Shown here in pieces: positions 1-43,359 of a DNA stretch of 43,359 nt. The stretch is from an uncultured Gammaproteobacteria bacterium (GTDB lineage: Bacteria; Patescibacteriota; Patescibacteriia; UBA2591; UBA6264). Location of the stretch: NCBI GenBank assembly GCA_964566895.1, contig CAZMJP010000002.1, forward strand, positions 1 through 43,359. Direction: 5' to 3'. The translations under genes and the position numbers were made by a program. The notes beneath the pieces are model-generated. The model was not told where the DNA came from, searched no databases, and saw only the letters and a list, made by a program, of their open reading frames with translations. The number at the start of each line of letters is the position of its first letter. Position 1 is the stretch's first letter.

Positions 1-33
1 AGCGCGCGCACTCGGCCTCTATGCGACCTCTCC
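1..33 (-). tRNA. 5' part of a tRNA gene truncated by the window edge; identity not determinable because the anticodon lies off-window
   Basis: The minus strand reads GGAGAGG-TC-GCAT-AGAGGCCGA-GTGC-G-CGCGC-T. This gives a 7-nt acceptor strand, U8, a D-arm with A14, R15, G18G19 and A21, and then the start of the anticodon stem. Confidence 0.55.
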
Positions 34-147
34 TTGATTTATTTTTTAAAACCTCATTTTTATAGCGCTTTTCCCGCCTTTGGTAGAACCCCGCCGTAGG
101 CAGGGGCAACTACTGGAATTATAGTAAAAAACCAAATAAAAGCAAAT

Positions 148-180
148 AAAAAAGGGGGTGAAAACACCCCCCCTTTTTAA
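148..180. terminator. Bidirectional intrinsic terminator hairpin
   Basis: Stem GGGGGTG / loop AAAA / CACCCCC at 154-171. It is flanked by an A-run upstream and a T-run downstream, so there is a U-tract on either strand. It lies downstream of ppsA on the minus strand. Confidence 0.6.
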
Positions 181-340
181 ATAAAGAATGGCAATCCGCA
201 GATAAAAATCTGCGGGGGTTTTCCCTGCTCAAACAGGATGCTAACAGGGAAAAACCCTTTTTTTGGTTTGAGAATAAGAATCCACTGTGTCATTTTAATT
301 CTCCTTTGTTCAATATCCGAATAAAAGAATACCAAAAATA

Positions 341-2818
341 TTAAGTTCTGTCAAGACGTTTTTCGGTTTTTAAAATATCCAAAGTGGTCTTGATGACCGT
401 ATCCGGATTTAGGGAAATGGAATCAATCCTCTGTTCCACCAAAAACTGGGCGAATTCGGGAAAATCGCTCGGCGCCTGACCGCAAATACCCACTTTTTTC
501 TTATATTTATGAGCTGTCTCAATTATCTGGCGGATCAGCCGCTTGACCGCTTCATTTCTCTCATCAAAGAGATGAGCCAATAATCCTGAATCTCGGTCGA
601 GCCCCAGGGTTAATTGGGTTAAATCATTGGAACCAATTGAAAAACCGTCAAAAATCCGGGCAAACTGATCGCCTAAAACTACATTTGAAGGAATTTCACA
701 CATTACATAAACCTGAAGAGGCTTAATCCCCTTCTTTGGCCAGCGCAATTTTTGTCGGTCAATAATCTCTAAAACCCTTTCTCCTTCAGCCACTGTCCGA
801 CAAAAAGGCACCATTACAATAACGTTGTCAAAGCCCATTTGTTCCCGGACTTTTTTAATCGCCCGGCATTCCAATTCAAATGACTCGGCAAACCCGGGCC
901 CATAATACCGACTGGCACCGCGCCAGCCAATCATCGGATTTTCTTCTTTAGGCTCAAATTGCCGACCGCCGATTAAATTGGCATACTCACTGCTCTTAAA
1001 ATCGGAAAATCTGACAATCACCTCTTTGGGGTAAAAAGCCGCGGCGATCTGACCAATACCCTCAGCTAATTTATCAACGTAAAATTGAGACCTGTTTTTA
1101 TAGCCGGCGGTGATACAATTAATCTGTCTTTTCACCTTTTTGTCTTTTAGTCGCGAATAGTAAATAAGAGCCTGAGGGTGAATCTTAATATAATTATTAA
1201 TAATAAATTCCTCCCGCGCTAAACCAACGCCATCATTAGGGATAAAGGAAAAAGCAAACACCTGTTCCGGCCCCCCGACATTCATCATTATCTTGGTCCG
1301 AGGACGTTTAATTTTCTTCAACTGCGTTTTTTTAATCTTGTAGGATAATAATCCTTTATAAACATATCCCGTTTCCCCTTCAGCGCAGCAAACGGTTATT
1401 TTCTGACCTGATTTCACTGTTCTGGTGGCGTTGCCTGTGCCAACCACGCAGGGAATGCCTAATTCTCGGGCGACAATCGCCGCGTGACAGGTTTTCCCGC
1501 CAGAGTTGGTGACAATAGCCGAAGCTTGCCTCATTATCGGCACCCAATCCGGGTCTGTCATCTCAGTAACTAAAATTTGCCCTGACTTAAACTTTCTGAT
1601 ATTTTTTACATTTTCAATAACATTAGCTATCCCGCTACCAATTTTTGAACCGATGGCGACTCCGGAAATAAGGGGCTCAAATCTTGTTTTAAAATGCTTT
1701 GCCAATCTCGGATGACCTAAAACCCGTTTATTCTCTTTTTCCAATAAAATATACTCCTCTAAAACATCTAATTTTTTTCTCGACTGGACGGTCTCCGGCC
1801 TGGCTTGTAAAATGTATAACTTACTATCCCGGCCGTCTTTAGCCCATTCTATATCCATTGGCCGGCGGTAATATTTTTCAATAACCACCGAGTAGCGAGC
1901 TAATTCTAAAATCTCATTGTCCGACAAAGTAAATTTATTCCGCTCTTTCAGTTTAGTCCTGATATTCGCCGTTGGCTTTTGTCCTTTTAAGCTATAAATC
2001 ATTTTCCATTCTTTACCTCCGAGTTTTCTGCTGACAATCGGACTAAAACCTTTGTTCAACAAAGGTTCATAAACCATAAACTCATCAGGACTAACTTTAC
2101 CTTGAACAATGTTTTCGCCTAATCCCCAAGCCGAATTGATAACTGTAACATCGGCAAAACCGGATTCTGTGTCACAGGAAAACATTACTCCCGAACAAGC
2201 CAAATCCGAACGAATCATCTTTTGCACCCCCACGGAAAGAGCCACTTTTAAATGGTTAAATCCTTTTTCCTCCCTATAAACAATCGCCCGGTCGGTAAAA
2301 AGTGAAGCCAGACATTTTTTAATCGTTATTAAAACCCTTTTTTCGCCTCTAATATTAAGATACGATTCCATTTGCCCGGCGAAAGAAGCGGTCGGTATAT
2401 CTTCGGCTGTCGCCGAAGAACGGACAGCCACATCTATCTCCGCAGACCCATACTGTTTTGATAATTTCCGGTAAGCCTGAACAATTGACTGTTCCAAATC
2501 TTCGGGCAAGGGGGCGTTAAAAATCAAACCCCTAATCTGACGAGCCCGGCGGGATAAATCTTTAATGTCTTTGGTATTTAAATTCTTTAAAATCCCTTCA
2601 ATCTTCCGCCCTAAATTATTTCCTTTTATAAAATACCAATAAGCGTCAGAGTTCACAGCAAAACCATTAGGGATCCTGATATTTTTTTCTGATAATTTAG
2701 AATACATTTCTCCGAGGGAGGCGTTTTTGCCGCCAACTATAGGAACGTCCCTAATGGTAATATCTTTGAACCATAAGATAAAACGTCTGTTCATCGCTTT
2801 GGAAATTTTTGTGGCCAT
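341..2818 (-). CDS. ppsA: Phosphoenolpyruvate synthase (pyruvate, water dikinase)
   Basis: 825 aa with an N-terminal nucleotide-binding region (VGGKNASLGEM). The phosphohistidine swivel motif GGKTCHAAIVARELGIPCVVG is present, as is the C-terminal PEP-utilising domain (IGSNDLTQL). Confidence 0.93.
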   Translation of the reverse strand: MATKISKAMNRRFILWFKDITIRDVPIVGGKNASLGEMYSKLSEKNIRIPNGFAVNSDAYWYFIKGNNLGRKIEGILKNLNTKDIKDLSRRARQIRGLIFNAPLPEDLEQSIVQAYRKLSKQYGSAEIDVAVRSSATAEDIPTASFAGQMESYLNIRGEKRVLITIKKCLASLFTDRAIVYREEKGFNHLKVALSVGVQKMIRSDLACSGVMFSCDTESGFADVTVINSAWGLGENIVQGKVSPDEFMVYEPLLNKGFSPIVSRKLGGKEWKMIYSLKGQKPTANIRTKLKERNKFTLSDNEILELARYSVVIEKYYRRPMDIEWAKDGRDSKLYILQARPETVQSRKKLDVLEEYILLEKENKRVLGHPRLAKHFKTRFEPLISGVAIGSKIGSGIANVIENVKNIRKFKSGQILVTEMTDPDWVPIMRQASAIVTNSGGKTCHAAIVARELGIPCVVGTGNATRTVKSGQKITVCCAEGETGYVYKGLLSYKIKKTQLKKIKRPRTKIMMNVGGPEQVFAFSFIPNDGVGLAREEFIINNYIKIHPQALIYYSRLKDKKVKRQINCITAGYKNRSQFYVDKLAEGIGQIAAAFYPKEVIVRFSDFKSSEYANLIGGRQFEPKEENPMIGWRGASRYYGPGFAESFELECRAIKKVREQMGFDNVIVMVPFCRTVAEGERVLEIIDRQKLRWPKKGIKPLQVYVMCEIPSNVVLGDQFARIFDGFSIGSNDLTQLTLGLDRDSGLLAHLFDERNEAVKRLIRQIIETAHKYKKKVGICGQAPSDFPEFAQFLVEQRIDSISLNPDTVIKTTLDILKTEKRLDRT

Positions 2819-2972
2819 ATTAATTTTATAAAACCACTTAGTTTATCTAAAAACCGTTTTTCTAAATAAAACGCAGGAGGTTATTCTGTTTAGAATTTGG
2901 GAAACCATAATCTGAAGATTGTTTTGAATCTCGAGTTTCCAAACGAAATCGCATTTGATCTGACTAAAACAA

Positions 2973-3338
2973 TTAAAATTGAAATTTGACTTTATCAACA
3001 AATCTGGATAGGACCGGCGCTCGCCAATACCTTCCAGCTAAACTCTTAATCAAGCCAACCAACGACAAAATCAGACAAATTATCCAGCCCAAGAAACCCG
3101 CCACCCAACCAATAAAAGGAATAATCCAAACCAAAGTAAAAATAATTTCGCCGATGAACAACAATAACCCCTGTTTGGCGTGAAAACGCACATAATCACT
3201 TTTAACATGCAAAATAACCGGCAATAAAGACAGAACCCCCAAATAAGAAACTCCGGACAATAACCTGTCGATAATCCCCGCCCTTTTACCAGCCTCGACT
3301 ACCGAGGCAATTTTTTGAGTAATATCTTCGTTGTCCAT
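2973..3338 (-). CDS. Small integral membrane protein (DUF4870-like, tentative)
   Basis: 121 aa with two or three hydrophobic helices. The HAKQGLLLF motif precedes the helices, as in DUF4870-type proteins. ATG start. Confidence 0.5.
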   Translation of the reverse strand: MDNEDITQKIASVVEAGKRAGIIDRLLSGVSYLGVLSLLPVILHVKSDYVRFHAKQGLLLFIGEIIFTLVWIIPFIGWVAGFLGWIICLILSLVGLIKSLAGRYWRAPVLSRFVDKVKFQF

Positions 3339-3412
3339 ATTGATTCATTTTTTAACATTTTAATATCTTAGTCTTCATTATAGCAAAATCGCTTGATTTA
3401 ACAATATATCTT

Positions 3413-5074
3413 CTAAACAACAATAACCAACGGTCTTTTCCCGATTTTATTTAAAAGAAAATCGCTTAAGCTATTCTCTATTTTAGGTCTGGCGCTTTCT
3501 CTCAATCCAAACTTCTTGATTAATTTTTTGACCTTATTCTTTATTTTTAGAGCCGTTTGTTGATCAATCACCAGCCCCTTTGAAATAATCTGAATCTCCC
3601 GTTGGCTTTTTCTGGTTAATGATATAGAAATAAGACAAACTCCCGCCTCAGCCATTTTCTCCCGGATTTCAAGTATCCGTTTTTGCAAAACCGTGGCTCT
3701 TCCGCCCTCGACTGCCATAGACAGACCAACTACCTTTTTGGGCAGTATTCTTGCCTCAATTCGCCCCCTACCCAGTTTGCCGGACGAAGAATTAATCTCT
3801 AAAATCTGACCATTATGGAGCATAAAACAATTCTCTCTCTTTATCCCGACAGCCTTAGCTAATTCTATGTGCTGGACTCGCATATAAGGTTCGCCCTCAA
3901 TAGGAATAAAAAGCTTTGGTCTAACTAACCTTAGTATCTCTTTTAAATCTTCTTGAAAAGCATGGCCAGAGCTGTGAACACCCGCTCCCAAAACGGGTTG
4001 ATAAATTATTTTAGCCCCGCAGTCTACAATTCCATTCATCACCTTATGAATAGCCAACTCATTCCCCGGGATAGCCGAAGAAGAAAAGACTATCGTATCT
4101 GACTTTTTTATTTTTATCAGTCGATGCTCATTTTGGGCTATTCTAACCATAGACGACCCCTCCACCCCTTGGGATCCGCCGGCCAAGATGAGAAGTTTTC
4201 TATCAGGATATTTGCTATTATTTTCCAAATCAATAAAAAGTTTAGGGGGAACGGTCAAATAATCAAGGTCCTGAGCAATAGCAACGCTCTTTTTAATGGA
4301 AAGACCGGCAATGGCTATTTTACGATCGTATTTTTGACAAACCTGAATTACCTGTTGAATCCGGCTAATTAGAGTAGAAAAAGTGGTAAAAATGACTCTC
4401 GCTTTAGCCCGACGAATAATTGAATCAATTACCTTGCCAACCTCCTTCTCCGAAACAACCCGACCGGCTTTTTCAGCATTAGTGCTGTCTGAAAGACAAG
4501 CCAATACCCCTTGTTTACTAAAATCTATCAATCTTTGTTTTTTTATCGGTTTCTGGTCCGCCGGATTGCTGTCAAATTTGAAATCCCCTGTATGAATAAT
4601 TATACCTAAGGGTGTTTTAATGGCTAAACCAACGCTGTCAGGGATATTATGAACCACCTGAAAGGGATTAATTTTAAAAAGACCTAAATTAAAAGGCTGG
4701 TCAGGACTAATAACTTGCGTTTTTATTTTGAGCAATCCAACTTCTTTCAATCGGTCTTGAACTAAACCAATAGTTAATCTCGTGCCGTAAATTATTGGAT
4801 TGCCGAGTTTCTCAACCAAATAAGGAATAGCTCCGATATGATCAAGATGACCATGGGTTAAGACAATGCCGCGGAGACGATTCTTATTTTTTTCCAAATA
4901 ACTAACGTCAGGTAAAAGGTAATCTACGCCGGGAAAATCCGGCCCCGGGAAATCAAAGCCCAAATCAACCGCAATAATATCCCCTCCCTGCCCGCCGTCA
5001 GGCAGACACTCAAAAACAGTGCAATTTTTCCCCACCTCATCCATCCCGCCAAGCGGGATAATACGTAATTTCAT
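3413..5074 (-). CDS. rnj: Ribonuclease J
   Basis: 553 aa with the metallo-beta-lactamase motif LTHGHLDHIG. The beta-CASP layout and C-terminal domain are typical of RNase J, as is the N-terminus MKLRIIPLGG. Confidence 0.9.
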   Translation of the reverse strand: MKLRIIPLGGMDEVGKNCTVFECLPDGGQGGDIIAVDLGFDFPGPDFPGVDYLLPDVSYLEKNKNRLRGIVLTHGHLDHIGAIPYLVEKLGNPIIYGTRLTIGLVQDRLKEVGLLKIKTQVISPDQPFNLGLFKINPFQVVHNIPDSVGLAIKTPLGIIIHTGDFKFDSNPADQKPIKKQRLIDFSKQGVLACLSDSTNAEKAGRVVSEKEVGKVIDSIIRRAKARVIFTTFSTLISRIQQVIQVCQKYDRKIAIAGLSIKKSVAIAQDLDYLTVPPKLFIDLENNSKYPDRKLLILAGGSQGVEGSSMVRIAQNEHRLIKIKKSDTIVFSSSAIPGNELAIHKVMNGIVDCGAKIIYQPVLGAGVHSSGHAFQEDLKEILRLVRPKLFIPIEGEPYMRVQHIELAKAVGIKRENCFMLHNGQILEINSSSGKLGRGRIEARILPKKVVGLSMAVEGGRATVLQKRILEIREKMAEAGVCLISISLTRKSQREIQIISKGLVIDQQTALKIKNKVKKLIKKFGLRESARPKIENSLSDFLLNKIGKRPLVIVV

Positions 5075-5080
5075 ATGTTT

Positions 5081-5356
5081 TTATTTTACTGGATATAACG
5101 ACGATTTCTGGCGGATAATTTTATAAGCATTCTCAATAAAATCGCCGCCGGCATAACCAATAATCAGAGAAAAGGTCGCATCCTGATTAAATGTCGCCGC
5201 GGCAACCATCCCAATAATGCCGGATAAAAATGCCATCGCAAAGAAGTAGGGCAGGCTAAAACCGACGTTTTTATAAGAAAACTGGTGTTTAATAAATCCA
5301 ACCAGACCTCTGATTACCCCGCCGCAAAAGCCAGCTATTAAAATTGTCCATGTCAT
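5081..5356 (-). CDS. Small hydrophobic membrane protein, unknown function
   Basis: 91 aa with three predicted transmembrane helices and an ATG start. It sits 6 nt upstream of rnj in the same orientation. Confidence 0.45.
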   Translation of the reverse strand: MTWTILIAGFCGGVIRGLVGFIKHQFSYKNVGFSLPYFFAMAFLSGIIGMVAAATFNQDATFSLIIGYAGGDFIENAYKIIRQKSSLYPVK

Positions 5357-5378
5357 AGCGCCTCATTTAGTTTTTATT

Positions 5379-6200
5379 TTATTTTTTTCTTAATTCAATT
5401 AGAGTTATTTCCGGGGGGCAGTTAAATCTTATCGGTAAAAGACTAGTCCCAACTCCCCGATTAACATAAAGATTCGCTTCTTTTACTTTAAATAATCCCC
5501 GAGCATATCGGCCGTGATATTTAGTCATATCCCAATATGCCCGAAGATAAGGCAATTTTACTTGTCCGCCATGGGTGTGGCCGCAAAGAATCAAGTCCAC
5601 ATCTCCCGGTTTAATATCTTCAATTATTTCCGGCGAATGAGCCAAGAGTACCTTAATGAAAGAACTTTCAACCCCCTGCCTCGCCTTTTCAAAATCCTGA
5701 TGCTTTGTCCACGACGGGTCATCGACACCGACAATATAGATGAATTCGCCAGCCCTTTGCAATTTTCTATTTTCATTAACCAAAACGGAAATTTTATCTT
5801 CCTCCAACGTTCTTTTAAAAATATGAACATTAACCTTCTTATTTTGATGAATGTGGTTTCCAAACACGGCAAAAATCCTGTCGACGTATCTCTGCCCGAG
5901 AGCGTGCCAAAAGGGTCGGCAGGGTTCTATCTTCCTGGCCTTGTAATCAATAATGTCTCCGGTAATGAAAACGTAGTCTGGTTTTAGTTTATCAAGAAAA
6001 TCCAGGACTATTCTTTCTTTTCGACCGAACTTTTTAGAATGAATGTCGCTGATTTGAACGATTTTTATGTTTTCAAACGACGAAGGTAAATTTCTCAAGC
6101 TGATTTTTACTTTTTCAATCTTAAAATTATAAGGTTCAAAAACAAAACAATACCAAAGTAAAAAAATAAAAAGACAAGAAATAAAAAACAAAAAATACAT
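5379..6200 (-). CDS. Membrane-anchored metallophosphoesterase (calcineurin-like, YkuE-type)
   Basis: Motifs SDIH, GDIID, GNH and CGHTHGG follow an N-terminal transmembrane helix. Start is placed at the ATG at 6200; the ORF track's start at 6218 is a TTG. Confidence 0.8.
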   Translation of the reverse strand: MYFLFFISCLFIFLLWYCFVFEPYNFKIEKVKISLRNLPSSFENIKIVQISDIHSKKFGRKERIVLDFLDKLKPDYVFITGDIIDYKARKIEPCRPFWHALGQRYVDRIFAVFGNHIHQNKKVNVHIFKRTLEEDKISVLVNENRKLQRAGEFIYIVGVDDPSWTKHQDFEKARQGVESSFIKVLLAHSPEIIEDIKPGDVDLILCGHTHGGQVKLPYLRAYWDMTKYHGRYARGLFKVKEANLYVNRGVGTSLLPIRFNCPPEITLIELRKK

Positions 6201-6240
6201 ATAAAAACAACGCTTCAATAAAAAACCGAATGAAGCGAGA

Positions 6241-6816
6241 TTAACTTCTCCTCACCCTCAGGTCATAAATAACCTCTTCGGCTTTCTTAAGATTGCGTTT
6301 AGCTTCGTCAAATTTGTGGCGCAAATAACCGGTTAAATCAATTTGAATTAATCCGGAAATAATATCGGCAATTAACTCTTTTAAACCCTCGGCTTGTCTG
6401 AACTTTCCGCCTGTGGCTAAGAGAACGATTTTCCTGTTTATTTCCCCGGTTAAATCACAAAGAGCGGCCAGATAATCGTCAAAACTTACTTTAATTTTAG
6501 AAAACTGCCCTACTTCGCCGGACCTCAGAACTTGATAAAATAATTTTGCCTCCAAATACTCTTCCAGACTCGCTTTATAAGCTCCGCTATATTTCAAATC
6601 GGGCGCCTTGGAAAAACGCGGGCTGATTTTTATTAAAATGTCTTCTGCTTCTTTTAATCTCTTCCCCGCCTCAAAAATCTGATCTCGATGAAGACAAAAA
6701 ACAGCCTGCTTGGCTTTATGGAGGACGATATTCGATTGACCAATAATCAAACGCCTTGAAAAATCAAAATTCTGATTTGCCTTTTTTAATTTTTGAAAAA
6801 ATTTTTTATTTACCAT
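6241..6816 (-). CDS. Translin-family protein
   Basis: All-helical protein of about 191 aa from the ATG at 6816. The segments AYKASLEEYLEA and DDYLAALCDLTGEI resemble the translin/TRAX fold signature. Confidence 0.55.
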   Translation of the reverse strand: MVNKKFFQKLKKANQNFDFSRRLIIGQSNIVLHKAKQAVFCLHRDQIFEAGKRLKEAEDILIKISPRFSKAPDLKYSGAYKASLEEYLEAKLFYQVLRSGEVGQFSKIKVSFDDYLAALCDLTGEINRKIVLLATGGKFRQAEGLKELIADIISGLIQIDLTGYLRHKFDEAKRNLKKAEEVIYDLRVRRS

Positions 6817-6870
6817 ATAAAAACCCTTCTTCCATATCCATAAGCAATGGCGTTCTCTGGCCGACAAAAA

Positions 6871-7386
6871 TTATTCGGAGAAATCATCATAGCAAACCAC
6901 CTCCGACAAATTTTTCCTTATTTTAGGTCCTGGCCGGTCAGCTGGAAAACCAAGCGGAAGTAAGGCTACCACTTTATACTTCTCAGGGATATTTAAAACA
7001 TCTCTGACTTGATTTTGATCAAAAGCGCCAATCCAACAAGTCCCCAGACCCTCGGCTACCGCCGCCAAAATCATATGACTAACGGCAATAGCCAAATTAA
7101 CAGCACAGGCTGAAATACCGCAGCTCATAACATAATCGGGCTCTAACCCGACGGCGACAATAACTATCGGGGCTTGCCCAACAAAATCTTGATGGTGAGC
7201 CGCTCGGGCTAATTTTCTCTTTTTATCTTCATTTTGAACAACCACAAACTTCCACGGCTGTTTATTGTGGCCCGAGGGAGCTAAACGTCCAGCTGACAAA
7301 ATATTCTCTAAACTTTGTTTAGGCACCGGCTCCAGCTTGTAGTCCCGAACACTATATCTATTTTTAATCGCTCGATATATATCCAT
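6871..7386 (-). CDS. Nitroreductase family protein
   Basis: MDIYRAIKNRYSVRDY N-terminus, PSGHNKQPW motif and a C-terminal GxP region. Start is taken at the ATG at 7386; the track start at 7422 is a TTG. Confidence 0.85.
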   Translation of the reverse strand: MDIYRAIKNRYSVRDYKLEPVPKQSLENILSAGRLAPSGHNKQPWKFVVVQNEDKKRKLARAAHHQDFVGQAPIVIVAVGLEPDYVMSCGISACAVNLAIAVSHMILAAVAEGLGTCWIGAFDQNQVRDVLNIPEKYKVVALLPLGFPADRPGPKIRKNLSEVVCYDDFSE

Positions 7387-7457
7387 CCGACTATATTTTA
7401 ACACAATCTTTAAATTTGACAATAATAAAAAATCTTTAACAAAATAATCACCTCATT

Positions 7458-7865
7458 TCAAGAGGTGATCTTCGGCTCCTGACCATAAAATGGTTGAACT
7501 ATCCTCTTCTCTCTAAACTTTAATAATTTAGCCAAACCCCTATTCATCAATATTTTATTGTCCTCGCTTGGCCGCAAATTAACTCCGACAACCGGAATCC
7601 TTAACAGCCAAGCCAAAGTATTAGCCACGGACAAAGCGATTCTAATGCCGGCAAAAGAACCCGGGCCATTAACCACAACAATCCCCTTAATGGCTTTCCA
7701 AGACTTCCTGTTTCCTTTTAAAAGCCTATCTATGCCTTTTAAGATATTTTCACTTTGATTATTTTGTTTTGGCGAATCAATCCAAACTAAATTCTTGTCA
7801 TTTCTACTTTTGAACAAAGATGAAAATACTTTATTGCCGGACAAATTATTGATGAATAAAAACAT
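7458..7865 (-). CDS. tsaB: tRNA t6A biosynthesis protein TsaB, short form
   Basis: The GPGSFAGIRIALSVANTLAW motif is characteristic of TsaB/YeaZ. The protein is only 135 aa, so only the N-terminal half of the usual protein is present. Confidence 0.65.
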   Translation of the reverse strand: MFLFINNLSGNKVFSSLFKSRNDKNLVWIDSPKQNNQSENILKGIDRLLKGNRKSWKAIKGIVVVNGPGSFAGIRIALSVANTLAWLLRIPVVGVNLRPSEDNKILMNRGLAKLLKFREKRIVQPFYGQEPKITS

Positions 7866-7935
7866 ATATTTTGTTTACACTCTTATTGATTTGTATTATA
7901 ATATAATTGCCCTAATTTATCAATCATACAATTCT

Positions 7936-9969
7936 ATGTCTGATAATATCAACATCGGTCAAATTTGCGTTTCCAACCCAAAGAAATCAAATAAGTGCTC
8001 TTATCTTTATCTGGCCGAGCCGGAAAAAAAATTCCTGGAAAAATTCGGCCGGTTGGGTATTTTAATCAATTTGAACCTCAAACACAACATAGGAAACGAG
8101 GTCCTCTCCCAAGCCGAAGGATGGACGCAAAGTTTAACCGATTTCATCAAGGCCGACTTTTACAGCTCCACCAGACCAACCGACGACGCGGAAGGAGAAT
8201 TTGAAAACCTGCTGCAGAAAATCAATAACTGGCTTCAACAGCAAAAAATAAAAAGAAGCGATTTGTTTAAAAAAGACGTTTCCAGCCTTGATATTAACGT
8301 GATTGCTATCCTGGATAAAAACGTTTATTTTAGCCAAATTGGCGGTATCAAGACCTATTTAATCCCTGTATCTCCGAAAGACAAATCTAATAAGGCCGGA
8401 CAAGAATTAACCGAAGACCTCTCCTTTCCTTCGGAAACAAACGGAGAAATTTTTCCAAATGTAATCAGCGGAACGTTAGAAGACGACGGCGTTCTGCTCT
8501 TTGCCACAAAAAACTTATTTGACTATTTTCCTCTTAAAAAGATTTCTCAAATGTTAAAAGAACTGCCGGTTAAGCGAGCTGTCTCAGAAATAAAACAGCT
8601 TTTGCCAGACGAAATCAATCGAATTAATCTATTAACCTTAATCATCTCTAACCGCGACGAATCTTCATTATTCAGTCCGGATAAACCAATCCAGCCTGTT
8701 TTGAAAAAGCCGAGTAAAACCGGAATCCATTCGGCAGCGGAAAAAATAAAAACATCCCAGGAAGCGGAACCGCCCATAAAAAAAACATTCCTCAAAATAC
8801 CCTGCCGAGAGACAAAACCCAAAATTAATAAACAAAAAACACTCCTGATTATTTTAATCATTTTTGCTCTACTTTTCATTCAAAGTATAGTTTTTTTAAG
8901 CAAGCAAGAGCTAAAAGCCCGTCAAGATAAAAAATATACCCAGCTGGTTGAAGACTTGAAGAACAAGGAATCCGAATTATCTATTGCCCTAATTTATCCC
9001 GACTCGGATAAAAGTGAGAAACTGCTGGCTGAAATAAAACGATTATTAAATGAACTGCCTCAAAAAACCCAAGAGCAGAAAGAAAATTACCAACTTTTTT
9101 ATAATCGATATATTCAACAAATGAATAAACTTTATCACTTATTTGTTCTTGATAATCCTGAGCTCCTAATTGATTTAAAGCAAATTGATGAAAACATCGA
9201 AACCGGCGGACTAACCAATATTGGGGACAATTTTTATGTTTTTAATCCGGGAAACAATTATATTTATTTCCTCAATATCCAAACGAGAGAAACCAAAATG
9301 GTCAACAGGACATCGGTTAATGTCGGCCGGTTACGACAATTAGCCATTTTAGACGATGATAATCTAATCGGTTATGACCAAAATCAAGGCTTAGCCACTT
9401 TTAATACCATTGACAATAAATTAATCCCGCTAAAGATTAATCGTTCTCATAGCACAACCGGCATTGAAGACCTATTTGTTTACGGCCGTTACGTTTACCT
9501 CCTTGAGCCGACTAATAATCAAATCTATAAATATTCCAAAACCATTGACGGTTTTGGCAAAGAAGAAGCCTGGATTCAGGACGGGACAAACATCGTCGGC
9601 GCTTTATCCTTAACCATTGACGGCTCTGTCTATATTCTTAAAGGAAACGGGCAAATCCTTAAATTTTACAAAAACAAACAAGTAGAAGAATTTACTCCGG
9701 ACAGTATCCAGCCCGCTCTTTCTATCCAAGACCCAAACATTGTCAATGGCCGGGAAAAAACAAAAATATTTACCGACCCCGATAAAACATATCTTTATCT
9801 TTTGGACGGACAAACTAAAAGACTGATTATCTTAACTAAACAGGGTAAATTAGTTAAACAAATAACAAGCCCCCAATTTGAAGACCTGAAAGACTTTATT
9901 ATCAGCAAAAATGAAACTAGAGCCTGGCTTTTGGCCGGCACGAAAATATTTGAAATCCAGATAGAATAG
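7936..9969 (+). CDS. Single-pass membrane protein of unknown function: cytoplasmic N-domain, TM helix, coiled coil, C-terminal beta-propeller-like region
   Basis: The ATG at 7936 is preferred over the track start at 7795, which would overlap tsaB. The transmembrane segment is LLIILIIFALLFIQSIVFL. A K/E-rich helical stretch follows, then repeated strand-rich segments (YVFNPGNNYIYFLN, YVYLLEPTNNQIYKY, SVYILKGNGQILKF, YLYLLDGQTKRLIIL). Confidence 0.6.
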   Translation: MSDNINIGQICVSNPKKSNKCSYLYLAEPEKKFLEKFGRLGILINLNLKHNIGNEVLSQAEGWTQSLTDFIKADFYSSTRPTDDAEGEFENLLQKINNWLQQQKIKRSDLFKKDVSSLDINVIAILDKNVYFSQIGGIKTYLIPVSPKDKSNKAGQELTEDLSFPSETNGEIFPNVISGTLEDDGVLLFATKNLFDYFPLKKISQMLKELPVKRAVSEIKQLLPDEINRINLLTLIISNRDESSLFSPDKPIQPVLKKPSKTGIHSAAEKIKTSQEAEPPIKKTFLKIPCRETKPKINKQKTLLIILIIFALLFIQSIVFLSKQELKARQDKKYTQLVEDLKNKESELSIALIYPDSDKSEKLLAEIKRLLNELPQKTQEQKENYQLFYNRYIQQMNKLYHLFVLDNPELLIDLKQIDENIETGGLTNIGDNFYVFNPGNNYIYFLNIQTRETKMVNRTSVNVGRLRQLAILDDDNLIGYDQNQGLATFNTIDNKLIPLKINRSHSTTGIEDLFVYGRYVYLLEPTNNQIYKYSKTIDGFGKEEAWIQDGTNIVGALSLTIDGSVYILKGNGQILKFYKNKQVEEFTPDSIQPALSIQDPNIVNGREKTKIFTDPDKTYLYLLDGQTKRLIILTKQGKLVKQITSPQFEDLKDFIISKNETRAWLLAGTKIFEIQIE

Positions 9970-9982
9970 GGTTGCTAAAATA

Positions 9983-10011
9983 AAAGGGGCTTTAGCAAAA
10001 ACAGCCCCTTT
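9983..10011. terminator. Bidirectional terminator between the convergent 7936-9969 gene and rplL
   Basis: Hairpin AAAGGGGC...GCCCCTTT with T-runs on both strands (minus strand reads AAGGGGCTGTTTTTGCTAAAGCCCCTTTTATTTT). Confidence 0.65.
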
Positions 10012-10072
10012 GAAGCTACTCAGAAGAGGATTTTCTCACCGGTTTTAGGTCCTTAATAACCGGCTTTTTATT

Positions 10073-10501
10073 TTATTTCAAAGTTACAGTAGCTCCGGCT
10101 TCCTCTAATTTCTTTTTCATATTCTCCGCTTCCTCTTTATTCACCCCCTCCTTAACCACTTTCGGCGCCGCGTCAACGAGGTCTTTGGCTTCTTTAAGCC
10201 CGATTGGGGTGAATTCTCTGATTGCTTTAATTACCGAAATTTTATTTCCGCCGGCATTGGTAATCTCAACATTAAAAGTAGTCTGTTCTTCTTTGGGCTC
10301 GCCCCCTTGTTCAGTTGCTGGCGCAGCTGTTACTGCCGCCGGCGCCTGAGCCGAAACGCCAAACCTCCGTTCTAAAACATCAACTAATTCAGCCAAATCC
10401 ATAACGCTCATTTTTTCTATTTCTTCTATCAAATCCTTGAATTTAGCCGGGACTTCTATTTCTTTTTGTTTTTCGTCTTTATTTTGAACTTCTTTTGTCA
10501 T
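10073..10501 (-). CDS. rplL: 50S ribosomal protein L7/L12
   Basis: N-terminal dimerisation helix ([19 protein letters not shown]), Ala/Pro hinge and a C-terminal domain ([20 protein letters not shown]...[11 protein letters not shown]). Confidence 0.95.
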
Positions 10502-10521
10502 AATAATATTTTTCAGGTTAA

Positions 10522-11049
10522 TTAGGTTAATTTTGAATGTTTTCTAATTGCTCTCAGGACGAATAGTAAGCCCCTTATATTCCCGCTCAAAACATAAACT
10601 AAGTTATTCAAAGGTGCTTTAATAGCGCCGACTATCTTAGCTGTTAATTCTCGTCTGCCCGGTAATGTCGCCAATGCCCTAACTATATCCGCTTCAACAA
10701 ACTCGGCGTTAAAAATGCCGCCTTGAATGGCTAATTGCTGATGAGTTTTGACAAACTGTTCTACTATTTTACTCAGTTCGGTTTCCTCGCTAGGACCGTA
10801 AGCCAAACCAATCCCGCCTTTAATTTTATCTAAGTCAACCTTAAATCCGGCATTGACCAAAGCCAACTTTAAAAGCGTCTTTTTAGCAGTTAAATACAGA
10901 CATTTTTTCTCCCTTAATATCTTCTTTAATTTATCAATCTCTTTCACCGATAAGCCGTAATAATCAACGAAAATTAAACTCTTCGCTTTCTTTAACTCTT
11001 GCTCCAACGTCTTAACGATTTCCCGTTTTTGTTCTTTTGTTTTCGCCAT
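10522..11049 (-). CDS. rplJ: 50S ribosomal protein L10
   Basis: 175 aa lying immediately upstream of rplL. The N-terminus is typical of L10 (KEQKREIV...[17 protein letters not shown]). Confidence 0.92.
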
Positions 11050-11199
11050 AATATCCTCAAAAACATTTTAATAAAAAACTGCGAATCGCCGCAGACTTCG
11101 TTTAATATTGATTGCTAAGCTTGCCTTGGCAGGCTCTTCCGCCGAGAGCGGAAAATTAAGTTCTTTTAAAAACGCCTGCTGTCTACGGCTATAAATAAG
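11050..11199 (-). promoter_or_regulatory. Structured 5' leader of rplJL (possible L10-leader-type autoregulatory element)
   Basis: About 150 nt lie between the consensus promoter and the rplJ ATG. The minus-strand leader contains hairpins including CCGCTCTCGGCGG and CTGCGGCGATTCGCAG. Assignment to the L10 leader family was not verified. Confidence 0.35.
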
Positions 11200-11227
11200 A
11201 TTATAAATAACTTGATAAATTTGTCAA
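11200..11227 (-). promoter_or_regulatory. Consensus sigma70-type promoter for rplJL
   Basis: Minus strand reads TTGACA (11227-11222), a 16-nt spacer, then TATAAT (11205-11200). Confidence 0.7.
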
Positions 11228-11263
11228 CCCCGGGGGCGGGTTATCTAACGAAGTCAAACTATC

Positions 11264-11965
11264 TTATCCCCAAATAATAGTTCCTTTAAATTTTCTGTTT
11301 TTCAGACAATTCTCCAAATTTTTTATTTTTCTCCCGTTCAAAATAATCACTTTTAACTTAAGCCTCTGGGCCAATTTGCTTGCTGTTATATCAAAGGGGG
11401 CGGATTTCCCTGGCTGCCATTTAGCGCCGATAATTCTAAAAAAATCTTTCCAATTAATTTGTTTTAAGGGTTTGGCATCGAGATATTTAGCCGGGTCCTT
11501 ATCGCAGACAAAATTAATATCAGTTAAATTGACAATTGTCCCCACCCCTAAATTATTAGCCCAGAGGACCGCATCTTTATCGGATGAGCAACCCGGTTTC
11601 CACCCGGAAGCGATAATGAGTTTCTTATTGGTCTTAACTTTTGTTTTTGGGTTAAAAATAACTCGAGGATAAGCATATTTAGAAAAAATCACCCTCAATA
11701 ATTCGGCGTTCAATTTGGTCACCGCAATACCTAACCAATCCAAATCTACATTTTTGACCTTGGCGATTTTTTTTGCCCCTTTATTATACTGACGGCAGAC
11801 TCCCCCTCCGCCAGTGATAATAACAATCTTATAGCCCTGATTTAAAAGCTTTAGAATTAAAACTCTAAATCTTCTCAAAAAATTAACGGCCATTTTTGCT
11901 TGGGGAACAATTAAAGACCCACCCAGGGAAAGAATAAAAATTTTCCTCTTAGACAGTAATCTCAT
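11264..11965 (-). CDS. pyrH: UMP kinase, archaeal-type (amino-acid kinase fold)
   Basis: N-terminus KIFILSLGGSLIVP and glycine motif VIITGGGGVCRQY. The roughly 233-aa length and layout match archaeal-type PyrH rather than the bacterial KRILLKLSGE type. Start is taken at the ATG at 11965. Confidence 0.6.
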   Translation of the reverse strand: MRLLSKRKIFILSLGGSLIVPQAKMAVNFLRRFRVLILKLLNQGYKIVIITGGGGVCRQYNKGAKKIAKVKNVDLDWLGIAVTKLNAELLRVIFSKYAYPRVIFNPKTKVKTNKKLIIASGWKPGCSSDKDAVLWANNLGVGTIVNLTDINFVCDKDPAKYLDAKPLKQINWKDFFRIIGAKWQPGKSAPFDITASKLAQRLKLKVIILNGRKIKNLENCLKNRKFKGTIIWG

Positions 11966-11992
11966 AAAAAATAAAATGTTCTGAAGACACAA

Positions 11993-12025
11993 ATATCTCC
12001 GAATAAACCCGGGTGATTCGGATAT
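11993..12025 (-). terminator. Intrinsic terminator after the major pilin gene
   Basis: Minus strand reads ATATCCGAAT-CACCCGGGTTT-ATTCGGAGATAT followed by TTGTGTCTT. Confidence 0.5.
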
Positions 12026-12055
12026 TCAAGACAAACTTTTTATTTTTTTCTCGCC

Positions 12056-12562
12056 TTATCTAGCTACCCAAATTTCAGTTGTATTCTCAGACTCGCAAGC
12101 TCTAACTGTAATAATACCAGTGCTTGAACGTTGAAGGGTATAACCAGTCATACCCGCCGTCCAAGTACCAGCGCCATTCGGACTGATTGCCACATCGCCC
12201 AAATATCCCTCAGTAACCAACCCGGCCAAATTAACACAACTCGTATCGTCCTCAACAGCGGTATCACAACTTGCGTTCTGGTCGTCACAGCCCTCCGCCA
12301 CATCTCCGTTGGTAATCATATAGACATTCCCGGCGTCCATATTGGCAATTGCCGTCAAATAAGAACCGTTATTGTCAATCTGGTCTACTTTAATGGCGTT
12401 CAAGATTTCCGTTATATCAGCCCAGCGGTGTGAATCTCGGGCATCTTTAAATCTGGTTAAGGGGTCAAGAGCGACAAAAACCACCGCTGCCAAAATAGCA
12501 ATCACGGCAATAACGATTAAAAGCTCGATAAGGGTAAAACCTCTGTTTTTTGTTTTCAACAT
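12056..12562 (-). CDS. Type IV pilin, probable major subunit
   Basis: Prepilin leader and methylation motif KNRGFTLIELLIVIAVIAILAAV. The 168-aa protein has Cys pairs in its C-terminal half and is followed by its own terminator. Confidence 0.88.
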   Translation of the reverse strand: MLKTKNRGFTLIELLIVIAVIAILAAVVFVALDPLTRFKDARDSHRWADITEILNAIKVDQIDNNGSYLTAIANMDAGNVYMITNGDVAEGCDDQNASCDTAVEDDTSCVNLAGLVTEGYLGDVAISPNGAGTWTAGMTGYTLQRSSTGIITVRACESENTTEIWVAR

Positions 12563-12584
12563 AATAAATTATATATTTATTTTA

Positions 12585-14699
12585 TTATTGATTACCAGCG
12601 GTTTTTACAGCATAATCTGAAAAAACCCAACCCTGAGTCTCTTTATCTACCTCTATTTTATACCATCCGTCCTGTTCTTGCAAGAGTGGATAATTCTCTC
12701 CCGGATAAGCCCTGCCTATTTTAGAATAATTAGTCCCCGGTCCCGACCTGATATTTAACCAGCCAACCTCCGTGTCTTGAATCGTTACTAATTCTTTTTT
12801 CTCTGATTCTCCCGTTTCTTTTTCTAAAACCTGCTCTTCCACCTGTTCTACCTCCTCTTTTTGTCTTTTTTCTACTTCTCCTCCGGACTCCGCCTCCTCT
12901 TCTTCTTTAATTTCAATTAACTGATTGATAGAAACCGTTACTTTACCAAAAAGAAAATACATGTCTTTATCGTCGCTAGGTTCCAAATCGGTCTTAATAA
13001 TGTTATTTAAAGCATAATCAACGTTATTTTTATTTAATTTGTCCACTTCTCCCAAGAGTATCTTATTAGCGTCCCCCTCCGAATAAACAAGCCACTTAAT
13101 AATAAGGGGAAAGATAAGTTCTTTCGGTTCCGGACTTATCGGTTCTTCCCATAAAACTTCTCCCGGTTGCAGTTCTTTCCCGGCTAAAATTTTTGAATTT
13201 GCCCGGGCTTCATTATAATCACCGGCTCCCTTAATGGTGTTCTCAATTATCCGCCCCCTGACTCTGTCGCTGGTATATTCTTCCGCCTTAACAACCACCG
13301 GAACTCTCAAATCAAAAATTTGTATTTGGCTGTATTGGCTGACCATAGATTCTATCTCTCGTTTTTTTTGTTCCTTCTCGTGCCTTCGATAAGTGAGGGC
13401 TAAGCTAAAACCGACTATACCTAAAATGAGGATAATAATCAACAACGCCTTTTGCAAACGAATTTTCTTTTTTCTAAGACCATCCTCTTCTGGTCGATAC
13501 GTTTTTAAATTTTCCTTCTCCCCGCTCCCCTCCTCCGTCATCGGAGTTTCTACCTTTGCGATTTCCGACTCCTCGCTCCTTAAACTTCCCGATTTTTCCA
13601 CCAGTTTTATAACCGGATGATCCTTATCCCACTTCCTCTTGTTTAAATCGCGTAAAGCCAATCCAATAGCTTCAATGTATAAAAACGGCTTTACTTTTTT
13701 AAACGCGTCAACATCTAAAGATGACTCTCCAAGCCGGACCGGTAAATCAACTTTACCCCTAAAATACTCAAGCAAACCCCTTAACCGACTGGACCCACCA
13801 ACTAAAATAATTTCGCTGACCTTTTTATTCGCCTTGTTTTCAAAATATCTAAATAATCGGATTATTTCTTCTACCACCGGCTCTAATACCTTTGTCAAAA
13901 TGTTTCCCACTGCTTTTGTCCCGGAAGCGGTCGGAGGCAATAAACCATTCTCTATTTTTAGTTCTTCCGCTTGTTCCTGTTTAACCTTTAATTCCTCAGC
14001 AATTTTCTGAGTTAATAAATTACCGGCTAAATTAATTGAATAAGAATAACGCAAATCATTCCTATCAAAAATAGCCACAGTCGTGGTAACCGCGCCCATA
14101 TCAATAATACAGATCGGCTCTTTCGGAGGTTTAACAAATAATCCCCTAAACACAGCCAGGGTTTCAATATCAAAAAACTCTATCTCTATTTTCAAATCTT
14201 GAAAAAACTTTTGCCATTCTGAAACCGCTTCACGACTGACCGCTACGGCCAAAATTTCCACCTTAATTCTTCTTTGATCTAAAACTACGGCCTTTAATAT
14301 CTTATAATTAAATAGGATGTCTTCTTTTTTCAGTGGAATGCTCTCTTGCACTTCTTTTAAAATCAACTTGTCTCTAATACTAGTCAGAGTCTCAGCCACG
14401 CTTTTATCTTTGATAATTAAATCAAAAACATGCGTATAAACCTGGCTCTCGGGTAGTCCAAAGACGAGCCTCTTGGCTATAATTCGTTTAGGCTCGGCTT
14501 TTAAAAAAGTTTGTCTCACTGCTTCAGTTAGTTTTTCTTGGTTTTTAATTCTCCCTCTCTCAACAATACCAGGCTCTAACTTAATTCTGCCAACATTCAA
14601 AATCTTTGTTTTTCCGGCCTTACTTACTAATTCCACCGCCTCAATGGTGTGGTCGGCAATATCCAAACCAATAGATTTTTTTTGGAATAAATTCAACAT
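12585..14699 (-). CDS. pilM: Type IV pilus assembly protein PilM fused to a PilN-like membrane segment and a C-terminal SH3b domain
   Basis: N-terminal actin-like ATPase of PilM type (GLDIADHTIEAVEL..., IIDMGAVTTTVAIF, ILVGGSSRL). A transmembrane helix (ALLIIILILGIVGFSLALTY) and an extracytoplasmic domain follow. The protein ends in an acidic linker and an SH3b-like region (GWLNIRSGPGTNYSKIGRAYPGENYPLLQEQDGWYKIE). Confidence 0.8.
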   Translation of the reverse strand: MLNLFQKKSIGLDIADHTIEAVELVSKAGKTKILNVGRIKLEPGIVERGRIKNQEKLTEAVRQTFLKAEPKRIIAKRLVFGLPESQVYTHVFDLIIKDKSVAETLTSIRDKLILKEVQESIPLKKEDILFNYKILKAVVLDQRRIKVEILAVAVSREAVSEWQKFFQDLKIEIEFFDIETLAVFRGLFVKPPKEPICIIDMGAVTTTVAIFDRNDLRYSYSINLAGNLLTQKIAEELKVKQEQAEELKIENGLLPPTASGTKAVGNILTKVLEPVVEEIIRLFRYFENKANKKVSEIILVGGSSRLRGLLEYFRGKVDLPVRLGESSLDVDAFKKVKPFLYIEAIGLALRDLNKRKWDKDHPVIKLVEKSGSLRSEESEIAKVETPMTEEGSGEKENLKTYRPEEDGLRKKKIRLQKALLIIILILGIVGFSLALTYRRHEKEQKKREIESMVSQYSQIQIFDLRVPVVVKAEEYTSDRVRGRIIENTIKGAGDYNEARANSKILAGKELQPGEVLWEEPISPEPKELIFPLIIKWLVYSEGDANKILLGEVDKLNKNNVDYALNNIIKTDLEPSDDKDMYFLFGKVTVSINQLIEIKEEEEAESGGEVEKRQKEEVEQVEEQVLEKETGESEKKELVTIQDTEVGWLNIRSGPGTNYSKIGRAYPGENYPLLQEQDGWYKIEVDKETQGWVFSDYAVKTAGNQ

Positions 14700-14777
14700 A
14701 ATAAAACATTAGCGCTGAAATATCAGTTAAAAACTAACCCGCCTCTAGCGGAAAGAATAAGATGAAAATATCAAAAT

Positions 14778-16064
14778 TTATTTTTCTTCACCAGTCATTG
14801 GCAGGCTGACATAAAATGTCGACCCTTTATTTTCTTCTGATTCAAACCAAATCTTTCCATTTAAGACTTTCATAATCATCTTGGCAATATAAAGACCAAG
14901 TCCTGCTCCTTCAGTTTCTATTTTTTTAGCATTATCCGCTCGGAAAAATTTTTCAAAAATACTCGGCTTTGCTTTTTCCGGTATGCCAATACCGCTATCT
15001 CTAACGCTAATTAAATATTCTTCATTATTCTTTTGCTCCAATTTAACTAAAATATCGCACTCCCTTTCCGGCGAGTATCGAATGGCGTTAGTCAATAAAT
15101 TATGGAGGACCTGTCGGATTAAATCCGAGTCAATCAAAATTTTAGACAATTTAGTCTCAGGTCTTTGAAAAACTAAACAACATTTTCTAATCCCAGCCAA
15201 AGGACTGACTTCATTAATAACGTTCTGAATAAGATTTTCAAATTGAACCAATTGCAACCTAACCTCCAATTTGCCTGTTTCAAGGCGAGAAACATTAAGA
15301 AAATCGTCAACCAATTGAGTTACCCGTTTAGCCGAATAATAAATATTATCCAGATATTCTCCGTATTTATCACTTAAACTGCCTATTTTCTCATTGCGAA
15401 GCATTTCAGTAAATAAACGAATAGAAGTTATCGGGGTCCGAAGTTGATGAGAGGTAATAGAAATAAACTCATCTTTCATTTCCTCGGCTTTTTTTTGTTT
15501 GACTGACAAAACCCCGCTTAAAAACGCCACCCCAAAAAAAATGAGTATCCGATTCAAAAGAACGGAAAAAGCAATATAAACATTATCCTGCCATTCTAAG
15601 ACCTGGGCCCCAATCTTAGAAATATGGGGAATAAACTCATAGACCTCCAAAAGCGTTAAACCTAGATAAGCAACGCTGGAAAAAATAGCTATCCCCATAC
15701 CGGCATTTAGAGAAAATAATATAGCCAAAGTAGTAATCGGAATAAGATACAGAAAACTAAAAATACTGGAAAATCCTCCCGTATAATAAACAATCAAAGT
15801 GATTAAACAAACTTCGCCGACTGGCCATAACCAAACCGCCAGTTTAAGCAACTTGCCCCTTTTAACAAAACAGCTGAAAAATAAGTTCAGTCCAACCATA
15901 GCTATCAGAGAATAAAAGACTGTTTGCCAGGGGAAAACAATCCCAGTCGGAATATAAAACAATAAGACGATTAAAGAGGAAACTATGGTCAACCAGGATA
16001 CTTTAGCTCGTCGGCCTAAATTTATTATCAAATTATTTTGTTGGATTTTTTGTTTTTCTTGCAT
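14778..16064 (-). CDS. Membrane sensor histidine kinase (PilS-like topology)
   Basis: About six N-terminal transmembrane helices, an H-box (ITSHQLRTPITSI), an N-box (LLTNAIRYS) and G-boxes (DSGIGI, GAGLGLYI). Confidence 0.88.
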   Translation of the reverse strand: MQEKQKIQQNNLIINLGRRAKVSWLTIVSSLIVLLFYIPTGIVFPWQTVFYSLIAMVGLNLFFSCFVKRGKLLKLAVWLWPVGEVCLITLIVYYTGGFSSIFSFLYLIPITTLAILFSLNAGMGIAIFSSVAYLGLTLLEVYEFIPHISKIGAQVLEWQDNVYIAFSVLLNRILIFFGVAFLSGVLSVKQKKAEEMKDEFISITSHQLRTPITSIRLFTEMLRNEKIGSLSDKYGEYLDNIYYSAKRVTQLVDDFLNVSRLETGKLEVRLQLVQFENLIQNVINEVSPLAGIRKCCLVFQRPETKLSKILIDSDLIRQVLHNLLTNAIRYSPERECDILVKLEQKNNEEYLISVRDSGIGIPEKAKPSIFEKFFRADNAKKIETEGAGLGLYIAKMIMKVLNGKIWFESEENKGSTFYVSLPMTGEEK

Positions 16065-16172
16065 TTTTCGCTCAGTAATAATGCGCTTCCTAAATTAGAA
16101 ACACATCATCTTAATCGTTTAATTATCCCAATCCCGGCAAGTATCTCCCCGTTGCCGGGAGAAAGGTCACCC

Positions 16173-16607
16173 TTACTCCTCCTCCCAGTTATCTAAACTA
16201 ATAACATTATCCGTCAAGGTCAAGTCCGCTTGTATCCTCTTATAATACTCGTTGTTTACCGACCCAACAAGATTAATCCTTCTTTGGCCGCCTCCTAAAT
16301 CCGATACTTGTATTATACACGAACTGTTATCAAGTGTTAAGTTTATTTCTCCTTGCCCGACTCCATAATCAGTCTTAAGACGAATCTGACGCAAAACCTC
16401 TTCCAGGCATCCATCAGCTGTTGATAAAGTTTCCATTCCTTTTTGAGAAGTATAACCTAAATCTAACTCGCCCAACCCCAATATTGAGGCGCTATAAGCC
16501 ATAATCAAAACCGCCGCTCCGACAATAATAACAGTCATCAACGCCGCAACAGCGGACTGAGAATTTGTGATTTGTGATTTATGATTTGTAATTTCTTTAA
16601 TTCGCAT
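16173..16607 (-). CDS. PilX-like minor pilin / pilus assembly protein
   Basis: The hydrophobic N-terminal helix SAVAALMTVIIVGAAVLIMAYS is followed by a small globular domain. It sits within the minor-pilin gene set. Confidence 0.5.
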   Translation of the reverse strand: MRIKEITNHKSQITNSQSAVAALMTVIIVGAAVLIMAYSASILGLGELDLGYTSQKGMETLSTADGCLEEVLRQIRLKTDYGVGQGEINLTLDNSSCIIQVSDLGGGQRRINLVGSVNNEYYKRIQADLTLTDNVISLDNWEEE

Positions 16608-16637
16608 CCAAATTTTAAATCTTAATTTTAAATTACG

Positions 16638-17174
16638 TTACTGCCTCAAGCTCACCGCCGTTCGCAAATTATATGAATATCCGTACCCCGCCCCTCCGGA
16701 ATCGTCATTATACCTAACCGTCATCTCAATTCTGATATTCTCTCGGTTAGCCGCTAAAGGAGTAAGATTAGTAAAAACTAAATTAACAACCTTAACTTTA
16801 TTGTTGGTTATAACTACCGGGTCGTCTGTTCCTCGTCTAATCTGCAAAAAACCGTCATCAGAATCTAAATCAATAATCGTTGGATTTTCCTCGCTATTAG
16901 CCATAATCAGAGACAAAACCCCCGGGTCGCTGTCAAAAGTAGAGGATTCGATATTAACGCCGGTCGCGGCCCGTATCTCCCGACTTATCAAATCTAAGGC
17001 GGTCCGGGCATTCGCTTGAACCTCTTGAATAACATAAGCCTTGTTTCGCGTTTTGGAAATAGAGATGCTAAAACCGACAAAAGCAACCACCAGTATGGAA
17101 ATAATAGTAAGATAAACTAATGTTTCAATAAGCGTAAACCCAACTTTTGATTTACTTGATTGAATCTTAACCAT
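16638..17174 (-). CDS. Minor pilin with prepilin-type N-terminal cleavage/methylation domain (PilW-like position)
   Basis: KVGFTLIETLVYLTIISILVVAF motif. Start is taken at the ATG at 17174; the track start at 17180 is a TTG. Confidence 0.8.
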   Translation of the reverse strand: MVKIQSSKSKVGFTLIETLVYLTIISILVVAFVGFSISISKTRNKAYVIQEVQANARTALDLISREIRAATGVNIESSTFDSDPGVLSLIMANSEENPTIIDLDSDDGFLQIRRGTDDPVVITNNKVKVVNLVFTNLTPLAANRENIRIEMTVRYNDDSGGAGYGYSYNLRTAVSLRQ

Positions 17175-17193
17175 TGACAATTGAAAGATTAGA

Positions 17194-20100
17194 TTATTTA
17201 TAATTTATTCTGACTTCCTCCAATATCGGCGTGTCTAAACCGTCGCCAATCAACTCAACTCGATACTGAAGCCATTGATTGTCGTTCAAATCTGAAGAAA
17301 TTAGCGATCCGTCGGCGTTGGTAAAATAAGACCCCGGGCCATCTACTCCAAACCAGTTTGTCCAAGGACTGGGCGACCCCCCTGAGTCGGGAGCAACCCT
17401 TATTTGCAACTTGATTTGACAAGATAAAGAACAAGCAGGTATATTTTCACCCCAATCTATAATTTGGACAGGAGAAATGTCGCCCATATTAAAGGCTGAA
17501 GAAATCAGATAGCCGTTTTGAACAAATAACGCTTCTCTGGTGAAGTGAATTATCGTCCCGTTATTGCCGACCGTCCAACCGTCGATTTCAGAAATCATCC
17601 CTACTGAATTAAGATTTCTGTTTGTCGGAGATGAAAAATCAGCCCAACCCCCGTCAAGCCATCTGTATATTTCTCCGCTGCTGCCCATTGCCCAGCCATC
17701 GTCGGCCGTGATAAAATAAACGCTTCGCCAATTAGTACTCCCGGTATCAATGAATTGAGTCCAGTTAGTCCCATTATAACGATATATTCTCCCGCTGTCG
17801 CCGACTAACCAGCCGTCGCCGGCCTCTAACATAAAAACAGAATTCCAAACCTGACTTCCGGTATCAACAAATTGATTCCAATCAGTTCCGTTATAGTGAT
17901 ATATTTTACCATCATTACCGACTAACCAGCCGTCGCTATCTGAAACCATATCTAATCCTCTCCAGTTCATCTTCCCCGTATCAGCAAATTCTGTCCAATC
18001 AACCCCGTTATAATGATAAATTTTGCCGCTTTCCCCGGCGGCCCAGCCATTGTCAGAAGACAACATATAAATAACATTTATATCTCGCCGTCCCAAATCA
18101 ACAAATTCAGACCAAGCCGAGCCGTTATAATGAAAAAATTTCCCGCTTTCCCCGCCCGCCCAACCGTCATCGGCCGCCGTCATTTCAACGGCATATAAAT
18201 CTTGTTCGCCCAAATCAATAAATTCGCTCCAATCATTACCGTCGTAGTGCAAAATTTCGCCACTATTGCCTACGGCCCAAATATCGGACGAAGAGACAAC
18301 GTCAATTCCGTTTAAATTTTTATCAGTCGGCGTATTGTAAACAATAGTAACATCAGCCAGCTCCGGCGTCTCAAGACCAGAATCCCCTTTTGTTAAAGTC
18401 GCGCGATACTGCAAATACTGACGACTGGGAGAAGAAATATAGGACGATTCCGGGTCGGTCAGCTCGCCGCTGAATGACGACCAACTGCCATCCGGAATCG
18501 GCGTATTGCCTGTTCTGGTAGCGATAGTTAAGTCTGAACCTGCCGGCAAAACTTCCGTCCAGTAAATCATCTCCCAACGGGTATTTATCTCCTCGCTGTT
18601 GAAAATCCGCGAGAAGAACACGCCCGATTCAGGATAAAAATCGCCATATTGGTAAATTCTTCCGTCGTCACCCATTACCCAACCACTATCGACGGAAGAG
18701 AAACAAATTGCCCGCCAGTCCATCCCTCCGTTGTCGACAAATTCACTCCAAGACGTTCCGTTATAGTGATATATTTTCCCGCTTTCGCCGGCGGCCCAAC
18801 CATCATTGGAAGACAACATCTGAACAACGTTTATGTCATTGCTGCCGAGGTCGGCAAACTCAGACCACATCCAGCCGTTATAATGAAAAAATTTCCCGCT
18901 ATCGCCGACGATCCAACCGTCATTGGGGAAGACCATATCAATATCATTCAAATCCTGAGAGCTAATTTCGTCAAGTTCCACCCAAAACGTCCCATTATAT
19001 TGGGCGATATTTCCTTTATCGCCGACGGCCCAGCCGTCATTGGCCGTTATCATAGCCACGGCTCTCCATATTTCTCCTCCAGTATCGGCAAACTGACTCC
19101 AATTAACACCATTATATTTATATATTTTCCCGCTGTCTCCCACAGCCCAGCCATTGTCAGAATAAACCATATCAATACCAAATAAATCATTGCTAAAATT
19201 GTATAATTGGGTCCAATTAAATCCATTGTAACGGTATATTTTGGCGCTTTCGCCCACAGCCCAACCATCGTTGGCTGAAATCATCTCAAGACCGTTTATA
19301 TCGTCGCTGCCCAAATCAGTAAATTCAGTCCAATTGCTTCCATTATAATGGAGTATCTCTCCGCCGCCAGCCGAAGCCCAAATATCATCAGCACTTAAAT
19401 AAGTTATATCGGTTATTTCGTTTGTCGTGGCACTCTGGCTGTCGTTATGCTCTGTCCAAAGGGTATCCTGCTCTAAAAAAACACCGGCGTCTTCTCCTGT
19501 CCCAACGACAACGGTGTTATTAAACTCTTCCCCGGCATTAAAATCAACATCTGTAATGTCTCTAAACTGTTCTCCTCCGGCTAAAATCCAAGAACCATCT
19601 CTGGCTTTAGCTAATCGGATTTCTCCCATCACGCTATAGTCAATATTATTGTCATCAGAATTATATTTGGTTTGATCCGACCAGATGTCCTGTCCTGGAC
19701 CGCCCACCCAATTAGTTTGAATCCACTCTTGCGAGTCCCAATTAGTTAAATAAGTTATCTTCTGAACGGAATTAATTATTCCCGGCCTAACTTCCCAGGT
19801 GACTGTGACAGTCACTTTTTTGCTGTGTAGGTCAGAATAAAGCCCGGGGCAAGCGGTAATCTCGTCTAAAATGTTCCGGCAAACATTTTCAAAAGTAATT
19901 GTTCGGGTATATTGATCTATTTTTTCCGCGGTTCCTTCGCCGGAGAAAATCCACTTTCCCTCATTTATCTCCACTCCGCTCTGATTATAAATAAATTCAT
20001 TCCAACCTCTGCCCCGAATCGACCGAACGGCCTCAACACCTTCCTGAGCCAACGCCTCGGCCTGAGTTTGTTCCCCTCCCTGCCCCAAAGCGTTAAAACC

Positions 20101-20220
20101 TCCTAAAGCCAGAGAAATCATTACAGCGCTAATCAAAGAAAAAATAGCCATAGCAATGACGAGTTCAAGGGTACTCTGGCTATGGCGAGAAAGACTTTTG
20201 AATGAATAAGATATACTCAT
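17194..20220 (-). CDS. Giant pilin-headed protein with two beta-propeller repeat blocks and two beta-sandwich modules; candidate pilus tip adhesin
   Basis: The N-terminus has a pilin-like helix with Glu (QSTLELVIAMAIFSLISAVM). There are 13-14 repeats of about 39 aa with consensus W.EF.D.G....n.v.m.s..DGWAvGdsGkIyhYNG. Two related modules end in QYLQYRATL...TPELADVTIVY and QWLQYRVEL...TPILEEVRINY. Confidence 0.85.
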   Translation of the reverse strand: MSISYSFKSLSRHSQSTLELVIAMAIFSLISAVMISLALGGFNALGQGGEQTQAEALAQEGVEAVRSIRGRGWNEFIYNQSGVEINEGKWIFSGEGTAEKIDQYTRTITFENVCRNILDEITACPGLYSDLHSKKVTVTVTWEVRPGIINSVQKITYLTNWDSQEWIQTNWVGGPGQDIWSDQTKYNSDDNNIDYSVMGEIRLAKARDGSWILAGGEQFRDITDVDFNAGEEFNNTVVVGTGEDAGVFLEQDTLWTEHNDSQSATTNEITDITYLSADDIWASAGGGEILHYNGSNWTEFTDLGSDDINGLEMISANDGWAVGESAKIYRYNGFNWTQLYNFSNDLFGIDMVYSDNGWAVGDSGKIYKYNGVNWSQFADTGGEIWRAVAMITANDGWAVGDKGNIAQYNGTFWVELDEISSQDLNDIDMVFPNDGWIVGDSGKFFHYNGWMWSEFADLGSNDINVVQMLSSNDGWAAGESGKIYHYNGTSWSEFVDNGGMDWRAICFSSVDSGWVMGDDGRIYQYGDFYPESGVFFSRIFNSEEINTRWEMIYWTEVLPAGSDLTIATRTGNTPIPDGSWSSFSGELTDPESSYISSPSRQYLQYRATLTKGDSGLETPELADVTIVYNTPTDKNLNGIDVVSSSDIWAVGNSGEILHYDGNDWSEFIDLGEQDLYAVEMTAADDGWAGGESGKFFHYNGSAWSEFVDLGRRDINVIYMLSSDNGWAAGESGKIYHYNGVDWTEFADTGKMNWRGLDMVSDSDGWLVGNDGKIYHYNGTDWNQFVDTGSQVWNSVFMLEAGDGWLVGDSGRIYRYNGTNWTQFIDTGSTNWRSVYFITADDGWAMGSSGEIYRWLDGGWADFSSPTNRNLNSVGMISEIDGWTVGNNGTIIHFTREALFVQNGYLISSAFNMGDISPVQIIDWGENIPACSLSCQIKLQIRVAPDSGGSPSPWTNWFGVDGPGSYFTNADGSLISSDLNDNQWLQYRVELIGDGLDTPILEEVRINYK
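17542..18315 (-). repeat. Intragenic tandem repeat block 2 (about 7 units of about 117 nt, propeller blades)
   Basis: Covers aa ~636-893. Units end in HYDG, HYNG, HYNG, HYNG, RYNG, RWLDG and IHF, and belong to the same repeat family as block 1. Confidence 0.8.
18646..19419 (-). repeat. Intragenic tandem repeat block 1 (about 7 units of about 117 nt, propeller blades)
   Basis: Covers aa ~268-525 of the 1008-aa protein. Seven successive units end in HYNG, RYNG, KYNG, QYNG, HYNG, HYNG and QYG. Confidence 0.8.
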
Positions 20221-20246
20221 TTTTCAATTCATTTTAATGTTGTCTC

Positions 20247-20729
20247 TCAATGACTTTCCTTTATTATCCCCAGGCTATTTATACTAATTGTTCTGTTACC
20301 GCTCGTTTCATGAGTTAAGATAATCGCGCCGGCATTGGGCAGACCCGCTCCCAAAGGCAGTCCAAACCCTTTGGAAAAATTAACATCATTATCAACTAAT
20401 GTCGTTGATATATGGAGAGAATCGTCTAAAGTTGTCTCTCTGTCATAGTTGCTCTCTCTCTCAGTATAAGAGGGTCCTTGATATAAAATGTATTTGTCAT
20501 TACCGGAGTTTATTTCAAAATAAACGCCGTGAGTCGCATCGTTTAGTCCGGCAACGCTGCGTCCTCGAGCTGTTCTTAAAATTTGAATAATTTGCGCCGA
20601 ACTCTCATTAAGCTGGCTCTCAACCTGTAAATTGCCGTAAATCGGTATCGCGGCCGTCGTTAGAATAACGATAATGGCGATAACAATAAGAAGTTCAATT
20701 AAAGTGAAAGATTGTCTTATTTTTGACAT
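20247..20729 (-). CDS. Minor pilin (GspH/FimT-like position), prepilin-type N-terminal domain
   Basis: RQSFTLIELLIVIAIIVILTTAA motif. Start is taken at the ATG at 20729. The gene ends at a TGA stop. Confidence 0.82.
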   Translation of the reverse strand: MSKIRQSFTLIELLIVIAIIVILTTAAIPIYGNLQVESQLNESSAQIIQILRTARGRSVAGLNDATHGVYFEINSGNDKYILYQGPSYTERESNYDRETTLDDSLHISTTLVDNDVNFSKGFGLPLGAGLPNAGAIILTHETSGNRTISINSLGIIKESH

Positions 20730-20749
20730 AAACAAAAGGTGGAGCGATA

Positions 20750-21844
20750 TTATCCTCCGATGTTCCCGGTAATATTGTAAATGGGAGTGATAATTGATAA
20801 AGCCAAGAAACCGACCACTAAACCGATAAAAATCAACAAAACCGGTTCAATGGCCGTTGATAAAGTCTTGGTCGAAGTATCAACCTCAGACTCATAAAAA
20901 TCGGCTAAATAAAACAGGACCTCCTCTAAACGTCCCGATCCTTCTCCAACCTTAATCATCTTAACCACTAAAGCGGGAAATATATCTTTGAAATAAATCA
21001 AATTATCCGAAAGTTTAATCCCTTTGCTAATCCGCTGGCCGGACTGAGACAGGGCCTTCCCATAGTAATAATTACTCATTGTTTGGGCGGTAATATTTAC
21101 TGCCTCGTCAAGATTGAGTCCGCTTTTTATTAAAGTGCCTAAAGTTCTGGAAAAACGAGCCAAATTGGTATGAATAACGAGTTTCTTAATAATCGGGAGT
21201 TTTAAAAAAAGCCAGTGAGTGACCGGTCGAACCCACCTTTGTCTGACCAGCCAAACCGTCAGAATAATCACGGCAATAAGCAAGATAAACAAAATTAATC
21301 CATGATCTTCGATAAAATGAGAAAACCAAATTAAAACCCGGGTTGTCACCGGCAAATCCGCTTTTAGTCCCTCAAATAAAGGGGTGATCTTGGGTAAAAT
21401 AACGAAAGAAAGAATTATCGCCAAAACAAAAGCCGCCACTAAAACGACAATTGGATAAAGCATCGCTCCTTTTATCTTTGAAATCAGCTCTCTTTCTTTT
21501 TCTAATTGTTTGGCGATATTCTCCAAATTTTCCTCTAATGTCCCGGAAGATTCCCCGGCTAAAGTAGCATTAATAAACAAACCGGAAAAAAATCTCTGAT
21601 AATCGCCCAACGAAGAAGAGAGCGAACGCCCGGCCCTGACTGATTTTAAAACACTTCTCAATACTCCTTTAAGTTTTCCTGTGGCCGAAGTCTCGACAAG
21701 ATTCAAGGCCTCGGTAATAGTCAAACCGGATTTTAACATCACGGCTAAATGCCTAGCCAAAAGCGCTTTTTGGGTTAGGGTTACGCCGCCAATGGCAATT
21801 TCTTTCTCCAAAACCCCCTTTTTTTGTTCGATTTGTTCAGACAT
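20750..21844 (-). CDS. pilC: Type IV pilus platform protein PilC (GspF family)
   Basis: 364 aa with two repeated GspF-type cytoplasmic domains and three transmembrane helices. The C-terminus (EPVLLIFIGLVVGFLALSIITPIY) is typical of the family. Confidence 0.9.
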   Translation of the reverse strand: MSEQIEQKKGVLEKEIAIGGVTLTQKALLARHLAVMLKSGLTITEALNLVETSATGKLKGVLRSVLKSVRAGRSLSSSLGDYQRFFSGLFINATLAGESSGTLEENLENIAKQLEKERELISKIKGAMLYPIVVLVAAFVLAIILSFVILPKITPLFEGLKADLPVTTRVLIWFSHFIEDHGLILFILLIAVIILTVWLVRQRWVRPVTHWLFLKLPIIKKLVIHTNLARFSRTLGTLIKSGLNLDEAVNITAQTMSNYYYGKALSQSGQRISKGIKLSDNLIYFKDIFPALVVKMIKVGEGSGRLEEVLFYLADFYESEVDTSTKTLSTAIEPVLLIFIGLVVGFLALSIITPIYNITGNIGG

Positions 21845-21849
21845 ATTTA

Positions 21850-23541
21850 CTATTCTCTAGTTACTCTTAGCACCTCTTCCAAGGTGGTGATTCCATTAAA
21901 AACTTTTTCTATCCCATCCTCTAACATCGTTGTCATCCCATTCTTAATCGCCACTTTCATCAACTGTTCGCTTGAAGAACGTCCAATGATCAAACTCCTA
22001 ATATCTTCACTCATTTCTAAAACCTCAAAAACCCCAATCCGACCGACATAGCCCGTGCGAGCGCAAACTTTGCAACCAAAACCCCGATAAAGAATAATTT
22101 TATTTAAATCCGTCTGCCCATTAGCTTTTAAAATCTCTATTAAACGCGGCTCTTTTTGAATAACTGCTTTTTCCTCATTAGTTAGTTTACAAGAGTACCG
22201 ACACTTCGGACAAATTTTTCTGACTAACCTCTGAGCAATGGCGACATTAACGGTCGAAGCGACCAAAAACGGCTGAACCCCCATATCTAATAATCTCGGC
22301 AAGGTTGTCGCCGCATCGTTGGTATGAAGAGTCGATAAAACTAAATGTCCGGTCAAAGCCGAATTGACGGCGATACCGGCTGTTTCTTTGTCTCTGATTT
22401 CTCCGACCATAATAATATCCGGGTCCTGACGAACAATGGCTCTCAACCCTTTGGCAAAAGTCAGATTGGTTCTGGGATTAACTTGAATCTGGCTTACTCC
22501 CTCTATATCATACTCAACCGGGTCTTCAATGGTTGAGATATGAACGTCGCGAGTATTTAAAATCTTTAAAACAGCGTAAAGGGTGGTCGTCTTCCCGCTG
22601 CCGGTCGGACCAGTAACTAAAATCATTCCATGAGGACGCCCAACAGCCCCTTTAATCTTTTCTAAATCAGAAGATAATAAACCTAAATCTGTCAAACTAA
22701 ACTGCCGGCTTTTAACTGACAAAAGCCGCATTACCACATTCTCCCCTTCAACCACCGGGATTATTGAAACCCTGACGTCAACCAGTCCGTCTTTAACGTT
22801 AAAACGAAATTTGCCGTCCTGAGCTGCCCGATGCTCATCGGTTCTCATTCTGGATAAAATTTTAATTCTGGTGATAACAGAATCCAATAAATCTTTTGGC
22901 AAAGATAAAACATCGTGCATGACGCCATCTATTCTAAAACGGACCACAATCTTGTTGATATACGGCTCAACATGAATATCCGACGCCTTATTTTGATAAC
23001 CGTACATCAAAATGGTATCAACCATTTTTACCATAATTTCGTCTCTTTGGGTTCCGCTTAGAGTTCTATTTTTGAATTGCTTTAAAATTTTATCAAATTC
23101 CTGCCTTAAAGAGGGTTGATAACTGAAAAGAGCCTCGCGTAAATCTAATTTGGTGATGAAATAAGGGAAAATTTTCTCCCCGGTCCGTTTCTCTATAAAA
23201 TGCTGTATCTCCAAATCGTCCGGATTCCTCATTCCGACTTTTATCCCCTCTTTAGACCTGGCAAAGGCAATTACGCCTTTGGATTCAGAGACTAACTCGG
23301 GAATTAAATTAAGCGTTTCCTCGTCTATCTTCTCTTGTTTAAGATTAACATAACGCCAACCCGCGTCTTCGGCAATTAATCTCCCCAATTGGTCATCTTT
23401 AATGACATCCCCTTCTATTAAAACGTCAGCCAAATTTTTCCCTTGCTTCTCGGCTTTTTTAACATTTGACTCAAAATCGTCCTCGCTGATATGACCGGGC
23501 TGAACCAAAAGTTCTTTTAGTTTTTTAACTGCTATTTGCAT
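21850..23541 (-). CDS. pilB: Type IV pilus assembly ATPase PilB (GspE family)
   Basis: Walker A (GPTGSGKTTTL), Asp box, Walker B (IIMVGEIRD) and His box (TGHLVLSTLHTND). The tetracysteine motif (CPKC...CKVC) and an N-terminal GspE-N domain are also present. Confidence 0.93.
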   Translation of the reverse strand: MQIAVKKLKELLVQPGHISEDDFESNVKKAEKQGKNLADVLIEGDVIKDDQLGRLIAEDAGWRYVNLKQEKIDEETLNLIPELVSESKGVIAFARSKEGIKVGMRNPDDLEIQHFIEKRTGEKIFPYFITKLDLREALFSYQPSLRQEFDKILKQFKNRTLSGTQRDEIMVKMVDTILMYGYQNKASDIHVEPYINKIVVRFRIDGVMHDVLSLPKDLLDSVITRIKILSRMRTDEHRAAQDGKFRFNVKDGLVDVRVSIIPVVEGENVVMRLLSVKSRQFSLTDLGLLSSDLEKIKGAVGRPHGMILVTGPTGSGKTTTLYAVLKILNTRDVHISTIEDPVEYDIEGVSQIQVNPRTNLTFAKGLRAIVRQDPDIIMVGEIRDKETAGIAVNSALTGHLVLSTLHTNDAATTLPRLLDMGVQPFLVASTVNVAIAQRLVRKICPKCRYSCKLTNEEKAVIQKEPRLIEILKANGQTDLNKIILYRGFGCKVCARTGYVGRIGVFEVLEMSEDIRSLIIGRSSSEQLMKVAIKNGMTTMLEDGIEKVFNGITTLEEVLRVTRE

Positions 23542-23568
23542 GGTCGCTAAATCGTTTAAACCCTCTCT

Positions 23569-23973
23569 CTACTCTTTTTTGGTCAGTTTAGCTATCTCTT
23601 TGCATCCTAAAAGCAAAAAAAGGTTTCCTAAAAGCCATAAACTTGGACCAATAACCGCCACCCAAATATCTTCCCTTAAATCAAAAACGCTGAAAGAAAA
23701 CCACAAAAAGCCAACTGTATAAATCATCATCACCACACAGGTGGCTATTCTTGAGAACGCTCTTTCCAAAACGCCGCCAGCCATAATCTTTGCGGCGCGA
23801 TAAAGATAATAAAAAGCAATTAAAGCGATAATAGCCGCCGCTATACTTATCGCCAACCCGACGACGTCAGCCGTGCTTATTGGTATTCCTAAAACATTAT
23901 AAAATTTCATAAACGCCTTGTTTAGTAAAAGTAGTCTACAAATCCATGCGGACGCCACGAATAATAGTCTCAT
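23569..23973 (-). CDS. Integral membrane protein, unknown function
   Basis: 134 aa with four hydrophobic helices. It lies between the receiver gene and pilB in the same orientation. Confidence 0.45.
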   Translation of the reverse strand: MRLLFVASAWICRLLLLNKAFMKFYNVLGIPISTADVVGLAISIAAAIIALIAFYYLYRAAKIMAGGVLERAFSRIATCVVMMIYTVGFLWFSFSVFDLREDIWVAVIGPSLWLLGNLFLLLGCKEIAKLTKKE

Positions 23974-24017
23974 CAGTAATTCGTCGCATCCGCATATTTA
24001 TCTGTAGATTCGGATTA

Positions 24018-24395
24018 TTATTTATTTAAAATATCTTTTATTTTTTCAATCACGTCTCTCATTGTGGCGTTGGATTTGACGATATAATCCACCGCCCCAA
24101 GCTCTTCGCTTTTTTTAATATCTGACTCTTGGCTTAAATTAGAAAGAACCATAATGGGCAGGTTTGATATCTTGTTTTGTTTTATTTCTTCCATAACTTC
24201 AAAACCGCTTTTAAGAGGCATAATCAAGTCGAGCAGGAGTAAGTCGGGTTTTTCCGATTTTATTTTTTCAACAGCTTCCCCCCCATTGCTGGCGACAATC
24301 ACCTCAAAACCAGCCTGACTTAATCCATCTTTATAAGCCCGACAAATAAACTGGTCGTCCTCAGCAAGTAAAATTTTCGGTTTCTCGTTAGACAT
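24018..24395 (-). CDS. Stand-alone response regulator receiver protein (CheY-like)
   Basis: 125 aa with the acidic pocket DD (LLAEDDQ), phospho-acceptor D (LLLLDLIMP) and conserved S/T and K (VLSNL, KS). There is no output domain. Confidence 0.88.
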   Translation of the reverse strand: MSNEKPKILLAEDDQFICRAYKDGLSQAGFEVIVASNGGEAVEKIKSEKPDLLLLDLIMPLKSGFEVMEEIKQNKISNLPIMVLSNLSQESDIKKSEELGAVDYIVKSNATMRDVIEKIKDILNK

Positions 24396-24538
24396 ATAAT
24401 AATATTATTGAATCTCCGCCCCCTCGCGAATTTAAACAATTAGATAATCAAAACTCATTTGTCTTATAAACACCCGTCTATCTTTAACCTCCAATCTTTG
24501 TATTATAACACATTTATTAGCATTAAAAAAGTAAATCG

Positions 24539-26299
24539 CTACATCTCTATCAGGACGTCAATACCGAGCAAACTCAATCCTTTTTTAATAACTTCAGCCA
24601 CGCTGGAGATTAAAACCAAGCGGGCGTTCTTTAGGTCGGATTCCGCTTTTAAAACCGGGTGCCGGTGATAAAATTCATTAAACGTCTGGGCTATCTTCAA
24701 TAAATATTGGCACAAATACGTAGGATTGTATATATTTTTTTCTAGATTGACTGAGCGTCGTAGAATATCGGGGTAAATAAACAATAACTTTAAGAGTTTA
24801 ATCTCTTCCTCATTCCCCAAAACTTTATAGTTCACCTTGTCGGAAAGTCCGCCGGTTAAACCGCTCTTTTTAAAAATGGACTGAATTCTAGCATAAGTAT
24901 ATTGAATATACGGACCAGTGTCCCCTTCAAAGGAAAGCGACGCCTGAGGGTCAAAATGAACGTCTTGCCCCGGAGTAAATTTAAGGAAAAAGAATTTCAA
25001 AGCGGCCAAAGCAATGACCTCAGCCCTTTTGGAAATTTCAATCGGGCTGAGGTTCGGAGTTCTTTTCAAAATCTCGCCTTTAGCCAACTGTTCCATCTCG
25101 GAGATAATGTCATCGGCGTCGATAACCTTACCCTCTCTTGATTTCATCTTCCCCTCGGGCAAGAAAACCATCCCATAACTAAGATGATGACAATTTCTAA
25201 CCCAATCAAAACCAAAGCTTTCTAAAATTTTAAACAAGGCTCTGAAATAGTAATCTTGTTCCGAAGCGACGACATAAATTGACTTATTCGGCTTAAACTG
25301 CTTGTGTTTCAGTTTAGCCAAACCGATATCCTGAGTGATGTAAACGCCGGTACCATTGGCTCTAAGCAACACTTTTTTATCCAAACCGTCTTTAGCCAAA
25401 TCAATTTCAATAGCCCCGTCTTCCCTCTTATAACATAACCCCTTTTTTAAGGCCTTTAAAATAATTTTTTTTCCTGAATTATAAATATCGCTTTCATAAT
25501 AAGTATAATCAAAATCAACACCTATTTTCTTATAAGTTTGATTTATCCCATCTATAGCCCACTTATTCATTTTTTGCCATAAGGCAATAGTCTGCGCATC
25601 CCCCTCCTCCCATTTTTCAACTAATTTCTGCGCTTTATCCAAAAGCCCGGGGTTCTTTTTCGCCTTTTGTTCAAACAAAACATAATACTTACCCACGAAA
25701 TGGTCTCCTTTTGTATTCTCCGTCTCCGGAGTTTTTTCTTCGCCCCATTTTTGATACGCCAACATTGACTTACAAATATGTATCCCCCTGTCGTTAATTA
25801 AATTAATCCTGGTCACTTTAAACCCGGCAGCGGAAAACAAATTTGACAATGCCCTTCCTAAAAAATCGTTTCGCAGATGGCCTAAATGTTGAGGTTTATT
25901 CGTGTTGGGAGCCGAATATTCAATTAAAACCTTCCTCCCTTTGCCAAAATTAACATTACCAAATTTATCTTTTTCCTTTAAAATCTCCCGACAAACTGTC
26001 TTAAACCAAGCTTGTTTATTAAGAAAGAAATTAAGATAAGGTCCGACATTTTCCGCTTTCTCCGCAATCTGTTTCAACTCCGGGCTCCAATAACTTTTTA
26101 TTTGGGCCGCTATTTTGTTAACTCCGCCCGGACCAGCAGACGGCCGTCCCAAATACTTGGCTATTTTAAAACAAGAAATGCTTAAATCGCCCATTTTTGG
26201 TTCCGGAGGAATCTCTATCTCAAAATCAAAATCGGAAGGCAAATTAAAAACCTTCCTGACAAAATCAACAATTTTCTTCTTGATGTCGGAGATAATCAT
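24539..26299 (-). CDS. argS: Arginine--tRNA ligase
   Basis: 586 aa. The class I HIGH region has ArgRS context (SAPNTNKPQHLGHLRNDFLGRAL), and the C-terminal anticodon-binding DALR domain ends in the typical ...GIDVLIEM. Confidence 0.92.
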   Translation of the reverse strand: MIISDIKKKIVDFVRKVFNLPSDFDFEIEIPPEPKMGDLSISCFKIAKYLGRPSAGPGGVNKIAAQIKSYWSPELKQIAEKAENVGPYLNFFLNKQAWFKTVCREILKEKDKFGNVNFGKGRKVLIEYSAPNTNKPQHLGHLRNDFLGRALSNLFSAAGFKVTRINLINDRGIHICKSMLAYQKWGEEKTPETENTKGDHFVGKYYVLFEQKAKKNPGLLDKAQKLVEKWEEGDAQTIALWQKMNKWAIDGINQTYKKIGVDFDYTYYESDIYNSGKKIILKALKKGLCYKREDGAIEIDLAKDGLDKKVLLRANGTGVYITQDIGLAKLKHKQFKPNKSIYVVASEQDYYFRALFKILESFGFDWVRNCHHLSYGMVFLPEGKMKSREGKVIDADDIISEMEQLAKGEILKRTPNLSPIEISKRAEVIALAALKFFFLKFTPGQDVHFDPQASLSFEGDTGPYIQYTYARIQSIFKKSGLTGGLSDKVNYKVLGNEEEIKLLKLLFIYPDILRRSVNLEKNIYNPTYLCQYLLKIAQTFNEFYHRHPVLKAESDLKNARLVLISSVAEVIKKGLSLLGIDVLIEM

Positions 26300-26302
26300 A
26301 CT

Positions 26303-27307
26303 TTATTTGCTCCCTATATATTCAGCCATCTCAACAAACCGACAAGCGTAGCCATATTCGTTGTCATACCAAGCAACCACTTTAATAAGATTTCCCCCGC
26401 AAACTCCGGTCAAACTGAGGTCAACAATAGTCGAATGAGAATCGCCAATAAAATCAGAAGAAACCAATGGCTGATCAATTACGCCCAAAATACCTTTTAA
26501 TTGGCCATTAGCCATTTGTTTAAATTTATTATTGACTTGTTTTACCGTGGTTGATTTTTTCACTAAACAAACCAAATCAATCATAGAAACAACTGGCACA
26601 GGAACGCGTATGGCGATGCCTTCAAGTCTACCTTTTAATTCAGGAATGGCGGCAATAACCGATTTGGTCGCTCCGGTGGTTGTCGGAATGATATTTTGAG
26701 CCGCAGCCCGAGACCGACGCAAATCCGAATGAGATAAATCAAGCAACCTCTGGTCATTGGTGTAAGCATGAACAGTGGTCATTGAGCTATACTCAACTCC
26801 GTATTCGTCGTTCAAAGCCTTAATTAAAGGGGCTAAACAATTAGTTGTGCAAGAACCGTTGGAAATAATCAAGTCCTTCTTGGGGTCAAATTTTTTCTGA
26901 TTAACTCCCAAGACATAGGTCGGTATATCCGGATCTTTTGGCGGAGCCGAGAGAATGACTCTTCTCGCCCCAGCTTTCAAATGCTCTCCGGCTAATTCTT
27001 TAGTAACAAATCTGCCCGTGCTTTCCAAAACAATGTCTATACCTAAGTCTTTCCAGGGCAATTTCCCCGGCTCTTTTTCAGAATAGACGGGATATTTTTT
27101 ATTATTCACAATCAGATGATTTTCATCATAGCCAACTTTACCGTCAAACCGACCATAAATAGAGTCGTATTTCAAAAGATGAGCCAAAGTTTCAGTGTCA
27201 GTCAAATCATTGATGGCCACAATCTTCAATTTTTTGGACTTGAGAGCTAATCGGAAACTCGGCCGCCCGATCCTTCCAAAACCGTTAATAGCAATTTTTA
27301 TAAACAT
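26303..27307 (-). CDS. gap: Glyceraldehyde-3-phosphate dehydrogenase, type I
   Basis: INGFGRIGR NAD-binding motif, catalytic SNGSCTTNCLAP motif and C-terminal WYDNEYGY. Start is taken at the ATG at 27307. Confidence 0.93.
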   Translation of the reverse strand: MFIKIAINGFGRIGRPSFRLALKSKKLKIVAINDLTDTETLAHLLKYDSIYGRFDGKVGYDENHLIVNNKKYPVYSEKEPGKLPWKDLGIDIVLESTGRFVTKELAGEHLKAGARRVILSAPPKDPDIPTYVLGVNQKKFDPKKDLIISNGSCTTNCLAPLIKALNDEYGVEYSSMTTVHAYTNDQRLLDLSHSDLRRSRAAAQNIIPTTTGATKSVIAAIPELKGRLEGIAIRVPVPVVSMIDLVCLVKKSTTVKQVNNKFKQMANGQLKGILGVIDQPLVSSDFIGDSHSTIVDLSLTGVCGGNLIKVVAWYDNEYGYACRFVEMAEYIGSK

Positions 27308-27396
27308 AGAAATCAAAAATTAAATAATTAAGTATTATCTCCTCTCGCCCCATATTAAGCTCTGTTTTGGCATGAGACCCGCCCGGTTTACTCTAA

Positions 27397-28032
27397 TTAC
27401 TTATTCAAGGCCTCAACAATTTTTTGCCCGAATTCTTTAGCCGCCGAAGGTCCATTGGCGGTAATTAATTTCCCGTCAATTACCACCGCCTCGTCCGTAT
27501 AATCAGCTCCCTGACTCTTTAGAATTTCAATCATCTCCTGAGCTAAAGGGTCAGACCAAACCGTCGCCCTTTTGTTTTCTAAAACGCCAGCTTTTGCTAA
27601 AATCGTCGGGGCAAGGCAAATCGCGCCCAAAACCTTATTCTGCTCCATGGCCAACTGAGCTAATTTATGGGCCAACGGGTCACTTTCATATTCTGAAGCC
27701 CCGGGTCCGCCAATGAAAACAATGGCGTCAAAATCATCCGGTTTAACTTGATCAAGGGTTAAATCAACTTCCACCTGTTGGCCGAGTTTACCAACCGCCG
27801 ACCCCTTTTTCGAGCTGGCGACGGTTACCTCGACGCCAGAACTCTCCAAAATCCGTCTTGTCTCGTCATATTCAAAATCTTGAAACCCCTCAAAGGCGAT
27901 GATTAAAACCGCTTTTTTAGAACTTATAATTTCCATAGGAATAATTTTTTCTTGTTCATCGCTTTTAACGCAGCCGGCTAAAACAACCGCCATTAAAAGG
28001 ATGATTAACAAGACGGCTATTTTTATTTTCAT
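27397..28032 (-). CDS. DJ-1/PfpI family protein with lipoprotein signal peptide
   Basis: Signal peptide with lipobox (VVLAGC). The DJ-1/PfpI core includes FIGGPG and the nucleophile elbow LGAICLAP. Confidence 0.75.
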   Translation of the reverse strand: MKIKIAVLLIILLMAVVLAGCVKSDEQEKIIPMEIISSKKAVLIIAFEGFQDFEYDETRRILESSGVEVTVASSKKGSAVGKLGQQVEVDLTLDQVKPDDFDAIVFIGGPGASEYESDPLAHKLAQLAMEQNKVLGAICLAPTILAKAGVLENKRATVWSDPLAQEMIEILKSQGADYTDEAVVIDGKLITANGPSAAKEFGQKIVEALNK

Positions 28033-28084
28033 TTTTTATGATAAATTAAAAAATAAAAAGATTTATCCAGTTAAGAGAGTTGTC

Positions 28085-28960
28085 TTAATGTCCCAATAAT
28101 TTAACTTCAGCCAAAGGAACCTCCGCTCTGGTTCCTTTTTCTTCTCCTTGTCCTGTCTCTTCAATAACGATGGTTTGTTTTAAAATGTGCCAATCAACCA
28201 CCTTCCCTTTGCCCTTTTTGGTTTTAACCTTACTGCCTATTGGCGGCAATTTTTTTATCAGCTCTTTGTACATTTCTTCCTCATAAGACAAACAACACTT
28301 GAGCCGTCCGCAAATACCGGTTAATCGTTCTGAACCGCGCTGAAAAAGCTGCTGGTCCAACATCATATCTACGCTGACATTACCTAATTTACCTAAAAAA
28401 CTGCTGCAGCAAAGACCTCTACCGCAGGGACCAATACCCCCAGCCCAGCCTGCTTCTTGCCGGACCCCAATCTGGTACATTCTAACCGATTTATGAAATT
28501 CCTGAACCAAATCCTTAACTAAACCGCGAAAGTCTACCCTGTTTAGAGCTATAAAAGCAAAAGTTATTTTCCCCCCGTCAAAAGCAAAAAGAACGTCAAC
28601 AATTTTCATTGGCAACTTTCCCTTTTTTACCAAAACTTCGCACTTCTTTATTGCTTGTTCCTTATTCTGATTTCTTTGCTTCCATTTCTCTATATCGTCA
28701 GGATAGGCCTTTCTTAAAATAAAATTAGCTTCCTCTGTCTTACTCGGGACTTCGGAGGGCGAGATTTCCGTCTCTTCAACCTTTTCGCCCTTTTCTTCAA
28801 TCTTTATTATTTTGCCTAAATCCGTGCCTAATTCAGTCTTAATAATTACCGAATCCCCAATTTGAAATTGATCTTTGACAATCATTTCGCCCCCCCTCAT
28901 TTGCGACAGTTGAACTGGCGTGCTATCCCAAGAAGCTAATTGAACGTAAACAGTAATCAT
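28085..28960 (-). CDS. yaaT: PSP1 domain protein (YaaT/RicT family)
   Basis: Conserved Cys cluster GPCGRGLCCSSFL and ...CGRLKCCLSYE in the PSP1 C-terminal domain. Confidence 0.8.
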   Translation of the reverse strand: MITVYVQLASWDSTPVQLSQMRGGEMIVKDQFQIGDSVIIKTELGTDLGKIIKIEEKGEKVEETEISPSEVPSKTEEANFILRKAYPDDIEKWKQRNQNKEQAIKKCEVLVKKGKLPMKIVDVLFAFDGGKITFAFIALNRVDFRGLVKDLVQEFHKSVRMYQIGVRQEAGWAGGIGPCGRGLCCSSFLGKLGNVSVDMMLDQQLFQRGSERLTGICGRLKCCLSYEEEMYKELIKKLPPIGSKVKTKKGKGKVVDWHILKQTIVIEETGQGEEKGTRAEVPLAEVKLLGH

Positions 28961-29017
28961 TTAGCGGATAAGCAATTTAACAAATTAGCAAAAACGGGAA
29001 AACTAAAAGACCTAATT

Positions 29018-29596
29018 TCACAACGCAAATCTAATAAATCTTTTAACCTGAATGTTTTCCCCCAACTTGGCTATCTCATTTTGAATCAATTCTTTAACGC
29101 TCACTTTATCATCTTTGATAAAGGGCTGATTTAATAAACAAACCTCCTGATAAAATTTCTCCAATTTTCCGTTAATTATCTTTTCTTTTATTTGACCGGA
29201 TTTTTTAGAGTCTATCCCCTGGCTATAAATCTCTTTTTCTTTTCTAATCACTTGTTCGGGAATTTGTTCCGGGCTAACCCAGGCTGGATTAGCGGCGGCA
29301 ATTTGCATAGCCAAATCATGGGCCAGTTGTCTAAATTCTTCGTTTCTGGCCACAAAATCAGTCTGACAAACTACTTCAACTAAAACTCCAATCTTATTAT
29401 TAGAATGAATATATGACCCGATAACGCCTTCGTTGGTTGGTTTAATCTCCTTATTCTGGGCAATCTTTCGGCCTTCTTTTCTTAATATCTCCAGAGCCTC
29501 ATCCAAGTCGCCCTTGGCCTGCCGAAAAGCTTTTTGACAATCTGAAAATCCTGCTCCACTTATTTCTCTTAATTGTTTTATAATTTTTGCATCCAT
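29018..29596 (-). CDS. tsf: Translation elongation factor Ts (short form)
   Basis: N-terminal UBA-like domain [19 protein letters not shown] and core [12 protein letters not shown]. The gene lies downstream of rpsB. Confidence 0.92.
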
Positions 29597-29768
29597 ATTA
29601 AAACATTAAATCATTAAAACGTTGGGACAGCTAACAATAGGAATTGAGGCTAAAAACCGGCTTAGATTCATCGCGGGAACAATTATTAATTTCTAACGGA
29701 ATCTGGGGAAAGGGTTTAGGGCCTTATCTTTGCCTTAACCCTTAGACCTTAACTGATCTTTTTATGTT

Positions 29769-30512
29769 CTAGTGCTCTTGCGTTTTTTTTGTTTTTTCTC
29801 TTCCCCGCTCTACAGCCTCGGCAACCAAGCTGGTAATTAATTCAATTGACTTAATCGCGTCGTCGTTGGCCGGGATTGGCCAATCGATAAGTTCTGGATT
29901 GGCGTTGGTGTCAACCACAGCTACGGTTGGTATTTTAGACCTTCTCGCTTCTCTAACGCCCGTTTTTTCTTTAACAATGTCAATTATATAAATTATATCC
30001 GGTTTCCTTTTAAGATTTTTTATTCCGCCGACTAAGGTTTGCAGTTTATCCAATTTTTTTAAAAATTCATGCCGCTCTTTTTTAGTATATTTTTCCCATT
30101 CTCCCTCATCTTTCTCTTTTTGCATTTTATTGAACTTTTCAATTAAGCCCGAGATGGTGGAAAAATTAGTCAAGATACCTCCCAACCAACGTTCAGTAAC
30201 ATAAGGAATATCTAATTTTTCAGCATACTTTTTAACAATATCTTTAGCCGCCGGTTTGGTGCCAACAAATAAGATGTTAGCCCCCTGACTGACAGAGCTA
30301 GCGATAAAATTAAGAGCTCCCCGAAGTTTTTCAGACGTTTTCTCTAAATCAATAATATGAATTGTATTTTTAGCGCCGTAAATATATGGGTCCATTTGGG
30401 GAGAATGTCTTGTTGTTTTATGCCCTAAATGAAGGCCGGCTTTAGCCATATCCAAAGTAGATGGAATCTTCACCTCATTAGAAACGGAGATTTTTTGTTT
30501 ATCTGTTGCCAT
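29769..30512 (-). CDS. rpsB: 30S ribosomal protein S2
   Basis: Motifs AGLHLGHKTTRHSPQM, ILFVGTK, YVTERWLGGILTN and DTNANPE. The ATG at 30512 is preferred; the track start at 30524 is a TTG. Confidence 0.93.
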   Translation of the reverse strand: MATDKQKISVSNEVKIPSTLDMAKAGLHLGHKTTRHSPQMDPYIYGAKNTIHIIDLEKTSEKLRGALNFIASSVSQGANILFVGTKPAAKDIVKKYAEKLDIPYVTERWLGGILTNFSTISGLIEKFNKMQKEKDEGEWEKYTKKERHEFLKKLDKLQTLVGGIKNLKRKPDIIYIIDIVKEKTGVREARRSKIPTVAVVDTNANPELIDWPIPANDDAIKSIELITSLVAEAVERGREKTKKTQEH

Positions 30513-30626
30513 AAGTTTATTCAATCAAATTAAGTTATCGCCCCGCCGCTAAAAGAAAAAATTAAACCTCCTACGGGGAATCAAACCAATCTTAGTATAA
30601 CATAATCATAGAAAAAAGCAAAATAC

Positions 30627-30654
30627 TTGTCAAATATTTTATTTATGTTAAAAT
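30627..30654 (+). promoter_or_regulatory. Promoter of rpmE with extended -10, positioned for a leaderless or near-leaderless transcript
   Basis: TTGTCA (30627-30632), a 16-nt spacer ending TGT, then TAAAAT (30649-30654). The rpmE ATG is at 30662, and the intervening AACTCCT contains no Shine-Dalgarno sequence. Confidence 0.45.
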
Positions 30655-30661
30655 AACTCCT

Positions 30662-30946
30662 ATGAAAAAGGATATTCACCCAAAATATTATCCAAAAGCG
30701 AAAATAAAATGCGCCTGCGGCGCGAAATTTACTATCGGCTCAACCGTCGAAAACGCGAACGTGGAGATTTGTTCAAATTGCCATCCGCTTTATACCGGGA
30801 AACAAAAATTTATTGATACAGCCGGAAGATTGGAAAGATATCAAAAAATAGTTGAAAAGTCAAAAATACTGAAACAGGGCAAAAAAAGCAAGGGAGAAAA
30901 GGTTAATCCCAAGGGAAAAAAGTTAGTCCCGGGGAAAAAAACATAA
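30662..30946 (+). CDS. rpmE: 50S ribosomal protein L31 (Zn-ribbon type A) with Lys-rich C-terminal extension
   Basis: [11 protein letters not shown]-terminus with CxC...CxxCHPLYTG cysteines. At 94 aa it exceeds the usual length of about 70. Confidence 0.92.
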
Positions 30947-30985
30947 AAACATGAGAACAAGTTGTTTCAATGTTTTAATGATTCT

Positions 30986-32029
30986 ATGGAAAACCAATCT
31001 AATGGACTAAAAAAACAACTGGAGAATCTGGAAAACCAGTTACAAGATCCTCAAATCTATAACAACCAGGCAAAACTAAAACAAACCTCTAGAGAATATA
31101 GTCAACTGAAAGACCTGATAAGAAAATCTGAACAATTGAAAGAAATTAACAGAAAAATATCTGAAACTGAAAAATTGTTAGCCTGTGAATCCGACCAAGA
31201 CATAATTAAGATGGCTAAAGAAGAAATAGAAAGCTTGCAGAAAGAACAACAAATCTTGGAAAAAGAAATCAACAAAGAAATAAAACCGAAATCGGTAATT
31301 GACGAAAAGGATGTCATTATAGAAATCAGGGCCGGAACCGGCGGAGAAGAAGCGGGTCTATTCACCGCTGATTTATTCAGGATGTATTCGCGATTTGCTG
31401 AAAAAAAACGCTGGCAAACTTATTTAATTTCATCCAATCCAACCGACATCGGCGGATTTAAAGAAATAATATTTGGAATCAAGGGCCCAGGAGCTTACTC
31501 TCTACTCAAAAATGAAAGCGGAGTCCACCGAGTCCAACGGATCCCGGAAACAGAAAAAAACGGCCGCGTTCATACCTCAGCCGCTTCGGTGGTCATTTTA
31601 CCAGAAGCCAACCCGATAGATATAAAAATAAACCCTGAAGATTTAAAAATTGAGGCCTTTCGGGCTTCGGGCCACGGCGGTCAAAACGTCCAAAAAAACG
31701 CTTCGGCAATCAGAATCACCCACCGACCAAGCGGTTTAACCGTCGCCTGCCAGGACGAAAGAGCTCAAACACAAAATAAAGAAAAGGCTCTGACTGTTTT
31801 GCGCTCTCGACTCTTGGCTATTGAACAAGAAAAAAAGAATAAAGATTTAAAAGAGAAAAGACTATCCCAAATTGGCAGCGGCGACCGTTCAGAAAAAATC
31901 AGAACCTATAATTATCCTCAGGGACGAATTACCGACCACAGAATTAAAAAGTCCTGGTATGATTTTGAACAAATTATGGACGGGGACCTCGATTCAATAA
32001 TTGAAACCTTGCAAGACAAAACATCATAA
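30986..32029 (+). CDS. prfA: Peptide chain release factor 1
   Basis: GGQ motif (SGHGGQNVQK) and a PxT-class tripeptide (RIPETEKNGRVHTSA) rather than the SPF of RF2. The ATG at 30986 is preferred to the TTG at 30962. Confidence 0.88.
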   Translation: MENQSNGLKKQLENLENQLQDPQIYNNQAKLKQTSREYSQLKDLIRKSEQLKEINRKISETEKLLACESDQDIIKMAKEEIESLQKEQQILEKEINKEIKPKSVIDEKDVIIEIRAGTGGEEAGLFTADLFRMYSRFAEKKRWQTYLISSNPTDIGGFKEIIFGIKGPGAYSLLKNESGVHRVQRIPETEKNGRVHTSAASVVILPEANPIDIKINPEDLKIEAFRASGHGGQNVQKNASAIRITHRPSGLTVACQDERAQTQNKEKALTVLRSRLLAIEQEKKNKDLKEKRLSQIGSGDRSEKIRTYNYPQGRITDHRIKKSWYDFEQIMDGDLDSIIETLQDKTS

Positions 32030-32081
32030 CCCATAATGACAAAAGAATCAATCAAAGCGCTATAAAACAAAAAAATTACCA

Positions 32082-32103
32082 TCAGACTAAATTATTAGTC
32101 TGA
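32082..32103 (-). terminator. Terminator hairpin between convergent prfA and the DUF3048-like gene
   Basis: A 9-bp stem (TCAGACTAA / TTAGTCTGA) with a 4-nt loop. On the minus strand it is followed by TGGTAATTTTTTTGTTTT. Confidence 0.55.
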
Positions 32104-32113
32104 AGGCGGACGC

Positions 32114-33202
32114 TCAATATAGTACTCGGTGATTTTTAGAAACAATCTCTATCCAAATTGTTCCCGGCAAAAATTTTATTTCCTCACTCTCAAGGTCGTA
32201 AAATTTAGTCCGCGAGTTTTGCTCCAATTTCTCCCATCTCCCCTGCTTTAAAAAACCGTTTTGAAAAATAAGCGCTTCCCCTTGACCGATAGTTTTAATA
32301 AATCGCCGACCAACTTCGTCCAAGATATTTATTTCGGTTTTCTGAATAACTAAATTTTCAACTCCGATCTGCCTTCCGCTCTGATCAAAAAACGGTTGGC
32401 CGTCCTGGAAGCGCAAATAAACCTGATTATCTTTGTCAAACTGCCAAACAACCGGCTGGCGGTAATCAATTTTAACTATTACCCCGCTCTCCTCTTCTTT
32501 TTTTTCGCCGCTTGAAAGGGAAAGGGTCGGGAGGCTTTCAAATCCCCAGTCTTCAAAATCTGGACTAATTGCATTAACCAGATTTTTTTTATTTATCAGA
32601 CTAACGATTGATTGCCTGGAAATATATAAATTGTGCGGACCTTGTCTTTGCTCATCACGCCAGAAATAACCTCCGTCTCCGCTAATTTCGTCTAAATCGT
32701 AAATAATGGAATAAAAATGTTGGCTAATCTTCTGCAACGCTTCACTGCTACCTCCGGCATGAACGAAAATCGCCCCATACTCTCCCGCCCAATCAACTAA
32801 ATAAGGTCTGGCTGACCTAACCGGACCAATCTCATCCGGCAAAAAATCTTGGTCAAATACAGCCAAAAAACGAGTAATGTCAGCTTCAACCGGAGCTTCA
32901 TAAACAACCGAGGCCCGGTCAACGCCGCTGATTGGTAAAGACTCCTTCAAATTATCCAAAACAACAGCTATCGGCAACTTATCAAAACGATTCTCCTGAA
33001 GCTGTTCAACAACCAGCGGCTCCCCAATATCTTCAAAACCTTGCCAATCAGGAAAAACTTCTCGTCCGATAGAAACATCTTGACTACTAAAAACTTCTTG
33101 GTTGGATAATTGATTTTTATGACGATCAGGCAATAAAATAAAGAATAACGTCAAAAAAAAGACCAAACTGACCAGTCCAACTATTTTTGTAAAATTAGAC
33201 AT
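32114..33202 (-). CDS. DUF3048-family secreted/membrane-anchored protein (YerB-like)
   Basis: N-terminal anchor helix followed by segments PIAVVLDN..., VVYEAPVEADITRFLAVF and VRSARPYLVDWA, which resemble DUF3048 N- and C-domains. Recognition is from memory. Confidence 0.55.
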   Translation of the reverse strand: MSNFTKIVGLVSLVFFLTLFFILLPDRHKNQLSNQEVFSSQDVSIGREVFPDWQGFEDIGEPLVVEQLQENRFDKLPIAVVLDNLKESLPISGVDRASVVYEAPVEADITRFLAVFDQDFLPDEIGPVRSARPYLVDWAGEYGAIFVHAGGSSEALQKISQHFYSIIYDLDEISGDGGYFWRDEQRQGPHNLYISRQSIVSLINKKNLVNAISPDFEDWGFESLPTLSLSSGEKKEEESGVIVKIDYRQPVVWQFDKDNQVYLRFQDGQPFFDQSGRQIGVENLVIQKTEINILDEVGRRFIKTIGQGEALIFQNGFLKQGRWEKLEQNSRTKFYDLESEEIKFLPGTIWIEIVSKNHRVLY

Positions 33203-33211
33203 TGATACGAA

Positions 33212-33910
33212 TTATTTCTCCTTCCCCCCTTCTTTCTTTTCTTTCTCTTCTTTCCCTTCTTTTTCCTCTTTAACCGTTTCTCCGATTCTTTCAACTTCTT
33301 CCACTTTTTCTTCCGGGGCTCCTTCAGCTACTTCTTCTTCACGCGGTCTTTCGATATTAACTACAACATCCTTCGGGTTTTGTAAAATCTTAATATTCCG
33401 GGGCACCTTTAAATCGCCTACCCTAATTATATCGTCAAAATTCTTTAAACCTGAAATGTCTACTTCAATCTGATGAATTAAATCTTCCGGTAAGCACTCT
33501 ATTTCCACCTCATCCAGACTTGAAACCAAGACGCCGCCCAATTCTTTAACGGCCGGCGATAAGCCCGTCAACTTCAGTTCTACCTCAACGGTAATTTTTT
33601 CACCGGCTTTAATTTTATAAAAATCAATATGTTGAAATTGGTTGGTCAGGGGATGATATTGGATATCGTGAATTAAAACTTTAACAGAGCCGGGCCAGGC
33701 CCCTTCGGATTTCTCCCCTTCAATTTCTAAATCAATCAGACTGCTTTCTCTGGCTTGCTTATAAATTTTTTCAAACTCCTGATAGGGAACCTGGATAGAT
33801 TGAGTTTTAAAATTGTGGCCATAAACCACGGCGGGAATGACTCCGCTCTTCCGCAGTGTCCCGGCTTTTCCACCAAGTAATTTTCTAGATTGTGCTTTAA
33901 GGGTAAACAT
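33212..33910 (-). CDS. rplY: 50S ribosomal protein L25 / general stress protein Ctc form
   Basis: N-terminal L25 domain (LRKSGVIPAVVYG...), a second beta-domain and a long K/E-rich tail. Confidence 0.88.
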   Translation of the reverse strand: MFTLKAQSRKLLGGKAGTLRKSGVIPAVVYGHNFKTQSIQVPYQEFEKIYKQARESSLIDLEIEGEKSEGAWPGSVKVLIHDIQYHPLTNQFQHIDFYKIKAGEKITVEVELKLTGLSPAVKELGGVLVSSLDEVEIECLPEDLIHQIEVDISGLKNFDDIIRVGDLKVPRNIKILQNPKDVVVNIERPREEEVAEGAPEEKVEEVERIGETVKEEKEGKEEKEKKEGGKEK

Positions 33911-34002
33911 ATAAGTTCGCTAAAACATTAAAGTATTGGAACACAAAAATTTTTGCTCCGCAGAAGTTCTTTTCTTTGTCCTAATGTTCTCATTTTACAG
34001 TG

Positions 34003-35106
34003 TCAAAACGCTTTTGTAAAGGGCTGATGGATGACAACACTTTCAACCATAGCAATGGCGAGAATACTGATAAACAGAGAACTACCTCCATAGCTGACCA
34101 ATGGCAAGGGCAGCCCAATAACCGGCAGCAGCCCGATGTTCATCCCAACATTAATAACCATCTGGAGGGAAAAATAAATAATAACGCCTAAAGCAAAGAC
34201 TAGGCTAAAATCATCGTAGACTGTTAAACTTATTTTAATTAGACGATATAAAAGAAAGACATAAAATCCCAAAAGAATCAAGGAACCGATTAAACCAAAT
34301 TCTTCGGCAATAACGACAAAAATAAAATCAGTCTCGGCCGCCGGCAAAAACCGCAACTGGGATTGAGAACCTAAGCCAAACCCCCGTCCTAAAATTCTGC
34401 CTGAGCCAACCGCTACGACCGATTGGGTAATTTGATAACCGCGACCCAAGGGATCGCTCTGCGGGTTAAGATACGTCAAAATACGATCCTTTTGATAATC
34501 CTTTAAAAAAAACAACCAACCTGAAAGACTAATCAAAATGACAATTAAAACTAACCCCAAAATGTGCTTTTTGTTTTTATCAACCAAAAAAATAATACTT
34601 ATCCATAAAATAGCAATCATTGCGGCTGAACCAAGATCCGGCTGGCGGATAATTAAGTATATACTCGGCAAAATAAAAATAGCGCTTTTTAAAATATCTC
34701 CCAAACGTACCGGCTTGGCCGCTTTTTGCCAAAAATTAGCCAAAAACATAACTACAGCCAATTTAGCCAACTCAGTTGGTTGAAAACTAAAAAAACCGAA
34801 ATTCAGCCATCCCTTTACACCCCTCAACTCCTGGCCAACTATTAAGACAACAATTAAGAGAAAGACGGTTAAAATATAAATCCAATAAGAGGTTGATCTA
34901 AAAAATCGGAAATCAGTCAGACAAACAAACCAAAATAAAACAAAGCCAGCTAAGGCGAAAATAAGTTGCCTGGTGAAATTGCTAACCCCCGCTCCTTGTT
35001 TAGCCAATGACAAACTATACAAACTCACTAAACCAATAATAATCAGCAATGTCATTGAGATAAATAAACTCCAGTCAAAACGTTTTAATTGAGCAAAACT
35101 TGGCAT
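34003..35106 (-). CDS. rodA: SEDS-family peptidoglycan polymerase (RodA/FtsW)
   Basis: About 10 transmembrane helices, with motifs QPTELAKL, RQPDLGSA, AETDFIFVVIAEEFG and GLPLPLVSYGGSS. Confidence 0.88.
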   Translation of the reverse strand: MPSFAQLKRFDWSLFISMTLLIIIGLVSLYSLSLAKQGAGVSNFTRQLIFALAGFVLFWFVCLTDFRFFRSTSYWIYILTVFLLIVVLIVGQELRGVKGWLNFGFFSFQPTELAKLAVVMFLANFWQKAAKPVRLGDILKSAIFILPSIYLIIRQPDLGSAAMIAILWISIIFLVDKNKKHILGLVLIVILISLSGWLFFLKDYQKDRILTYLNPQSDPLGRGYQITQSVVAVGSGRILGRGFGLGSQSQLRFLPAAETDFIFVVIAEEFGLIGSLILLGFYVFLLYRLIKISLTVYDDFSLVFALGVIIYFSLQMVINVGMNIGLLPVIGLPLPLVSYGGSSLFISILAIAMVESVVIHQPFTKAF

Positions 35107-35178
35107 AATTACCTAAATAAGATCAAAGGCAATTCCTCCGACGACCAAATAAAACAAAATGAAAGCAAGAACAAAAAT

Positions 35179-36117
35179 TTACGGCTGAAGAATATCCTCG
35201 GTTCGACCGTTGACTGAAATAACAACGTTGTCAACTGTAGAAAGTTGTTTTAAGGTCTCTGTTACTTGAGCTCTGATTGCCGCCACTCGGCAAGAACCAC
35301 CGACTTGAAACTCCAATTGTTCGTCAAAATCAATCTCGGCCGTTCCGCCGCCAGTTGACGGATTAACGGACAACCTCTGGACCCTCACTCCCGAATTTAT
35401 GTTCGAAACAAAACCTTGATTAATTTCTTCCTCTGTCGCTCCTCGCAAAAGAGCTTCTATGGCCGCCCGGGCAACCGCCGAGGTTCTAAAAACTCGTCTC
35501 TCAACGGCTATAGTGCGGGAACAATCAAAATACGGTTCATTGACAAAACGCGAGTCGCTCAAAAAAATCTTTACGGTCATAAACTCCGGCGAAATTTCCG
35601 TCACCTCTTTGAAATAAACCGGGACAACTAATTCGTCCGCCTGCTCCGGCAATCCTGAAGGATTATCTTTTTCTAAAATCAATTTGCCTTCTGAGGTGGA
35701 CGGAACGGCAAAAGGAAGGGCGGCCTTAAATGGCACAAATTTCTCCGTCATCCAATCTTCTAAGGCCTGAGCTGTTGTTATGCCCAAGAGAAAACCATTG
35801 CCGTCAAAAAGTTTAATCGGAAAACTGGCTTCGAAAAACCAGAACCCCCTTGCCTCCCCTTTAATAAAAAGCGGACTTTCAATAATTTGATTAAGTTGAG
35901 GGCTGTCTATCTTTATCAGGTCGGTTTTTCCCGAATTTATTGTTTCTTCTCCGCCGCAGGGTTCAGATGGCATTGGCGCGGAAGGAACTCCATGCTTAAC
36001 CCACTGCCCCTGCCGGCAAATCCAATTGTCTTCCGGACCGCCGATAACAAATCTAATAAAAAACCATCCGGTCAAGACGGCGATTATTATAATAAAAATT
36101 TTTATATTTTTAGTCAT
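35179..36117 (-). CDS. Membrane-anchored protein with Gmad2 Ig-like and GerMN-like domains
   Basis: N-terminal transmembrane helix. The segment PLFIKGEARGFWFFEASFPIKLFDGNG is typical of the Gmad2 domain. The C-terminal segment (VARAAIEALLRG...VDNVVISVNG) resembles GerMN. Confidence 0.55.
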   Translation of the reverse strand: MTKNIKIFIIIIAVLTGWFFIRFVIGGPEDNWICRQGQWVKHGVPSAPMPSEPCGGEETINSGKTDLIKIDSPQLNQIIESPLFIKGEARGFWFFEASFPIKLFDGNGFLLGITTAQALEDWMTEKFVPFKAALPFAVPSTSEGKLILEKDNPSGLPEQADELVVPVYFKEVTEISPEFMTVKIFLSDSRFVNEPYFDCSRTIAVERRVFRTSAVARAAIEALLRGATEEEINQGFVSNINSGVRVQRLSVNPSTGGGTAEIDFDEQLEFQVGGSCRVAAIRAQVTETLKQLSTVDNVVISVNGRTEDILQP

Positions 36118-36287
36118 TGATAAAAGTTCTCCAATTACTCACTCCTCATTTCCTTTAAAAATCTTCTGTAAAATTCTACTCTCTAATTTATTCCATTATA
36201 CAAAAATTCTTTCGGACTAGCAAGAATCCAAAAGAATTGAAACTTAATTGGTCAACAACTAAAACGGTTAACGGGTTATTATTAAAA

Positions 36288-36310
36288 AAGTCCGGCCAAC
36301 GGACTTTTCT
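36288..36310 (-). terminator. Intrinsic terminator of the three-gene operon
   Basis: Minus strand reads AAGTCCG-TTGGC-CGGACTT followed by TTTTAATAAT. It starts about 25 nt after the stop of the KamA-like gene. Confidence 0.7.
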
Positions 36311-36333
36311 ATAAGTAAAACTACTGATAAGCT

Positions 36334-37263
36334 CTAATACATTCGAGTACTTTTATTTTTAAAATCATTAAAGGATGAATAAGTAAATTTCCAAAAATTA
36401 AGGGGAATAGGAATCTTACCCGAACCATTTGGGGCGTCAACCACATGAAAAGGAAAGGCAATACCCGAGATATTTTTTCTAAGTTTGGTCATAATTTCAA
36501 TCTCTTTCTTGATTGGAACAATAAAATGTTCAACCCCTTTAGTCAAGTCGCAGTGAAAAATATAATAAGGTCTAACGCCAAGTTCGACAAGTTTAGTGAA
36601 CAAGGTCTCCAAAACTTTATAAGAATCATTAATTCCTTTTAAAAAAGTCGACTGAGAAAACAAGGGTATCCCGGTTTTTCTCAAAGCATTTACCGCCTTA
36701 ACGGTTTCGGGAGTTAATTCGTCGGGATGTTCAAAATGGATGGAAAAATAAAGCGTTTTCTTTTTATTAATTCTCGTTAAGGTTTCCAAAATCCTTTTAG
36801 TCAAAAGCTGGGGGTCGGATACCGGAACCCGGCTGTGAATTCTAATTATTTTTATCTGTCTTAATTTTGAAAATTTATTTAAAGCATAAATTAAAAGCCT
36901 CGGAACGGTCAAAGGGTCGCCTCCAGAAAAGACAACTTCATTGATTTTCGGTTTGGATTCGATGTAATTTATCATTTTCTCAATATCTCTTAAAGAAAGT
37001 TCTCCTTTTTTAAGATCGGAAACCTCGCGACGTCTGGTGCAAAATCGGCAAAAAGAAGCGCAATTTAAAGTCAACTCAATCAAAACTCTTCGGGAATATT
37101 TATGAACTAACCCTTTGACTTTTTTATGTTTATCTTCCAAAAGGGGGTCGATTAACGCCCGTTTGGAAAAAACCTTTTCCTCTGGAGAAAAATAAAACTG
37201 TTTTTTGATCGCCGATGATTTCTTGGCTAACTGTCTTAAATGACTGCTAATTTTAACCAACAT
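36334..37263 (-). CDS. KamA-family radical SAM aminomutase, short form (lysine 2,3-aminomutase / EpmB-like)
   Basis: CASFCRFC (CxxxCxxC) cluster in the context LTLNCASFCRFCTRRR, with a preceding DPL..E..H...GLVHKYSRRVL segment. VFSGGDPL and VRPYYIFHCD are present. DAPNGSGKIP carries the Lys expected to bind PLP. The 309-aa protein lacks the C-terminal domain of full-length KamA. Confidence 0.82.
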   Translation of the reverse strand: MLVKISSHLRQLAKKSSAIKKQFYFSPEEKVFSKRALIDPLLEDKHKKVKGLVHKYSRRVLIELTLNCASFCRFCTRRREVSDLKKGELSLRDIEKMINYIESKPKINEVVFSGGDPLTVPRLLIYALNKFSKLRQIKIIRIHSRVPVSDPQLLTKRILETLTRINKKKTLYFSIHFEHPDELTPETVKAVNALRKTGIPLFSQSTFLKGINDSYKVLETLFTKLVELGVRPYYIFHCDLTKGVEHFIVPIKKEIEIMTKLRKNISGIAFPFHVVDAPNGSGKIPIPLNFWKFTYSSFNDFKNKSTRMY

Positions 37264-38278
37264 AGATTTTATAACGCCGACAAGCGGCTTTAATTATTTT
37301 ATCTAACATTTCTCTAAAGTTATAACCGGCGGCTCTCGCGACTAAAGGAAAGCGAGAATTTTCTTTCGGGTCGGGGATGATTCCCGGTATTTGGTTTACC
37401 TCTAAAACATTTGGTTTATTTGTCTTGTCTAATCTTAAATCTATCCGACACCAATCTAAAATTCCCAGAACCCTTTTGGTCTTTAAACAAATCTCTTCTA
37501 TTTCTCTCCTTAGAGTTTTTTCAATTTTTGCCGGGCAAATTACGGTCTCTATCTCGCTCTCTGGATTATCAACCAGCCACTTTACTTCATATGAGTCTAT
37601 CGGAACCAAATTTTTAGGCAGTGACGAAAAGTTCAGCTCCGCCGGAGGCAAAATCTCCACCGGACTATTCCCAATTAAACCGACGGTGAATTCTCTTCCT
37701 GATAAAAATTCTTCAACTAACGCCGGTTGATTGAAATTTTTTATCACTTCTTTCACTTTCTTTCTTAATTTTTTTTTGGTCTTTACTAAGGAATCCTGAA
37801 AAATCCCCTTTGACGAACCCTCATTATTCGGTTTAACGAGTAAGGGAAACTTTAGCTCTCCTTTTAATTTTTCCTCGCCGGTTTCGAAAATCTGAAATTT
37901 AGCGGTGGGAATATTATGCCAAGAAAGCGCTTTTTTGGTTAAAGCCTTATTTAAACAAATTGCCTGAGTCAGGGGTTTGGACCCAAGATAAGGAATTTCC
38001 AACATTTCAAGTATCGCCGGAATCTGAGCCTCTCTGTCTCGGCCATGAATTCCTTCGGCAATGTTAAAGACAAGATCAATTTTTGACTTCAATTTTTTAA
38101 ATTTCAAATAAGCGTTTTCATCGGCTTCAATTAAAAAAACCTTGTGACCAAGCTTTCTTAATGATCTAGCAATTCCCCCGATTGTTTTAGGCGTATCAAA
38201 TTCCGCTTCCTCAATGGATTTTCTATTTTTCAAAGACGGTTCTACGTGACGGACGTTAAAAGTCAGGGCGATTTTCAT
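37253..38278 (-). CDS. ATP-grasp ligase of the D-alanine--D-alanine ligase family; substrate unknown
   Basis: Motifs HGRDREAQIPAILEMLEIPYLGS, FPLLVKPNNEGSSKGI, LVEEFLSGREFTVGLIG and CRIDLRLD...VLEVNQIPG. The N-terminus (KIALTFNV...EFDTPKTIGGIARSLRKLGHKV) differs from canonical Ddl. Confidence 0.78.
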   Translation of the reverse strand: MKIALTFNVRHVEPSLKNRKSIEEAEFDTPKTIGGIARSLRKLGHKVFLIEADENAYLKFKKLKSKIDLVFNIAEGIHGRDREAQIPAILEMLEIPYLGSKPLTQAICLNKALTKKALSWHNIPTAKFQIFETGEEKLKGELKFPLLVKPNNEGSSKGIFQDSLVKTKKKLRKKVKEVIKNFNQPALVEEFLSGREFTVGLIGNSPVEILPPAELNFSSLPKNLVPIDSYEVKWLVDNPESEIETVICPAKIEKTLRREIEEICLKTKRVLGILDWCRIDLRLDKTNKPNVLEVNQIPGIIPDPKENSRFPLVARAAGYNFREMLDKIIKAACRRYKIYVG

Positions 38279-38279
38279 C

Positions 38280-39785
38280 TTAGATCTTTAACTCTTCCTT
38301 ATAAATTTTTAAAACTTTGTCTTTTAATTCTTCCGGTATAGTTTCGGCCGAGTGAATGCCAAAATATTTTTTTATTAATTCCTTCTCTCTTTTTTTTGCC
38401 TCTTTTAAATACAATTTCTTGAATAAATCAATTAATTCGCCTTTATATCCATTTTGGTAAGCTAAGTAAAAAGCTAATAATTGTTCATCCCTCCCTAAAA
38501 GAGAAACATCGTAACCATAGTTACTATCCTTGTCGCAACCGAAGAGGGCGTATTTTTGTCTATACTTCAGTTTCAACATATTGTTCCTTAATTCTACTTT
38601 TTTGGGATTGATATTGTTCGCTAAAAGAAAAATAAAAATTCTCGCGCATTTTGAGCAATTTCCGCACCAACGACTCTTCCTTTTTATTATTTTATATTCA
38701 TTAAAAGAAGAACAAGACATCTGATATTTGGCAATTTCAGGATAGCGATGGTGTAAAATTTTAATAATGGCAAGTTCGTGAAGCGGCTCAATTAAAGAAC
38801 CGACTTTAAGATTTTCCATCCCCAAAAGTTGAACGATTTTTCCTAATTTCTGAATCCACTCCACGCTTTGTTCATAGACGGGATTACACCAAAAACCTTC
38901 CTTATCCAAAAATTTATCATTGCAAGACTGTTCATTGGAGAAGAAAAGATAGTTAGTCATTCTTGCAAAAGCAATCGGCAGAACGATTAACCCAAATTGG
39001 GTTAGTTGCATCTCCCAACCATACCAGCCATCGTCAGACGGATTTTTATACGGCTCGCGCAAGCTGCCGGCCTCATTTTTAATAAATAAAATTTTTTGTT
39101 TGAATTCTTCAAAAAATTTTTCCGCTAATTTTTCCTTGAGATGATCCTCGGTTTGAGAAAGAGGCTCCTTTACATACGCCGGCATTGTTTTAATTCCGAT
39201 TTCTTTGCATAAACTATAAGTAAGCAAACTGTCTTTCCCAAAAGTAAAAAATATAAGAGCGGTATTCCTAATCTTTCTTAATGGTAGGGTAAAAGGAACG
39301 GAAGCTTCTTTCCTATTAAAATGATATTTAGTTTGAGATAATTTTTCTAAATACTTTGAAGCCTTCTCGGACTTCATTAGGGCGGTGGCGGGCAAAGAAT
39401 CCCTGAATCCCTCTCCAATCATATCTTTGACTGAAGGTTTTGACATAAGATACCACAAAGAACCAATATCCAAGAGACAAGGCAGGTGCAAGGTTAAAGC
39501 AAAAGTCAAATTCTCTAAAAGAACTTTCTTTAAAAACAAGGGATACTTCCCCCAAATATTTCTGGGATAGACGACGGAAAAATCTTTTTGATTGAAACTA
39601 ATAAGAAATCCTTTCTCTTTAATTTCCGGCTTGATTAAAATCTTTTTCGAAATAAAAAAAGAGTCGCCCTCTTCTTTTTTAGACTCTTTAATTGAAATCT
39701 CCAAAGGTCCGCTCCTACTTGGAGGTTCGTCTTCTTCTTTAGTTATGGTAATAGATGAAGTTTTTGTTTTTTCAAGAGTTTGCAT
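38280..39785 (-). CDS. Uncharacterised 501-aa protein with a PP-loop-like motif and a C-terminal Cys cluster (possible adenine-nucleotide alpha-hydrolase-fold adenylating enzyme)
   Basis: ALIFFTFGKDSLLTY resembles the SGGxDS PP-loop, and RWCGNCSKCARIF resembles the CxxC...C zinc motif of QueC-type PP-loop enzymes. Its stop codon lies 1 nt from the start of the ATP-grasp gene. Confidence 0.6.
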   Translation of the reverse strand: MQTLEKTKTSSITITKEEDEPPSRSGPLEISIKESKKEEGDSFFISKKILIKPEIKEKGFLISFNQKDFSVVYPRNIWGKYPLFLKKVLLENLTFALTLHLPCLLDIGSLWYLMSKPSVKDMIGEGFRDSLPATALMKSEKASKYLEKLSQTKYHFNRKEASVPFTLPLRKIRNTALIFFTFGKDSLLTYSLCKEIGIKTMPAYVKEPLSQTEDHLKEKLAEKFFEEFKQKILFIKNEAGSLREPYKNPSDDGWYGWEMQLTQFGLIVLPIAFARMTNYLFFSNEQSCNDKFLDKEGFWCNPVYEQSVEWIQKLGKIVQLLGMENLKVGSLIEPLHELAIIKILHHRYPEIAKYQMSCSSFNEYKIIKRKSRWCGNCSKCARIFIFLLANNINPKKVELRNNMLKLKYRQKYALFGCDKDSNYGYDVSLLGRDEQLLAFYLAYQNGYKGELIDLFKKLYLKEAKKREKELIKKYFGIHSAETIPEELKDKVLKIYKEELKI

Positions 39786-39811
39786 TGGAAATAATTATCA
39801 TTACTAGGGTC

Positions 39812-39839
39812 ATTATATATTCATTGAAATGATTGTCAA
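39812..39839 (-). promoter_or_regulatory. Consensus sigma70-type promoter of the three-gene operon
   Basis: Minus strand reads TTGACA (39839-39834), a 16-nt spacer, then TATAAT (39817-39812). It lies about 27 nt upstream of the ATG at 39785. Confidence 0.7.
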
Positions 39840-39871
39840 CTGTGGATAACTTTAAAAACTCAATTTTTGTC

Positions 39872-40684
39872 TCACCTCTGACATTTTGGACAAAAACAAG
39901 TAGTCCGGCCGGAAAGTTTGATTGCTTTTATTTTTGCTCCGCAACGAAAACATTCTTGACCTTCTCTCCCATAAACTTTCAAACGGGTAATAAAGTTTCC
40001 CTCTCTCCCATCAACATCTCGATAAGCGTCTACTGATGTTCCTCCGCTCTTAATAGCCGCGTTCATTATTTTTCTTAAGCCATCATAAACATCCTTGACT
40101 TCCCCGTTTTCCAAAGTTCCAACTTTTCTTTCCGGATTGACCTTGGCGTAAAAGCAAGTCTCCTGAGCATAAATGTTCCCGATACCGGCTAAAAATTTCT
40201 GGTCCATCAGCAACGGTTTAATTTTGGCCTTTTTCTTTTTTAACAATAACTCTTTGAATTTCTCCGGGGTAAAATCTTTGGAAAGCGGCTCCGGCCCAAA
40301 CTCTTTATTTAAAATTTTATCTGTTTGGGAAGTACTCAATAATTTCATGTAACCAAACTTCCTTAAATCTTTATAAAGCAATTTTTTACTGCCCTCAAAT
40401 TCAAAAATAACACTGGTATGTTTGTCCGGCTTTTGGTCCATAATCAAAAGACCGGTCAATTTTAAATGAACTAATAATGAATCGCCGCTGGATAAATCAA
40501 TAACTAAAAGTTTTGCTCTTCTTCGAAGAGATTTGATTTTTACTCCTTTCGTTTTAGAAATGAATTTAGGGACAGAAACATTAATCAGGCGAGGATTGAG
40601 CACCTCCACCCCTCTAATAGTTTCTCCTTTAATTCGCTTTTCAAGTTGAAGTTTAATTGTTTCCACTTCAGGTAATTCAGGCAT
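39872..40684 (-). CDS. mutM: Formamidopyrimidine-DNA glycosylase
   Basis: MPELPEVETI catalytic N-terminus, H2TH region and a C-terminal zinc finger (CFRCGAKI...CFCPKCQ). The gene ends at a TGA stop. Confidence 0.92.
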   Translation of the reverse strand: MPELPEVETIKLQLEKRIKGETIRGVEVLNPRLINVSVPKFISKTKGVKIKSLRRRAKLLVIDLSSGDSLLVHLKLTGLLIMDQKPDKHTSVIFEFEGSKKLLYKDLRKFGYMKLLSTSQTDKILNKEFGPEPLSKDFTPEKFKELLLKKKKAKIKPLLMDQKFLAGIGNIYAQETCFYAKVNPERKVGTLENGEVKDVYDGLRKIMNAAIKSGGTSVDAYRDVDGREGNFITRLKVYGREGQECFRCGAKIKAIKLSGRTTCFCPKCQR

Positions 40685-40712
40685 ATTTTTATTTACTAAT
40701 TAGTTAAGCGAA

Positions 40713-40736
40713 GGGGTCCTCAATTAAGAGAACCCC
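40713..40736 (-). terminator. Hairpin downstream of the 84-aa gene (possible terminator)
   Basis: GGGGTCCTC-AATTAA-GAGAACCCC with one mismatch. The U-tract on the minus strand is weak. Confidence 0.35.
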
Positions 40737-40752
40737 ATTTATACAGAGGAAT

Positions 40753-41007
40753 TTAGATTTGAAACAGATGCCCATAAATTCTTATTCCAAATTTCCCTTC
40801 CGGCGTCAGCAGCACGCTGGTCGCCATGGGAACATTTTTCCCTCTATTACCATGGCAAAGAGCCTCCATCTCGGGACAACAGATATTTTTCACTATCACC
40901 CCATCCTCCCGGGGGATAATAGTAAAATCTGGATGATTCTCCAGCCATCTCTTGGCTGGCTGTCCCTCAATCCTTCTCTTTGCCGCCGACCTTAAGCGAT
41001 ATTTCAT
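40753..41007 (-). CDS. Small basic Cys/His-containing protein, unknown function (84 aa)
   Basis: The ATG at 41007 is preceded by GGAGGT at a 3-nt spacing and by a consensus promoter. The sequence is MKYRLRSAAKRRIEG...NICCPEMEALCHGN.... The track's longer form starts upstream of that promoter. Confidence 0.55.
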   Translation of the reverse strand: MKYRLRSAAKRRIEGQPAKRWLENHPDFTIIPREDGVIVKNICCPEMEALCHGNRGKNVPMATSVLLTPEGKFGIRIYGHLFQI

Positions 41008-41035
41008 TTTACCTCCATAAATTAAAGTTGCCCTT

Positions 41036-41064
41036 ATTATAAATAAATTTATAAATCTTGTCAA
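41036..41064 (-). promoter_or_regulatory. Consensus sigma70-type promoter of the 84-aa gene
   Basis: Minus strand reads TTGACA (41064-41059), a 17-nt spacer, then TATAAT (41041-41036). Confidence 0.7.
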
Positions 41065-41132
41065 GGATAATTGTTTCAGACTCAACTCATTAACTCACTT
41101 CGGAAAAGGAATATCAGACCCCCGGAGGCCCC

Positions 41133-41160
41133 TTGACTTTTTTAAATAAACTACTATAAT
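41133..41160 (+). promoter_or_regulatory. Near-consensus sigma70-type promoter driving the non-coding transcript
   Basis: TTGACT (41133-41138), a 16-nt spacer, then TATAAT (41155-41160). It is divergent from the promoter at 41036-41064. Confidence 0.65.
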
Positions 41161-41166
41161 ATTAAC

Positions 41167-41330
41167 ATTAAACAACCTGAAAATAGGAGAATATATCCCG
41201 GCGGTGTTGGGTGCGCTATCTCTCTACTTTCATATCCTACTAAAATTAAATATCCCCCCTAATATAAAAAAGGTAGGAAGCGCCCAATACCGCATACATT
41301 TAAGCCCTTATCCACAAGGGCTTTTGATTT
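41167..41330 (+). ncRNA. Candidate structured small RNA (~160 nt), family unknown
   Basis: It starts about 7 nt after the -10 element. A 14-bp closing stem pairs 41201-41214 with 41280-41293, and an inner stem pairs CCTAC (41236-41240) with GTAGG (41273-41277). The AT-rich apical region displays CCCCCC. It ends at the terminator AAGCCCTT-ATCCAC-AAGGGCTT + TTGATTTT (41302-41330). No convincing ORF is present. Confidence 0.5.
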
Positions 41331-41585
41331 TAGAAAATGGTGTCCAAAACTGCTCTTTTAAATTACTGGTGATTTCAACATGAAAGATTTTCTGGTCGTA
41401 AAAGAGAATACATGTATGCCAAATCACCCTTGAATCGCCAAACTAAAACCATGAGATTACCGAATGGCTCCGTGTCGTGGACGATGTTAGAACCATTATT
41501 CAGCGACAAAACGAGTATATTTATATACCTGACTTGAGAAAATTTGCGAACGCCTGAACTTAATCAGCCTCTCATTGTTGTCTTA

Positions 41586-42419
41586 TTACTTCCCTTTGAG
41601 TTTCCTTTTTTCTATTTTCTCCAGATGTTTTATCTCTTTTTTAATTTCTCTGATGTGCTTTTCTGAAGGCAACTGTTCTGGGGGAACACCACCAATCTCT
41701 TTAATCGTTTGCCTTATTTTACCACCAACCATAAAATGAATTTTGGATGCCGCCCCCTCTCCTTGTATTTTACCATTTTTTATCTTTTCATCAGTCTGTG
41801 TAATGCGAAACAAATTTGCGGCTAACTCCGTAGAACCCGCCCTATCCAACAACTCACCCCTTTTAATACCCTTCTTTTGTTCTACTTCAGATAAAGGAGC
41901 ACCATAAAGCCCTTGATAACCAGCATCATTAAATAGTCCAAAATTAGAGACCCCCGCCTCTTTCGCTGTTTTGAAAAGTTTTTTATTATGGTCAGAAACT
42001 TGACCGCGAATAAATAGCCTTTTAGCTGTATCTGGGAGTTGCTCAAATACTTCTTGTCGCCTTGTTTGAATGGCAAAATAAGTTTGTGCTAATGCTATCT
42101 CGGGTTTACTGGGGTCTCCATTTTGAGCTATCAAATAACAAGCGTATCTATCCAGCTTAAAATCCCCCACTTTTCGCACCGTATTTGAGCCAATTTTGAC
42201 CAATTTGCTGATTTTAGCAAAATGGTTATCCACATCCTGCCCGCTTTCCATACACGCCCGTGCGGCTCTTCCTATAACCTCCTCAAAGTTACGCCATTGG
42301 GAATAGCCAAGCAAAAGCATAAGCCCACGAGCCATCCAATACTCAACGCCATTTTCGTCAATCTTTTTTATGCTCTCAAAATCTCTATGTGGAGCGTTTG
42401 GTATTAGTTCGTTTGTCAT
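41586..42419 (-). CDS. dinD: DNA-damage-inducible protein D family
   Basis: Collinear similarity to E. coli DinD as recalled from memory: KIGSN..., RYACYLIAQNGDPSKPEIALAQTYFAIQTRRQE, GYQGLYG and GSTELAANLFRITQTDEK. Confidence 0.85.
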   Translation of the reverse strand: MTNELIPNAPHRDFESIKKIDENGVEYWMARGLMLLLGYSQWRNFEEVIGRAARACMESGQDVDNHFAKISKLVKIGSNTVRKVGDFKLDRYACYLIAQNGDPSKPEIALAQTYFAIQTRRQEVFEQLPDTAKRLFIRGQVSDHNKKLFKTAKEAGVSNFGLFNDAGYQGLYGAPLSEVEQKKGIKRGELLDRAGSTELAANLFRITQTDEKIKNGKIQGEGAASKIHFMVGGKIRQTIKEIGGVPPEQLPSEKHIREIKKEIKHLEKIEKRKLKGK

Positions 42420-42538
42420 AAAATCTATTTTACATAATAAAAAGTGAAGTGATGAGTCTTACCCCACCCCGCTACTCACTATATTATTATAACACAAAAC
42501 TTCCAGAAACGGAAGCTTTATGTTGGAACAGCAAGCTA

Positions 42539-42596
42539 CTAGATCTAAATATTGGGGTCTAGATCTAATATTGGGGTCTGACCCCAAAAATCGACC
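42539..42596. repeat. Tandem 19-20-bp direct repeat plus inverted GGGGTC/GACCCC hexamers (candidate operator array)
   Basis: CTAGATCTAAATATTGGGGT is followed by CTAGATCTAATATTGGGGT, then CTGACCCCAAAAATCGACCCC. This gives four GGGGTC-type hexamers, including the palindrome GGGGTC-T-GACCCC. Confidence 0.6.
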
Positions 42597-42683
42597 CCAT
42601 AAATCAATTTTCGAACGCCATTTTTCGGGAATGGTCACTTTTTTGCCTAAAAATCTAAATAAGTTCTAGTTATAATAACGACA

Positions 42684-43130
42684 TCAGGTACCCTTTTTAA
42701 GTCGTTGGAAGGATTTTTGAATTTCTTTACCAATTAAAGGTATTATATCACTTATAACAAATGAAACTTCTTTTTTTCGATCTGTATCTATCTTTAAATA
42801 AATTTTTAAATCTGTCCTTAAAAAATTTTTAAATTGACGATTATCGTAATAACAACCGGATAAACGATGGATAATATAATTACAGAAATCGTTAAGGGAT
42901 TTCTTTCCACTTATTGTTGGAAGCGATATATTATCAATCATTTTATACTTCAAACAAATTCTTAGTAAAATACAAAGAATTTGAAGTTTTACATATAAAG
43001 AATAAAGTTTATTATGGTCTCCTTTATTAGTCCAATTTTGTAACCATTTAGTTTTAGAAAAAAGTTTGCCAAAATCATTTTTAATATCTTTAAATTCTTT
43101 TTTGATTCTGGAACGCAAATATTTTTCCAT
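42684..43130 (-). CDS. Hypothetical protein (148 aa), AT-rich orphan
   Basis: Intact ORF with an ATG start. It is Lys/Ile/Asn-rich, and I recognise no motif. It is visibly more AT-rich than the flanking housekeeping genes. Confidence 0.4.
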   Translation of the reverse strand: MEKYLRSRIKKEFKDIKNDFGKLFSKTKWLQNWTNKGDHNKLYSLYVKLQILCILLRICLKYKMIDNISLPTISGKKSLNDFCNYIIHRLSGCYYDNRQFKNFLRTDLKIYLKIDTDRKKEVSFVISDIIPLIGKEIQKSFQRLKKGT

Positions 43131-43252
43131 AAATATTTAAGTTAATCCTTATTAAAAATCCCCTCAACCCAAAAGAATCACCGAGATAACTTTCTAATTG
43201 TAACTACTTTTTTCATTTCAAGCAGTTTTTATTTTTTATATATCTATGGCGC

Positions 43253-43318
43253 GGCTGTGAACCAGAATAAATTCGGTTCGCAGCCATAAACCAGAACGAA
43301 GTTCGGTTTATGGCTGCG
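43253..43318. repeat. Two paralogous, mutually exclusive long hairpins sharing the arm CGCAGCC; the second includes the tRNA-Gln 3' end
   Basis: Hairpin 1 spans 43253-43285 (14 bp plus a bulged A, loop TAAA). Hairpin 2 spans 43279-43318 (17 bp plus a bulged A, loop CGAAG). Both contain the AACCAGAA...TTCGGTT core. Confidence 0.7.
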
Positions 43319-43359
43319 GGGGAAGGAATCGGACCTTCATTCCAGCTTCCAAAGAGCCG
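43311..43359 (-). tRNA. tRNA-Gln (anticodon UUG), 3' portion truncated by the window edge
   Basis: Minus strand reads CGGCT-CTTTGGA-AGCTG (anticodon arm, anticodon TTG at 43350-43352), GAAT, GAAGG-TCCGATT-CCTTC (T arm), CCCCGCA-G-CCA. A72 and G73 fit bacterial tRNA-Gln identity, and the CCA is encoded. The T-loop has C where U55 is expected. Confidence 0.65.

Follow-up and report, generated by a model that had tools for sequence, protein, structure and literature searches.

A type IVa-like pilus gene cassette with a putative double-propeller tip pilin and a built-in kinase and receiver in a bacterium of the Patescibacteria

Among the closest described systems are those of Nanosynbacter lyticus TM7x (Saccharibacteria), a member of the Patescibacteria without outer membrane that possesses two type IVa-like systems, T4P-1 and T4P-2 (Grossman et al., PMC11623550). 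One of them includes PilT and PilD, and the second lacks its own retraction ATPase. The locus of the second system encodes separate PilM2, PilN2 and PilO2, and the pilins are encoded in another locus. The minor pilin PilX2 carries a single C-terminal seven-bladed propeller of the RCC1 type, for which host glycan binding was proposed. The second pilus is non-essential and aids host binding, not competence (PMC11623550). In Pseudomonas aeruginosa, the minor pilins FimU-PilV-PilW-PilX, which follow the same order as GspH-I-J-K, are associated at the tip with PilY1, a large propeller-containing adhesin and a separate protein. The pilus genes of the same organism are accompanied by PilS-PilR, where PilS senses PilA via six membrane helices and PilR is a sigma-54 activator (PMC6058289). 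Modular pilins, in which the pilin part is followed by a binding module, were described in Streptococcus sanguinis, also devoid of an outer membrane (a vWA module in PilB and a lectin module in PilC; PMC8179133). Output-less or CheY-like regulators modulating the extension motor are known as well: in Xanthomonas, the single-domain regulator EmvR binds PilB and reduces its ATPase activity (PMC11973254) and DrdR binds PilB and PilT (PMC13507683), and in Synechocystis, phosphorylated PixG binds PilB1 (PMC11181946).

The window analysed here (the whole stretch of DNA, 43,359 nucleotides) contains a genuine cassette of type IV pilus genes, from an ultra-small bacterium (Patescibacteria/CPR). The original prediction of a type IV pilus locus in a bacterium without outer membrane was borne out. 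All 11 open reading frames were recovered on the minus strand at the coordinates first given, and the expected domains were found in 10 of them. The features of this type IVa-like locus are the following (a slash marks the cleavage site in pilin leaders):

24502..24510, minus strand: candidate extended -10 promoter-like motif, TGTTATAAT, read between argS and the receiver gene, which lie 143 nt apart
24018..24395, minus strand: receiver-only (CheY-like) response regulator, 125 aa, Pfam Response_reg (E 8e-24), no output domain
23569..23973, minus strand: orphan small membrane protein, 134-aa ORF, no family match, real start probably M22 at 23910
21850..23541, minus strand: PilB-type assembly ATPase, 563 aa, T2SSE (E 1e-127) and N-terminal MshEN
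20750..21844, minus strand: PilC platform protein, 364 aa, two T2SSF domains (E 1.5e-53), PilC and GspF NCBIfam matches
20247..20735, minus strand: minor pilin 1, GspH/FimU-like, 162 aa, N_methyl (E 3.6e-6), leader ...RQS/FTLIE
17194..20220, minus strand: putative modular tip pilin with PilV-like head, 1008 aa, AlphaFold2 model with pLDDT 88.2
16638..17180, minus strand: minor pilin 3, PilW/GspJ-like by position, 180 aa, N_methyl match, leader ...KVG/FTLIE
16173..16607, minus strand: minor pilin 4, PilX/GspK-like, 144 aa, from an alignment of 11 orthologues with weak PilX_N matches in 3 of the 11
16065..16172, minus strand: structured spacer, 108 nt, with two strong hairpins, between the PilX-like and kinase genes
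14778..16064, minus strand: histidine kinase, 428 aa, 6TM_PilS (E 2.2e-8), HisKA and HATPase_c
12585..14699, minus strand: PilM fusion, 704 aa, PilM_2 (E 2e-30) and C-terminal SH3_3 (E 9e-13), AlphaFold2 model
12056..12562, minus strand: putative major pilin, 168 aa, TIGR02532 (E 3.5e-9), leader MLKTKNRG/FTLIE, four Cys

From the observed gene content, folds, conservation of layout and components encoded elsewhere in the genome, the locus very probably encodes, as a self-contained cassette, the assembly of one of the two type IVa-like pili in a Patescibacteria cell without outer membrane. A regulated adhesive pilus with a glycan-binding tip is its most likely function. The domain content suggests that the base of the machine would consist of the motor PilB, the platform protein PilC and the PilM fusion with its membrane anchor, that the four minor pilins would prime the filament and remain at its tip, and that the shaft would be built from the 168-aa pilin.

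PilB displays the Walker A motif GPTGSGKT and a tetracysteine motif. The TIGR02538 PilB model covered residues 7-562 with 517 bits, under the strict NCBI cut-off of 676. The nearest solved structures, all aligned over the full length, were Thermus PilF, Myxococcus PilB and Geobacter PilB. Bit scores were 406-375 for the solved type IVa assembly ATPases, in comparison to 359 for GspE (from residue 157 only) and 127 for BfpD. A ComG competence pseudopilus, with a short ComGA-type ATPase and no PilM, was also considered and rejected: the ComGA model reached 253 bits for a cut-off of 300, matched residues 176-441 only, and PilM is present in the locus.

PilM is indeed clearly present, as the N-terminal part (residues 1-352) of the 704-aa fusion. 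It matched PilM structures with E 1e-24, and the top Foldseek matches were the PilM proteins of P. aeruginosa, Thermus and Myxococcus. Beyond a disordered linker and a membrane helix (around 418-436) lies an unassigned outer domain of alpha/beta type (458-591). A linker rich in Glu then leads to an SH3b domain (637-700), which probably ties the machine to the cell wall. The PilN part initially assigned to this fusion found no support in the sequence, since the outer domain gave no PilN, PilO or GspL match. Separate PilN or PilO are also missing in the locus, as initially noticed for PilO. While TM7x has separate genes distributed over two loci, all components are encoded here in one operon and PilM carries a fused membrane and SH3b part.

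The tip block follows the order GspH-like, PilV-like, PilW-like and PilX-like. It mirrors the fimU-pilVWX arrangement, as proposed from the start, in the H-I-J-K order and in the residue E5, which is kept in the first three pilins and missing only in the fourth, as in P. aeruginosa. The subtypes were assigned by position and weak matches. The 162-aa pilin is labelled GspH-like from weak GspH matches in 7 of the 14 family members, with a best E of 0.006, and the family heads the tip block in every related locus. The 180-aa protein showed N-terminal matches only, to ComGF, HpsC and Verru_Chthon cassette C, and its gene position is conserved; on these grounds it may be called PilW-like. The 144-aa protein possesses one hydrophobic segment (19-37) in an N-terminal helix without G/F cleavage motif, and two invariant Cys; gene position, the missing E5 and the PilX_N matches mentioned above make it a candidate PilX-like pilin. 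The 168-aa pilin has a G+A+S+T content of 34.5% vs 22.7% for PilB, and its gene closes the cassette in 37 of the 40 complete related loci; it is the putative major pilin. The leaders, as read from the sequence, appear processable: G/FTLIE in the 168-aa and 180-aa pilins, S/FTLIE in the 162-aa pilin and S/QSTLE in the 1008-aa protein. Cleavage of the last two is uncertain because Ser replaces Gly at position -1, while Gly is found in about 60 of the 66 family leaders detected. The leaders do not contradict a pilus.

The 1008-aa protein is the most elaborate component. According to the AlphaFold2 model, its head is PilV-like, with a 56-residue pilin helix (16-71) and a beta-sheet (80-168), followed by a small beta domain. 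In the distal part, two 7-blade propellers (269-528 and 636-894) alternate with two beta-sandwiches (532-628 and 902-1007). The model agrees with the early proposal that the adhesin itself carries a pilin head. The protein gave no Pfam, NCBIfam or PilY1/PilC-family match, and its homologues matched PSII_BNR and N_methyl and were named PilV by some sources. Membership in the PilY1 or Neisseria PilC adhesins was rejected, as no family match was obtained and the protein has its own pilin head, in contrast to the separate PilY1 of P. aeruginosa. Among relatives, the pilin heads (residues 16-168 here) are 55-66% identical, the leader consensus being [KR]G/QSLLEV (S/QSTLEL in this copy), whereas different C-terminal parts have been exchanged, over a range of 158-1740 aa. 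This is the build of a modular pilin, whose add-on of about 800 aa, made of two propellers plus two sandwiches, is far larger than in S. sanguinis. The nearest bacterial folds were the glycan-binding double propellers of the Bacteroides sensors BT4663, BT4673 and BT3049, and PorZ; with low TM-scores of 0.23-0.33, these matches indicate a common double-propeller build and imply no common ligand. The two propellers are Ycf48-like, in contrast to the single RCC1-type propeller of TM7x PilX2. The 1008-aa pilin would present two beta-propellers at the tip as a binding module, whose ligand is probably a glycan on the surface of a host or partner cell.

Secretin, PilD and PilT were also claimed to be missing from the locus, which was confirmed. 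For the secretin, this extends to the whole 668-kb genome, where no PF00263 match was found at E 0.1 and no GspD could be recognized. The other contigs encode PilD, two PilT-like ATPases and ComEC, for which a genome search had been proposed, and a second pilus system comprising pilM-N-O-like genes, pilB, pilT, pilC, pilD and four more minor pilins. PilD is present in a single copy on contig 15 (A24_N_bact and Peptidase_A24 domains) and would supply leader cleavage; the cassette, which needs this prepilin peptidase from outside, is therefore not complete as first described. Both PilT-like genes are located outside the locus, and the Walker A lysine is kept only in the contig-4 copy. Orthologues of this copy flank the cassette in six of about 100 loci, a neighbourhood suggesting that retraction, if any, would be supplied by this PilT. 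As in TM7x, one system includes PilT and PilD and the other has no retraction ATPase of its own. With a whole second pilus system in the genome, the cassette has to be considered as one of two pili and not, as first assumed, the main surface machine.

The proposed comparison across relatives revealed the core order pilB-pilC-H-V-W-X-pilM-pilin in 80 named Patescibacteria loci, none of which contains PilD, and in about 20 of the 151 genomes sampled from the class. This type of cassette is common across Patescibacteria, and the locus therefore represents a known kind of machine well, with only some local peculiarities. Patescibacteria rely on contacts with other cells, and the best candidate structures for locating and keeping a host are their pili. 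The cassette offers a compact, widely conserved parts list: a motor with a receiver beside it, a platform, and a tip of four pilins whose binding module is exchangeable. Testable ideas on pilus control in cells almost devoid of regulatory genes follow from it as well. In the local variant, sensing of the pilin pool is suggested as one input, as is anchoring of the pilus base in the wall of a cell that has no outer membrane.

The 125-aa receiver keeps the acidic pocket (D13/D14), the phospho-acceptor D56, S84 and K106, and is 57-64% identical to receivers encoded directly upstream of pilB in relatives. The membrane sensor of the kinase is PilS-like with six helices (PF25323, 34.5 bits for a cut-off of 27) and passes without intervening domain into HisKA and HATPase_c. 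Six hydrophobic segments lie within residues 25-182. PF25323 was detected in all seven close homologues, and two distant matches were named PilS by JGI. In its catalytic core, the kinase shares 56% identity with one encoded beside pilB in a relative, and 42% with the other kinase of the same genome. For kinase core and receiver taken together, identities with adjacent kinase-receiver-pilB sets of relatives are 56-63%. That second kinase, on contig 3, is a paralogue and could cross-talk with the 125-aa receiver. The whole genome encodes two kinases and two receivers (125 and 135 aa), both receivers being devoid of an output domain; neither a DNA-binding response regulator nor an NtrC-type, sigma-54-dependent PilR was found in it. 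The view that regulatory genes are embedded in the locus was correct as to their presence, but they are no peculiarity of it: a receiver lies beside pilB in 54 of the 80 loci, often with overlapping stop and start codons, and only the kinase position and its PilS-like sensor are local.

Could the locus encode something other than an adhesive pilus? A type II secretion-like pseudopilus, i.e. a short protein-exporting piston instead of a long surface fibre, is highly improbable. GspL shares the build of PilM, helix and outer domain, the GspE and GspF models scored about equal to those of PilB and PilC, and the cassette has an H-I-J-K set of minor pilins and no PilT. However, there is no secretin anywhere in the genome and no outer membrane that would need crossing, the GspE alignment begins only at residue 157 while type IVa PilB proteins matched full-length with higher scores, and a 1008-aa tip protein is ill-suited to a periplasmic piston. 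The pilin N-termini are also nearer to type IVa pilins (E 1e-12 to 1e-5) than to GspG (0.6-0.95). ATPase similarity and gene content keep the locus on the type IVa-like side, away from type II secretion or competence pseudopili. A pilus devoted mainly to DNA uptake, feeding ComEC rather than mediating adhesion, is quite unlikely too. Patescibacteria are naturally transformable, type IV pili often serve DNA uptake, and ComEC is encoded in the genome; nothing, however, ties this cassette in particular to the DNA uptake first suggested for it. The cassette is not ComG-like, as PilB has a full N-terminal region and PilM is present, its predicted tip bears a large, fast-diversifying propeller module typical of adhesins, and the second pilus system could perform DNA uptake. 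The role of the second TM7x pilus described above also argues against competence.

For the kinase and receiver, the least certain part of the proposed mechanism, two readings were weighed. Both proteins could be mere genomic neighbours controlling something else, such as gene expression via another partner, or the other pilus. Receivers without output domain can have many targets, the kinase gene is flanked by spacers of 108 and 78 nt compared to 5-44 nt at the other gene junctions, and the receiver is missing in 21 of the 75 cassettes with enough upstream sequence. This is unlikely, though, given that the receiver-pilB adjacency persists despite wide divergence, that kinase-receiver pairs are placed between pilB and pilC in nine loci, that all four clade members with context have the kinase in the same place, behind the PilX-like gene and in front of pilM, and that the genome has no DNA-binding response regulator. 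Control of the pilus itself is preferred: the PilS-like kinase would phosphorylate the receiver encoded just upstream of pilB. As the receiver has no output domain, its output is probably protein-protein and not pilA transcription, and it most likely binds the motor (PilB, or PilC/PilM), with PilB as the probable direct target. A comparable interaction is known from EmvR, DrdR and PixG of proteobacteria and cyanobacteria, which are encoded by orphan genes or belong to Che-like systems. Here the interaction is predicted, and the cassette, conserved across Patescibacteria, has the receiver gene directly ahead of pilB. In cyanobacteria, single-domain CheY-like regulators were also reported not to bind the pilus motor (PMC11181946), so that contact between receiver and motor is not a given. 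By analogy with PilS of P. aeruginosa, also a six-helix sensor encoded with pilus genes but paired with PilR, one may guess that the pilin pool in the membrane serves as input. A transcription-free feedback or contact-sensing loop, where the kinase reads the membrane pilin pool (or tip engagement) and switches the extension motor directly via the receiver in an organism without DNA-binding response regulator, is possible but still doubtful. In this view, other Patescibacteria would pair receiver and PilB with Cache-PAS kinases, bare kinases or Che-like arrays. Neither kinase nor receiver was described in TM7x.

Three features are peculiar to a small clade: the PilS-like kinase after the PilX-like gene, the build of the PilM fusion and the orphan membrane gene. 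The latter, located between the receiver gene and pilB, was missing in all relatives examined and lies outside the conserved cassette. Only seven homologues were found among 1.8 billion representative proteins, with alignments beginning at residue 22; the gene of the best one adjoins a VKOR gene, with no pilus genes nearby. Among the non-coding elements, the promoter-like motif upstream of the receiver gene is a candidate only, because the whole consensus scan barely exceeded shuffles. The terminator claimed after the pilin gene was not retained, as this region folds no better than shuffled sequence (z = 0.07). The 108-nt spacer is replaced by a gap of 1 nt in the nearest relative. Here, it is strongly structured, with a minimum free energy of -35.5 kcal/mol (z -4.25) that was matched by 0 of 200 shuffles.

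The pilus locus of the window, between 24395 and 12056, consists of eleven open reading frames (ORFs), all arranged head to tail on the minus strand. In gene order, preceded by a candidate upstream element, the features are the following.

24510-24502, minus strand, extended -10 motif TGTTATAAT in the gap preceding the receiver gene; promoter candidate only
minus strand, receiver-only regulator, 125 aa (Pfam, NCBIfam)
minus strand, membrane ORF, 134 aa; no family in Pfam or NCBIfam
minus strand, PilB, 563 aa; T2SSE (E 1e-127) and MshEN, PilB model aligned over full length
minus strand, PilC, 364 aa; two T2SSF domains
minus strand, GspH-like pilin, 162 aa; pilin matches (Pfam, NCBIfam), FTLIE leader
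minus strand, 1008-aa PilV-like protein; no Pfam or NCBIfam match of its own
minus strand, PilW-like pilin, 180 aa; FTLIE leader
minus strand, 144-aa PilX-like protein; no Pfam or NCBIfam match
16064-14778, minus strand, histidine kinase, 428 aa; 6TM_PilS, HisKA, HATPase_c
minus strand, PilM, 704 aa; SH3_3 domain at the C-terminus
minus strand, pilin, 168 aa, putative major pilin; leader MLKTKNRG/FTLIE (slash, cleavage site)

Pfam, NCBIfam and a search of the genome confirmed the eleven genes of the original prediction, with the exception of its terminator and of some over-specific labels. The fold following the 168-aa pilin gene was no better than that of shuffled sequences (z = 0.07), and a consensus scan for promoters and terminators was uninformative. 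The cassette is embedded in housekeeping genes, with argS, gap, DJ-1, tsf and rpsB upstream, and a UMP-kinase-like gene, rplJ and rplL downstream. Intergenic gaps are mostly 5-44 nt, and the two larger ones (108 and 78 nt) flank the kinase gene. The 108-nt spacer on its 5' side (16065-16172, minus strand) contains two strong hairpins (-35.5 kcal/mol, z -4.25) and could uncouple kinase expression from that of the minor pilins. The nearest relative lacks this spacer and the genes abut there. The membrane gene between receiver and pilB was rejected as a pilus component: it is present in the window alone among the cassettes compared, and the best of its seven distant homologues has no pilus context.

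Several lines of evidence indicate that the cassette encodes a type IVa-like pilus rather than a type II secretion system (T2SS) or a ComG competence pseudopilus. Over its full length, PilB resembled PilF and PilB structures most closely, the ComGA model matched it only partially, PilM is present, and no secretin was found in the genome. The assignment is based on model scores, matches to solved structures and gene content. The claim that the locus is complete did not hold, as the prepilin peptidase is encoded outside the cassette, on contig 15.

The genome (668 kb in 36 contigs, estimated 96% complete; the window is contig 2) was searched for the missing functions. The peptidase of contig 15 is the only one and has both domains. 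Four more minor pilins (173, 186, 244 and 257 aa) come after it, in an order that matches that of the four in the window; the 186-aa pilin shares 34% identity (E 3e-7) with the head of the 1008-aa protein. On contig 17 there are pilM, two bitopic genes, pilB, a PilT-like gene and pilC, while a third PilB is located on contig 12, an orphan PilT on contig 4 and ComEC on contig 6. The organism therefore possesses two pilus systems, similarly to the cultivated Saccharibacterium TM7x: there, PilT and PilD belong to one system, and the other, which is non-essential, has a part in binding to the host (PMC11623550). The PilT-like protein of contig 17 (about 11725-12807) matched T2SSE with an E-value of only 2.5e-16, and its Walker A motif reads GPRDSGRS (Lys to Arg), as opposed to GPTGCGKS in the PilT of contig 4 (canonical motif, GxxGxGK[ST]). 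It may be a degenerate, non-hydrolysing paralogue, and the contig-4 protein is the only canonical PilT of the genome. Contigs 15 (12504-16471) and 29 (64-4122) display the same string of pth, der, a 375-aa gene, a 160-aa pilin (77% identical between the two) and a 470-490-aa membrane protein. As pth and der usually occur once per genome, contig 29 probably derives from a second, related strain binned into the genome.

The closest homologues with named carriers belong to Patescibacteria, namely Patescibacteria bacterium AH-259-L05, followed by Uhr-, Magasanik-, Buchanan- and Falkowbacteria. In about 20 of 151 evenly sampled genomes of the class, a PilM was clearly closer to that of the window (E up to about 1e-35) than is the second PilM of the window's own genome (E 6e-28). 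As the 1008-aa family has no stretch conserved enough for an alignment-based locus search, PilB was used instead, and 80 named Patescibacteria loci were recovered at 50-64% identity (in-genome PilB paralogues, 39-40%). The order pilB-pilC-H-V-W-X-pilM-pilin, where H-V-W-X stands for the four tip minor pilins, is kept in these 80 loci and in the approximately 20 of the class sample. PilD was found in none of the 80 loci, and a PilT of the contig-4 type in four of them and in two more of the class sample. In 54 of the 80, pilB has an associated receiver (directly upstream in 47; with a kinase and/or receiver gene inserted between pilB and pilC in nine), and a kinase lies at most 3 kb away in 45. 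A kinase between the tip block and pilM occurs in none of them; this arrangement is restricted to the small clade of the window, with AH-259-L05, where the flanking genes are also as in the window, and two metagenome contigs. To this cassette type the window contributes a relocated PilS-type sensor, the fusion of PilM with SH3b and a 1008-aa protein with a two-propeller payload.

FTLIE leaders are shared by the 162-, 180- and 168-aa proteins. The leader of the 1008-aa protein reads HS/QSTLELVIAMAIF, while its family consensus is [KR]G/QSLLEVIVAMAIFSLI, with Gly at position -1 in about 60 of the approximately 66 members with a detectable leader. At this position, the window protein has Ser, and Ala is found in its two nearest relatives. 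Ser or Ala at -1 recurs among the GspH-like and PilW-like classes of relatives, and small non-Gly residues thus seem to be tolerated. In the 144-aa protein the N-terminal helix is hydrophobic and lacks both cleavage motif and E5, and two Cys are invariant, a pattern that corresponds to the GspK/PilX position. Weak matches to GspH and PilX_N were obtained for 7 of 14 members of the 162-aa family and 3 of 11 of the 144-aa family, respectively. Minor-pilin profiles run against solved structures recovered the common pilin helix alone, type IVa pilins scoring far above GspG; sub-typing by this approach was dropped because the shared N-terminal helix was the sole signal.

For the 1008-aa protein, an AlphaFold2 model built from 37 sequences (pLDDT 88) predicts a head made of a 56-residue helix and a pilin beta-sheet (80-168). 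The head is followed by a small beta domain, by a seven-bladed propeller (269-528) with a sandwich and by a second seven-bladed propeller (636-894) with a second sandwich. The nearest bacterial folds were the Bacteroides double-propeller glycan sensors BT4663, BT4673 and BT3049, and PorZ, at TM-scores so low (0.23-0.33) that the build alone is common to the model and the glycan sensors. Pilin heads of homologues are 55-66% identical, their C-terminal parts are quite different, and the corresponding gene product ranges from 158 to 1740 aa in complete loci. The protein is a modular pilin whose payload can be exchanged. In the closest relative, AH-259-L05, the first minor pilin, which is GspH-like (locus L008, 8980-9996), is 338 aa long and carries a CBM96/disaggregatase-repeat carbohydrate-binding module; therefore, a second tip subunit can be modular too. 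The same cassette has an additional 343-aa pilin 3' of the giant pilin gene. A plus-strand antisense ORF of 178 aa within the 1008-aa gene (18649-19185) most likely reflects the repetitive DNA that encodes the propellers, rather than a genuine gene.

The 704-aa protein was modelled from 12 sequences (pLDDT 75). It comprises PilM (1-352), a disordered linker, one membrane helix, a well-predicted alpha/beta domain (458-591), a Glu-rich linker and an SH3b domain (637-700). The top Foldseek matches were PilM of P. aeruginosa, Thermus and Myxococcus, and every match lay in the PilM part. Profile searches of the outer alpha/beta domain against solved structures and Pfam yielded no match, PilN, PilO and GspL included. 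The proposed PilM-N fusion therefore stands as a description of the architecture, but not as demonstrated PilN homology. The C-terminal part is common to about a dozen proteins only; in the cassette family at large, PilM measures about 340-360 aa in its plain form and 410-707 aa when extended. Apparently separate PilM and SH3 genes in the related locus L120 were considered as an ancestral split, and proved to be due to a single in-frame TAA within a continuous frame.

The genome encodes two histidine kinases and two receiver domains, neither receiver having an output domain, and no response regulator with a DNA-binding domain was found in it. The other pair (contig 3, 10980-13938) consists of an 837-aa Cache-HAMP-PAS-type kinase and a 135-aa receiver-only regulator, and adjoins parA/parB and a 2212-aa surface protein. 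The core of the window kinase shares 56% identity with a relative's Cache-HAMP-PAS kinase, encoded ahead of receiver-pilB, and only 42% with the other kinase of the genome, and the window receiver is 57-64% identical to pilB-adjacent receivers. By these identities, the two genes are orthologues of an adjacent kinase-receiver pair, despite the 8 kb between them. In the clade of the window, a six-helix PilS-type domain has taken the place of the kinase sensor: 6TM_PilS was detected at 34.5 bits (cut-off 27), with six hydrophobic segments, and also in all close homologues. Kinases at other cassettes have Cache-HAMP-PAS, HAMP-PAS or no sensors. PilS-type kinases occur in 8 of the 151 class genomes, one of them inside a pilus operon (pilB-kinase-regulator-pilC-pilM).

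The membrane helices of PilS bind pilin (PMC6058289). The output-less regulator EmvR can change the ATPase activity of PilB by binding to it (PMC11973254), the output-less DrdR also binds PilB (PMC13507683), and phosphorylated PixG binds PilB1 (PMC11181946). However, cyanobacterial single-domain CheY-like proteins were reported to show no motor binding (PMC11181946), so that extending a receiver-motor interaction to the window is not safe. No published description of such kinase-receiver-pilus wiring in Patescibacteria was found. The earlier interpretation of the locus is supported in part, and the function is most likely that of an adhesive, possibly retractile pilus. Its tip would display the double propeller and its motor would be gated by the dedicated receiver; gene content is the basis from which the location at the tip, the ligand, the target of the receiver and the retraction partner are inferred. 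The same cassette type in a Candidatus Uhrbacteria locus (L010, 11977-17535) has no adjacent receiver, and an MCP, CheW and two receivers are encoded a few kb downstream, which suggests a Che-like input in this lineage.

What the first reader, a model, noticed from the sequence alone, without database searches (positions are those of the whole stretch)
17194..20220. 1008-aa pilin-headed double-propeller protein: candidate directly polymerised pilus tip adhesin
The N-terminus has a hydrophobic pilin-type helix with Glu at the expected position (S|QSTLELVIAM...). A ~250-aa pseudopilin-like globular region follows. The rest comprises two blocks of about seven 39-aa blades (DGWAVG..GKIYHYNG consensus), each followed by a ~110-aa beta-sandwich ending in a (Q)(Y/W)LQYR...TP.L..V.I.Y motif. 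Proteobacterial PilY1 is a propeller-containing adhesin but is not itself a pilin. Here the adhesin module seems to be fused to a minor pilin. I do not recognise this architecture as a described family.
Basis: partly seen in the sequence, partly recalled or inferred. Interest (0 to 1): 0.78.

Follow-up and report, generated by a model that had tools for sequence, protein, structure and literature searches.

The report
Giant pilin carrying two propellers
This gene encodes a 1008-residue minor subunit of a type IV pilus in an ultrasmall Patescibacteria bacterium; its pilin stalk carries two seven-bladed propellers, most likely a pilus-tip adhesin, which is a known kind of protein from a family nobody has studied.

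Summary
ORF 17194-20220 lies on the minus strand and encodes 1008 aa. It has a pilin-type N-terminus, then two units of a 7-bladed, 39-aa-period propeller plus a ~105-aa beta domain. The units are 40% identical to each other, and the AF2 model has pLDDT 88.

The gene sits in a type IV pilus operon: pilB, pilC, ~160-aa pilin, this gene, ~180-aa pilin, ~144-aa pilin without Glu5, pilM, major pilin. This order is conserved in distant relatives.

It belongs to a large Patescibacteria family found in at least 153 species genomes. Members share a ~200-aa pilin module, weakly GspI/PilV/ComGE-like, and a ~110-aa C-terminal beta domain. Between these lies a variable cargo slot of 6 to more than 2100 aa. 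Cargo is one to three Ycf48-like propellers, or mostly lectin-type modules such as LamG, H-lectin, CBM2, pentaxin and LVIVD.

The best reading is a modular minor pilin displayed at the pilus tip as a binding module.

One deviation stands out. The target has Ser, not Gly, at position -1. Neighbouring pilins in this lineage also use Ser or Ala there.

The novelty is less than claimed. Modular pilins (Raynaud 2021) and a propeller-bearing Patescibacteria pilin (TM7x PilX2) are already published. This family itself is uncharacterised.

The parts
17194..20220 (-). Whole ORF, 1008 aa: a modular minor pilin with double-propeller cargo.
   Evidence: 893 homologues found. AF2 mean pLDDT 88.1.
20179..20220 (-). 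Hydrophilic leader peptide, aa 1-14, ending in Ser14 at the position that is Gly (-1) in relatives.
   Evidence: Family alignment. Position -1 across 184 N-termini is G 170, A 10, S 1. Ser14 (codon AGC) is identical in every cluster member whose call includes this residue.
20011..20178 (-). Alpha-1 helix, aa 15-70. It includes Gln+1, the invariant Glu+5 (E19) and the hydrophobic tract QSTLELVIAMAIFSLISAVMISLALGGF.
   Evidence: DSSP helix at 15-70 in the full model and 8-71 in the module model. E19 and F27 are invariant.
19720..20010 (-). Pilin head, aa 71-167: an antiparallel beta-sheet with a conserved Cys114/Cys124 pair.
   Evidence: Strands 79-85, 88-94, 103-114, 127-144, 147-158. C114 and C124 are invariant. 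Weak sub-threshold GspI/ComGE/PilV hits.
19621..19719 (-). Trp-rich conserved segment, aa 168-200 (WxQT[DN]WxGGxGQxxW...Y.SDD.N). It ends the conserved N-terminal module and is predicted with low confidence.
   Evidence: W171, G176 and W180 are invariant. pLDDT is 36-59 here. It was the pattern used to find 153 related loci.
19435..19620 (-). Beta-hairpin region, aa 201-262, preceding the first propeller. It is part of the cargo rather than the pilin module.
   Evidence: Strands 200-256. It is absent from non-propeller family members, whose similarity to the target stops near aa 200.
18634..19434 (-). Propeller 1, aa 263-529: seven 39-aa four-stranded blades.
   Evidence: Foldseek match to Ycf48 5ojr_D: TM 0.72, rmsd 3.7.
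18319..18633 (-). Beta domain 1, aa 530-634, ending QYLQYRATLT...TPELADVTIVY. It is a paralogue of the C-terminal domain.
   Evidence: 35% identity to aa 896-1008, E = 4e-11. Predicted strands.
17536..18318 (-). Propeller 2, aa 635-895: seven blades.
17197..17535 (-). Family-defining C-terminal beta domain, aa 896-1008 (SSAF...W.E..P...Q.R.APD..G.P..W..W.G...YFT...NQWLQYR..L.GDG..TP.L.EVRINYK).
   Evidence: Present at the C-terminus of 195 family proteins whatever their cargo. No Pfam or PDB sequence match.
20247..20735 (-). Upstream 162-aa minor pilin (RQS|FTLIEL) at the GspH/FimU/ComGD position.
   Evidence: PF07963 3.6e-6. NCBIfam hits, all below their curated cut-offs: ComGE 2e-8, GspH 6e-7.
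16638..17180 (-). Downstream 180-aa minor pilin (KVG|FTLIET) at the GspJ/PilW/ComGF position.
   Evidence: PF07963 4.8e-5. Weak hits to HpsC, ComGF and Verru_Chthon cassette protein C.
16173..16607 (-). 144-aa pilin-like protein without Glu5 (NSQS|AVAALMTVIIVGAAVLIMAY) at the GspK/PilX/ComGG position.
   Evidence: Sequence. A conserved counterpart lies at the same position in L001-L005, L011, L025, L036. No Pfam hit.
21850..23541 (-). PilB/GspE-type assembly ATPase.
   Evidence: PF00437 1e-127; TIGR02538 4e-155.
20750..21844 (-). PilC/GspF platform protein.
   Evidence: PF00482 1.5e-53.
12585..14699 (-). PilM-like protein fused to a TM/linker region and a C-terminal SH3_3 domain.
   Evidence: PF11104 2e-30; PF08239 9e-13.
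12056..12562 (-). 168-aa canonical pilin (NRG|FTLIELLIVIAVIAILAAV), the likely major pilin.
   Evidence: PF07963 5e-10. Equivalent genes lie at the operon end in L001 and L002.

Best explanation
The protein is a modular minor type IV pilin of a Patescibacteria pilus.

Proposed mechanism:
1. The hydrophilic leader is removed by the prepilin peptidase after Ser14 (inferred).
2. The hydrophobic alpha-1 helix, with Glu5, lets the subunit join the three other minor pilins encoded beside it. It occupies the GspI/PilV/ComGE position of a GspH-I-J-K-like set. Together they form the complex that primes filament assembly on PilC/PilB and therefore ends up at the distal tip (inferred from homologous systems).
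3. The ~800-aa cargo is thereby displayed at the tip. It consists of two Ycf48-like seven-bladed propellers, each followed by a beta domain.
4. The cargo acts as the ligand-binding module, most probably for surface glycans or proteins of a host or partner cell (inferred).

Shown here:
- the domain anatomy;
- the pilus-operon context and its conservation;
- membership of a family with a conserved pilin module, a conserved C-terminal beta domain and a swappable cargo slot dominated by lectin-type modules.

Inferred: cleavage, incorporation into the pilus, tip location and the ligand.
For: Anatomy:
- 56-residue N-terminal helix, beta-sheet head, 2 x 7 blades and 2 beta domains, mean pLDDT 88.
- Blade period and internal duplication confirmed.

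Pilin signature in the family:
- Among 184 distinct N-termini, -1 is G 170/A 10/S 1, +1 is Q 122/F 27, +5 is E 172.
- PF07963 is hit by 21 of 41 full-length homologues and 17 of 20 N-terminal modules.
- Sub-threshold hits: ComGE 16/20, GspI 13/20 (best 3.9e-5), XpsI 9/20, PilV 7/20.

Context:
- pilB, pilC, 162-aa pilin, target, 180-aa pilin, 144-aa Glu5-less pilin, pilM, major pilin.
- The same order is seen around homologues that are 47% and 36% identical and in further loci.

Family:
- At least 153 species-representative genomes encode the module.
- 344 clusters (50% identity) match at E <= 1e-30.
- 195 proteins carry both the N-terminal and C-terminal modules, with inserts of 6-2116 aa. Twelve have essentially no insert.
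- Propeller inserts come in three size classes: ~285, ~700 and ~1000-1120 aa.
- Non-propeller cargo: Laminin_G_3 (10/34), Laminin_G_2, LVIVD, Pentaxin, H_lectin, DUF4082, CBM_2, MAM, trans-sialidase C-terminal domain, neurotoxin receptor-binding domain.
- Cargo differs between proteins whose flanks are 77-80% identical.

Structural analogues of the cargo are ligand-binding double propellers: the Bacteroides hybrid two-component sensor domains BT4663, BT4673 and BT3049 (E = 1.5e-18), PorZ, and Ycf48 bound to the D1 peptide.

Precedents:
- S. sanguinis PilB and PilC are modular pilins that act as adhesins and are modelled at the tip (PMC8179133, PMC9934059).
- TM7x PilX2, a propeller-bearing minor pilin, is needed for normal host binding (PMC11623550).
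Against: - The target has Ser at -1. Reviews state that the bacterial leader ends in Gly, or in Gly/Ala, and that this residue is critical for processing (PMC4471445; PMC9934059).
- The target alone has no Pfam or NCBIfam hit.
- Foldseek with the N-terminal module model (pLDDT 75.7) found no significant PDB match, pilin or otherwise. The profile search of PDB sequences gave only non-significant hits to pilin N-termini.
- The GspI/PilV assignment rests on sub-threshold hits and on gene order.
- No prepilin peptidase and no PilT is encoded in the window.
- No ligand, binding site or expression evidence is available.
- pTM of 0.59 means the relative orientation of the domains is not established.
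Confidence: 0.65

Rival explanations
1. The protein is an uncleaved, membrane-anchored surface protein. Because -1 is Ser, the N-terminus acts as a signal anchor. The propellers sit on the cell surface and are never polymerised into a pilus.
For: Ser14 occupies the position where Gly is reported as critical. The target has no N_methyl hit. TM7x PilX1 and PilX2 likewise lack a predicted PilD signal.
Against: The rest of the class III motif is intact, including Glu5, the hydrophobic tract and a 56-residue helix. 92% of family members have Gly at -1. In this operon and in its closest relatives several other pilins also carry Ser or Ala in the same column, whereas distant relatives have Gly throughout. 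That pattern fits a lineage-wide change in peptidase tolerance better than loss of processing in one protein. Ser14 is conserved in every cluster member whose call includes it.
Confidence: 0.15
2. The protein is mainly an assembly-priming or regulatory subunit, a functional analogue of PilY1 in anti-retraction or surface sensing. Alternatively it could be a ligand sensor feeding the adjacent PilS-like kinase, rather than an adhesin.
For: It sits at a core minor-pilin position in the operon. The top structural analogue is a sensor domain of hybrid two-component systems. A 6TM PilS-like kinase and a response regulator lie in the locus.
Against: Twelve family members have no cargo at all, and others carry quite different cargo. 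The cargo is therefore dispensable for whatever the conserved core does, as expected of an exchangeable binding module. The kinase is absent from the equivalent loci L001 and L002.
Confidence: 0.1
3. The pilus is a competence (Com-like) or secretion pseudopilus, and the protein serves DNA uptake or secretion rather than cell adhesion.
For: The best sub-threshold hits of the pilin modules include ComGE, ComGF and ComGD, and GspH, GspI and GspJ. No PilT is encoded in the window.
Against: The family's cargo is dominated by lectin and carbohydrate-binding domains and propellers, not DNA-binding modules. These hits are driven by the N-terminal helix and fall below curated cut-offs. In TM7x the propeller-pilin pilus did not affect competence.
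Confidence: 0.07
4. The propellers are catalytic, for example a BNR/GH74-like glycoside hydrolase carried on the pilus.
For: The PSII_BNR-like repeat family is related to BNR repeat proteins, and tandem 7-bladed propellers occur in some glycosidases (own knowledge, not tested).
Against: No glycoside hydrolase family was hit in Pfam or NCBIfam. No hydrolase appears among the top 50 Foldseek matches. The conserved blade positions are the structural W and G residues only.
Confidence: 0.03

Closest known systems
Modular type IV pilins: Streptococcus sanguinis PilB (vWA module) and PilC (lectin module). Raynaud et al. 2021 (PMC8179133); Shahin et al. 2023 (PMC9934059).
   Same: An N-terminal pilin module carries a bulky module that is not specific to pilus biology. 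Both are proposed to be tip-exposed and to mediate adhesion. Both occur in a cell without an outer membrane. Raynaud's Dataset S1 lists one protein with the architecture IPR012902 - IPR028203 (N_methyl + PSII_BNR), and the paper mentions a Falkowbacteria pilin with 12 LVIVD (IPR013211) repeats, a cargo also found in this family.
   Different: Here the cargo is inserted between the pilin module and a conserved ~110-aa C-terminal beta domain, rather than simply appended. The cargo is a tandem of two propeller+beta-domain units. There is no detectable sequence relationship to PilB or PilC, and no experimental data exist.
Nanosynbacter lyticus TM7x PilX2 (bioRxiv 2024.11.25.624915; PMC11623550).
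   Same: It is a Patescibacteria minor pilin with a C-terminal seven-bladed beta-propeller and a non-canonical signal peptide. Its deletion halves host binding but does not stop filament extrusion.
   Different: PilX2 has a single propeller of RCC1 repeats. The target has two propellers of 39-aa Ycf48/PSII_BNR-like blades plus beta domains. None of the 41 homologues hits an RCC1 family. That paper reports only 10-25% query coverage between TM7x pilins and other Patescibacteria.
PilY1/PilC tip adhesins of proteobacterial type IVa pili.
   Same: Both are propeller-containing proteins associated with the minor-pilin tip complex, with a variable adhesive part (as described in PMC8179133).
   Different: PilY1 is not a pilin, and its propeller (IPR008707) is the conserved carrier module. 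Here the carrier is a pilin module and the propellers are the variable cargo. There is no PilY1/PilC family hit.
Periplasmic sensor domains of Bacteroides hybrid two-component systems (BT4663: 4a2l/4a2m; BT4673: 3va6; BT3049: 3v9f) and PorZ (5m11).
   Same: They are the best structural matches to the whole model (E = 1.5e-18 to 2e-15). They share two tandem seven-bladed propellers followed by a beta-sandwich, and they are extracytoplasmic ligand-binding proteins.
   Different: TM-scores are low (0.23-0.32) and identity is 11-12%. None has a pilin module. These are fold analogues only. No Reg_prop or Y_Y_Y family hit was found.
Ycf48/HCF136 (PF14870 PSII_BNR).
   Same: It is a seven-bladed propeller of the same repeat type. 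15 of 41 homologues hit PF14870 (best 1.4e-29). Foldseek against 5ojr_D gives TM 0.72, rmsd 3.7 and 18% identity.
   Different: Ycf48 is a single-domain photosystem II assembly factor. The target itself does not reach E <= 0.01 against PF14870, and its context is unrelated.
Verru_Chthon cassette proteins A-D (NCBIfam TIGR02596-TIGR02600).
   Same: It is an uncharacterised four-gene cassette of prepilin-type proteins, one of which is ~1300 aa. The neighbours of the target give weak hits to cassette proteins C, D and A, and 2 of 20 N-terminal modules hit B.
   Different: All hits are far below curated cut-offs. In that cassette the giant member is protein A, not the GspI-like position. It belongs to a different phylum.

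Membership tests
Type IV pilin (class III signal peptide) | A short hydrophilic leader ending in Gly (or Ala) at -1. | tested here: not met
   The target has Ser14 at -1. In the family the position is G 170/A 10/S 1 of 184. Ser is real, being identical in every cluster member whose call includes residue 14. Other pilins of the same operon and of its closest relatives also use Ser or Ala.
Type IV pilin (class III signal peptide) | A ~21-residue hydrophobic tract interrupted by Glu at +5. | tested here: met
   QSTLE(+5)LVIAMAIFSLISAVMISLALGGF. E19 is invariant in alignment A2 and is E in 172 of 184 family members.
Type IV pilin (class III signal peptide) | Match to the N_methyl models (PF07963 / TIGR02532). 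| tested here: inconclusive
   The target gives no hit at E <= 0.01. 21 of 41 full-length homologues and 17 of 20 N-terminal modules do.
Type IV pilin (class III signal peptide) | Lollipop fold: a ~50-residue alpha-1 helix plus an antiparallel beta-meander head. | tested here: inconclusive
   AF2 predicts a helix at 15-70 and a 5-6-stranded antiparallel sheet. Foldseek against the PDB gave no significant match to any pilin.
Type IV pilin (class III signal peptide) | Encoded with the assembly ATPase, the platform protein and other pilins. | tested here: met
   PilB, PilC, PilM and four other pilin-like genes lie in one minus-strand cluster. The synteny is conserved.
Type IV pilin (class III signal peptide) | [quoted passage not shown] | not testable with these tools
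   This needs biochemistry. No peptidase A24 gene lies in the window.
Modular pilin (sensu Raynaud et al. 2021) | [quoted passage not shown] | tested here: met
   The pilin module spans aa 1-200 and is followed by two Ycf48-like propellers and beta domains. Relatives of the propeller occur in non-pilin proteins, several with hydrophobic N-termini suggestive of ordinary signal peptides, at 23-38% identity.
GspI / PilV / ComGE-class core minor pilin | Sequence match above the family cut-off, and second position in an H-I-J-K minor-pilin gene set. | tested here: inconclusive
   Only sub-threshold hits: GspI 13/20 members (best 3.9e-5; target 0.05), ComGE 16/20, PilV 7/20. The gene order fits.
PilY1/PilC adhesin | A C-terminal PilY1/PilC-type propeller (IPR008707) and no pilin N-terminus. 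| tested here: not met
   No such family was hit in the target or in 41 homologues. The protein has a pilin-type N-terminus.
Ycf48 / PSII_BNR propeller (PF14870) | Match to PF14870 and a seven-bladed propeller fold. | tested here: inconclusive
   The target gives no hit at E <= 0.01. 15 of 41 homologues hit (best 1.4e-29). The fold match to 5ojr_D has TM 0.72.
TM7x PilX2-type propeller pilin | A C-terminal propeller built of RCC1 repeats. | tested here: not met
   There are no RCC1 family hits in 41 homologues. The blades are 39 aa long and PSII_BNR-like.
Patescibacteria 'cargo-slot' minor pilin family (defined here) | A conserved ~200-aa N-terminal module with the WxQT[DN]WxGG motif and a Cys pair, plus a conserved ~110-aa C-terminal beta domain ending ...QYR..L.GDG..TP.L.EVRINYK. 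| tested here: met
   The target was the query. 195 proteins share both ends. The relevant alignments are A2 and A3.

The most novel reading that the evidence does not exclude
The target represents a Patescibacteria-wide 'cargo-slot' pilin. A conserved GspI-like pilin module and a conserved C-terminal beta domain would act as two fixed ends, between which lectin, propeller and other binding cassettes are exchanged by recombination. Propeller units would also be gained or lost. On this reading the gene is the main host- or partner-specificity determinant of these episymbionts, analogous to the modular receptor-binding proteins of phage tails. In the target's sub-lineage the prepilin peptidase would, in addition, have relaxed the otherwise strict Gly(-1) rule to accept Ser or Ala.
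Probability: 0.35. Interest if true: 0.7.

Novelty: new variant of a known kind. Interest (0 to 1): 0.5.

Why it matters
Patescibacteria form a large share of bacterial diversity, and all cultivated members are obligate epibionts. How they recognise hosts is largely unknown, and type IV pili are the leading candidates (PMC11623550).

A single conserved operon position carries an exchangeable set of lectin-like or propeller modules in at least 153 species. That would give a genome-readable handle on host or ligand specificity. It would also give a defined protein to express for glycan arrays, binding assays or host pull-downs from uncultivated lineages.

The Ser/Ala at -1 in a whole set of co-encoded pilins also bears on the substrate rule of bacterial prepilin peptidases. 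It would affect pilin prediction tools that require Gly.

Tried and rejected
- Plus-strand reading of the coordinates: full of stop codons. The gene is on the minus strand.
- PDB sequence search with the whole protein: nothing significant. The best hits were E = 0.09 for TLAP2 and E = 2 for tectonin 2.
- Profile search of the PDB with the N-terminal module: only non-significant hits to pilin N-termini.
- Foldseek with the N-terminal module model: no match at E <= 0.001. The minor-pilin class could therefore not be fixed by structure.
- C-terminal beta domain: no PDB sequence match and no Pfam family.
- DNA-level tandem repeats in the gene, which would suggest slippage or phase variation: none.
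- Prepilin peptidase and PilT: sought in the rest of the window and not found.
- Strain-level diversifying selection: the 90% cluster has 6 nearly identical members with about six variable residues, too few for any test.
- Provenance look-up of the exact protein: not on record.
- Sequencing error as the cause of Ser14: rejected, because every cluster member that includes residue 14 agrees.
- PilY1 membership: rejected (no family hit; the protein has a pilin N-terminus).
- Homology to TM7x PilX2: judged unlikely because the repeat type differs, but not tested directly.

Full report

An ORF occupies exactly 17194..20220, but on the minus strand (ATG start, 1008 aa). The plus-strand translation is full of stops.

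The N-terminus reads MSISYSFKSLSRHS|QSTLELVIAMAIFSLISAVMISLALGGF.

The motif (D/N)GW(A/L/I)(V/A)G recurs fourteen times with a strict 38-39-residue period. It occurs seven times in residues 268-539 and seven times in 635-907. Pairwise blade identities reach 74%.

Each block is followed by a beta-rich segment of about 105-113 aa ending in QYLQYR...TPxLxxVxIxY. These two segments are 35% identical (E = 4e-11). The two complete propeller+beta-domain units are 40% identical over 379 columns (E = 1e-85).

There is no tandem repeat at the DNA level, so the duplication is old.

An AlphaFold2 model built on 41 full-length homologues has mean pLDDT 88.1 and pTM 0.59. It contains a helix at 15-70, a beta-sheet head at 79-167, a low-confidence stretch around 177-183 and a small beta-hairpin region at 200-256. 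Then come two sets of seven four-stranded blades, each followed by a beta domain.

The gene is on the minus strand. The conserved pilin module is about 200 aa, not 250.

**2. Surroundings**

All genes from about 12.0 to 24.4 kb are on the minus strand and tightly spaced. In transcription order they are:
- response regulator (24018-24395);
- small membrane protein;
- PilB/GspE ATPase (21850-23541; PF00437, 1e-127);
- PilC/GspF platform protein (20750-21844);
- 162-aa pilin (20247-20735; N_methyl 3.6e-6; weak GspH and ComGE hits);
- the target;
- 180-aa pilin (16638-17180; N_methyl; weak ComGF, HpsC and Verru_Chthon C hits);
- 144-aa pilin-like protein without Glu5 (16173-16607);
- PilS-like 6TM histidine kinase;
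- 704-aa PilM fusion with a C-terminal SH3 domain (12585-14699);
- canonical 168-aa pilin, NRG|FTLIELLIV... (12056-12562), the likely major subunit.

The rest of the window encodes ribosomal proteins, translation factors and cell-wall enzymes typical of a small genome. No prepilin peptidase or PilT gene lies in the window.

The order pilB, pilC, ~155-aa pilin, giant pilin, ~175-aa pilin, ~140-aa Glu5-less pilin, pilM-like, major pilin(s) recurs elsewhere. It is seen around homologues that are 47% (P0020) and 36% (P0065) identical, and in several genome loci.

This four-gene order matches gspH-I-J-K, fimU-pilV-pilW-pilX and comGD-GE-GF-GG (established knowledge of those operons). The target sits in the second (GspI/PilV/ComGE) position. 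The last gene lacks Glu5, as GspK does.

**3. The family**

A database search returned 893 hits. The named ones are all Patescibacteria: Uhrbacteria, Buchananbacteria, Magasanikbacteria and "Patescibacteria group bacterium AH-259-L05/L07". Sources call them "hypothetical" or [quoted passage not shown]. Lengths cluster near 590, 1000 and 1400 aa.

Of 41 full-length homologues, 21 hit PF07963 N_methyl and 15 hit PF14870 PSII_BNR (best 1.4e-29). None hits a PilY1/PilC or RCC1 family. The target itself reaches no Pfam or NCBIfam threshold.

Many hits share only the first ~200 aa (50-66% identity) and the last ~110 aa (45-61% identity) with the target, and have entirely different middles.

Among the proteins fetched, 195 carry both end modules. 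The insert between them ranges from 6 aa to 2116 aa. After removing near-duplicates of the target, 79 carry Ycf48-like propellers, 99 carry other cargo and 12 carry none. Propeller inserts come in three size classes of about 285, 700 and 1000-1120 aa, which corresponds to one, two or three units.

In 34 non-propeller members the cargo was identified as follows:
- Laminin_G_3 / concanavalin-like lectin (10);
- Laminin_G_2 (8);
- LVIVD repeats (3);
- pentaxin (3);
- H-type lectin (2);
- DUF4082 (2);
- one each of CBM_2, MAM, WD40, trans-sialidase C-terminal domain, PorZ-type propeller and clostridial toxin receptor-binding domain.

Cargo type does not follow the relatedness of the flanks.
- P0025 and P0142 have 79% identical N-terminal and 78% identical C-terminal modules, yet one carries propellers and the other different cargo.
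- P0007 and P0126 have 77.5% and 80% identical end modules, again with propeller versus other cargo.
- P0012 and P0031 have identical flanks but differ by one ~280-aa propeller unit. Metagenome assembly collapse could also explain this last case.

The N-terminal module profile matches 344 clusters (50% identity) at E <= 1e-30. The motif WxQT[DN]WxGG retrieved 153 species-representative genomes. Named ones include Magasanik-, Uhr-, Falkow-, Buchanan-, Ryan-, Sung-, Vogel-, Komeili-, Berkel- and Dojkabacteria and Microgenomates. Some record titles say "Gammaproteobacteria" or "Saccharibacteria". I take these to be placeholder labels of automated submissions, not evidence of wider distribution.

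**4. Is the N-terminus a pilin signal?**

Across 184 distinct family N-termini, position -1 is G 170, A 10, S 1. Position +1 is Q 122, F 27. Position +5 is E 172. The consensus (K/R)G|QSLLEVIVAMAIFSL is a class III signal peptide with an unusual Gln at +1.

The target is the single member with Ser at -1. This is not an error. The codon is AGC, and every cluster member whose call includes residue 14 agrees; these come from JGI, ENA, Logan and NCBI assemblies.

Reviews state that the bacterial leader ends in Gly (Berry & Pelicic 2015, PMC4471445) or in Gly/Ala (Shahin 2023, PMC9934059), and that this residue is critical. For the target this defining feature is therefore not met.

However, other pilins of the same operon show the same deviation. 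They carry Ser in the same aligned column: RQS|FTLIEL and NSQS|AVAALM. The closest relatives do the same. In L004 (AH-259-L07) the leaders read MKS|F, NA|Q, PA|F, KA|F and KS|A. In L005 they read IKS|F, KA|Q and PS|A. More distant relatives have Gly in every pilin.

The simplest reading is a lineage-wide relaxation of the -1 rule to small residues. This is known for archaeal prepilin peptidases (own knowledge). Loss of processing in a single protein is the less likely explanation. This is an inference.

**5. Fold-level evidence**

For the N-terminal module alone, AF2 (pLDDT 75.7) gives the expected lollipop topology: a helix at 8-71 followed by an antiparallel sheet. The Trp-rich conserved tail (163-200) is unstructured in this model.

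Foldseek against the PDB found nothing significant (best E = 0.03, unrelated methyltransferases). The profile search of PDB sequences gave only non-significant alignments to pilin N-termini.

NCBIfam gives sub-threshold hits for the modules: ComGE 16/20, GspI 13/20 (best 3.9e-5), XpsI 9/20 and PilV 7/20. The GspI/PilV-class assignment is thus a lead supported by gene order. It is not a demonstrated membership.

For the whole model, the best PDB matches are proteins with two tandem seven-bladed propellers followed by a beta-sandwich. These are the periplasmic sensor domains of the Bacteroides hybrid two-component systems BT4663, BT4673 and BT3049 (E = 1.5e-18 to 1e-16) and PorZ (2e-15). Eukaryotic double WD40 proteins also match. 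For a single propeller the match is Ycf48 (5ojr_D: TM 0.72, rmsd 3.7, 18% identity). These are analogies of fold, with low global TM-scores of 0.2-0.3.

The C-terminal beta domain has no Pfam or PDB sequence relative.

Within blades, the conserved positions are the structural Trp and Gly residues at register 13, 16, 19, 26 and 29. The least conserved positions fall in loops and exposed strand positions at register 5, 17, 20, 27, 31-33 and 37-39. Relatives of the propeller at 23-38% identity occur in non-pilin proteins of other bacteria, several with hydrophobic N-termini suggestive of ordinary signal peptides. The cargo was therefore probably recruited from a widespread extracytoplasmic family.

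**6. How it most likely works**

*Shown:* the anatomy, the operon context, and family membership with a swappable cargo slot rich in lectin-type domains.

*Inferred from homologous systems:* after removal of the 14-residue leader, the alpha-1 helix lets the subunit assemble with the three neighbouring minor pilins. That complex primes polymerisation on PilC/PilB and so caps the filament. The cargo is then displayed at the tip. Two precedents support this.
- In S. sanguinis, the modular pilins PilB and PilC are adhesins modelled at the tip.
- In the Patescibacterium TM7x, the propeller-bearing minor pilin PilX2 is needed for normal host binding but not for filament extrusion.

*Inferred from cargo content:* the slot carries binding modules. 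For the target the ligand is probably a surface glycan or protein of a partner cell.

The function of the conserved C-terminal beta domain is unknown. Because it is retained even in cargo-less members (~310-330 aa), it probably belongs to the core of the subunit, for example by docking to the pilin heads of the tip complex. This is speculation.

*Rivals considered:*
- an uncleaved membrane anchor, because of Ser at -1 (about 0.15);
- a mainly priming, regulatory or sensing role (about 0.10);
- a competence or secretion pseudopilus (about 0.07);
- catalytic propellers (about 0.03).

**7. Comparison with what is known, and novelty**

The kind is known. Raynaud et al. 2021 defined modular pilins. 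They catalogued more than 1200 proteins in 264 architectures, many from candidate phyla. Their list includes one IPR012902-IPR028203 (N_methyl + PSII_BNR) protein, and the text mentions a Falkowbacteria pilin with 12 LVIVD repeats, a cargo also seen in this family.

A propeller-carrying Patescibacteria pilin with an adhesion phenotype (TM7x PilX2) was reported in 2024. It has a single RCC1-type propeller and, by that paper's own BLAST survey, little similarity to pilins of other Patescibacteria.

PilY1 is not a pilin, and its propeller is the conserved carrier rather than the cargo.

I did not find the following described (literature searches):
- the family-level organisation, meaning a fixed pilin module and a fixed C-terminal domain flanking a slot of 0 to more than 2000 aa at a fixed operon position in at least 153 species;
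- the tandem Ycf48-like propeller+beta-domain cargo;
- the Ser/Ala at -1 in a whole set of co-encoded pilins.

I therefore rate the finding as a new variant of a known kind. Interest is moderate, about 0.5.

Noticed in passing
window 20247-20735, 17194-20220 and 16173-16607 (- strand); loci L004 and L005: [quoted passage not shown] More distant relatives have Gly in every pilin. This suggests a lineage-specific relaxation of prepilin peptidase specificity.
   Followed up: partly
window about 19621-19743 (- strand), aa 160-200 of the target: The Trp-rich motif W..W.QT(D/N)W.GG.GQ..W...Y.SDD.N is the most conserved stretch of the family. Yet both AF2 models predict it with pLDDT below 60. It may become ordered only in a complex, or it may be a hinge between the pilin head and the cargo.
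   Followed up: no
proteins P0012 (1268 aa) and P0031 (1000 aa), relatives of the target: Their N- and C-terminal modules are identical, but they differ by one ~280-aa propeller unit. This is either a recent gain or loss of a unit or an assembly collapse of repeats.
   Followed up: partly
window 12585-14699 (- strand): The PilM homologue is a 704-aa fusion. It has a PilM/FtsA-like ATPase fold, then a charged linker with a TM segment, and ends in a bacterial SH3_3 domain. The same PilM+SH3_3 combination occurs in locus L001.
   Followed up: no
window 14778-16064 and 24018-24395 (- strand): A PilS-like histidine kinase (6TM_PilS + HisKA + HATPase) is inserted between the minor pilin genes and pilM. 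A stand-alone receiver-domain response regulator lies upstream of pilB. The kinase is present in L005 but absent from L001 and L002.
   Followed up: no
window 23569-23973 (- strand): A 134-aa multi-pass membrane protein without any family hit lies between the response regulator and pilB. Similar small ORFs occur upstream in L005 and L003.
   Followed up: no
window 7795-9969 (+ strand) and 38280-39785 (- strand): Two long ORFs (724 aa and 501 aa) have no Pfam hit. The 724-aa ORF is one of the few on the plus strand. It has a central TM segment, and its C-terminal half looks repeat-rich by eye.
   Followed up: no
window 41586-42419 (- strand): A Bro-N domain protein (PF02498, 1.3e-9), a domain usually associated with phages and mobile elements, lies near the end of the window.
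   Followed up: no
family N-termini: Gln is the commonest residue at +1 of the mature pilin module (122 of 184), rather than the usual Phe. What this means for N-methylation is unknown.
   Followed up: no

Follow-up and report, generated by a model that had tools for sequence, protein, structure and literature searches.

A three-gene operon that may build a small beta-lysine-containing amide or peptide

We found that three minus-strand genes, here called A, B and C, form a self-contained operon in the window (the whole 43,359-nt stretch of DNA that was analysed, from a small bacterium of the candidate phyla radiation), a conclusion supported by a perfect sigma-70 promoter at one end and a strong hairpin terminator at the other. 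Tentatively, and with slightly less than even confidence, we propose a short ATP-driven pathway, encoded by the operon, which would build a small amide or peptide containing beta-lysine. The pathway chemistry is predicted throughout from homology. The features are as follows.

38280..39785, minus strand: gene A, 501 aa, MurL/QueC-like PP-loop (predicted adenylating) enzyme of an unnamed family, assigned by homology and a structural model
39228..39245, minus strand: degenerate PP-loop T181-F-G-K-D-S186 of A, aligning with SGGKES of MurL-like proteins
38646..38666, minus strand: C374-x2-C377-x2-C380 of A, aligning with CAKCPKC of MurL-like proteins
37253..38278, minus strand: gene B, 341 aa, ATP-grasp ligase with a complete Ddl fold, from a distinct clade (Pfam and model)
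36334..37263, minus strand: gene C, 309 aa, minimal KamA-family radical-SAM/PLP aminomutase, predicted lysine 2,3-aminomutase (TIGR00238)
37039..37062, minus strand: radical-SAM cluster motif C68-x3-C72-x2-C75 of C, equivalent to C125/C129/C132 of 2A5H
36415..36417, minus strand: K283 of C, PLP-binding lysine in a GSGK context, equivalent to K337 of lysine 2,3-aminomutase (LAM)
39812..39839, minus strand: sigma-70-type promoter, TTGACA (39839-39834)-N16-TATAAT (39817-39812), 12/12 match
36283..36311, minus strand: intrinsic terminator, 12-bp hairpin with a 5-nt loop, 3' arm running into a U run, found by folding

The open reading frames described in the earlier note were confirmed by their coordinates, with a 1-nt gap between A and B (38279) and an 11-nt overlap of B with C (37253-37263). 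The promoter lies 27 nt upstream of the A start codon, within the 86-nt gap after fpg. Three perfect TTGACA/TATAAT sites occur in the window compared with 0.01 in dinucleotide shuffles, indicating that these sites are real promoters. The terminator hairpin begins 23 nt beyond the C stop codon, and the fold of 36275-36335 (-16.1 kcal/mol, z = -3.5) was matched in stability by 0 of 200 shuffles; it is absent from the consensus scan list and was seen by folding. No Rfam element was detected in 35900-40200. The G+C content of the operon is 34-38%, similar to its flanks. Its neighbours in the window encode FtsW/RodA, Gmad2+Germane, DUF3048 and ribosomal protein L25 proteins, and those named by the earlier note (rodA, Gmad2/GerMN and DUF3048) are as it described them.

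Gene C belongs to the KamA family, as first proposed: it scored 214.7 bits against TIGR00238, over the cutoff of 199.2, and matched Clostridium LAM (2A5H) at 1.6e-61. On the 2A5H alignment, the cluster motif and the PLP lysine are both present. R77, which follows the cluster, corresponds to LAM R134, the lysine-specifying aspartates are D239 (LAM D293) and D276 (LAM D330), and an SGGD motif is also found. Among about 87 related aminomutases, the equivalents of the cluster, R134, D293, D330 and K337 are kept with a single exception, L028, which is missing the cluster cysteines, and the PLP lysine is invariant across the whole set. Because the CxxxCxxC motif, the PLP lysine and both aspartates are kept, C most likely makes beta-lysine. 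C thus carries these hallmarks of the lysine 2,3-aminomutase family (Clostridium KamA, AblA and E. coli EpmB), but it is truncated at both ends, where Clostridium LAM has about 57 further N-terminal residues and a C-terminal zinc domain, and zinc ligand C268 is replaced by Ser. It also falls under the equivalog cutoffs for AblA, AblA_like_2, EpmB (191.8 against 369.3) and the glutamate and arginine aminomutases. Unlike AblA and EpmB, its partner is an ATP-grasp rather than AblB (a GNAT) or EpmA. C is the sole KamA-type gene that we saw in the candidate-phyla lineages, where identity is 57-77%.

Membership of B in the Ddl family was borne out by its match to Dala_Dala_lig_C (2.4e-33) and by its fold. 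In the model (pLDDT 90.4), Ddl structures superpose over 334-341 columns with TM scores of 0.75-0.83, and the N-domain that had been called non-canonical is that of a normal Ddl in structure; only its sequence is divergent. B shares with E. coli DdlB (2DLN) and Ddl-like ligases such as Aslfm the three-domain fold and the ATP/Mg residues, retaining K215, R255, D257, E270, N272 and S281 (DdlB numbering). Most Ddl catalytic residues are likewise retained (the E15-region acid, S150/S151, K215, R255 and S281), so a D-Ala-type substrate may be considered. Set against these likenesses are the substrate-site changes H63 to E75, Y210 to D228, Y216 to W234 and L282 to R309, of which at least H63, Y216 and L282 are replaced clade-wide. 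B also misses every Ddl model cutoff (173 bits with the subfamily model, cutoff 243). On these scores and residue changes, B is not a standard Ddl.

Gene A matched zero Pfam families, including PF06508, MurL_N and MurL_epimerase_C, and it begins with a disordered, variable stretch of 45 aa. Its match to the NCBIfam MurL model was 8e-14, at 51 bits where the cutoff is 700. With hhalign, it aligned with candidate-phyla MurL-like proteins over 295 columns (probability 70.6%, E 3.9e-5), an alignment that takes in the PP-loop, the cysteine cluster and the helical domain at the C-terminus. The AlphaFold model of A (pLDDT 83.5) gave QatC, Cap9, QueC, ThiI and TtuA as its best Foldseek matches, QatC at E 1.2e-6 over 453 columns. 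Alignments and model together indicate that A is distantly paralogous to MurL and has a QueC-like PP-loop fold, and they support its prediction as a MurL-type PP-loop carboxylate activator, in line with the earlier proposal. The motifs noted before are present and conserved among homologues. The PP-loop, which comes after strand 173-179 in the model, lies within F-[TS]-F-G-K-D-S-L-L-T, invariant across 20 homologues; since this loop is degenerate, ATP use by A is not certain. C358, C374, C377 and C380 are also invariant and are probably a QueC-type structural zinc site. A radical-SAM cluster is the less likely reading of these cysteines, given the QueC-like fold and the invariant C358.

We then compared gene neighbourhoods in relatives. 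The exact triad was found at 6 of 7 loci, only in a Nealsonbacteria-like subclade, and the closest relatives also have a true MurL-family gene (PF26299+PF26298) positioned between A and B. Co-conservation of the three genes holds within the close clade and is not general: other candidate-phyla C loci carry C alone in 10 of 12 cases and an ATP-grasp nearby in 2, and an ATP-grasp accompanies 7 of 18 more distant A loci, none of those 7 with C nearby. B is often found downstream of dnaJ at candidate-phyla loci without C or A. Of the 25 non-redundant A loci whose flanks extend for 3 kb or more, 13 have an ATP-grasp within 3 kb and nine have A alone; the ATP-grasps beside A represent six different clades and occur in at least six gene orders or architectures. 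The association of aminomutase and ligase is wider. In 22 non-redundant loci from outside the candidate phyla (Planctomycetota, Lindowbacteria, Ignavibacteriales and Spirochaetia), a Ddl-like ATP-grasp lies at most 3 kb from the aminomutase in 16, and two ATP-grasps are present in 10. The same adjacency recurs in candidate phyla (L011, L024, L026/27, L091 and L160), and one locus (L172) encodes a single 708-aa protein, Radical_SAM + LAM_C + Dala_Dala_lig_C, a natural aminomutase::ATP-grasp fusion. Additional partners include GNAT genes (L011, L086 and L172), an ATP-grasp::GNAT fusion (L043), three tandem ATP-grasps (L174), a Peptidase_S58 (DmpA/BapA family) gene after ATP-grasp-ATP-grasp-C (L026/L027) and a class-I GATase near the module in L160 only.

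The fusion and the cross-phylum adjacency link B to C and give real support to the suggestion that the operon first makes a beta-amino acid and then ligates it. In the proposed pathway, C would convert L-lysine to beta-lysine by a radical-SAM/PLP lysine 2,3-aminomutase mechanism, as its catalytic and specificity residues predict. B would then form an acyl-phosphate and join beta-lysine to another amino acid or carboxylate, the choice of the activated partner being a prediction. The acidic E75 and D228 that B has gained, together with R309 at the Leu282 position, suggest that its first substrate is cationic and that the second bears an additional carboxylate. Finally, homology and the A/ATP-grasp adjacency suggest that A would adenylate the remaining terminal carboxylate of the product of B. 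The outcome could be C-terminal epimerisation, as in MurL chemistry, or amidation or further ligation, as in QueC, Cap9 and AsnO chemistry. MurL has been proposed to adenylate the C-terminal carboxylate of a peptide (PMC8788868), and Cap9 forms an amide to a protein N-terminus (bioRxiv 10.1101/2025.04.06.647259). Relatives supply extra components, in some cases one or two further ATP-grasps and in others a GNAT, a true MurL-family gene or an S58 peptidase, so the module resembles a variable small-peptide assembly line, and the GNAT, peptidase and tandem ATP-grasps count toward a peptide pathway. Against this, C is mostly alone in the sampled candidate-phyla genomes and B is often without C or A. 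A stands alone in Bathyarchaeia and many Microgenomates, so its substrate need not come from B or C, and a soluble secondary metabolite would be odd to conserve strongly in ~1 Mb genomes.

A role in peptidoglycan precursor synthesis is unlikely, yet it is the strongest of the alternatives. B would make a non-standard dipeptide or add a stem or cross-bridge residue, possibly placing beta-lysine on Lys3 in the way that the D-Asp ligase Aslfm attaches its residue, and MurL-like A would act on UDP-MurNAc-peptide by adenylating and epimerising (or amidating) its C-terminal residue. Points that would fit are the full Ddl fold of B and its retention of most Ddl catalytic residues, the relationship of A by sequence to the peptidoglycan epimerase MurL alone, the MurL-family gene of the Nealsonbacteria loci and the precedent of a ligase plus an epimerase in MurD2/MurL (PMC8788868). 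The window operon also adjoins rodA and GerM/Gmad2 genes; however, the earlier argument from such envelope neighbours was not reproduced in relatives, which differ in their flanking genes, and across ~130 locus groups the module is not repeatedly accompanied by any mur, ddl-partner or penicillin-binding-protein gene. Moreover, homologues of A with 54-58% identity occur among archaeal neighbours in Bathyarchaeia, which are murein-free, planctomycete modules of an aminomutase and two ATP-grasps contain no MurL-like gene, and a free peptide is a better fit for the GNAT and S58-peptidase partners. Somewhat less probable again is an operon of convenience, in which unrelated housekeeping genes are co-transcribed, with C supplying EpmA with beta-lysine, B acting as a D-Ala-D-Ala ligase and A independent. 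Close gene packing is normal in such genomes, C and B each stand alone at many candidate-phyla loci, as A does at nine of its well-flanked loci, and NCBI names certain B homologues D-alanine--D-alanine ligase. The C::B fusion, the adjacency in unrelated phyla, the six ATP-grasp clades beside A in differing orders and the missed Ddl cutoffs with clade-wide changes in B all argue against coincidence.

We give the lowest probability, a rather slim one, to modification of a translation factor, in which C would be a functional EpmB supplying beta-lysine for EF-P Lys34, and B and/or A would either take the place of EpmA or build further on the modification of EF-P or of some other protein. The earlier note had dismissed EF-P since efp and epmA are absent nearby, which is a weak argument: L091 carries EF-P (PGKG loop) and EpmA 3 kb from A|B2-B-C, this EpmA clearing both equivalog cutoffs (331.8 > 286.9 and 281.2 > 264), and in L094 a same-strand efp precedes A-MurL-B-C by 120 nt. 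The conservation of C as the only KamA-type gene in its lineages is what a housekeeping role would predict, and Cap9 and QatC, to which A is related in fold, act by modifying proteins (bioRxiv 10.1101/2025.04.06.647259; PMC13279940). Nevertheless, efp was found within 8 kb at only 2 of ~45 C-bearing candidate-phyla loci, which is not significant against a chance expectation of ~0.7, and neither efp nor epmA was found near 35 module groups outside the candidate phyla. The other EpmA matches near A were rejected as full-length LysRS in lineage-specific synteny. C is far under the EpmB cutoff, an ATP-grasp replacement would be redundant where EpmA exists (L091), and we know of no Ddl-fold enzyme that acts on proteins.

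The predicted beta-lysine peptide pathway has partial counterparts among known systems. The alternative D-Glu route MurD2/MurL (Xanthomonas; PMC8788868) likewise uses a ligase and then an ATP-dependent carboxylate enzyme of the family with which A aligns and of which a true member lies inside the Nealsonbacteria cluster. The module ligase is a Ddl-fold ATP-grasp rather than a Mur ligase, however, and A differs from MurL in its low score, N-domain and TFGKDS loop, and in occurring in archaea without murein. QueC-family proteins, including Cap9 and QatC, share with A a PP-loop domain and a four-Cys site; they adenylate a carboxylate that an amine then attacks (bioRxiv 10.1101/2025.04.06.647259; PMC13279940). 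A has no PF06508 or PADLOC match, its context is housekeeping or biosynthetic rather than defence, and no deazaguanine, TGT, QatA, QatB or QatD gene was found near the module. In the NAGGN osmolyte pathway, Ngg combines a GNAT and an ATP-grasp, and AsnO is an adenylating amidotransferase (PMC8070244). The logic is similar, with an ATP-grasp dipeptide, an adenylating enzyme on the terminal carboxylate and a GNAT amine cap, and the GNAT genes and ATP-grasp::GNAT fusion of relatives recall Ngg. The window operon differs in having no GNAT, A has no glutaminase domain, and the families differ from Ngg and AsnO. N-epsilon-acetyl-beta-lysine synthesis by AblA/AblB would share the beta-lysine building block predicted here.

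Collectively, the interpretation in the earlier note is partly supported. If the peptidoglycan alternative were true, the organism would have a racemase-independent or beta-lysine-containing wall. The best reading, by analogy with NAGGN or MurD2/MurL chemistry, is that a small beta-lysine peptide is assembled in successive ATP-dependent steps; the module, for which we found no published description in the literature, would combine known enzyme types.

The three genes are arranged in the window as follows. Gene A encodes a MurL/QueC-like PP-loop protein, gene B a Ddl-like ATP-grasp and gene C a KamA-family aminomutase.

38280-39785, minus strand: gene A, ORF of 501 aa
37253-38278, minus strand: gene B, ORF of 341 aa
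36334-37263, minus strand: gene C, ORF of 309 aa
39839-39812, minus strand: promoter TTGACA-N16-TATAAT, a perfect match, within the 86 nt that separate fpg from gene A and 27 nt upstream of the gene A start codon
36311-36283, minus strand: terminator, a 12-bp hairpin with a U tract, found by folding (-16.1 kcal/mol, z = -3.5)
11200-11227 and 41036-41064, minus strand: further perfect TTGACA-N16/17-TATAAT promoters, by consensus match

Together the ORFs occupy 36334-39785, with a gap of 1 nt between A and B and an overlap of 11 nt between B and C. The earlier note had described a three-gene operon between a perfect promoter and a clean terminator, and we reproduced its ORFs, gap, overlap and signals. 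Perfect TTGACA-N16/17-TATAAT sites occurred three times in the window versus 0.01 times in shuffled sequences, indicating that they are functional signals in this organism. An Rfam search in and around the operon returned no element; with a 5′ UTR of only ~20 nt and no Rfam match, a riboswitch or leader RNA 5′ of gene A was rejected. A horizontal-transfer island was rejected as well, since the G+C content of the operon equals that of its flanks. A 10/12 promoter-like site that overlaps a terminator-like hairpin (36195-36238, minus strand) lies in the interval from the operon terminator to the GerM/Gmad2 gene, and the latter is probably transcribed from a promoter of its own.

The window, which carries a type IV pilus block and genes for ArgRS, GAPDH, EF-Ts, S2, a release factor, L25, RodA and Fpg, looks like part of a Patescibacteria (candidate phyla radiation) genome. 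The closest homologues of A, B and C were found in Candidatus Nealsonbacteria and other Patescibacteria. Genomes of candidate-phyla bacteria measure ~1 Mb and encode very little biosynthesis. Two large ORFs of 724 aa (7795-9969, plus strand) and 1008 aa (17194-20220, minus strand) had no Pfam match; the second lies inside the pilus block, together with a PilM-like protein with an SH3 domain, a PilS-like kinase, T2SSF, T2SSE and a pilin. Just beyond fpg is a gene for a Bro-N domain protein (41586-42419, minus strand), a domain typical of phages and mobile elements, with small unannotated ORFs nearby (40753-41085 and 42684-43130).

Gene C passed the KamA-family model TIGR00238 (214.7 bits, curated cutoff 199.2) and matched the Clostridium lysine 2,3-aminomutase (LAM) structure 2A5H with E 1.6e-61. 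Its C68, C72, C75 and K283 align with C125, C129, C132 and the PLP lysine K337 of 2A5H, which confirms the CxxxCxxC cluster and PLP lysine read earlier from the sequence. Of ~87 related aminomutases, all conserve these residues except L028, from which the cluster cysteines are absent. Gene C scored below the equivalog cutoffs of AblA (TIGR03820, 262 against 525.4 bits), EpmB (TIGR03821, 191.8 against 369.3 bits) and the Glu and Arg aminomutases, and below the cutoff of AblA_like_2 (253.8 against 396.25 bits). In LAM, Asp293 and Asp330 bind the epsilon-ammonium group and Arg134 binds the carboxylate; in glutamate 2,3-aminomutase, D293 and D330 are replaced. The corresponding D239, D276 and R77 of C are kept in all ~87 related sequences. 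The N-terminal ~57 residues and the C-terminal zinc domain of LAM are missing from C, and zinc ligand C268 is changed to Ser. These alignments predict a minimal enzyme with lysine as its substrate. C may also have a second role as a beta-lysine source for EpmA, the ligase of EF-P beta-lysylation.

Gene B passed Pfam Dala_Dala_lig_C (2.4e-33, 115.8 bits, cutoff 24) and its structural model (pLDDT 90.4) superposes over its full length on Ddl structures (TM 0.75-0.83), so its placement among Ddl-family ATP-grasps holds. The same superposition indicates that the N-domain is a normal Ddl domain of divergent sequence, and not the non-canonical one proposed before. None of the NCBIfam Ddl models was passed (best 173.2 bits, below the 243 of NF002378). 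Using E. coli DdlB as the reference, with its sequence checked against 1IOV, we found that the B clade keeps S150/S151, K215, R255, D257, E270, N272 and S281 and changes H63 to E75, Y210 to D228, Y216 to W234 and L282 to R309. The DdlB D-Ala-site set (E15, H63, S150, K215, Y216, R255, S281, L282) is incomplete in B, and the equivalent of E15 is ambiguous by one alignment position. An N-terminal signature, FN-AEG...RE...PA-LE-L-IPY-GS with EEAEFD, is common to B and the Kuenenia enzyme, unlike true Ddl. B is frequently the last gene of an hrcA-grpE-dnaK-dnaJ block. Automatic annotation often calls it D-Ala-D-Ala ligase and gives C the name lysine 2,3-aminomutase or EpmB-like; both are routinely named after enzymes whose membership tests they fail.

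Gene A had no Pfam match at E <= 0.1, including to PF06508, MurL_N and MurL_epimerase_C, and nothing at E <= 1 in a PDB sequence search. Its only library match was NCBIfam MurL (NF041275; 8e-14, aa 153-389), whose score of 51 bits is below the cutoff of 700. When a profile of 20 A homologues was compared with MurL-family proteins of related loci, hhalign gave a probability of 70.6% and E 3.9e-5 over 295 columns, placing TFGKDS on the SGGKES PP-loop and CGNCSKC on CAKCPKC. This sequence comparison suggests remote homology only between A and MurL. The AlphaFold model (pLDDT 83.5, pTM 0.84) has a PP-loop Rossmann-like fold and a Cys4 site, in which C358, C374, C377 and C380 are invariant. Its best Foldseek matches were QatC (E 1.2e-6, 453 columns), Cap9, QueC, ThiI and TtuA, with probability 1.0 to QatC, Cap9 and QueC. 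All five are PP-loop enzymes that adenylate a substrate. The canonical SGGxDS of QueC and PP-loop ATP pyrophosphatases is replaced by TFGKDS in A. The A family is well conserved, with F-[TS]-F-G-K-D-S-L-L-T, NEQSC and RWCxxCSKCxR among its invariant features, and comprises 165 cluster representatives at E <= 1e-30. The earlier reading of A as a PP-loop-like protein stands for the fold. An anti-phage defence role (QatABCD or type IV CBASS), prompted by the QatC/Cap9 fold, was rejected, since PADLOC gave no match for A, B or C and no partners were present in the window. Cap9, by QueC chemistry, links the carboxylate of a deazaguanine to the N-terminus of a protein (bioRxiv 10.1101/2025.04.06.647259; PMC13279940). 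Gene A defines a family that no Pfam model covers. It broadens the adenylating MurL/QueC scaffold, which in the members known so far serves to epimerise a precursor of peptidoglycan or to attach a base to proteins.

To follow the genes across genomes, we collected 80 genome loci at C homologues, 80 metagenome loci at A homologues and individual contexts (+/-10 kb per match; numbered L001-L174), mapped A, B, C, MurL, EF-P and EpmA on all of them and removed redundant loci before counting. A-B-C was present in six of seven close-relative A loci (>=50% identity, good flanks), and the Nealsonbacteria lineage has the order A-MurL-B-C, with a true MurL-family gene inserted. At more distant A loci with good flanks, an ATP-grasp lay within 3 kb in 3/5 and 4/13 and a convergent paralogue of A (A') in 1/5 and 3/13, the latter being more widespread among all A loci; eight of these 18 had neither partner. 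In candidate-phyla loci, C stood alone in 10 of 12. Co-conservation of the triad therefore holds for the close relatives but not for distant A loci or most candidate-phyla C loci.

Two pairings proved robust. In 22 non-redundant loci from Planctomycetota (Gemmataceae, Kuenenia), Lindowbacteria, Ignavibacteriales and Spirochaetia, a Ddl-like ATP-grasp directly followed the aminomutase in 16 and two were present in 10, and no other neighbour was conserved. In L172 the two are fused in a 708-aa ORF with Radical_SAM (96-243), LAM_C (286-362) and Dala_Dala_lig_C (473-678) domains. The second pairing joins A to an ATP-grasp, found within 3 kb in 13 of 25 A loci with flanks, from six different ATP-grasp clades and in six or more gene orders (A>B; A>B2; A>AG<AG'; A><AG<A'; C>B>A; and A beside GNAT-AG-AG-(C::B), where B2, AG and AG' are further ATP-grasps and C::B is the fused gene). 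Together, these pairings indicate that the ATP-grasp is the hub joining C and A. All-against-all ORF clustering of the 174 loci revealed no further neighbour common to different lineages; only lineage-specific synteny was detected (a spermidine-synthase-like methyltransferase, SecA, an HD protein and SpoIID).

Several single contexts were also recorded. The fused gene (L172:11926-14052, minus strand) clusters with two further ATP-grasps, a GNAT and an A homologue, and the four PEP-utiliser mobile domain proteins that flank this cluster make the locus (also L172:3990-7903 and 14385-17401) resemble a biosynthetic gene cluster. Lone A homologues of 54-58% identity occur in L098, L102, L106-L108 and L001, the last a Bathyarchaeia contig (8001-9368; GCA_038884135.1) where A sits among archaeal genes (URO-D methyltransferases, HEPN/nucleotidyltransferase); the Bathyarchaeia case implies that A has moved between candidate-phyla bacteria and archaea and has a function independent of B and C. 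In Microgenomates/Gottesmanbacteria, A lies tail-to-tail with A', which has 33-41% identity and no Pfam family (L003:9433-10809, minus strand; L114, L115, L120, L122, L123, L128, L134, L137). In 14 locus groups, inside secA...lysS-greA synteny, the gene upstream of A is divergent and encodes a 212-aa spermidine-synthase-like methyltransferase. In Kuenenia-type loci a canonical QueC (SGGLDS; L073:13290-13979, minus strand) comes right after aminomutase-AG1-AG2 and is followed by MurB. This neighbour is notable given the QueC-like fold of A; conserved in one lineage only (nine loci), it is probably synteny. On a Portnoybacteria-like contig, the DNA polymerase III alpha gene is split by an intein with a LAGLIDADG endonuclease (L008:12520-14930).

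Accessory genes were found in some relatives. GNAT acetyltransferases are inside the module in four lineages, as separate genes in L011, L086 and L172 and as an ATP-grasp::GNAT fusion in L043. A Peptidase_S58 gene (1.5e-112) is directly 3′ of ATP-grasp-ATP-grasp-C in L027 (10990-12216, plus strand) and L026 (3007-4215, plus strand); the DmpA/BapA family to which it belongs includes beta-aminopeptidases. A class-I glutamine amidotransferase adjoins C-B-A in L160, and L174 (4830-8188, plus strand) has three tandem Ddl-like ATP-grasps (353, 332 and 395 aa) but neither an aminomutase nor A within 7 kb. These genes would suit a free small peptide that is built stepwise, N-acetylated, C-terminally modified and hydrolysed. 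The L043 fusion (12241-13791, plus strand; Gemmataceae, 516 aa), a second ATP-grasp with a C-terminal GNAT, resembles Ngg of the NAGGN pathway.

As a tentative reading, with somewhat less than an even chance of being right, we propose that C, B and A act in this order to assemble a beta-lysine product. C would form beta-lysine, and B would couple it to a second amino acid or carboxylate via an acyl-phosphate. A would then adenylate the terminal carboxylate that is still free, leading either to epimerisation, the MurL reaction, or to amidation or ligation, as in QueC, Cap9 and AsnO. Operon structure, family assignments, residue conservation and genetic couplings were observed here; all substrates and products, the order of steps and the action of A on the product of B are what we infer. 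Previous work revealed that Ngg (GNAT plus ATP-grasp) synthesises N-acetylglutaminylglutamine, whose terminus is then amidated by AsnO (PMC8070244), and that MurD2 and MurL are a ligase-then-epimerase pair (PMC8788868). The window operon shares an ATP-grasp and an adenylating-type enzyme with the former, whereas GNAT and glutaminase are absent from the window, GNAT being found solely in the relatives L011, L043, L086 and L172. With the latter it would share the logic of a ligase followed by a carboxylate enzyme.

The same genes could instead belong to a peptidoglycan-precursor pathway. The Ddl fold of B, the MurL kinship of A, the MurL gene within the Nealsonbacteria cluster and the rodA neighbour are consistent with this, but mur genes are not recurrent neighbours, A occurs in archaea without murein, and the GNAT and S58 partners suit a free peptide better; we consider it unlikely. 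Chance grouping of unrelated genes in an operon of convenience is a poorer candidate, given the C::B fusion in L172 and the repeated, rearranged adjacencies.

Modification of EF-P appears least probable of all. In L091, a PGKG-type EF-P and an EpmA scoring above both of its equivalog cutoffs lie 3 kb from A beside B2-B-C, and in L094 efp is 120 nt upstream of A. However, efp adjacency in two of ~45 loci (L091, L094) is not above chance, and other ‘EpmA’ matches were LysRS: the EpmA-like tblastn matches near A in L118, L122, L127, L131, L133 and L150 were rejected as full-length LysRS (495-881 aa) in lineage-specific secA...lysS-greA synteny. Neither EpmA nor EF-P is encoded in the 43-kb window. 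In the L094 EF-P (2405-2968, plus strand), encoded upstream of A-MurL-B-C, the loop around the modified lysine is atypical, with QQIGKAQD instead of the usual PGKG.

A bolder form of the C-B-A proposal, which we regard as a long shot, places the module in the envelope or translation-factor chemistry of ultra-small bacteria: a beta-lysine peptide would be built by ATP-grasps and MurL paralogues (A, A', MurL) and epimerised after ligation, giving D- or beta-residues for the wall, or an EF-P side chain, without racemases or EpmA. If true, the MurL/QueC scaffold would have a new enzymatic function, and the module would represent a new way of modifying peptidoglycan or a protein.

Each component comes from a known superfamily and the proposed chemistry has precedents. 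In the literature searched, we found no paper describing a KamA-type aminomutase with a Ddl-like ATP-grasp and beta-lysine, or EpmA and EpmB with an ATP-grasp, nor one on CPR/Patescibacteria peptidoglycan with alanine racemase or D-alanine. Many candidate-phyla lineages retain C and B at 52-80% identity, and such conservation in ~1 Mb genomes suggests that the product is likely important to these organisms. The aminomutase and ATP-grasp core across Planctomycetota and other phyla, once fused, points to a widespread uncharacterised beta-lysine conjugate. The module is conserved, cross-phylum and testable, in organisms with minimal genomes, its chemistry so far within known types. Its product could be a new solute, wall component or protein modification, and its identity would give a function to three large gene families now ‘hypothetical’ or mis-named.

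Follow-up and report, generated by a model that had tools for sequence, protein, structure and literature searches.

MurL, which requires ATP and Mg2+ and yields AMP (PMC5808125, PMC8788868), epimerizes a terminal Glu from L to D in one direction only (PMC5808125). In QueC and Cap9, ATP serves to activate a carboxylate, to which NH3 or a protein amine is then added; Cap9 joins its carboxylate to a protein N-terminus, and the N- and C-terminal extensions of QatC dock a protein substrate (PMC13279940). A 2026 survey of the QueC family mentions neither MurL nor the family described below, and in the literature we found no report of a MurL structure and no relevant report on KamA plus ATP-grasp modules in CPR or DPANN organisms.

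How does the gene studied here (hereafter the target) compare with these systems? Within the window (the whole stretch of 43,359 nucleotides that was analyzed), its open reading frame, on the minus strand, has exactly the position and length given in the original prediction (Table 1). The claim that it belongs to no nameable family also held: its product matched no Pfam family at E up to 1, in a Pfam set apparently without the MurL models PF26298 and PF26299 since a genuine MurL failed to match them, and its sequence no PDB chain at E up to 10, none of the three operon proteins had a PADLOC match, and all of its homologs are annotated "hypothetical protein" (with an empty precomputed Pfam field in 120/120 of those listed). 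Because a 12/12 promoter-like site, coupled gene junctions and a terminator-like hairpin enclose the three genes, the target is predicted to head an operon followed by a Ddl-like ATP-grasp gene and a KamA-type aminomutase gene, in agreement with the leading position assigned to it earlier. The target stop codon is separated from the ATP-grasp start by a 1-nt spacer, an 11-nt overlap joins the ATP-grasp gene to the KamA-like gene, and a second terminator-like site lies at 36238-36205. Genes for Fpg, a Germane/Gmad2 protein and RodA surround the target together with its two partners, the RodA/FtsW gene being 1.2 kb downstream.

Table 1. Features of the target gene, its product and its operon, in positions of the window.
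Feature	Positions	Strand	Details
Target gene, MurL-related QueC-fold PP-loop ATP pyrophosphatase (predicted)	38280..39785, stop codon included	(-)	501 aa
Residues 1-44, disordered Lys/Glu-rich tail, bacterial clade only	39654..39785	(-)	pLDDT below 50
Residues 45-165, N-terminal alpha/beta extension domain	39291..39653	(-)	confident strands and helices in the model
Residues 166-392, QueC-type Rossmann-like ATP-pyrophosphatase core	38610..39290	(-)	aligned to MurL, QueC, Cap9, QatC
Residues 393-501, C-terminal helical domain, homologous to that part of MurL	38283..38609	(-)	pLDDT above 95
PP-loop variant F-F-T-F-G-K-D-S-L-L-T, residues 179-189	39219..39251	(-)	conservation alignment
N-E-Q-S-C motif, residues 284-288	38922..38936	(-)	common to MurL as N-E-x-S
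Four-Cys knuckle S357-C358...W373-C374-x2-C377-x-K379-C380-x-R382, probable Zn site	38640..38717	(-)	invariant Cys
Promoter-like site TTGACA-16 nt-TATAAT, 12/12	39812..39839	(-)	27 nt 5' of ATG
Second gene, Ddl-like ATP-grasp ligase, 341 aa	37253..38278	(-)	PF07478 E 2e-33
Third gene, KamA-family radical SAM/PLP aminomutase, 309 aa	36334..37263	(-)	TIGR00238 214.7 bits
Terminator-like hairpin AAAAGUCCG-loop-CGGACUUUU plus T-run	36284..36308	(-)	26 nt past the KamA stop

The ATP-grasp partner is not the housekeeping Ddl. Its nearest relatives are all Ddl/Van ligases, its best NCBIfam Ddl model gives 173 bits and does not reach the cutoff of 243, and a canonical Ddl (426 bits) is encoded elsewhere in the genome, on contig C10. 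The KamA-like partner scores above the TIGR00238 cutoff of 199.2 bits and under the cutoffs of the equivalog models for AblA, EpmB and the Glu- and Arg-aminomutases; compared with 2A5H, it keeps the CxxxCxxC cluster, D293, D330 and the PLP-binding Lys337. In lysine 2,3-aminomutase, D293 and D330 are the Asp pair that binds the epsilon-amine of lysine, and the partner is probably such an enzyme.

The target itself is a predicted QueC-fold PP-loop ATP pyrophosphatase with a four-Cys knuckle, an assignment based on its match to the NCBIfam MurL profile, a 99.7% hhalign probability against genuine MurL and the structural matches of its AlphaFold model. With that AF2 model (pLDDT 88.4, pTM 0.87) as the query, Foldseek ranked QatC best (9y02_B, E 2e-7, 465 columns; TM-score 0.42-0.48), with Cap9 (9nto_B, E 2e-4) and QueC (3BL5, E 4e-4) also matching and TtuA, NcsA, ThiI and LarE among the weaker matches; the class proposed from the letters, an N-type ATP pyrophosphatase, is the one that these structures represent. 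QatC and Cap9 consist of an N-terminal alpha/beta domain, a QueC core and C-terminal helices (PMC13279940), and the same three-part layout, which is that of MurL too, is seen in the target, both in the 9y02_B alignment and in the secondary structure of the model. The N-terminal ~170 residues had been described as charged and helical. This is apt in charge for residues 1-44, which are Lys/Glu-rich but disordered and are missing from the aligned Bathyarchaeia orthologs, and inapt in structure for residues 45-165, which form a mixed alpha/beta domain with conserved residues such as W78 and P117.

Likeness to QatC and Cap9 extends to the presumed chemistry, carboxylate activation by ATP (PMC13279940). 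However, identity is 12-15%, the neighbors include no QatA, QatB, QatD or CD-NTase, the cysteines are spaced C(x)15CxxCxxC rather than C(x)19CGxCxxRR as in QatC (PMC13329287), and nothing in the target points to a 7-deazaguanine substrate. A role in defense was rejected, given the lack of PADLOC matches and of Qat or CBASS neighbors. In common with QueC (PF06508), the target has the core fold, a form of the SGGxDS P-loop that reads (S/T)FGKDS across its family and, after the core, a probable zinc motif of four cysteines, but it has no PF06508 match even at E up to 1, is twice as long, and carries two additional domains and a different Cys spacing. Of the hallmarks of the QueC family it has a significant fold match, whereas the loop and Cys motifs occur as variants only (TFGKDS and C(x)15CxxCxxC).

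These motifs are strongly conserved. Across 63 family members from both bacteria and archaea, G183, K184, S186, E285, Q306, S357 and the four cysteines C358, C374, C377 and C380 are invariant, and F182 and D185 are each 95% conserved, which is far beyond chance. The degenerate PP-loop that had been read by eye, FFTFGKDSL, is present at residues 179-187 and has Phe for the first Gly of SGGxDS; the corresponding columns of MurL read GGKDS. The four cysteines, which are invariant in MurL as well, lie in the MSC...RWCGNCSKCAR segment, and their earlier comparison to the Zn-binding cysteines of QueC, which follow C(x)8CxxCxxC (PMC13329287), was well founded; among the GKDS loop and these cysteines, D185 is the one position that varies. 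E285 of the N-E-Q-S-C motif is invariant in MurL as well, and C288 is invariant in the closer subfamily only. The segment WYGWEMQLTQFG corresponds to residues 254-265.

Is the target a MurL? The NCBIfam MurL profile (NF041275) matched it at 51 bits (E 8e-14), a partial match over profile positions 118-340 of 447 and below the curated cutoff of 700 bits; for comparison, the domain of a genuine CPR MurL scores 340 bits over positions 6-414. In BLASTP, a genuine MurL domain aligned to the target over 327 aa (24% identity, E 8e-11), lining up GKDS, NE(Q/H)S, SC and WCGxCxKCA, and hhalign (E 2.4e-25) extended over 307 columns, from about residue 167 to about residue 493 of the target. Apart from the Phe noted above, the PP-loop, NExS, SC and WCxxCxKC motifs of MurL recur column for column, E434 is also shared, and the PP-loop core, four-Cys knuckle and C-terminal helical domain are homologous; the first half-reaction of MurL, ATP-dependent adenylation of a carboxylate, is probably common to both. 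For the most divergent full-length matches of the exhaustive homolog search, an identity as MurL was rejected.

The N-terminal ~165 residues of the target do not align to MurL, and PF26298 and PF26299, both carried by MurL homologs, are absent from the precomputed Pfam assignments of the 120 listed target homologs. In the numbering of the MurL sequence P0301, invariant C79 corresponds to a gap in the target family, H217 to W, H262 to P, Q263 to V, W264 to F or Y, S265 to E or D305, K266 to Q306 (100%) and R293 to E333 (94%), and the K385 and C389 columns are variable; the candidate catalytic residues C79, H217, H262 and C389 are all among those not kept. Invariant basic residues of MurL are replaced by Glu, Gln and Asp, a charge swap that would affect the pocket if these positions line it, as we assume. 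Both genes lie beside an amino-acid ligase gene, but for the target this is a Ddl-like ATP-grasp gene (with or without KamA) instead of MurD2: the target is neither adjacent nor fused to a MurD2-type ligase, and the genome's MurD gene, on contig C9, is flanked by no MurL-like gene. The target family forms a clade separate from MurL with 100% support. The target is, by homology and phylogeny, a member of an unnamed sister family and not a MurL. MurL had been offered as a precedent, and what survives of this is kinship rather than membership; for a relative that is not a member, epimerization does not follow.

Where does this family occur, and in what company? It comprises 455 clusters at 50% identity, all labeled hypothetical, in CPR bacteria, DPANN archaea and Bathyarchaeia. 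The trio of target, ATP-grasp and KamA genes is kept in 5/5 bacterial contigs of the target clade, with differing flanking genes. Of 80 family loci, 31 have an ATP-grasp gene no more than 6 kb away, the other 49 have none within that distance, and 8 have a KamA gene. Whether homologs always pair with ATP-grasp or KamA genes had been raised beforehand; they do so in the target clade and not family-wide. KamA::ATP-grasp fusion proteins adjoin the family gene in DPANN loci, and some loci hold two to three ligases and two MurL-like genes. The ortholog in another genome of the same order (G096) stands alone between scpA and scpB, and in the Bathyarchaeia sister clade the family gene is accompanied by another kind of radical SAM enzyme, the PA0069/SplB type. 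Because of the partner-less loci, the G096 ortholog and the Bathyarchaeia pairing, the substrate may vary by clade or may not derive from the neighbors. The other recurrent neighbors (SecA, SerRS, LysRS, an HD protein, GreA and a methyltransferase) each appear in at most 16 loci, which we take to be lineage synteny.

Genuine MurL coexists with the target family in 9 of the 28 bacterial carriers; one of these (G001) combines this operon with a MurL gene that overlaps a MurD2-type MurD gene. An Asp/Glu-racemase-family gene is present in 12-13 of the 28, and MurI or MurL in 18. Archaeal carriers have no MurC-F set and at most one weak Mur-ligase match. With racemase-family genes and genuine MurL at these frequencies, we rejected the reading that the family as a whole replaces MurI. 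The resemblance to the MurD2/MurL pair lies in the joining of an ATP-dependent amino-acid ligase and a MurL-superfamily enzyme in one module; here, however, the ligase belongs to the Ddl family of ATP-grasp enzymes, a lysine 2,3-aminomutase is added, and in archaea the module is independent of peptidoglycan.

Could the target nonetheless serve this particular genome as its functional MurL? The genome, which is 96% complete, encodes MurC, D, E and F and a canonical Ddl but lacks an alanine racemase, a class-IV aminotransferase, a genuine MurL and any member of the Asp/Glu racemase family, and a RodA/FtsW gene is nearby. Among 61 relatives, MurI is absent from 6/6 genomes with a MurL-superfamily match, compared with 26/55 without one; however, because MurI is missing, with no such gene present, in about half of these relatives, the MurI gap is typical of the lineage. 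The diagnostic residues of the genome's MurD are split, with Glu at the position of E. coli D182, as in MurD2 (PMC8788868), but Lys at the K348 position, as in the canonical D-Glu type. Considering also the coexistence with genuine MurL, the archaeal carriers, the partial profile score, the unaligned N-terminal domain and the replacement of H217, H262, K266, R293, K385 and C389, we think this quite unlikely. A racemase-independent route to a D-amino-acid dipeptide, for example a D-Ala dipeptide for MurF, in which the ATP-grasp enzyme would ligate L-amino acids and the target would epimerize the C-terminal one, is very unlikely. It would suit a genome that has Ddl and MurF yet no alanine racemase, as well as the Ddl/Van kinship of the ligase, and a ligase-then-epimerase order mirrors MurD2/MurL (PMC8788868). 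However, the canonical Ddl is retained and free D-Ala would still be required, D-Ala-D-Ala has two D centers of which a C-terminal epimerase gives one only, archaeal carriers lack peptidoglycan precursor synthesis, and lysine chemistry is suggested instead by the acidic pocket and the KamA partner.

The remaining alternatives concern the substrate and the type of chemistry. In the manner of Cap9 and QatC, the target may modify a protein or ribosomal peptide, linking an adenylated carboxylate, from a protein C-terminus or a small acid such as beta-lysine or a dipeptide, to an amine of a protein such as a translation factor or envelope protein. QatC, whose extensions dock a protein, is the best full-length structural match, Cap9 provides a precedent for linkage to a protein N-terminus (PMC13279940), and a substrate common to bacteria and archaea would account for the spread over CPR, DPANN and Bathyarchaeia. 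We nevertheless regard protein modification as unlikely, since no recurrent small open reading frame or candidate substrate protein adjoins the family gene in the 80 loci, PADLOC matches and Qat or CBASS neighbors are lacking, the closest relative by sequence, MurL, uses a small molecule, and the TM-score to QatC is low. It is highly improbable that the target is a sulfur transferase of the TtuA/NcsA/ThiI type, or a nucleic-acid-modifying PP-loop enzyme, whose cysteines hold a catalytic Fe-S cluster. Such enzymes are among the weaker fold matches, as is LarE, and two divergent family members weakly match PAPS-reductase-like models, but the fold matches are limited to a core of ~120-220 residues at E 1e-3 or worse, the pattern and position of the cysteines fit the structural Zn site of QueC (PMC13329287), MurL has the same four-Cys site without sulfur chemistry, and the target contains no sulfur-carrier or RNA-binding domain.

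We favor, with a probability of roughly 50%, the reading that the target is an adenylate-forming QueC-fold enzyme that activates the carboxylate of a beta-lysine peptide made by its partners, for subsequent epimerization or amide formation. The KamA-type enzyme would convert L-lysine to beta-lysine, the Ddl-like ATP-grasp enzyme would ligate beta-lysine to a second amino acid, and the target would act on the free carboxylate of the resulting small cationic peptide; this supply by two co-transcribed and translationally coupled partners is suggested by gene context. With ATP bound at the (S/T)FGKDS loop, the target would turn the carboxylate into an acyl-adenylate and release PPi. The activated residue could then be epimerized at C-alpha and hydrolyzed, yielding AMP, as in MurL, or, as in QueC and Cap9, be converted to an amide through attack by an amine.

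To our knowledge, MurL is the sole studied member of its enzyme class, the ATP-driven one-way peptide epimerases. The present analysis defines a large sister family, for which there is no Pfam model, with the adenylation core in common and a pocket that appears to be re-lined. Residues common to the two families should relate to adenylation and those that differ to substrate binding or epimerization; the mechanism of MurL therefore becomes more testable. As a separate observation, genuine MurL is widespread among CPR bacteria and is often fused to MurD, MurL::MurD fusions being present in CPR relatives; this takes the alternative D-Glu route well past the Proteobacteria and Actinobacteria of the 2021 review. 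The product of the three-gene module, which is met repeatedly in ultrasmall bacteria and archaea, is probably a small modified peptide of a kind not described before. More tentatively, and with considerable doubt, MurL-like and Ddl-like ATP-grasp enzymes, with KamA where present, may constitute a new line of peptide synthesis independent of both ribosome and NRPS, in which ligation, adenylation and epimerization or amidation would give small peptides with beta-lysine, D-residues or both; the line would have been exchanged among CPR, DPANN and Bathyarchaeia, gene copy number would relate to product length, and its end product, a metabolite or a part of the envelope, would be confined to these organisms. 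Overall, these findings point toward a small-peptide pathway, as yet undescribed, in the CPR and DPANN groups, of whose metabolism little is known.

What kind of enzyme does the first gene of the operon encode? Our verdict is an adenylating enzyme of the QueC/MurL type, from a variant family that is new and uncharacterised. The original prediction could name no family for the 501-aa protein. Pfam gave no match at E up to 1, a PDB sequence search gave none, and the named members of its family (455 clusters at 50% identity, 199 below 1e-10) are all "hypothetical protein." Its sole NCBIfam match was the MurL model NF041275 (E 8e-14; 51 bits versus a cutoff of 700). The family ranges over Patescibacteria (Nealson-, Gottesman-, and Roizmanbacteria, Microgenomates), DPANN (Woese-, Nano-, and Iainarchaeota), and Bathyarchaeia. 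An AlphaFold2 model from a 63-sequence alignment (pLDDT 88.4, pTM 0.87) had as its top solved-structure matches QatC (E 2e-7, 465 aligned columns), Cap9 (2e-4), and QueC (4e-4), followed by TtuA, YcfA, and NcsA, all of which are QueC-type PP-loop ATP pyrophosphatases. The protein shares the three-part layout of QatC—N-terminal alpha/beta extension, QueC core, and C-terminal helices (PMC13279940)—whereas the SGGxDS loop and C(x)8CxxCxxC zinc site that mark QueC (PMC13329287) are replaced by TFGKDS and C(x)15CxxCxxC. Homology and fold show a PP-loop enzyme that binds ATP and has a knuckle of four cysteines, probably holding zinc, and the earlier interpretation, a PP-loop ATP pyrophosphatase with QueC-like cysteines, is supported.

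The ORF lies exactly where predicted, on the minus strand and 501 aa long, and the PP-loop-like motif and cysteines proposed for it are real. FFTFGKDSL occupies residues 179-187 and WYGWEMQLTQFG residues 254-265; G183, K184, S186, E285, Q306, S357, and the four cysteines (C358, C374, C377, C380) are invariant across the 63-member alignment of bacteria and archaea. The N terminus, described as charged and helical over ~170 aa, proved otherwise: residues 1-44 are disordered and clade-specific, and residues 45-165 are confidently modelled as an alpha/beta domain. That the gene leads an operon was borne out by the promoter, tight junctions, and terminal hairpin around it and its two partners.

Locations of the operon elements and of related genes in other contigs and loci
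Feature	Source	Coordinates	Strand	Detail
501-aa ORF	window	38280-39785	-	first gene of the operon
Sigma-70 consensus TTGACA-16-TATAAT	window	39839-39812	-	12/12; 27 nt before ATG of 501-aa ORF
Junction with Ddl-like ATP-grasp gene	window		-	TAA, 1 nt, ATG
ATP-grasp/KamA-like radical SAM junction	window		-	11-nt overlap
GC-containing hairpin + T-run	window		-	3' of KamA stop
Germane + Gmad2 protein	window	35179-36117	-	
Promoter-like site of Germane + Gmad2 gene	window	36223-36195		
Germane + Gmad2 protein	L097	2014-2967		
Germane + Gmad2 protein	L098	10065-10847		
KamA::ATP-grasp fusion	L048	45-2138		DPANN
KamA::ATP-grasp fusion	L049	5750-7876	-	DPANN
KamA::ATP-grasp fusion	L067	2518-4575		DPANN
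Solitary family member	L090 (G096)	1498-2991	-	between scpA and scpB
Third MurL-superfamily paralogue	L001	6742-8052	+	436 aa
Bathyarchaeia locus	L100	5031-7362		
Genuine MurL::MurD fusion	L091 (G093:C28)	352-2826	-	
MurD	G000:C9	about 22090-23424	+	444 aa

In the KamA-like protein the CxxxCxxC cluster and PLP lysine are intact, as are the two aspartates with which lysine 2,3-aminomutase of Clostridium binds the epsilon-amine of lysine, so the enzyme probably makes beta-lysine. The ATP-grasp protein resembles only Ddl/Van ligases, falls under every Ddl cutoff, and is distinct from the housekeeping Ddl of the window's own genome (G000).

Do family genes always keep such partners? Among bacteria of the protein's own clade they do: the trio is kept in 5/5 bacterial contigs (the window, L001, L097, L098, and L099), and because the flanking genes differ in each, it behaves as a self-contained module. 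Across 80 loci from distinct genomes, however, a Ddl-like ATP-grasp gene occurred within 6 kb, often adjacent, at 31 and a KamA-like gene at 8; 23 loci had two adjacent family paralogues. The fullest clusters, in DPANN, combine KamA, one to three ATP-grasp genes, and one or two MurL-like genes. Overall, the module context is conserved and suggestive. The fusions of KamA (N-terminal) to ATP-grasp, 685-708 aa long, adjoin one or two MurL-like genes, a gene-fusion link of both partner enzymes. The only other full-length family member in 60 relatives stands alone: neither a ligase nor a radical SAM gene adjoins it. In three of the five bacterial clade members, the trio has a Germane + Gmad2 domain protein about 3 kb away or less, their flanks otherwise differing. 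Lysyl-tRNA synthetase genes (class II at 7 loci, class I at 6) recur within 6 kb of family genes (L013, L028, L019, and other Gottesmanbacteria/Microgenomates); shared synteny within the lineage may explain this, yet it is notable beside a lysine aminomutase partner.

Five Bathyarchaeia sequences group with the 501-aa protein at 55-60% identity (100% support), with no ATP-grasp or KamA gene near any of the five; they follow a PA0069/Rv2578c-type (SplB-like) radical SAM gene. Such orthologues, nested in the same clade, occur in five or six genomes (L002-L006, L100), mostly 20-40 nt downstream of the radical SAM gene and with an ABC-2 transporter pair upstream. Their tree position suggests inter-domain transfer.

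How close is the family to MurL, the ATP-dependent epimerase of terminal Glu in a cell-wall precursor? A survey of 60 relatives turned up 825-876-aa proteins in three same-order genomes, one of which supplied a genuine reference. The L091 protein matches NF041275 over its full length (340 bits) and is fused to MurD (249 bits on TIGR01087). Further MurL::MurD fusions occur in L093 (G104) and L094 (G098), also same-order CPR; the MurD half of L091 has both MurD2-type residues (PEH, GGQDRGYDF), and no Asp/Glu-racemase gene was found in any of the three genomes. Our protein is 24% identical to the L091 MurL over 327 residues (E 8e-11), with GKDS, NE(Q/H)S, SC, and WCGxCxKCA in register. Profile-profile comparison of its family with 24 genuine MurLs (99.7% probability, E 2.4e-25, 307 columns) spans the core and C-terminal domain, leaving the N-terminal ~165 residues outside. 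A joint alignment shows GKDS, G256, NExS, G297, S330, E337, SC, WCxxCxKC, and E434 in common. In contrast, other MurL-invariant residues are swapped in the family (G150 to F, H217 to W, H262 to P, S265 to E/D, K266 to Q in 100%, R293 to E in 94%, F343 to R) or lost (K385, C389, C79), and in a maximum-likelihood tree the 99 family members form a clade of their own (100% SH-aLRT) that excludes MurL. Judged from alignment and tree, the protein is probably MurL-like in its ATP half-reaction but is not MurL. In L001, a Nealsonbacteria contig with the same operon, a third paralogue absent from the window lies between the orthologue and the ATP-grasp gene, matching NF041275 (113 bits) in its C-terminal half only, on a very long branch.

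Could the protein nonetheless act as the functional MurL of its genome? G000 (668 kb, 96% complete) has MurC, MurD, MurE, MurF, and a canonical Ddl; no Asp/Glu-racemase family, alanine racemase, class-IV (D-amino-acid) aminotransferase, or genuine MurL was found in it, which leaves an apparent gap in its supply of D-Glu and D-Ala. The discovery of MurL began from the same gap (PMC5808125), which favours this role, as does the absence of the racemase MurI from 6/6 relatives with a MurL-superfamily match versus 26/55 without, among 61 (one-sided Fisher p ~0.016, a hand calculation uncorrected for shared ancestry). The gap is, however, a usual one in this lineage: about half of the 60 relatives lack MurI, also without a gene of the target type. 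Moreover, 12-13 of 28 bacterial carriers have an Asp/Glu-racemase gene and 9 a genuine MurL (either, 18/28); in G001 this operon coexists with a genuine MurL gene that overlaps a MurD carrying both MurD2-type residues. Among the 22 archaeal carriers, none exceeds one weak Mur-ligase-domain match and none has a MurC-F set, and the MurL-invariant basic pocket residues are all lost in the family. Nor does MurD of G000 help: with NIYREHL (Glu where E. coli has D182, like the MurL partner ligase MurD2) and GGADKGADF (Lys at the K348 position, MurD-like), its D/L-Glu specificity is ambiguous (PMC8788868). The evidence against is the stronger, and we consider a MurL role in G000 quite unlikely.

We instead favour a distinct adenylating enzyme, assigning a probability of about 0.9 to its fold and adenylation chemistry. 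Because MurL releases AMP (PMC5808125) and QueC and Cap9 first activate a carboxylate, which an amine then attacks (PMC13279940), the protein would be expected to adenylate a carboxylate. The operon suggests that this carboxylate would be part of a small peptide built from beta-lysine by the ATP-grasp enzyme, and the replacement of basic by acidic residues in the presumed pocket is consistent with a cationic substrate. The adenylate would then either undergo epimerisation and hydrolysis or react with an amine. We hold the full proposal, substrate source included, at roughly even odds.

Genuine MurL, which carries Pfam PF26298 and PF26299 and is frequently joined with a Mur ligase domain in one protein, is itself plentiful in CPR: of the candidates scored, 2786 proteins fell below 1e-10. 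Alone or ligase-fused, it is abundant in Uhr-, Staskawicz-, Falkow-, Roizman-, and Peregrinibacteria, a spread that extends far past the taxa listed in a 2021 review.

Follow-up and report, generated by a model that had tools for sequence, protein, structure and literature searches.

RsaE/RoxS and the Staphylococcus Rsa class are C-rich-loop small RNAs (sRNAs) of Firmicutes that carry UCCC motifs, and RsaE/RoxS is conserved across the Bacillales. Orphan sRNAs are also known on horizontally acquired islands in enterobacteria. Members of the Candidate Phyla Radiation (CPR) have tiny genomes and few regulators and, to our knowledge, regulatory RNAs are almost undescribed among them. In this sense, a validated sRNA in CPR would constitute a useful first example.

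Here we describe an RNA candidate found in a window of 43,359 nucleotides, the whole stretch of DNA that was analysed, which comes from a freshwater metagenome. We propose that it is a free-standing, strain- or species-specific non-coding RNA gene of ~165 nt that acts as a base-pairing regulator, and we assign to this reading a probability of roughly 0.45. A near-consensus promoter of the sigma-70 type would drive transcription of the plus strand, and an intrinsic terminator would end the RNA near 41331. The product would be one long hairpin formed by a 14-bp stem, a 20-nt internal loop, a 7-bp stem and a 30-nt loop that exposes UCCCCCCU. By analogy with the C-rich-loop sRNAs, this single-stranded C-run may pair with G-rich stretches of mRNA leaders, either Shine-Dalgarno-like sequences or G-tracts.

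The candidate resembles RsaE/RoxS in being a short RNA with its own promoter and intrinsic terminator, and in having a loop-borne C-run, unpaired in the predicted fold, which would be able to pair with G-rich or Shine-Dalgarno sequences. With these three features it would be counted, as modelled, among the C-rich-loop RNAs. Unlike RsaE/RoxS, it has no sequence or structure match to RsaE or to any Rfam family, its host belongs to the CPR (Parcubacteria), it shows no conservation in the other genomes searched and no target is supported for it; it also contains one C-run, whereas the Rsa class has two or more. The likeness to the orphan sRNAs of islands and prophages is that the candidate is strain-specific and lies in a non-syntenic accessory segment, beside orphan genes and recombination-associated DNA. 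It differs from them in that no mobile-element boundaries can be drawn around it and no phage or plasmid similarity was found. The candidate is a single-genome orphan of a well-known kind, and reading it as an sRNA is reasonable.

Host, neighbourhood and transcription unit

The Fpg protein of the window is at most 67% identical to any other, its three closest relatives being at 64-67%, and the named matches at 53-58% identity belong to Parcubacteria and Kuenenbacteria MAGs. Judging from these comparisons, the host is a Parcubacteria-type CPR bacterium without a close sequenced relative. The original prediction had placed the RNA beside regulatory RNAs of Gram-positive bacteria; the Fpg matches do not sustain this framing, given that Parcubacteria (CPR) are not classical Gram-positives. 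Gene order around fpg differs in the three closest Fpg relatives, that is, synteny is lost. As far as the sequence tells, the candidate is in a variable, non-syntenic segment between fpg and an element associated with mobile DNA and recombination (Table 1).

Divergently oriented to the candidate there is an orphan gene of 84 aa, with a GGAGG Shine-Dalgarno sequence and a perfect TTGACA-17-TATAAT promoter (41064-41036, minus strand). Its product carries a CCPxxxxxCH motif; a search of 5.8 billion proteins gave no relative, Pfam and NCBIfam gave no match, and the single-sequence AlphaFold2 model (pLDDT 50) is unusable for a fold search. Such an orphan neighbour fits young or decaying DNA. Also in the window, a 501-aa protein (38280-39785, minus strand) shows a weak likeness to MurL, the UDP-MurNAc-L-Ala-L-Glu epimerase (8e-14, far below the family cut-off). 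The MurL-like gene adjoins D-Ala-D-Ala ligase-like and radical-SAM/lysine aminomutase-like genes, with which it may form an unusual cell-wall or peptide-modification cluster.

Table 1. Features of the window around the RNA candidate, in the order of their positions.
Feature	Position	Strand	Description and basis
fpg	39872-40684	-	
Orphan 84-aa gene	40753-41064 including promoter; ATG 41010	-	divergent from the RNA candidate
-35 hexamer TTGACT	41133-41138	+	consensus scan
-10 hexamer TATAAT	41155-41160	+	16-nt spacer; consensus scan
Closing stem, 5' arm	41201-41214	+	14 bp including 2 G-U; MFE and centroid folds agree
Asymmetric internal loop, 20 nt (UAUCUCUCUACUUUCAUA...)	41215-41234	+	predicted fold
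Inner stem, 5' arm UCCUACU	41235-41241	+	7 bp including one U-G; predicted fold
Apical loop, 30 nt, A/U-rich	41242-41271	+	predicted fold
C-run UCCCCCCU, proposed seed	41253-41260	+	unpaired in MFE and centroid folds
Inner stem, 3' arm GGUAGGA	41272-41278	+	predicted fold
Closing stem, 3' arm	41280-41293	+	predicted fold
Intrinsic terminator	41302-41331	+	8-bp stem (41302-41323), 6-nt loop, then UUGAUUUU; consensus scan
Box 1	41466-41557	+	reads ...LRVVDDVRTIIQRQNEYIYIPDLRKFANA*; no start codon; begins 135 nt past the terminator
dinD	41586-42419	-	NCBIfam DinD 4e-102; Bro-N domain
Box 2 (CTTACCCCACCCCGCTACTCACTAT)	42458-42485	+	25-nt box; as reverse complement it opens the dinD leader and contains GGGGUGGGG

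A consensus scan recovered the TTGACT-16-TATAAT promoter that had been claimed from the sequence, with 11 of 12 consensus matches (41133-41160). Taking the usual 7-nt distance past the -10 hexamer, the transcript would start at about 41167. The whole window contains nine sigma-70-like sites that match the consensus at 11 or more of 12 positions, against 0.86 expected in Markov-1 random sequence (~10x enrichment). Five of them, according to an assignment read off the ORF list, lie directly 5' of transcription units, namely the L10 leader, the MurL-like gene, the genes 29769-30524 and 7458-7865, and the 84-aa gene. A sixth one, at plus-strand position 7874, is probably the promoter of gene 7795-9969 on the same strand, if the true start of this gene lies 3' of the listed TTG; the remaining three are the 41133 site itself and two sites within ORFs. 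Since near-consensus sites are enriched and most of them are located 5' of genes, such sites look functional here and the promoter at 41133 is credible. In agreement, Rfam identifies the leader of ribosomal protein L10 (RF00557, 51.3 bits) at 11064-11206 on the minus strand, and a perfect consensus promoter at 11227 precedes it, indicating that this CPR genome makes use of consensus promoters of the sigma-70 type.

At the other end of the unit, the scan found the terminator as originally described, with its 8-bp stem (41302-41323) followed by TTGATTTT; the scan gives the tail as TTGATTTTAG. On the minus strand this hairpin has no U-tract and the terminator is therefore one-directional. The distance from promoter to terminator is ~165 nt, close to the ~160 nt first proposed, and the unit (~41167-41331, plus strand) contains no credible ORF, all of this at the level of the sequence. 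It is unlikely that a promoter, a strand-specific stable hairpin and a terminator occur by coincidence inside 200 nt of ORF-free DNA.

Predicted fold, coding potential and known families

We folded the full unit (41165-41335) and the hairpin alone (41196-41298), and compared each of them with 200 dinucleotide shuffles. In both cases the MFE fold equals the centroid fold, and this common structure is identical to the one drawn by eye in the original prediction, with its 14-bp closing stem and its inner stem. Both folds also leave UCCCCCCU unpaired, so that the exposed C-loop is retained in the models. The fold energy of the full unit is -46.3 kcal/mol (z = -4.44), and no shuffle was as good (0/200). 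For the hairpin alone, the plus strand gave z = -4.10 and again 0/200, whereas the minus strand gave z = -1.62 with 11/200 shuffles as good. The structure is strand-specific because three G-U pairs turn into C-A mismatches on the minus strand, and the strand that folds is the plus strand, in agreement with the orientation of promoter and terminator. A transcript of this kind, if made, would be expected to be stable. It counts against the sRNA reading that the hairpin consists mostly of large loops and has little intricate structure.

Strand specificity also bears on the idea that the hairpin works as DNA, for instance as a recombination site, a single-strand origin or a MITE, and not as an RNA. 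The hairpin and the boundary of a serine-recombinase-associated element are 170 nt apart, which would be in favor of this. However, as DNA the stem is mismatched, given the change of G-U to C-A on the other strand, and the repeat search did not report the hairpin as an inverted repeat. Moreover, each arm, like the hairpin as a whole, occurs just once in the window, and no further copies at mobile-element junctions were found here or in other genomes. There are no flanking direct repeats and no second att-like core flanking the candidate, and the promoter and terminator fit a plus-strand RNA. We consider a DNA-level role to be highly improbable.

The only plus-strand ORF in the unit encodes 59 aa (41204-41383) from a GTG at 41204 and passes through the terminator. 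It could be argued that the unit is the mRNA or leader of a small protein, either this one or a peptide ending at the TAA of the C-loop, with the hairpin and terminator working as an attenuator. An AGGAG at 41185-41189, near the 5' end of the transcript, precedes the 59-codon frame as this explanation would have it, but its spacing to the GTG, 14 nt, is too long, and the GTG is buried inside the 14-bp closing stem. The 59-aa ORF crosses the terminator and had no match in a Pfam search, the shorter frame has no canonical start codon, and beyond the terminator there is no intact gene. Altogether, a small-protein mRNA seems very unlikely. The original prediction had also asked whether the region might be the translated 5' end of a gene; the unit holds no credible ORF, its sole frame being the one without a Pfam match.

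Downstream of the terminator no intact plus-strand ORF was found, and the 135 nt of 41331-41465 contain stops in all frames. For this reason, a reading of the candidate as a leader fails. A riboswitch or attenuation leader was discarded in the same way, as no regulated gene on the same strand lies directly 3' and the next feature is box 1, which lacks a start codon. We also rejected a type I toxin-antitoxin system: the RNA does not overlap the 84-aa gene, from which it is divergently oriented with 70 nt between the promoters, and no small hydrophobic ORF has a start that could be used. A retron msr-msd RNA was considered too; the closing stem is present, but no plus-strand ORF follows and there is no Rfam retron match.

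With respect to known families, a scan of the whole window with Rfam 15 at gathering thresholds, which covers among others 6S, SRP, tmRNA, RNase P, riboswitches, RsaE, raiA, HEARO and OLE, gave the L10 leader at 11064-11206 as its sole match and none at the candidate. A permissive Rfam scan of positions 40950-41650 yielded over the RNA only sub-threshold chance matches (at most 22 bits, E ~0.8 or above), and ARAGORN found no tRNA or tmRNA gene in the window. The statement, made by eye at the outset, that the RNA cannot be matched to SRP, 6S, tmRNA, RNase P or a riboswitch is borne out by these scans. RsaE/RoxS-like homology or conservation was likewise not detected, either as an Rfam match or as a homologue in the scans.

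Relatives and possible targets

Relatives of the candidate were sought at several levels. A gapped pattern built from the closing-stem arms had 0 matches in 185,579 species genomes and 0 in IMG/VR viral contigs. Its sole match in JGI metagenome contigs was dismissed as a chance match that has nothing else in common with the window; it sits in long ORF-like sequence beside apparent ABC-type ATPase motifs (locus L034). A pattern of the inner stem and C-loop gave 0 matches in IMG/VR, a single-sequence covariance model run over 230 kb of Patescibacteria (CPR) loci returned noise only, and blastn against phage and plasmid collections did not match the candidate. A homologue search through the MurL-like neighbour retrieved no related loci in JGI metagenome contigs. 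The original prediction had pointed to covarying homologues in related genomes as a check, and these pattern, covariance-model and blastn searches brought up no homologue in the collections searched, and so no sign of covariation or of purifying selection, which counts against the sRNA reading. The contigs that carry the 84-aa gene are all identical over 1 kb around the locus, including those from different samples, and are thus uninformative about drift. Three sequencing runs were found to contain the locus, all of them DNA runs and none an RNA run, and they show no variants and no joints there.

These results have to be weighed against the possibility that the unit is a non-functional relic, in which promoter, hairpin and terminator are remnants within acquired DNA that is decaying, and a transcript might be produced without being under selection. 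The lack of a homologue in any collection searched is what such a relic would show, as are the orphan status of the 84-aa neighbour among 5.8 billion proteins, the stops in all frames of 41331-41465 after the terminator, the sharp boundary of the recombination-associated element that the unit abuts and the synteny gone in the relatives. Nevertheless, decay would be expected to wear away at least one of promoter, fold and terminator, and here a near-perfect promoter, a strand-specific fold with z of about -4 and a clean terminator are all intact within 200 nt. We therefore regard a relic, the strongest of the competing explanations, as rather unlikely, and keep a base-pairing sRNA as the preferred reading.

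As to what such an sRNA would pair with, the original prediction had singled out the dinD 5' region, and GGGGTGGGG is indeed present on the dinD sense strand at 42461-42469. We compared the apical loop with the 5' regions of 40 genes in the window (43 kb of genome). The best duplex, of 8 bp between UCCCCCCU and AGGGGGGA, lies 20-29 nt upstream of gene 32114-33202 (-17.7 kcal/mol) and is followed by the leader of a 148-aa orphan gene (-17.4 kcal/mol). The dinD leader reaches -17.2 kcal/mol, and only with a 20-nt internal loop in the duplex and A/U-rich flanks. These top three regions are within 0.5 kcal/mol of one another, and pairing of the C-loop with the dinD leader is thus no better than with other 5' regions. 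Shuffled loops scored as well in 3% of cases, a figure to be read with care as shuffling breaks up the C-run. Since the window contains nine runs of at least 6 G, none of the top duplexes is distinctive. In addition, GGGGTGGGG is box 2 of the element described below, read on the dinD strand, and is consequently not peculiar to this dinD gene. As a target it loses its appeal, being part of a conserved 25-nt box that occurs in dozens of CPR loci without this RNA.

A broader version of the same idea is that the C-run pairs with box 2 as a G-rich leader sequence (GCGGGGUGGGGUAA) which cargo mRNAs, dinD for example, have conserved at their 5' end, so that the RNA would be a regulator dedicated to the cassette. 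We see this as a long shot. Were it true, CPR bacteria would have an sRNA, encoded by the host or by the element, that silences or fine-tunes cassette genes they have newly gained.

A two-box element in CPR genomes and its comparison with known systems

The segment next to the candidate, 41465-41562, was matched at 80-90% identity by many unrelated short metagenome contigs. It contains box 1 of a two-box element, conserved in different classes of Patescibacteria, that we consider a more valuable outcome than the RNA candidate itself and that deserves its own study; in the window, dinD (41586-42419) is the cargo between box 1 and box 2. The DNA pattern of box 1 occurs in 24 genome loci, which include Parcubacteria, Saccharibacteria, Doudnabacteria, Peribacteria and other CPR groups; the loci with the element that we analysed beside the window are L006 and L008-L033. 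By nhmmer (E <1e-8) there are 41 copies of box 1, often two or three per locus and always co-oriented. Copies of the element are often found in arrays and often at contig ends.

Information content is ~0 up to a sharp boundary, between ..TGG and CTCCG.., and mostly >1 bit beyond it. Substitutions in box 1 number 291/126/77 on third, first and second codon positions, and this third-position excess indicates protein-level selection on the plus strand. Box 1 codes for ...LRIVDNVRTIIQRQNEYIYIPDL..., as a rule with no start codon; a usable start is missing from most copies, and three copies lack any start. A protein search with the box-1 peptide retrieved only short ORFs that share just its C-terminal part. 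An exhaustive profile search gave 170 protein clusters with the motif, which is at or near the C-terminus in 150 of the 150 matches listed of these 170 clusters. The long matches are large serine recombinases, or their C-terminal halves, whose tail ends in ...VRTIIQRQNEYIYIPDL; they comprise the L018 recombinase (519 aa, with Resolvase and Recombinase domains), P0275 (Zn_ribbon_recom), P0176, P0222, P0178 and P0201. The recombinase bodies are 20-30% identical, while the tail reaches up to ~55% between them and is ~45-80% identical to the box-1 copies of the loci. Given the tag-like ...YANA* end and the missing start, box 1 was also considered as a tmRNA, and this was rejected: there is no tRNA-like domain and no upstream conservation, the element is multi-copy and its peptide proved to be a recombinase tail.

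In L018 (1130-3327, minus strand), the frame of a full-length serine recombinase continues into box 1, the one such fusion that was seen, and a gene for a 212-aa Bro-N domain protein directly precedes the recombinase gene on the same strand. The DinD of the window also has a Bro-N domain, which may be a coincidence or a hint of an accessory factor.

Box 2, which reads (TT)ACCCCACCCCGCTACTCACTAT, is always downstream of box 1 and on the same strand, at a gap of ~80 nt or of 0.3-3.9 kb with accessory genes between. All credible cargo genes are on the strand opposite to the boxes; they include dinD, DUF3800, NUDIX, NYN, histidine phosphatase, Ham1, MerR with DUF4325 and small membrane proteins. 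RNA covariation was found on neither strand of the element, and the element is absent from IMG/VR. In the literature searched we found nothing relevant on a CPR recombinase, cassette or integron-like system.

The orientation of the cargo raises another explanation for the RNA candidate, namely a cis-acting convergent unit, which by antisense RNA or as a roadblock would oppose dinD read-through toward the 84-aa gene and fpg and would have no function in trans. There is no intrinsic terminator between the dinD stop codon and the RNA gene, the 41302-41323 hairpin offers no U-tract to minus-strand transcripts, and the next terminator-like hairpin on that strand (41131-41116) is already past the RNA gene, with the consequence that dinD read-through transcripts would be fully antisense to the RNA. 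The argument is positional alone, however. Elsewhere a bidirectional terminator usually lies 5-50 nt from box 1 without any RNA unit, and a comparable promoter, short transcript and terminator upstream of box 1 occur in one other locus only (L011). A convergent unit is accordingly unlikely, and the trans-acting sRNA remains our preferred interpretation.

Some other observations concern DNA next to the boxes. In L011 (reverse complement, ~14-45 and 409-445), two direct copies of a ~35-nt core (ACAATGTGGC...GTGGA.GATGTT.GAAC), made up of 10 nt of flank and the initial third of box 1, enclose ~390 nt. This segment holds a stem-enclosed tRNA-like gene and the consensus promoter, short transcript and terminator mentioned above, and by its sequence it resembles a small insertion between att-like repeats. 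The occurrence of a promoter, transcript and terminator near box 1 in L011 and in the window is too little for a pattern. On a related CPR contig, a box-1 copy is directly adjoined by a fluoride riboswitch (RF01734, 37.4 bits; L006 3001-3062, minus strand), which lies 5' of a gene for an MFS transporter. In the window, an exact 13-nt direct repeat, AATATTGGGGTCT, is present in two copies 19 nt apart (42548-42579), just past box 2 and between dinD and the 148-aa orphan gene; such a repeat could be a protein-binding site.

Our working hypothesis is that each of these integrases recombines at a site which overlaps the 3' end of its own gene. A crossover at the box-1 boundary would leave solo tails behind, and incoming elements could then make use of resident ones. 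Three features would be accounted for in this way, namely the sharpness of the boundary, the co-orientation of the arrays and the stronger conservation of the tail compared with the enzyme. If true, it would represent a new way for streamlined CPR genomes to collect and exchange accessory genes, and would also account for recurrent assembly breaks in CPR MAGs.

In Mycobacterium tuberculosis, the dispersed REP13E12 repeats are integration sites of phiRv1, which uses a serine integrase. The two-box element likewise links a large serine recombinase to a conserved site present in multiple dispersed copies, and it resembles integron cassette arrays in its co-oriented copies separated by variable accessory genes. 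In contrast to integrons, it has no tyrosine integrase and no attC-type hairpin. Unlike both systems, the site supplies the final ~25 codons and the stop of the recombinase itself, is conserved across a phylum-level radiation, and is accompanied by a second box, with cargo possible between the two.
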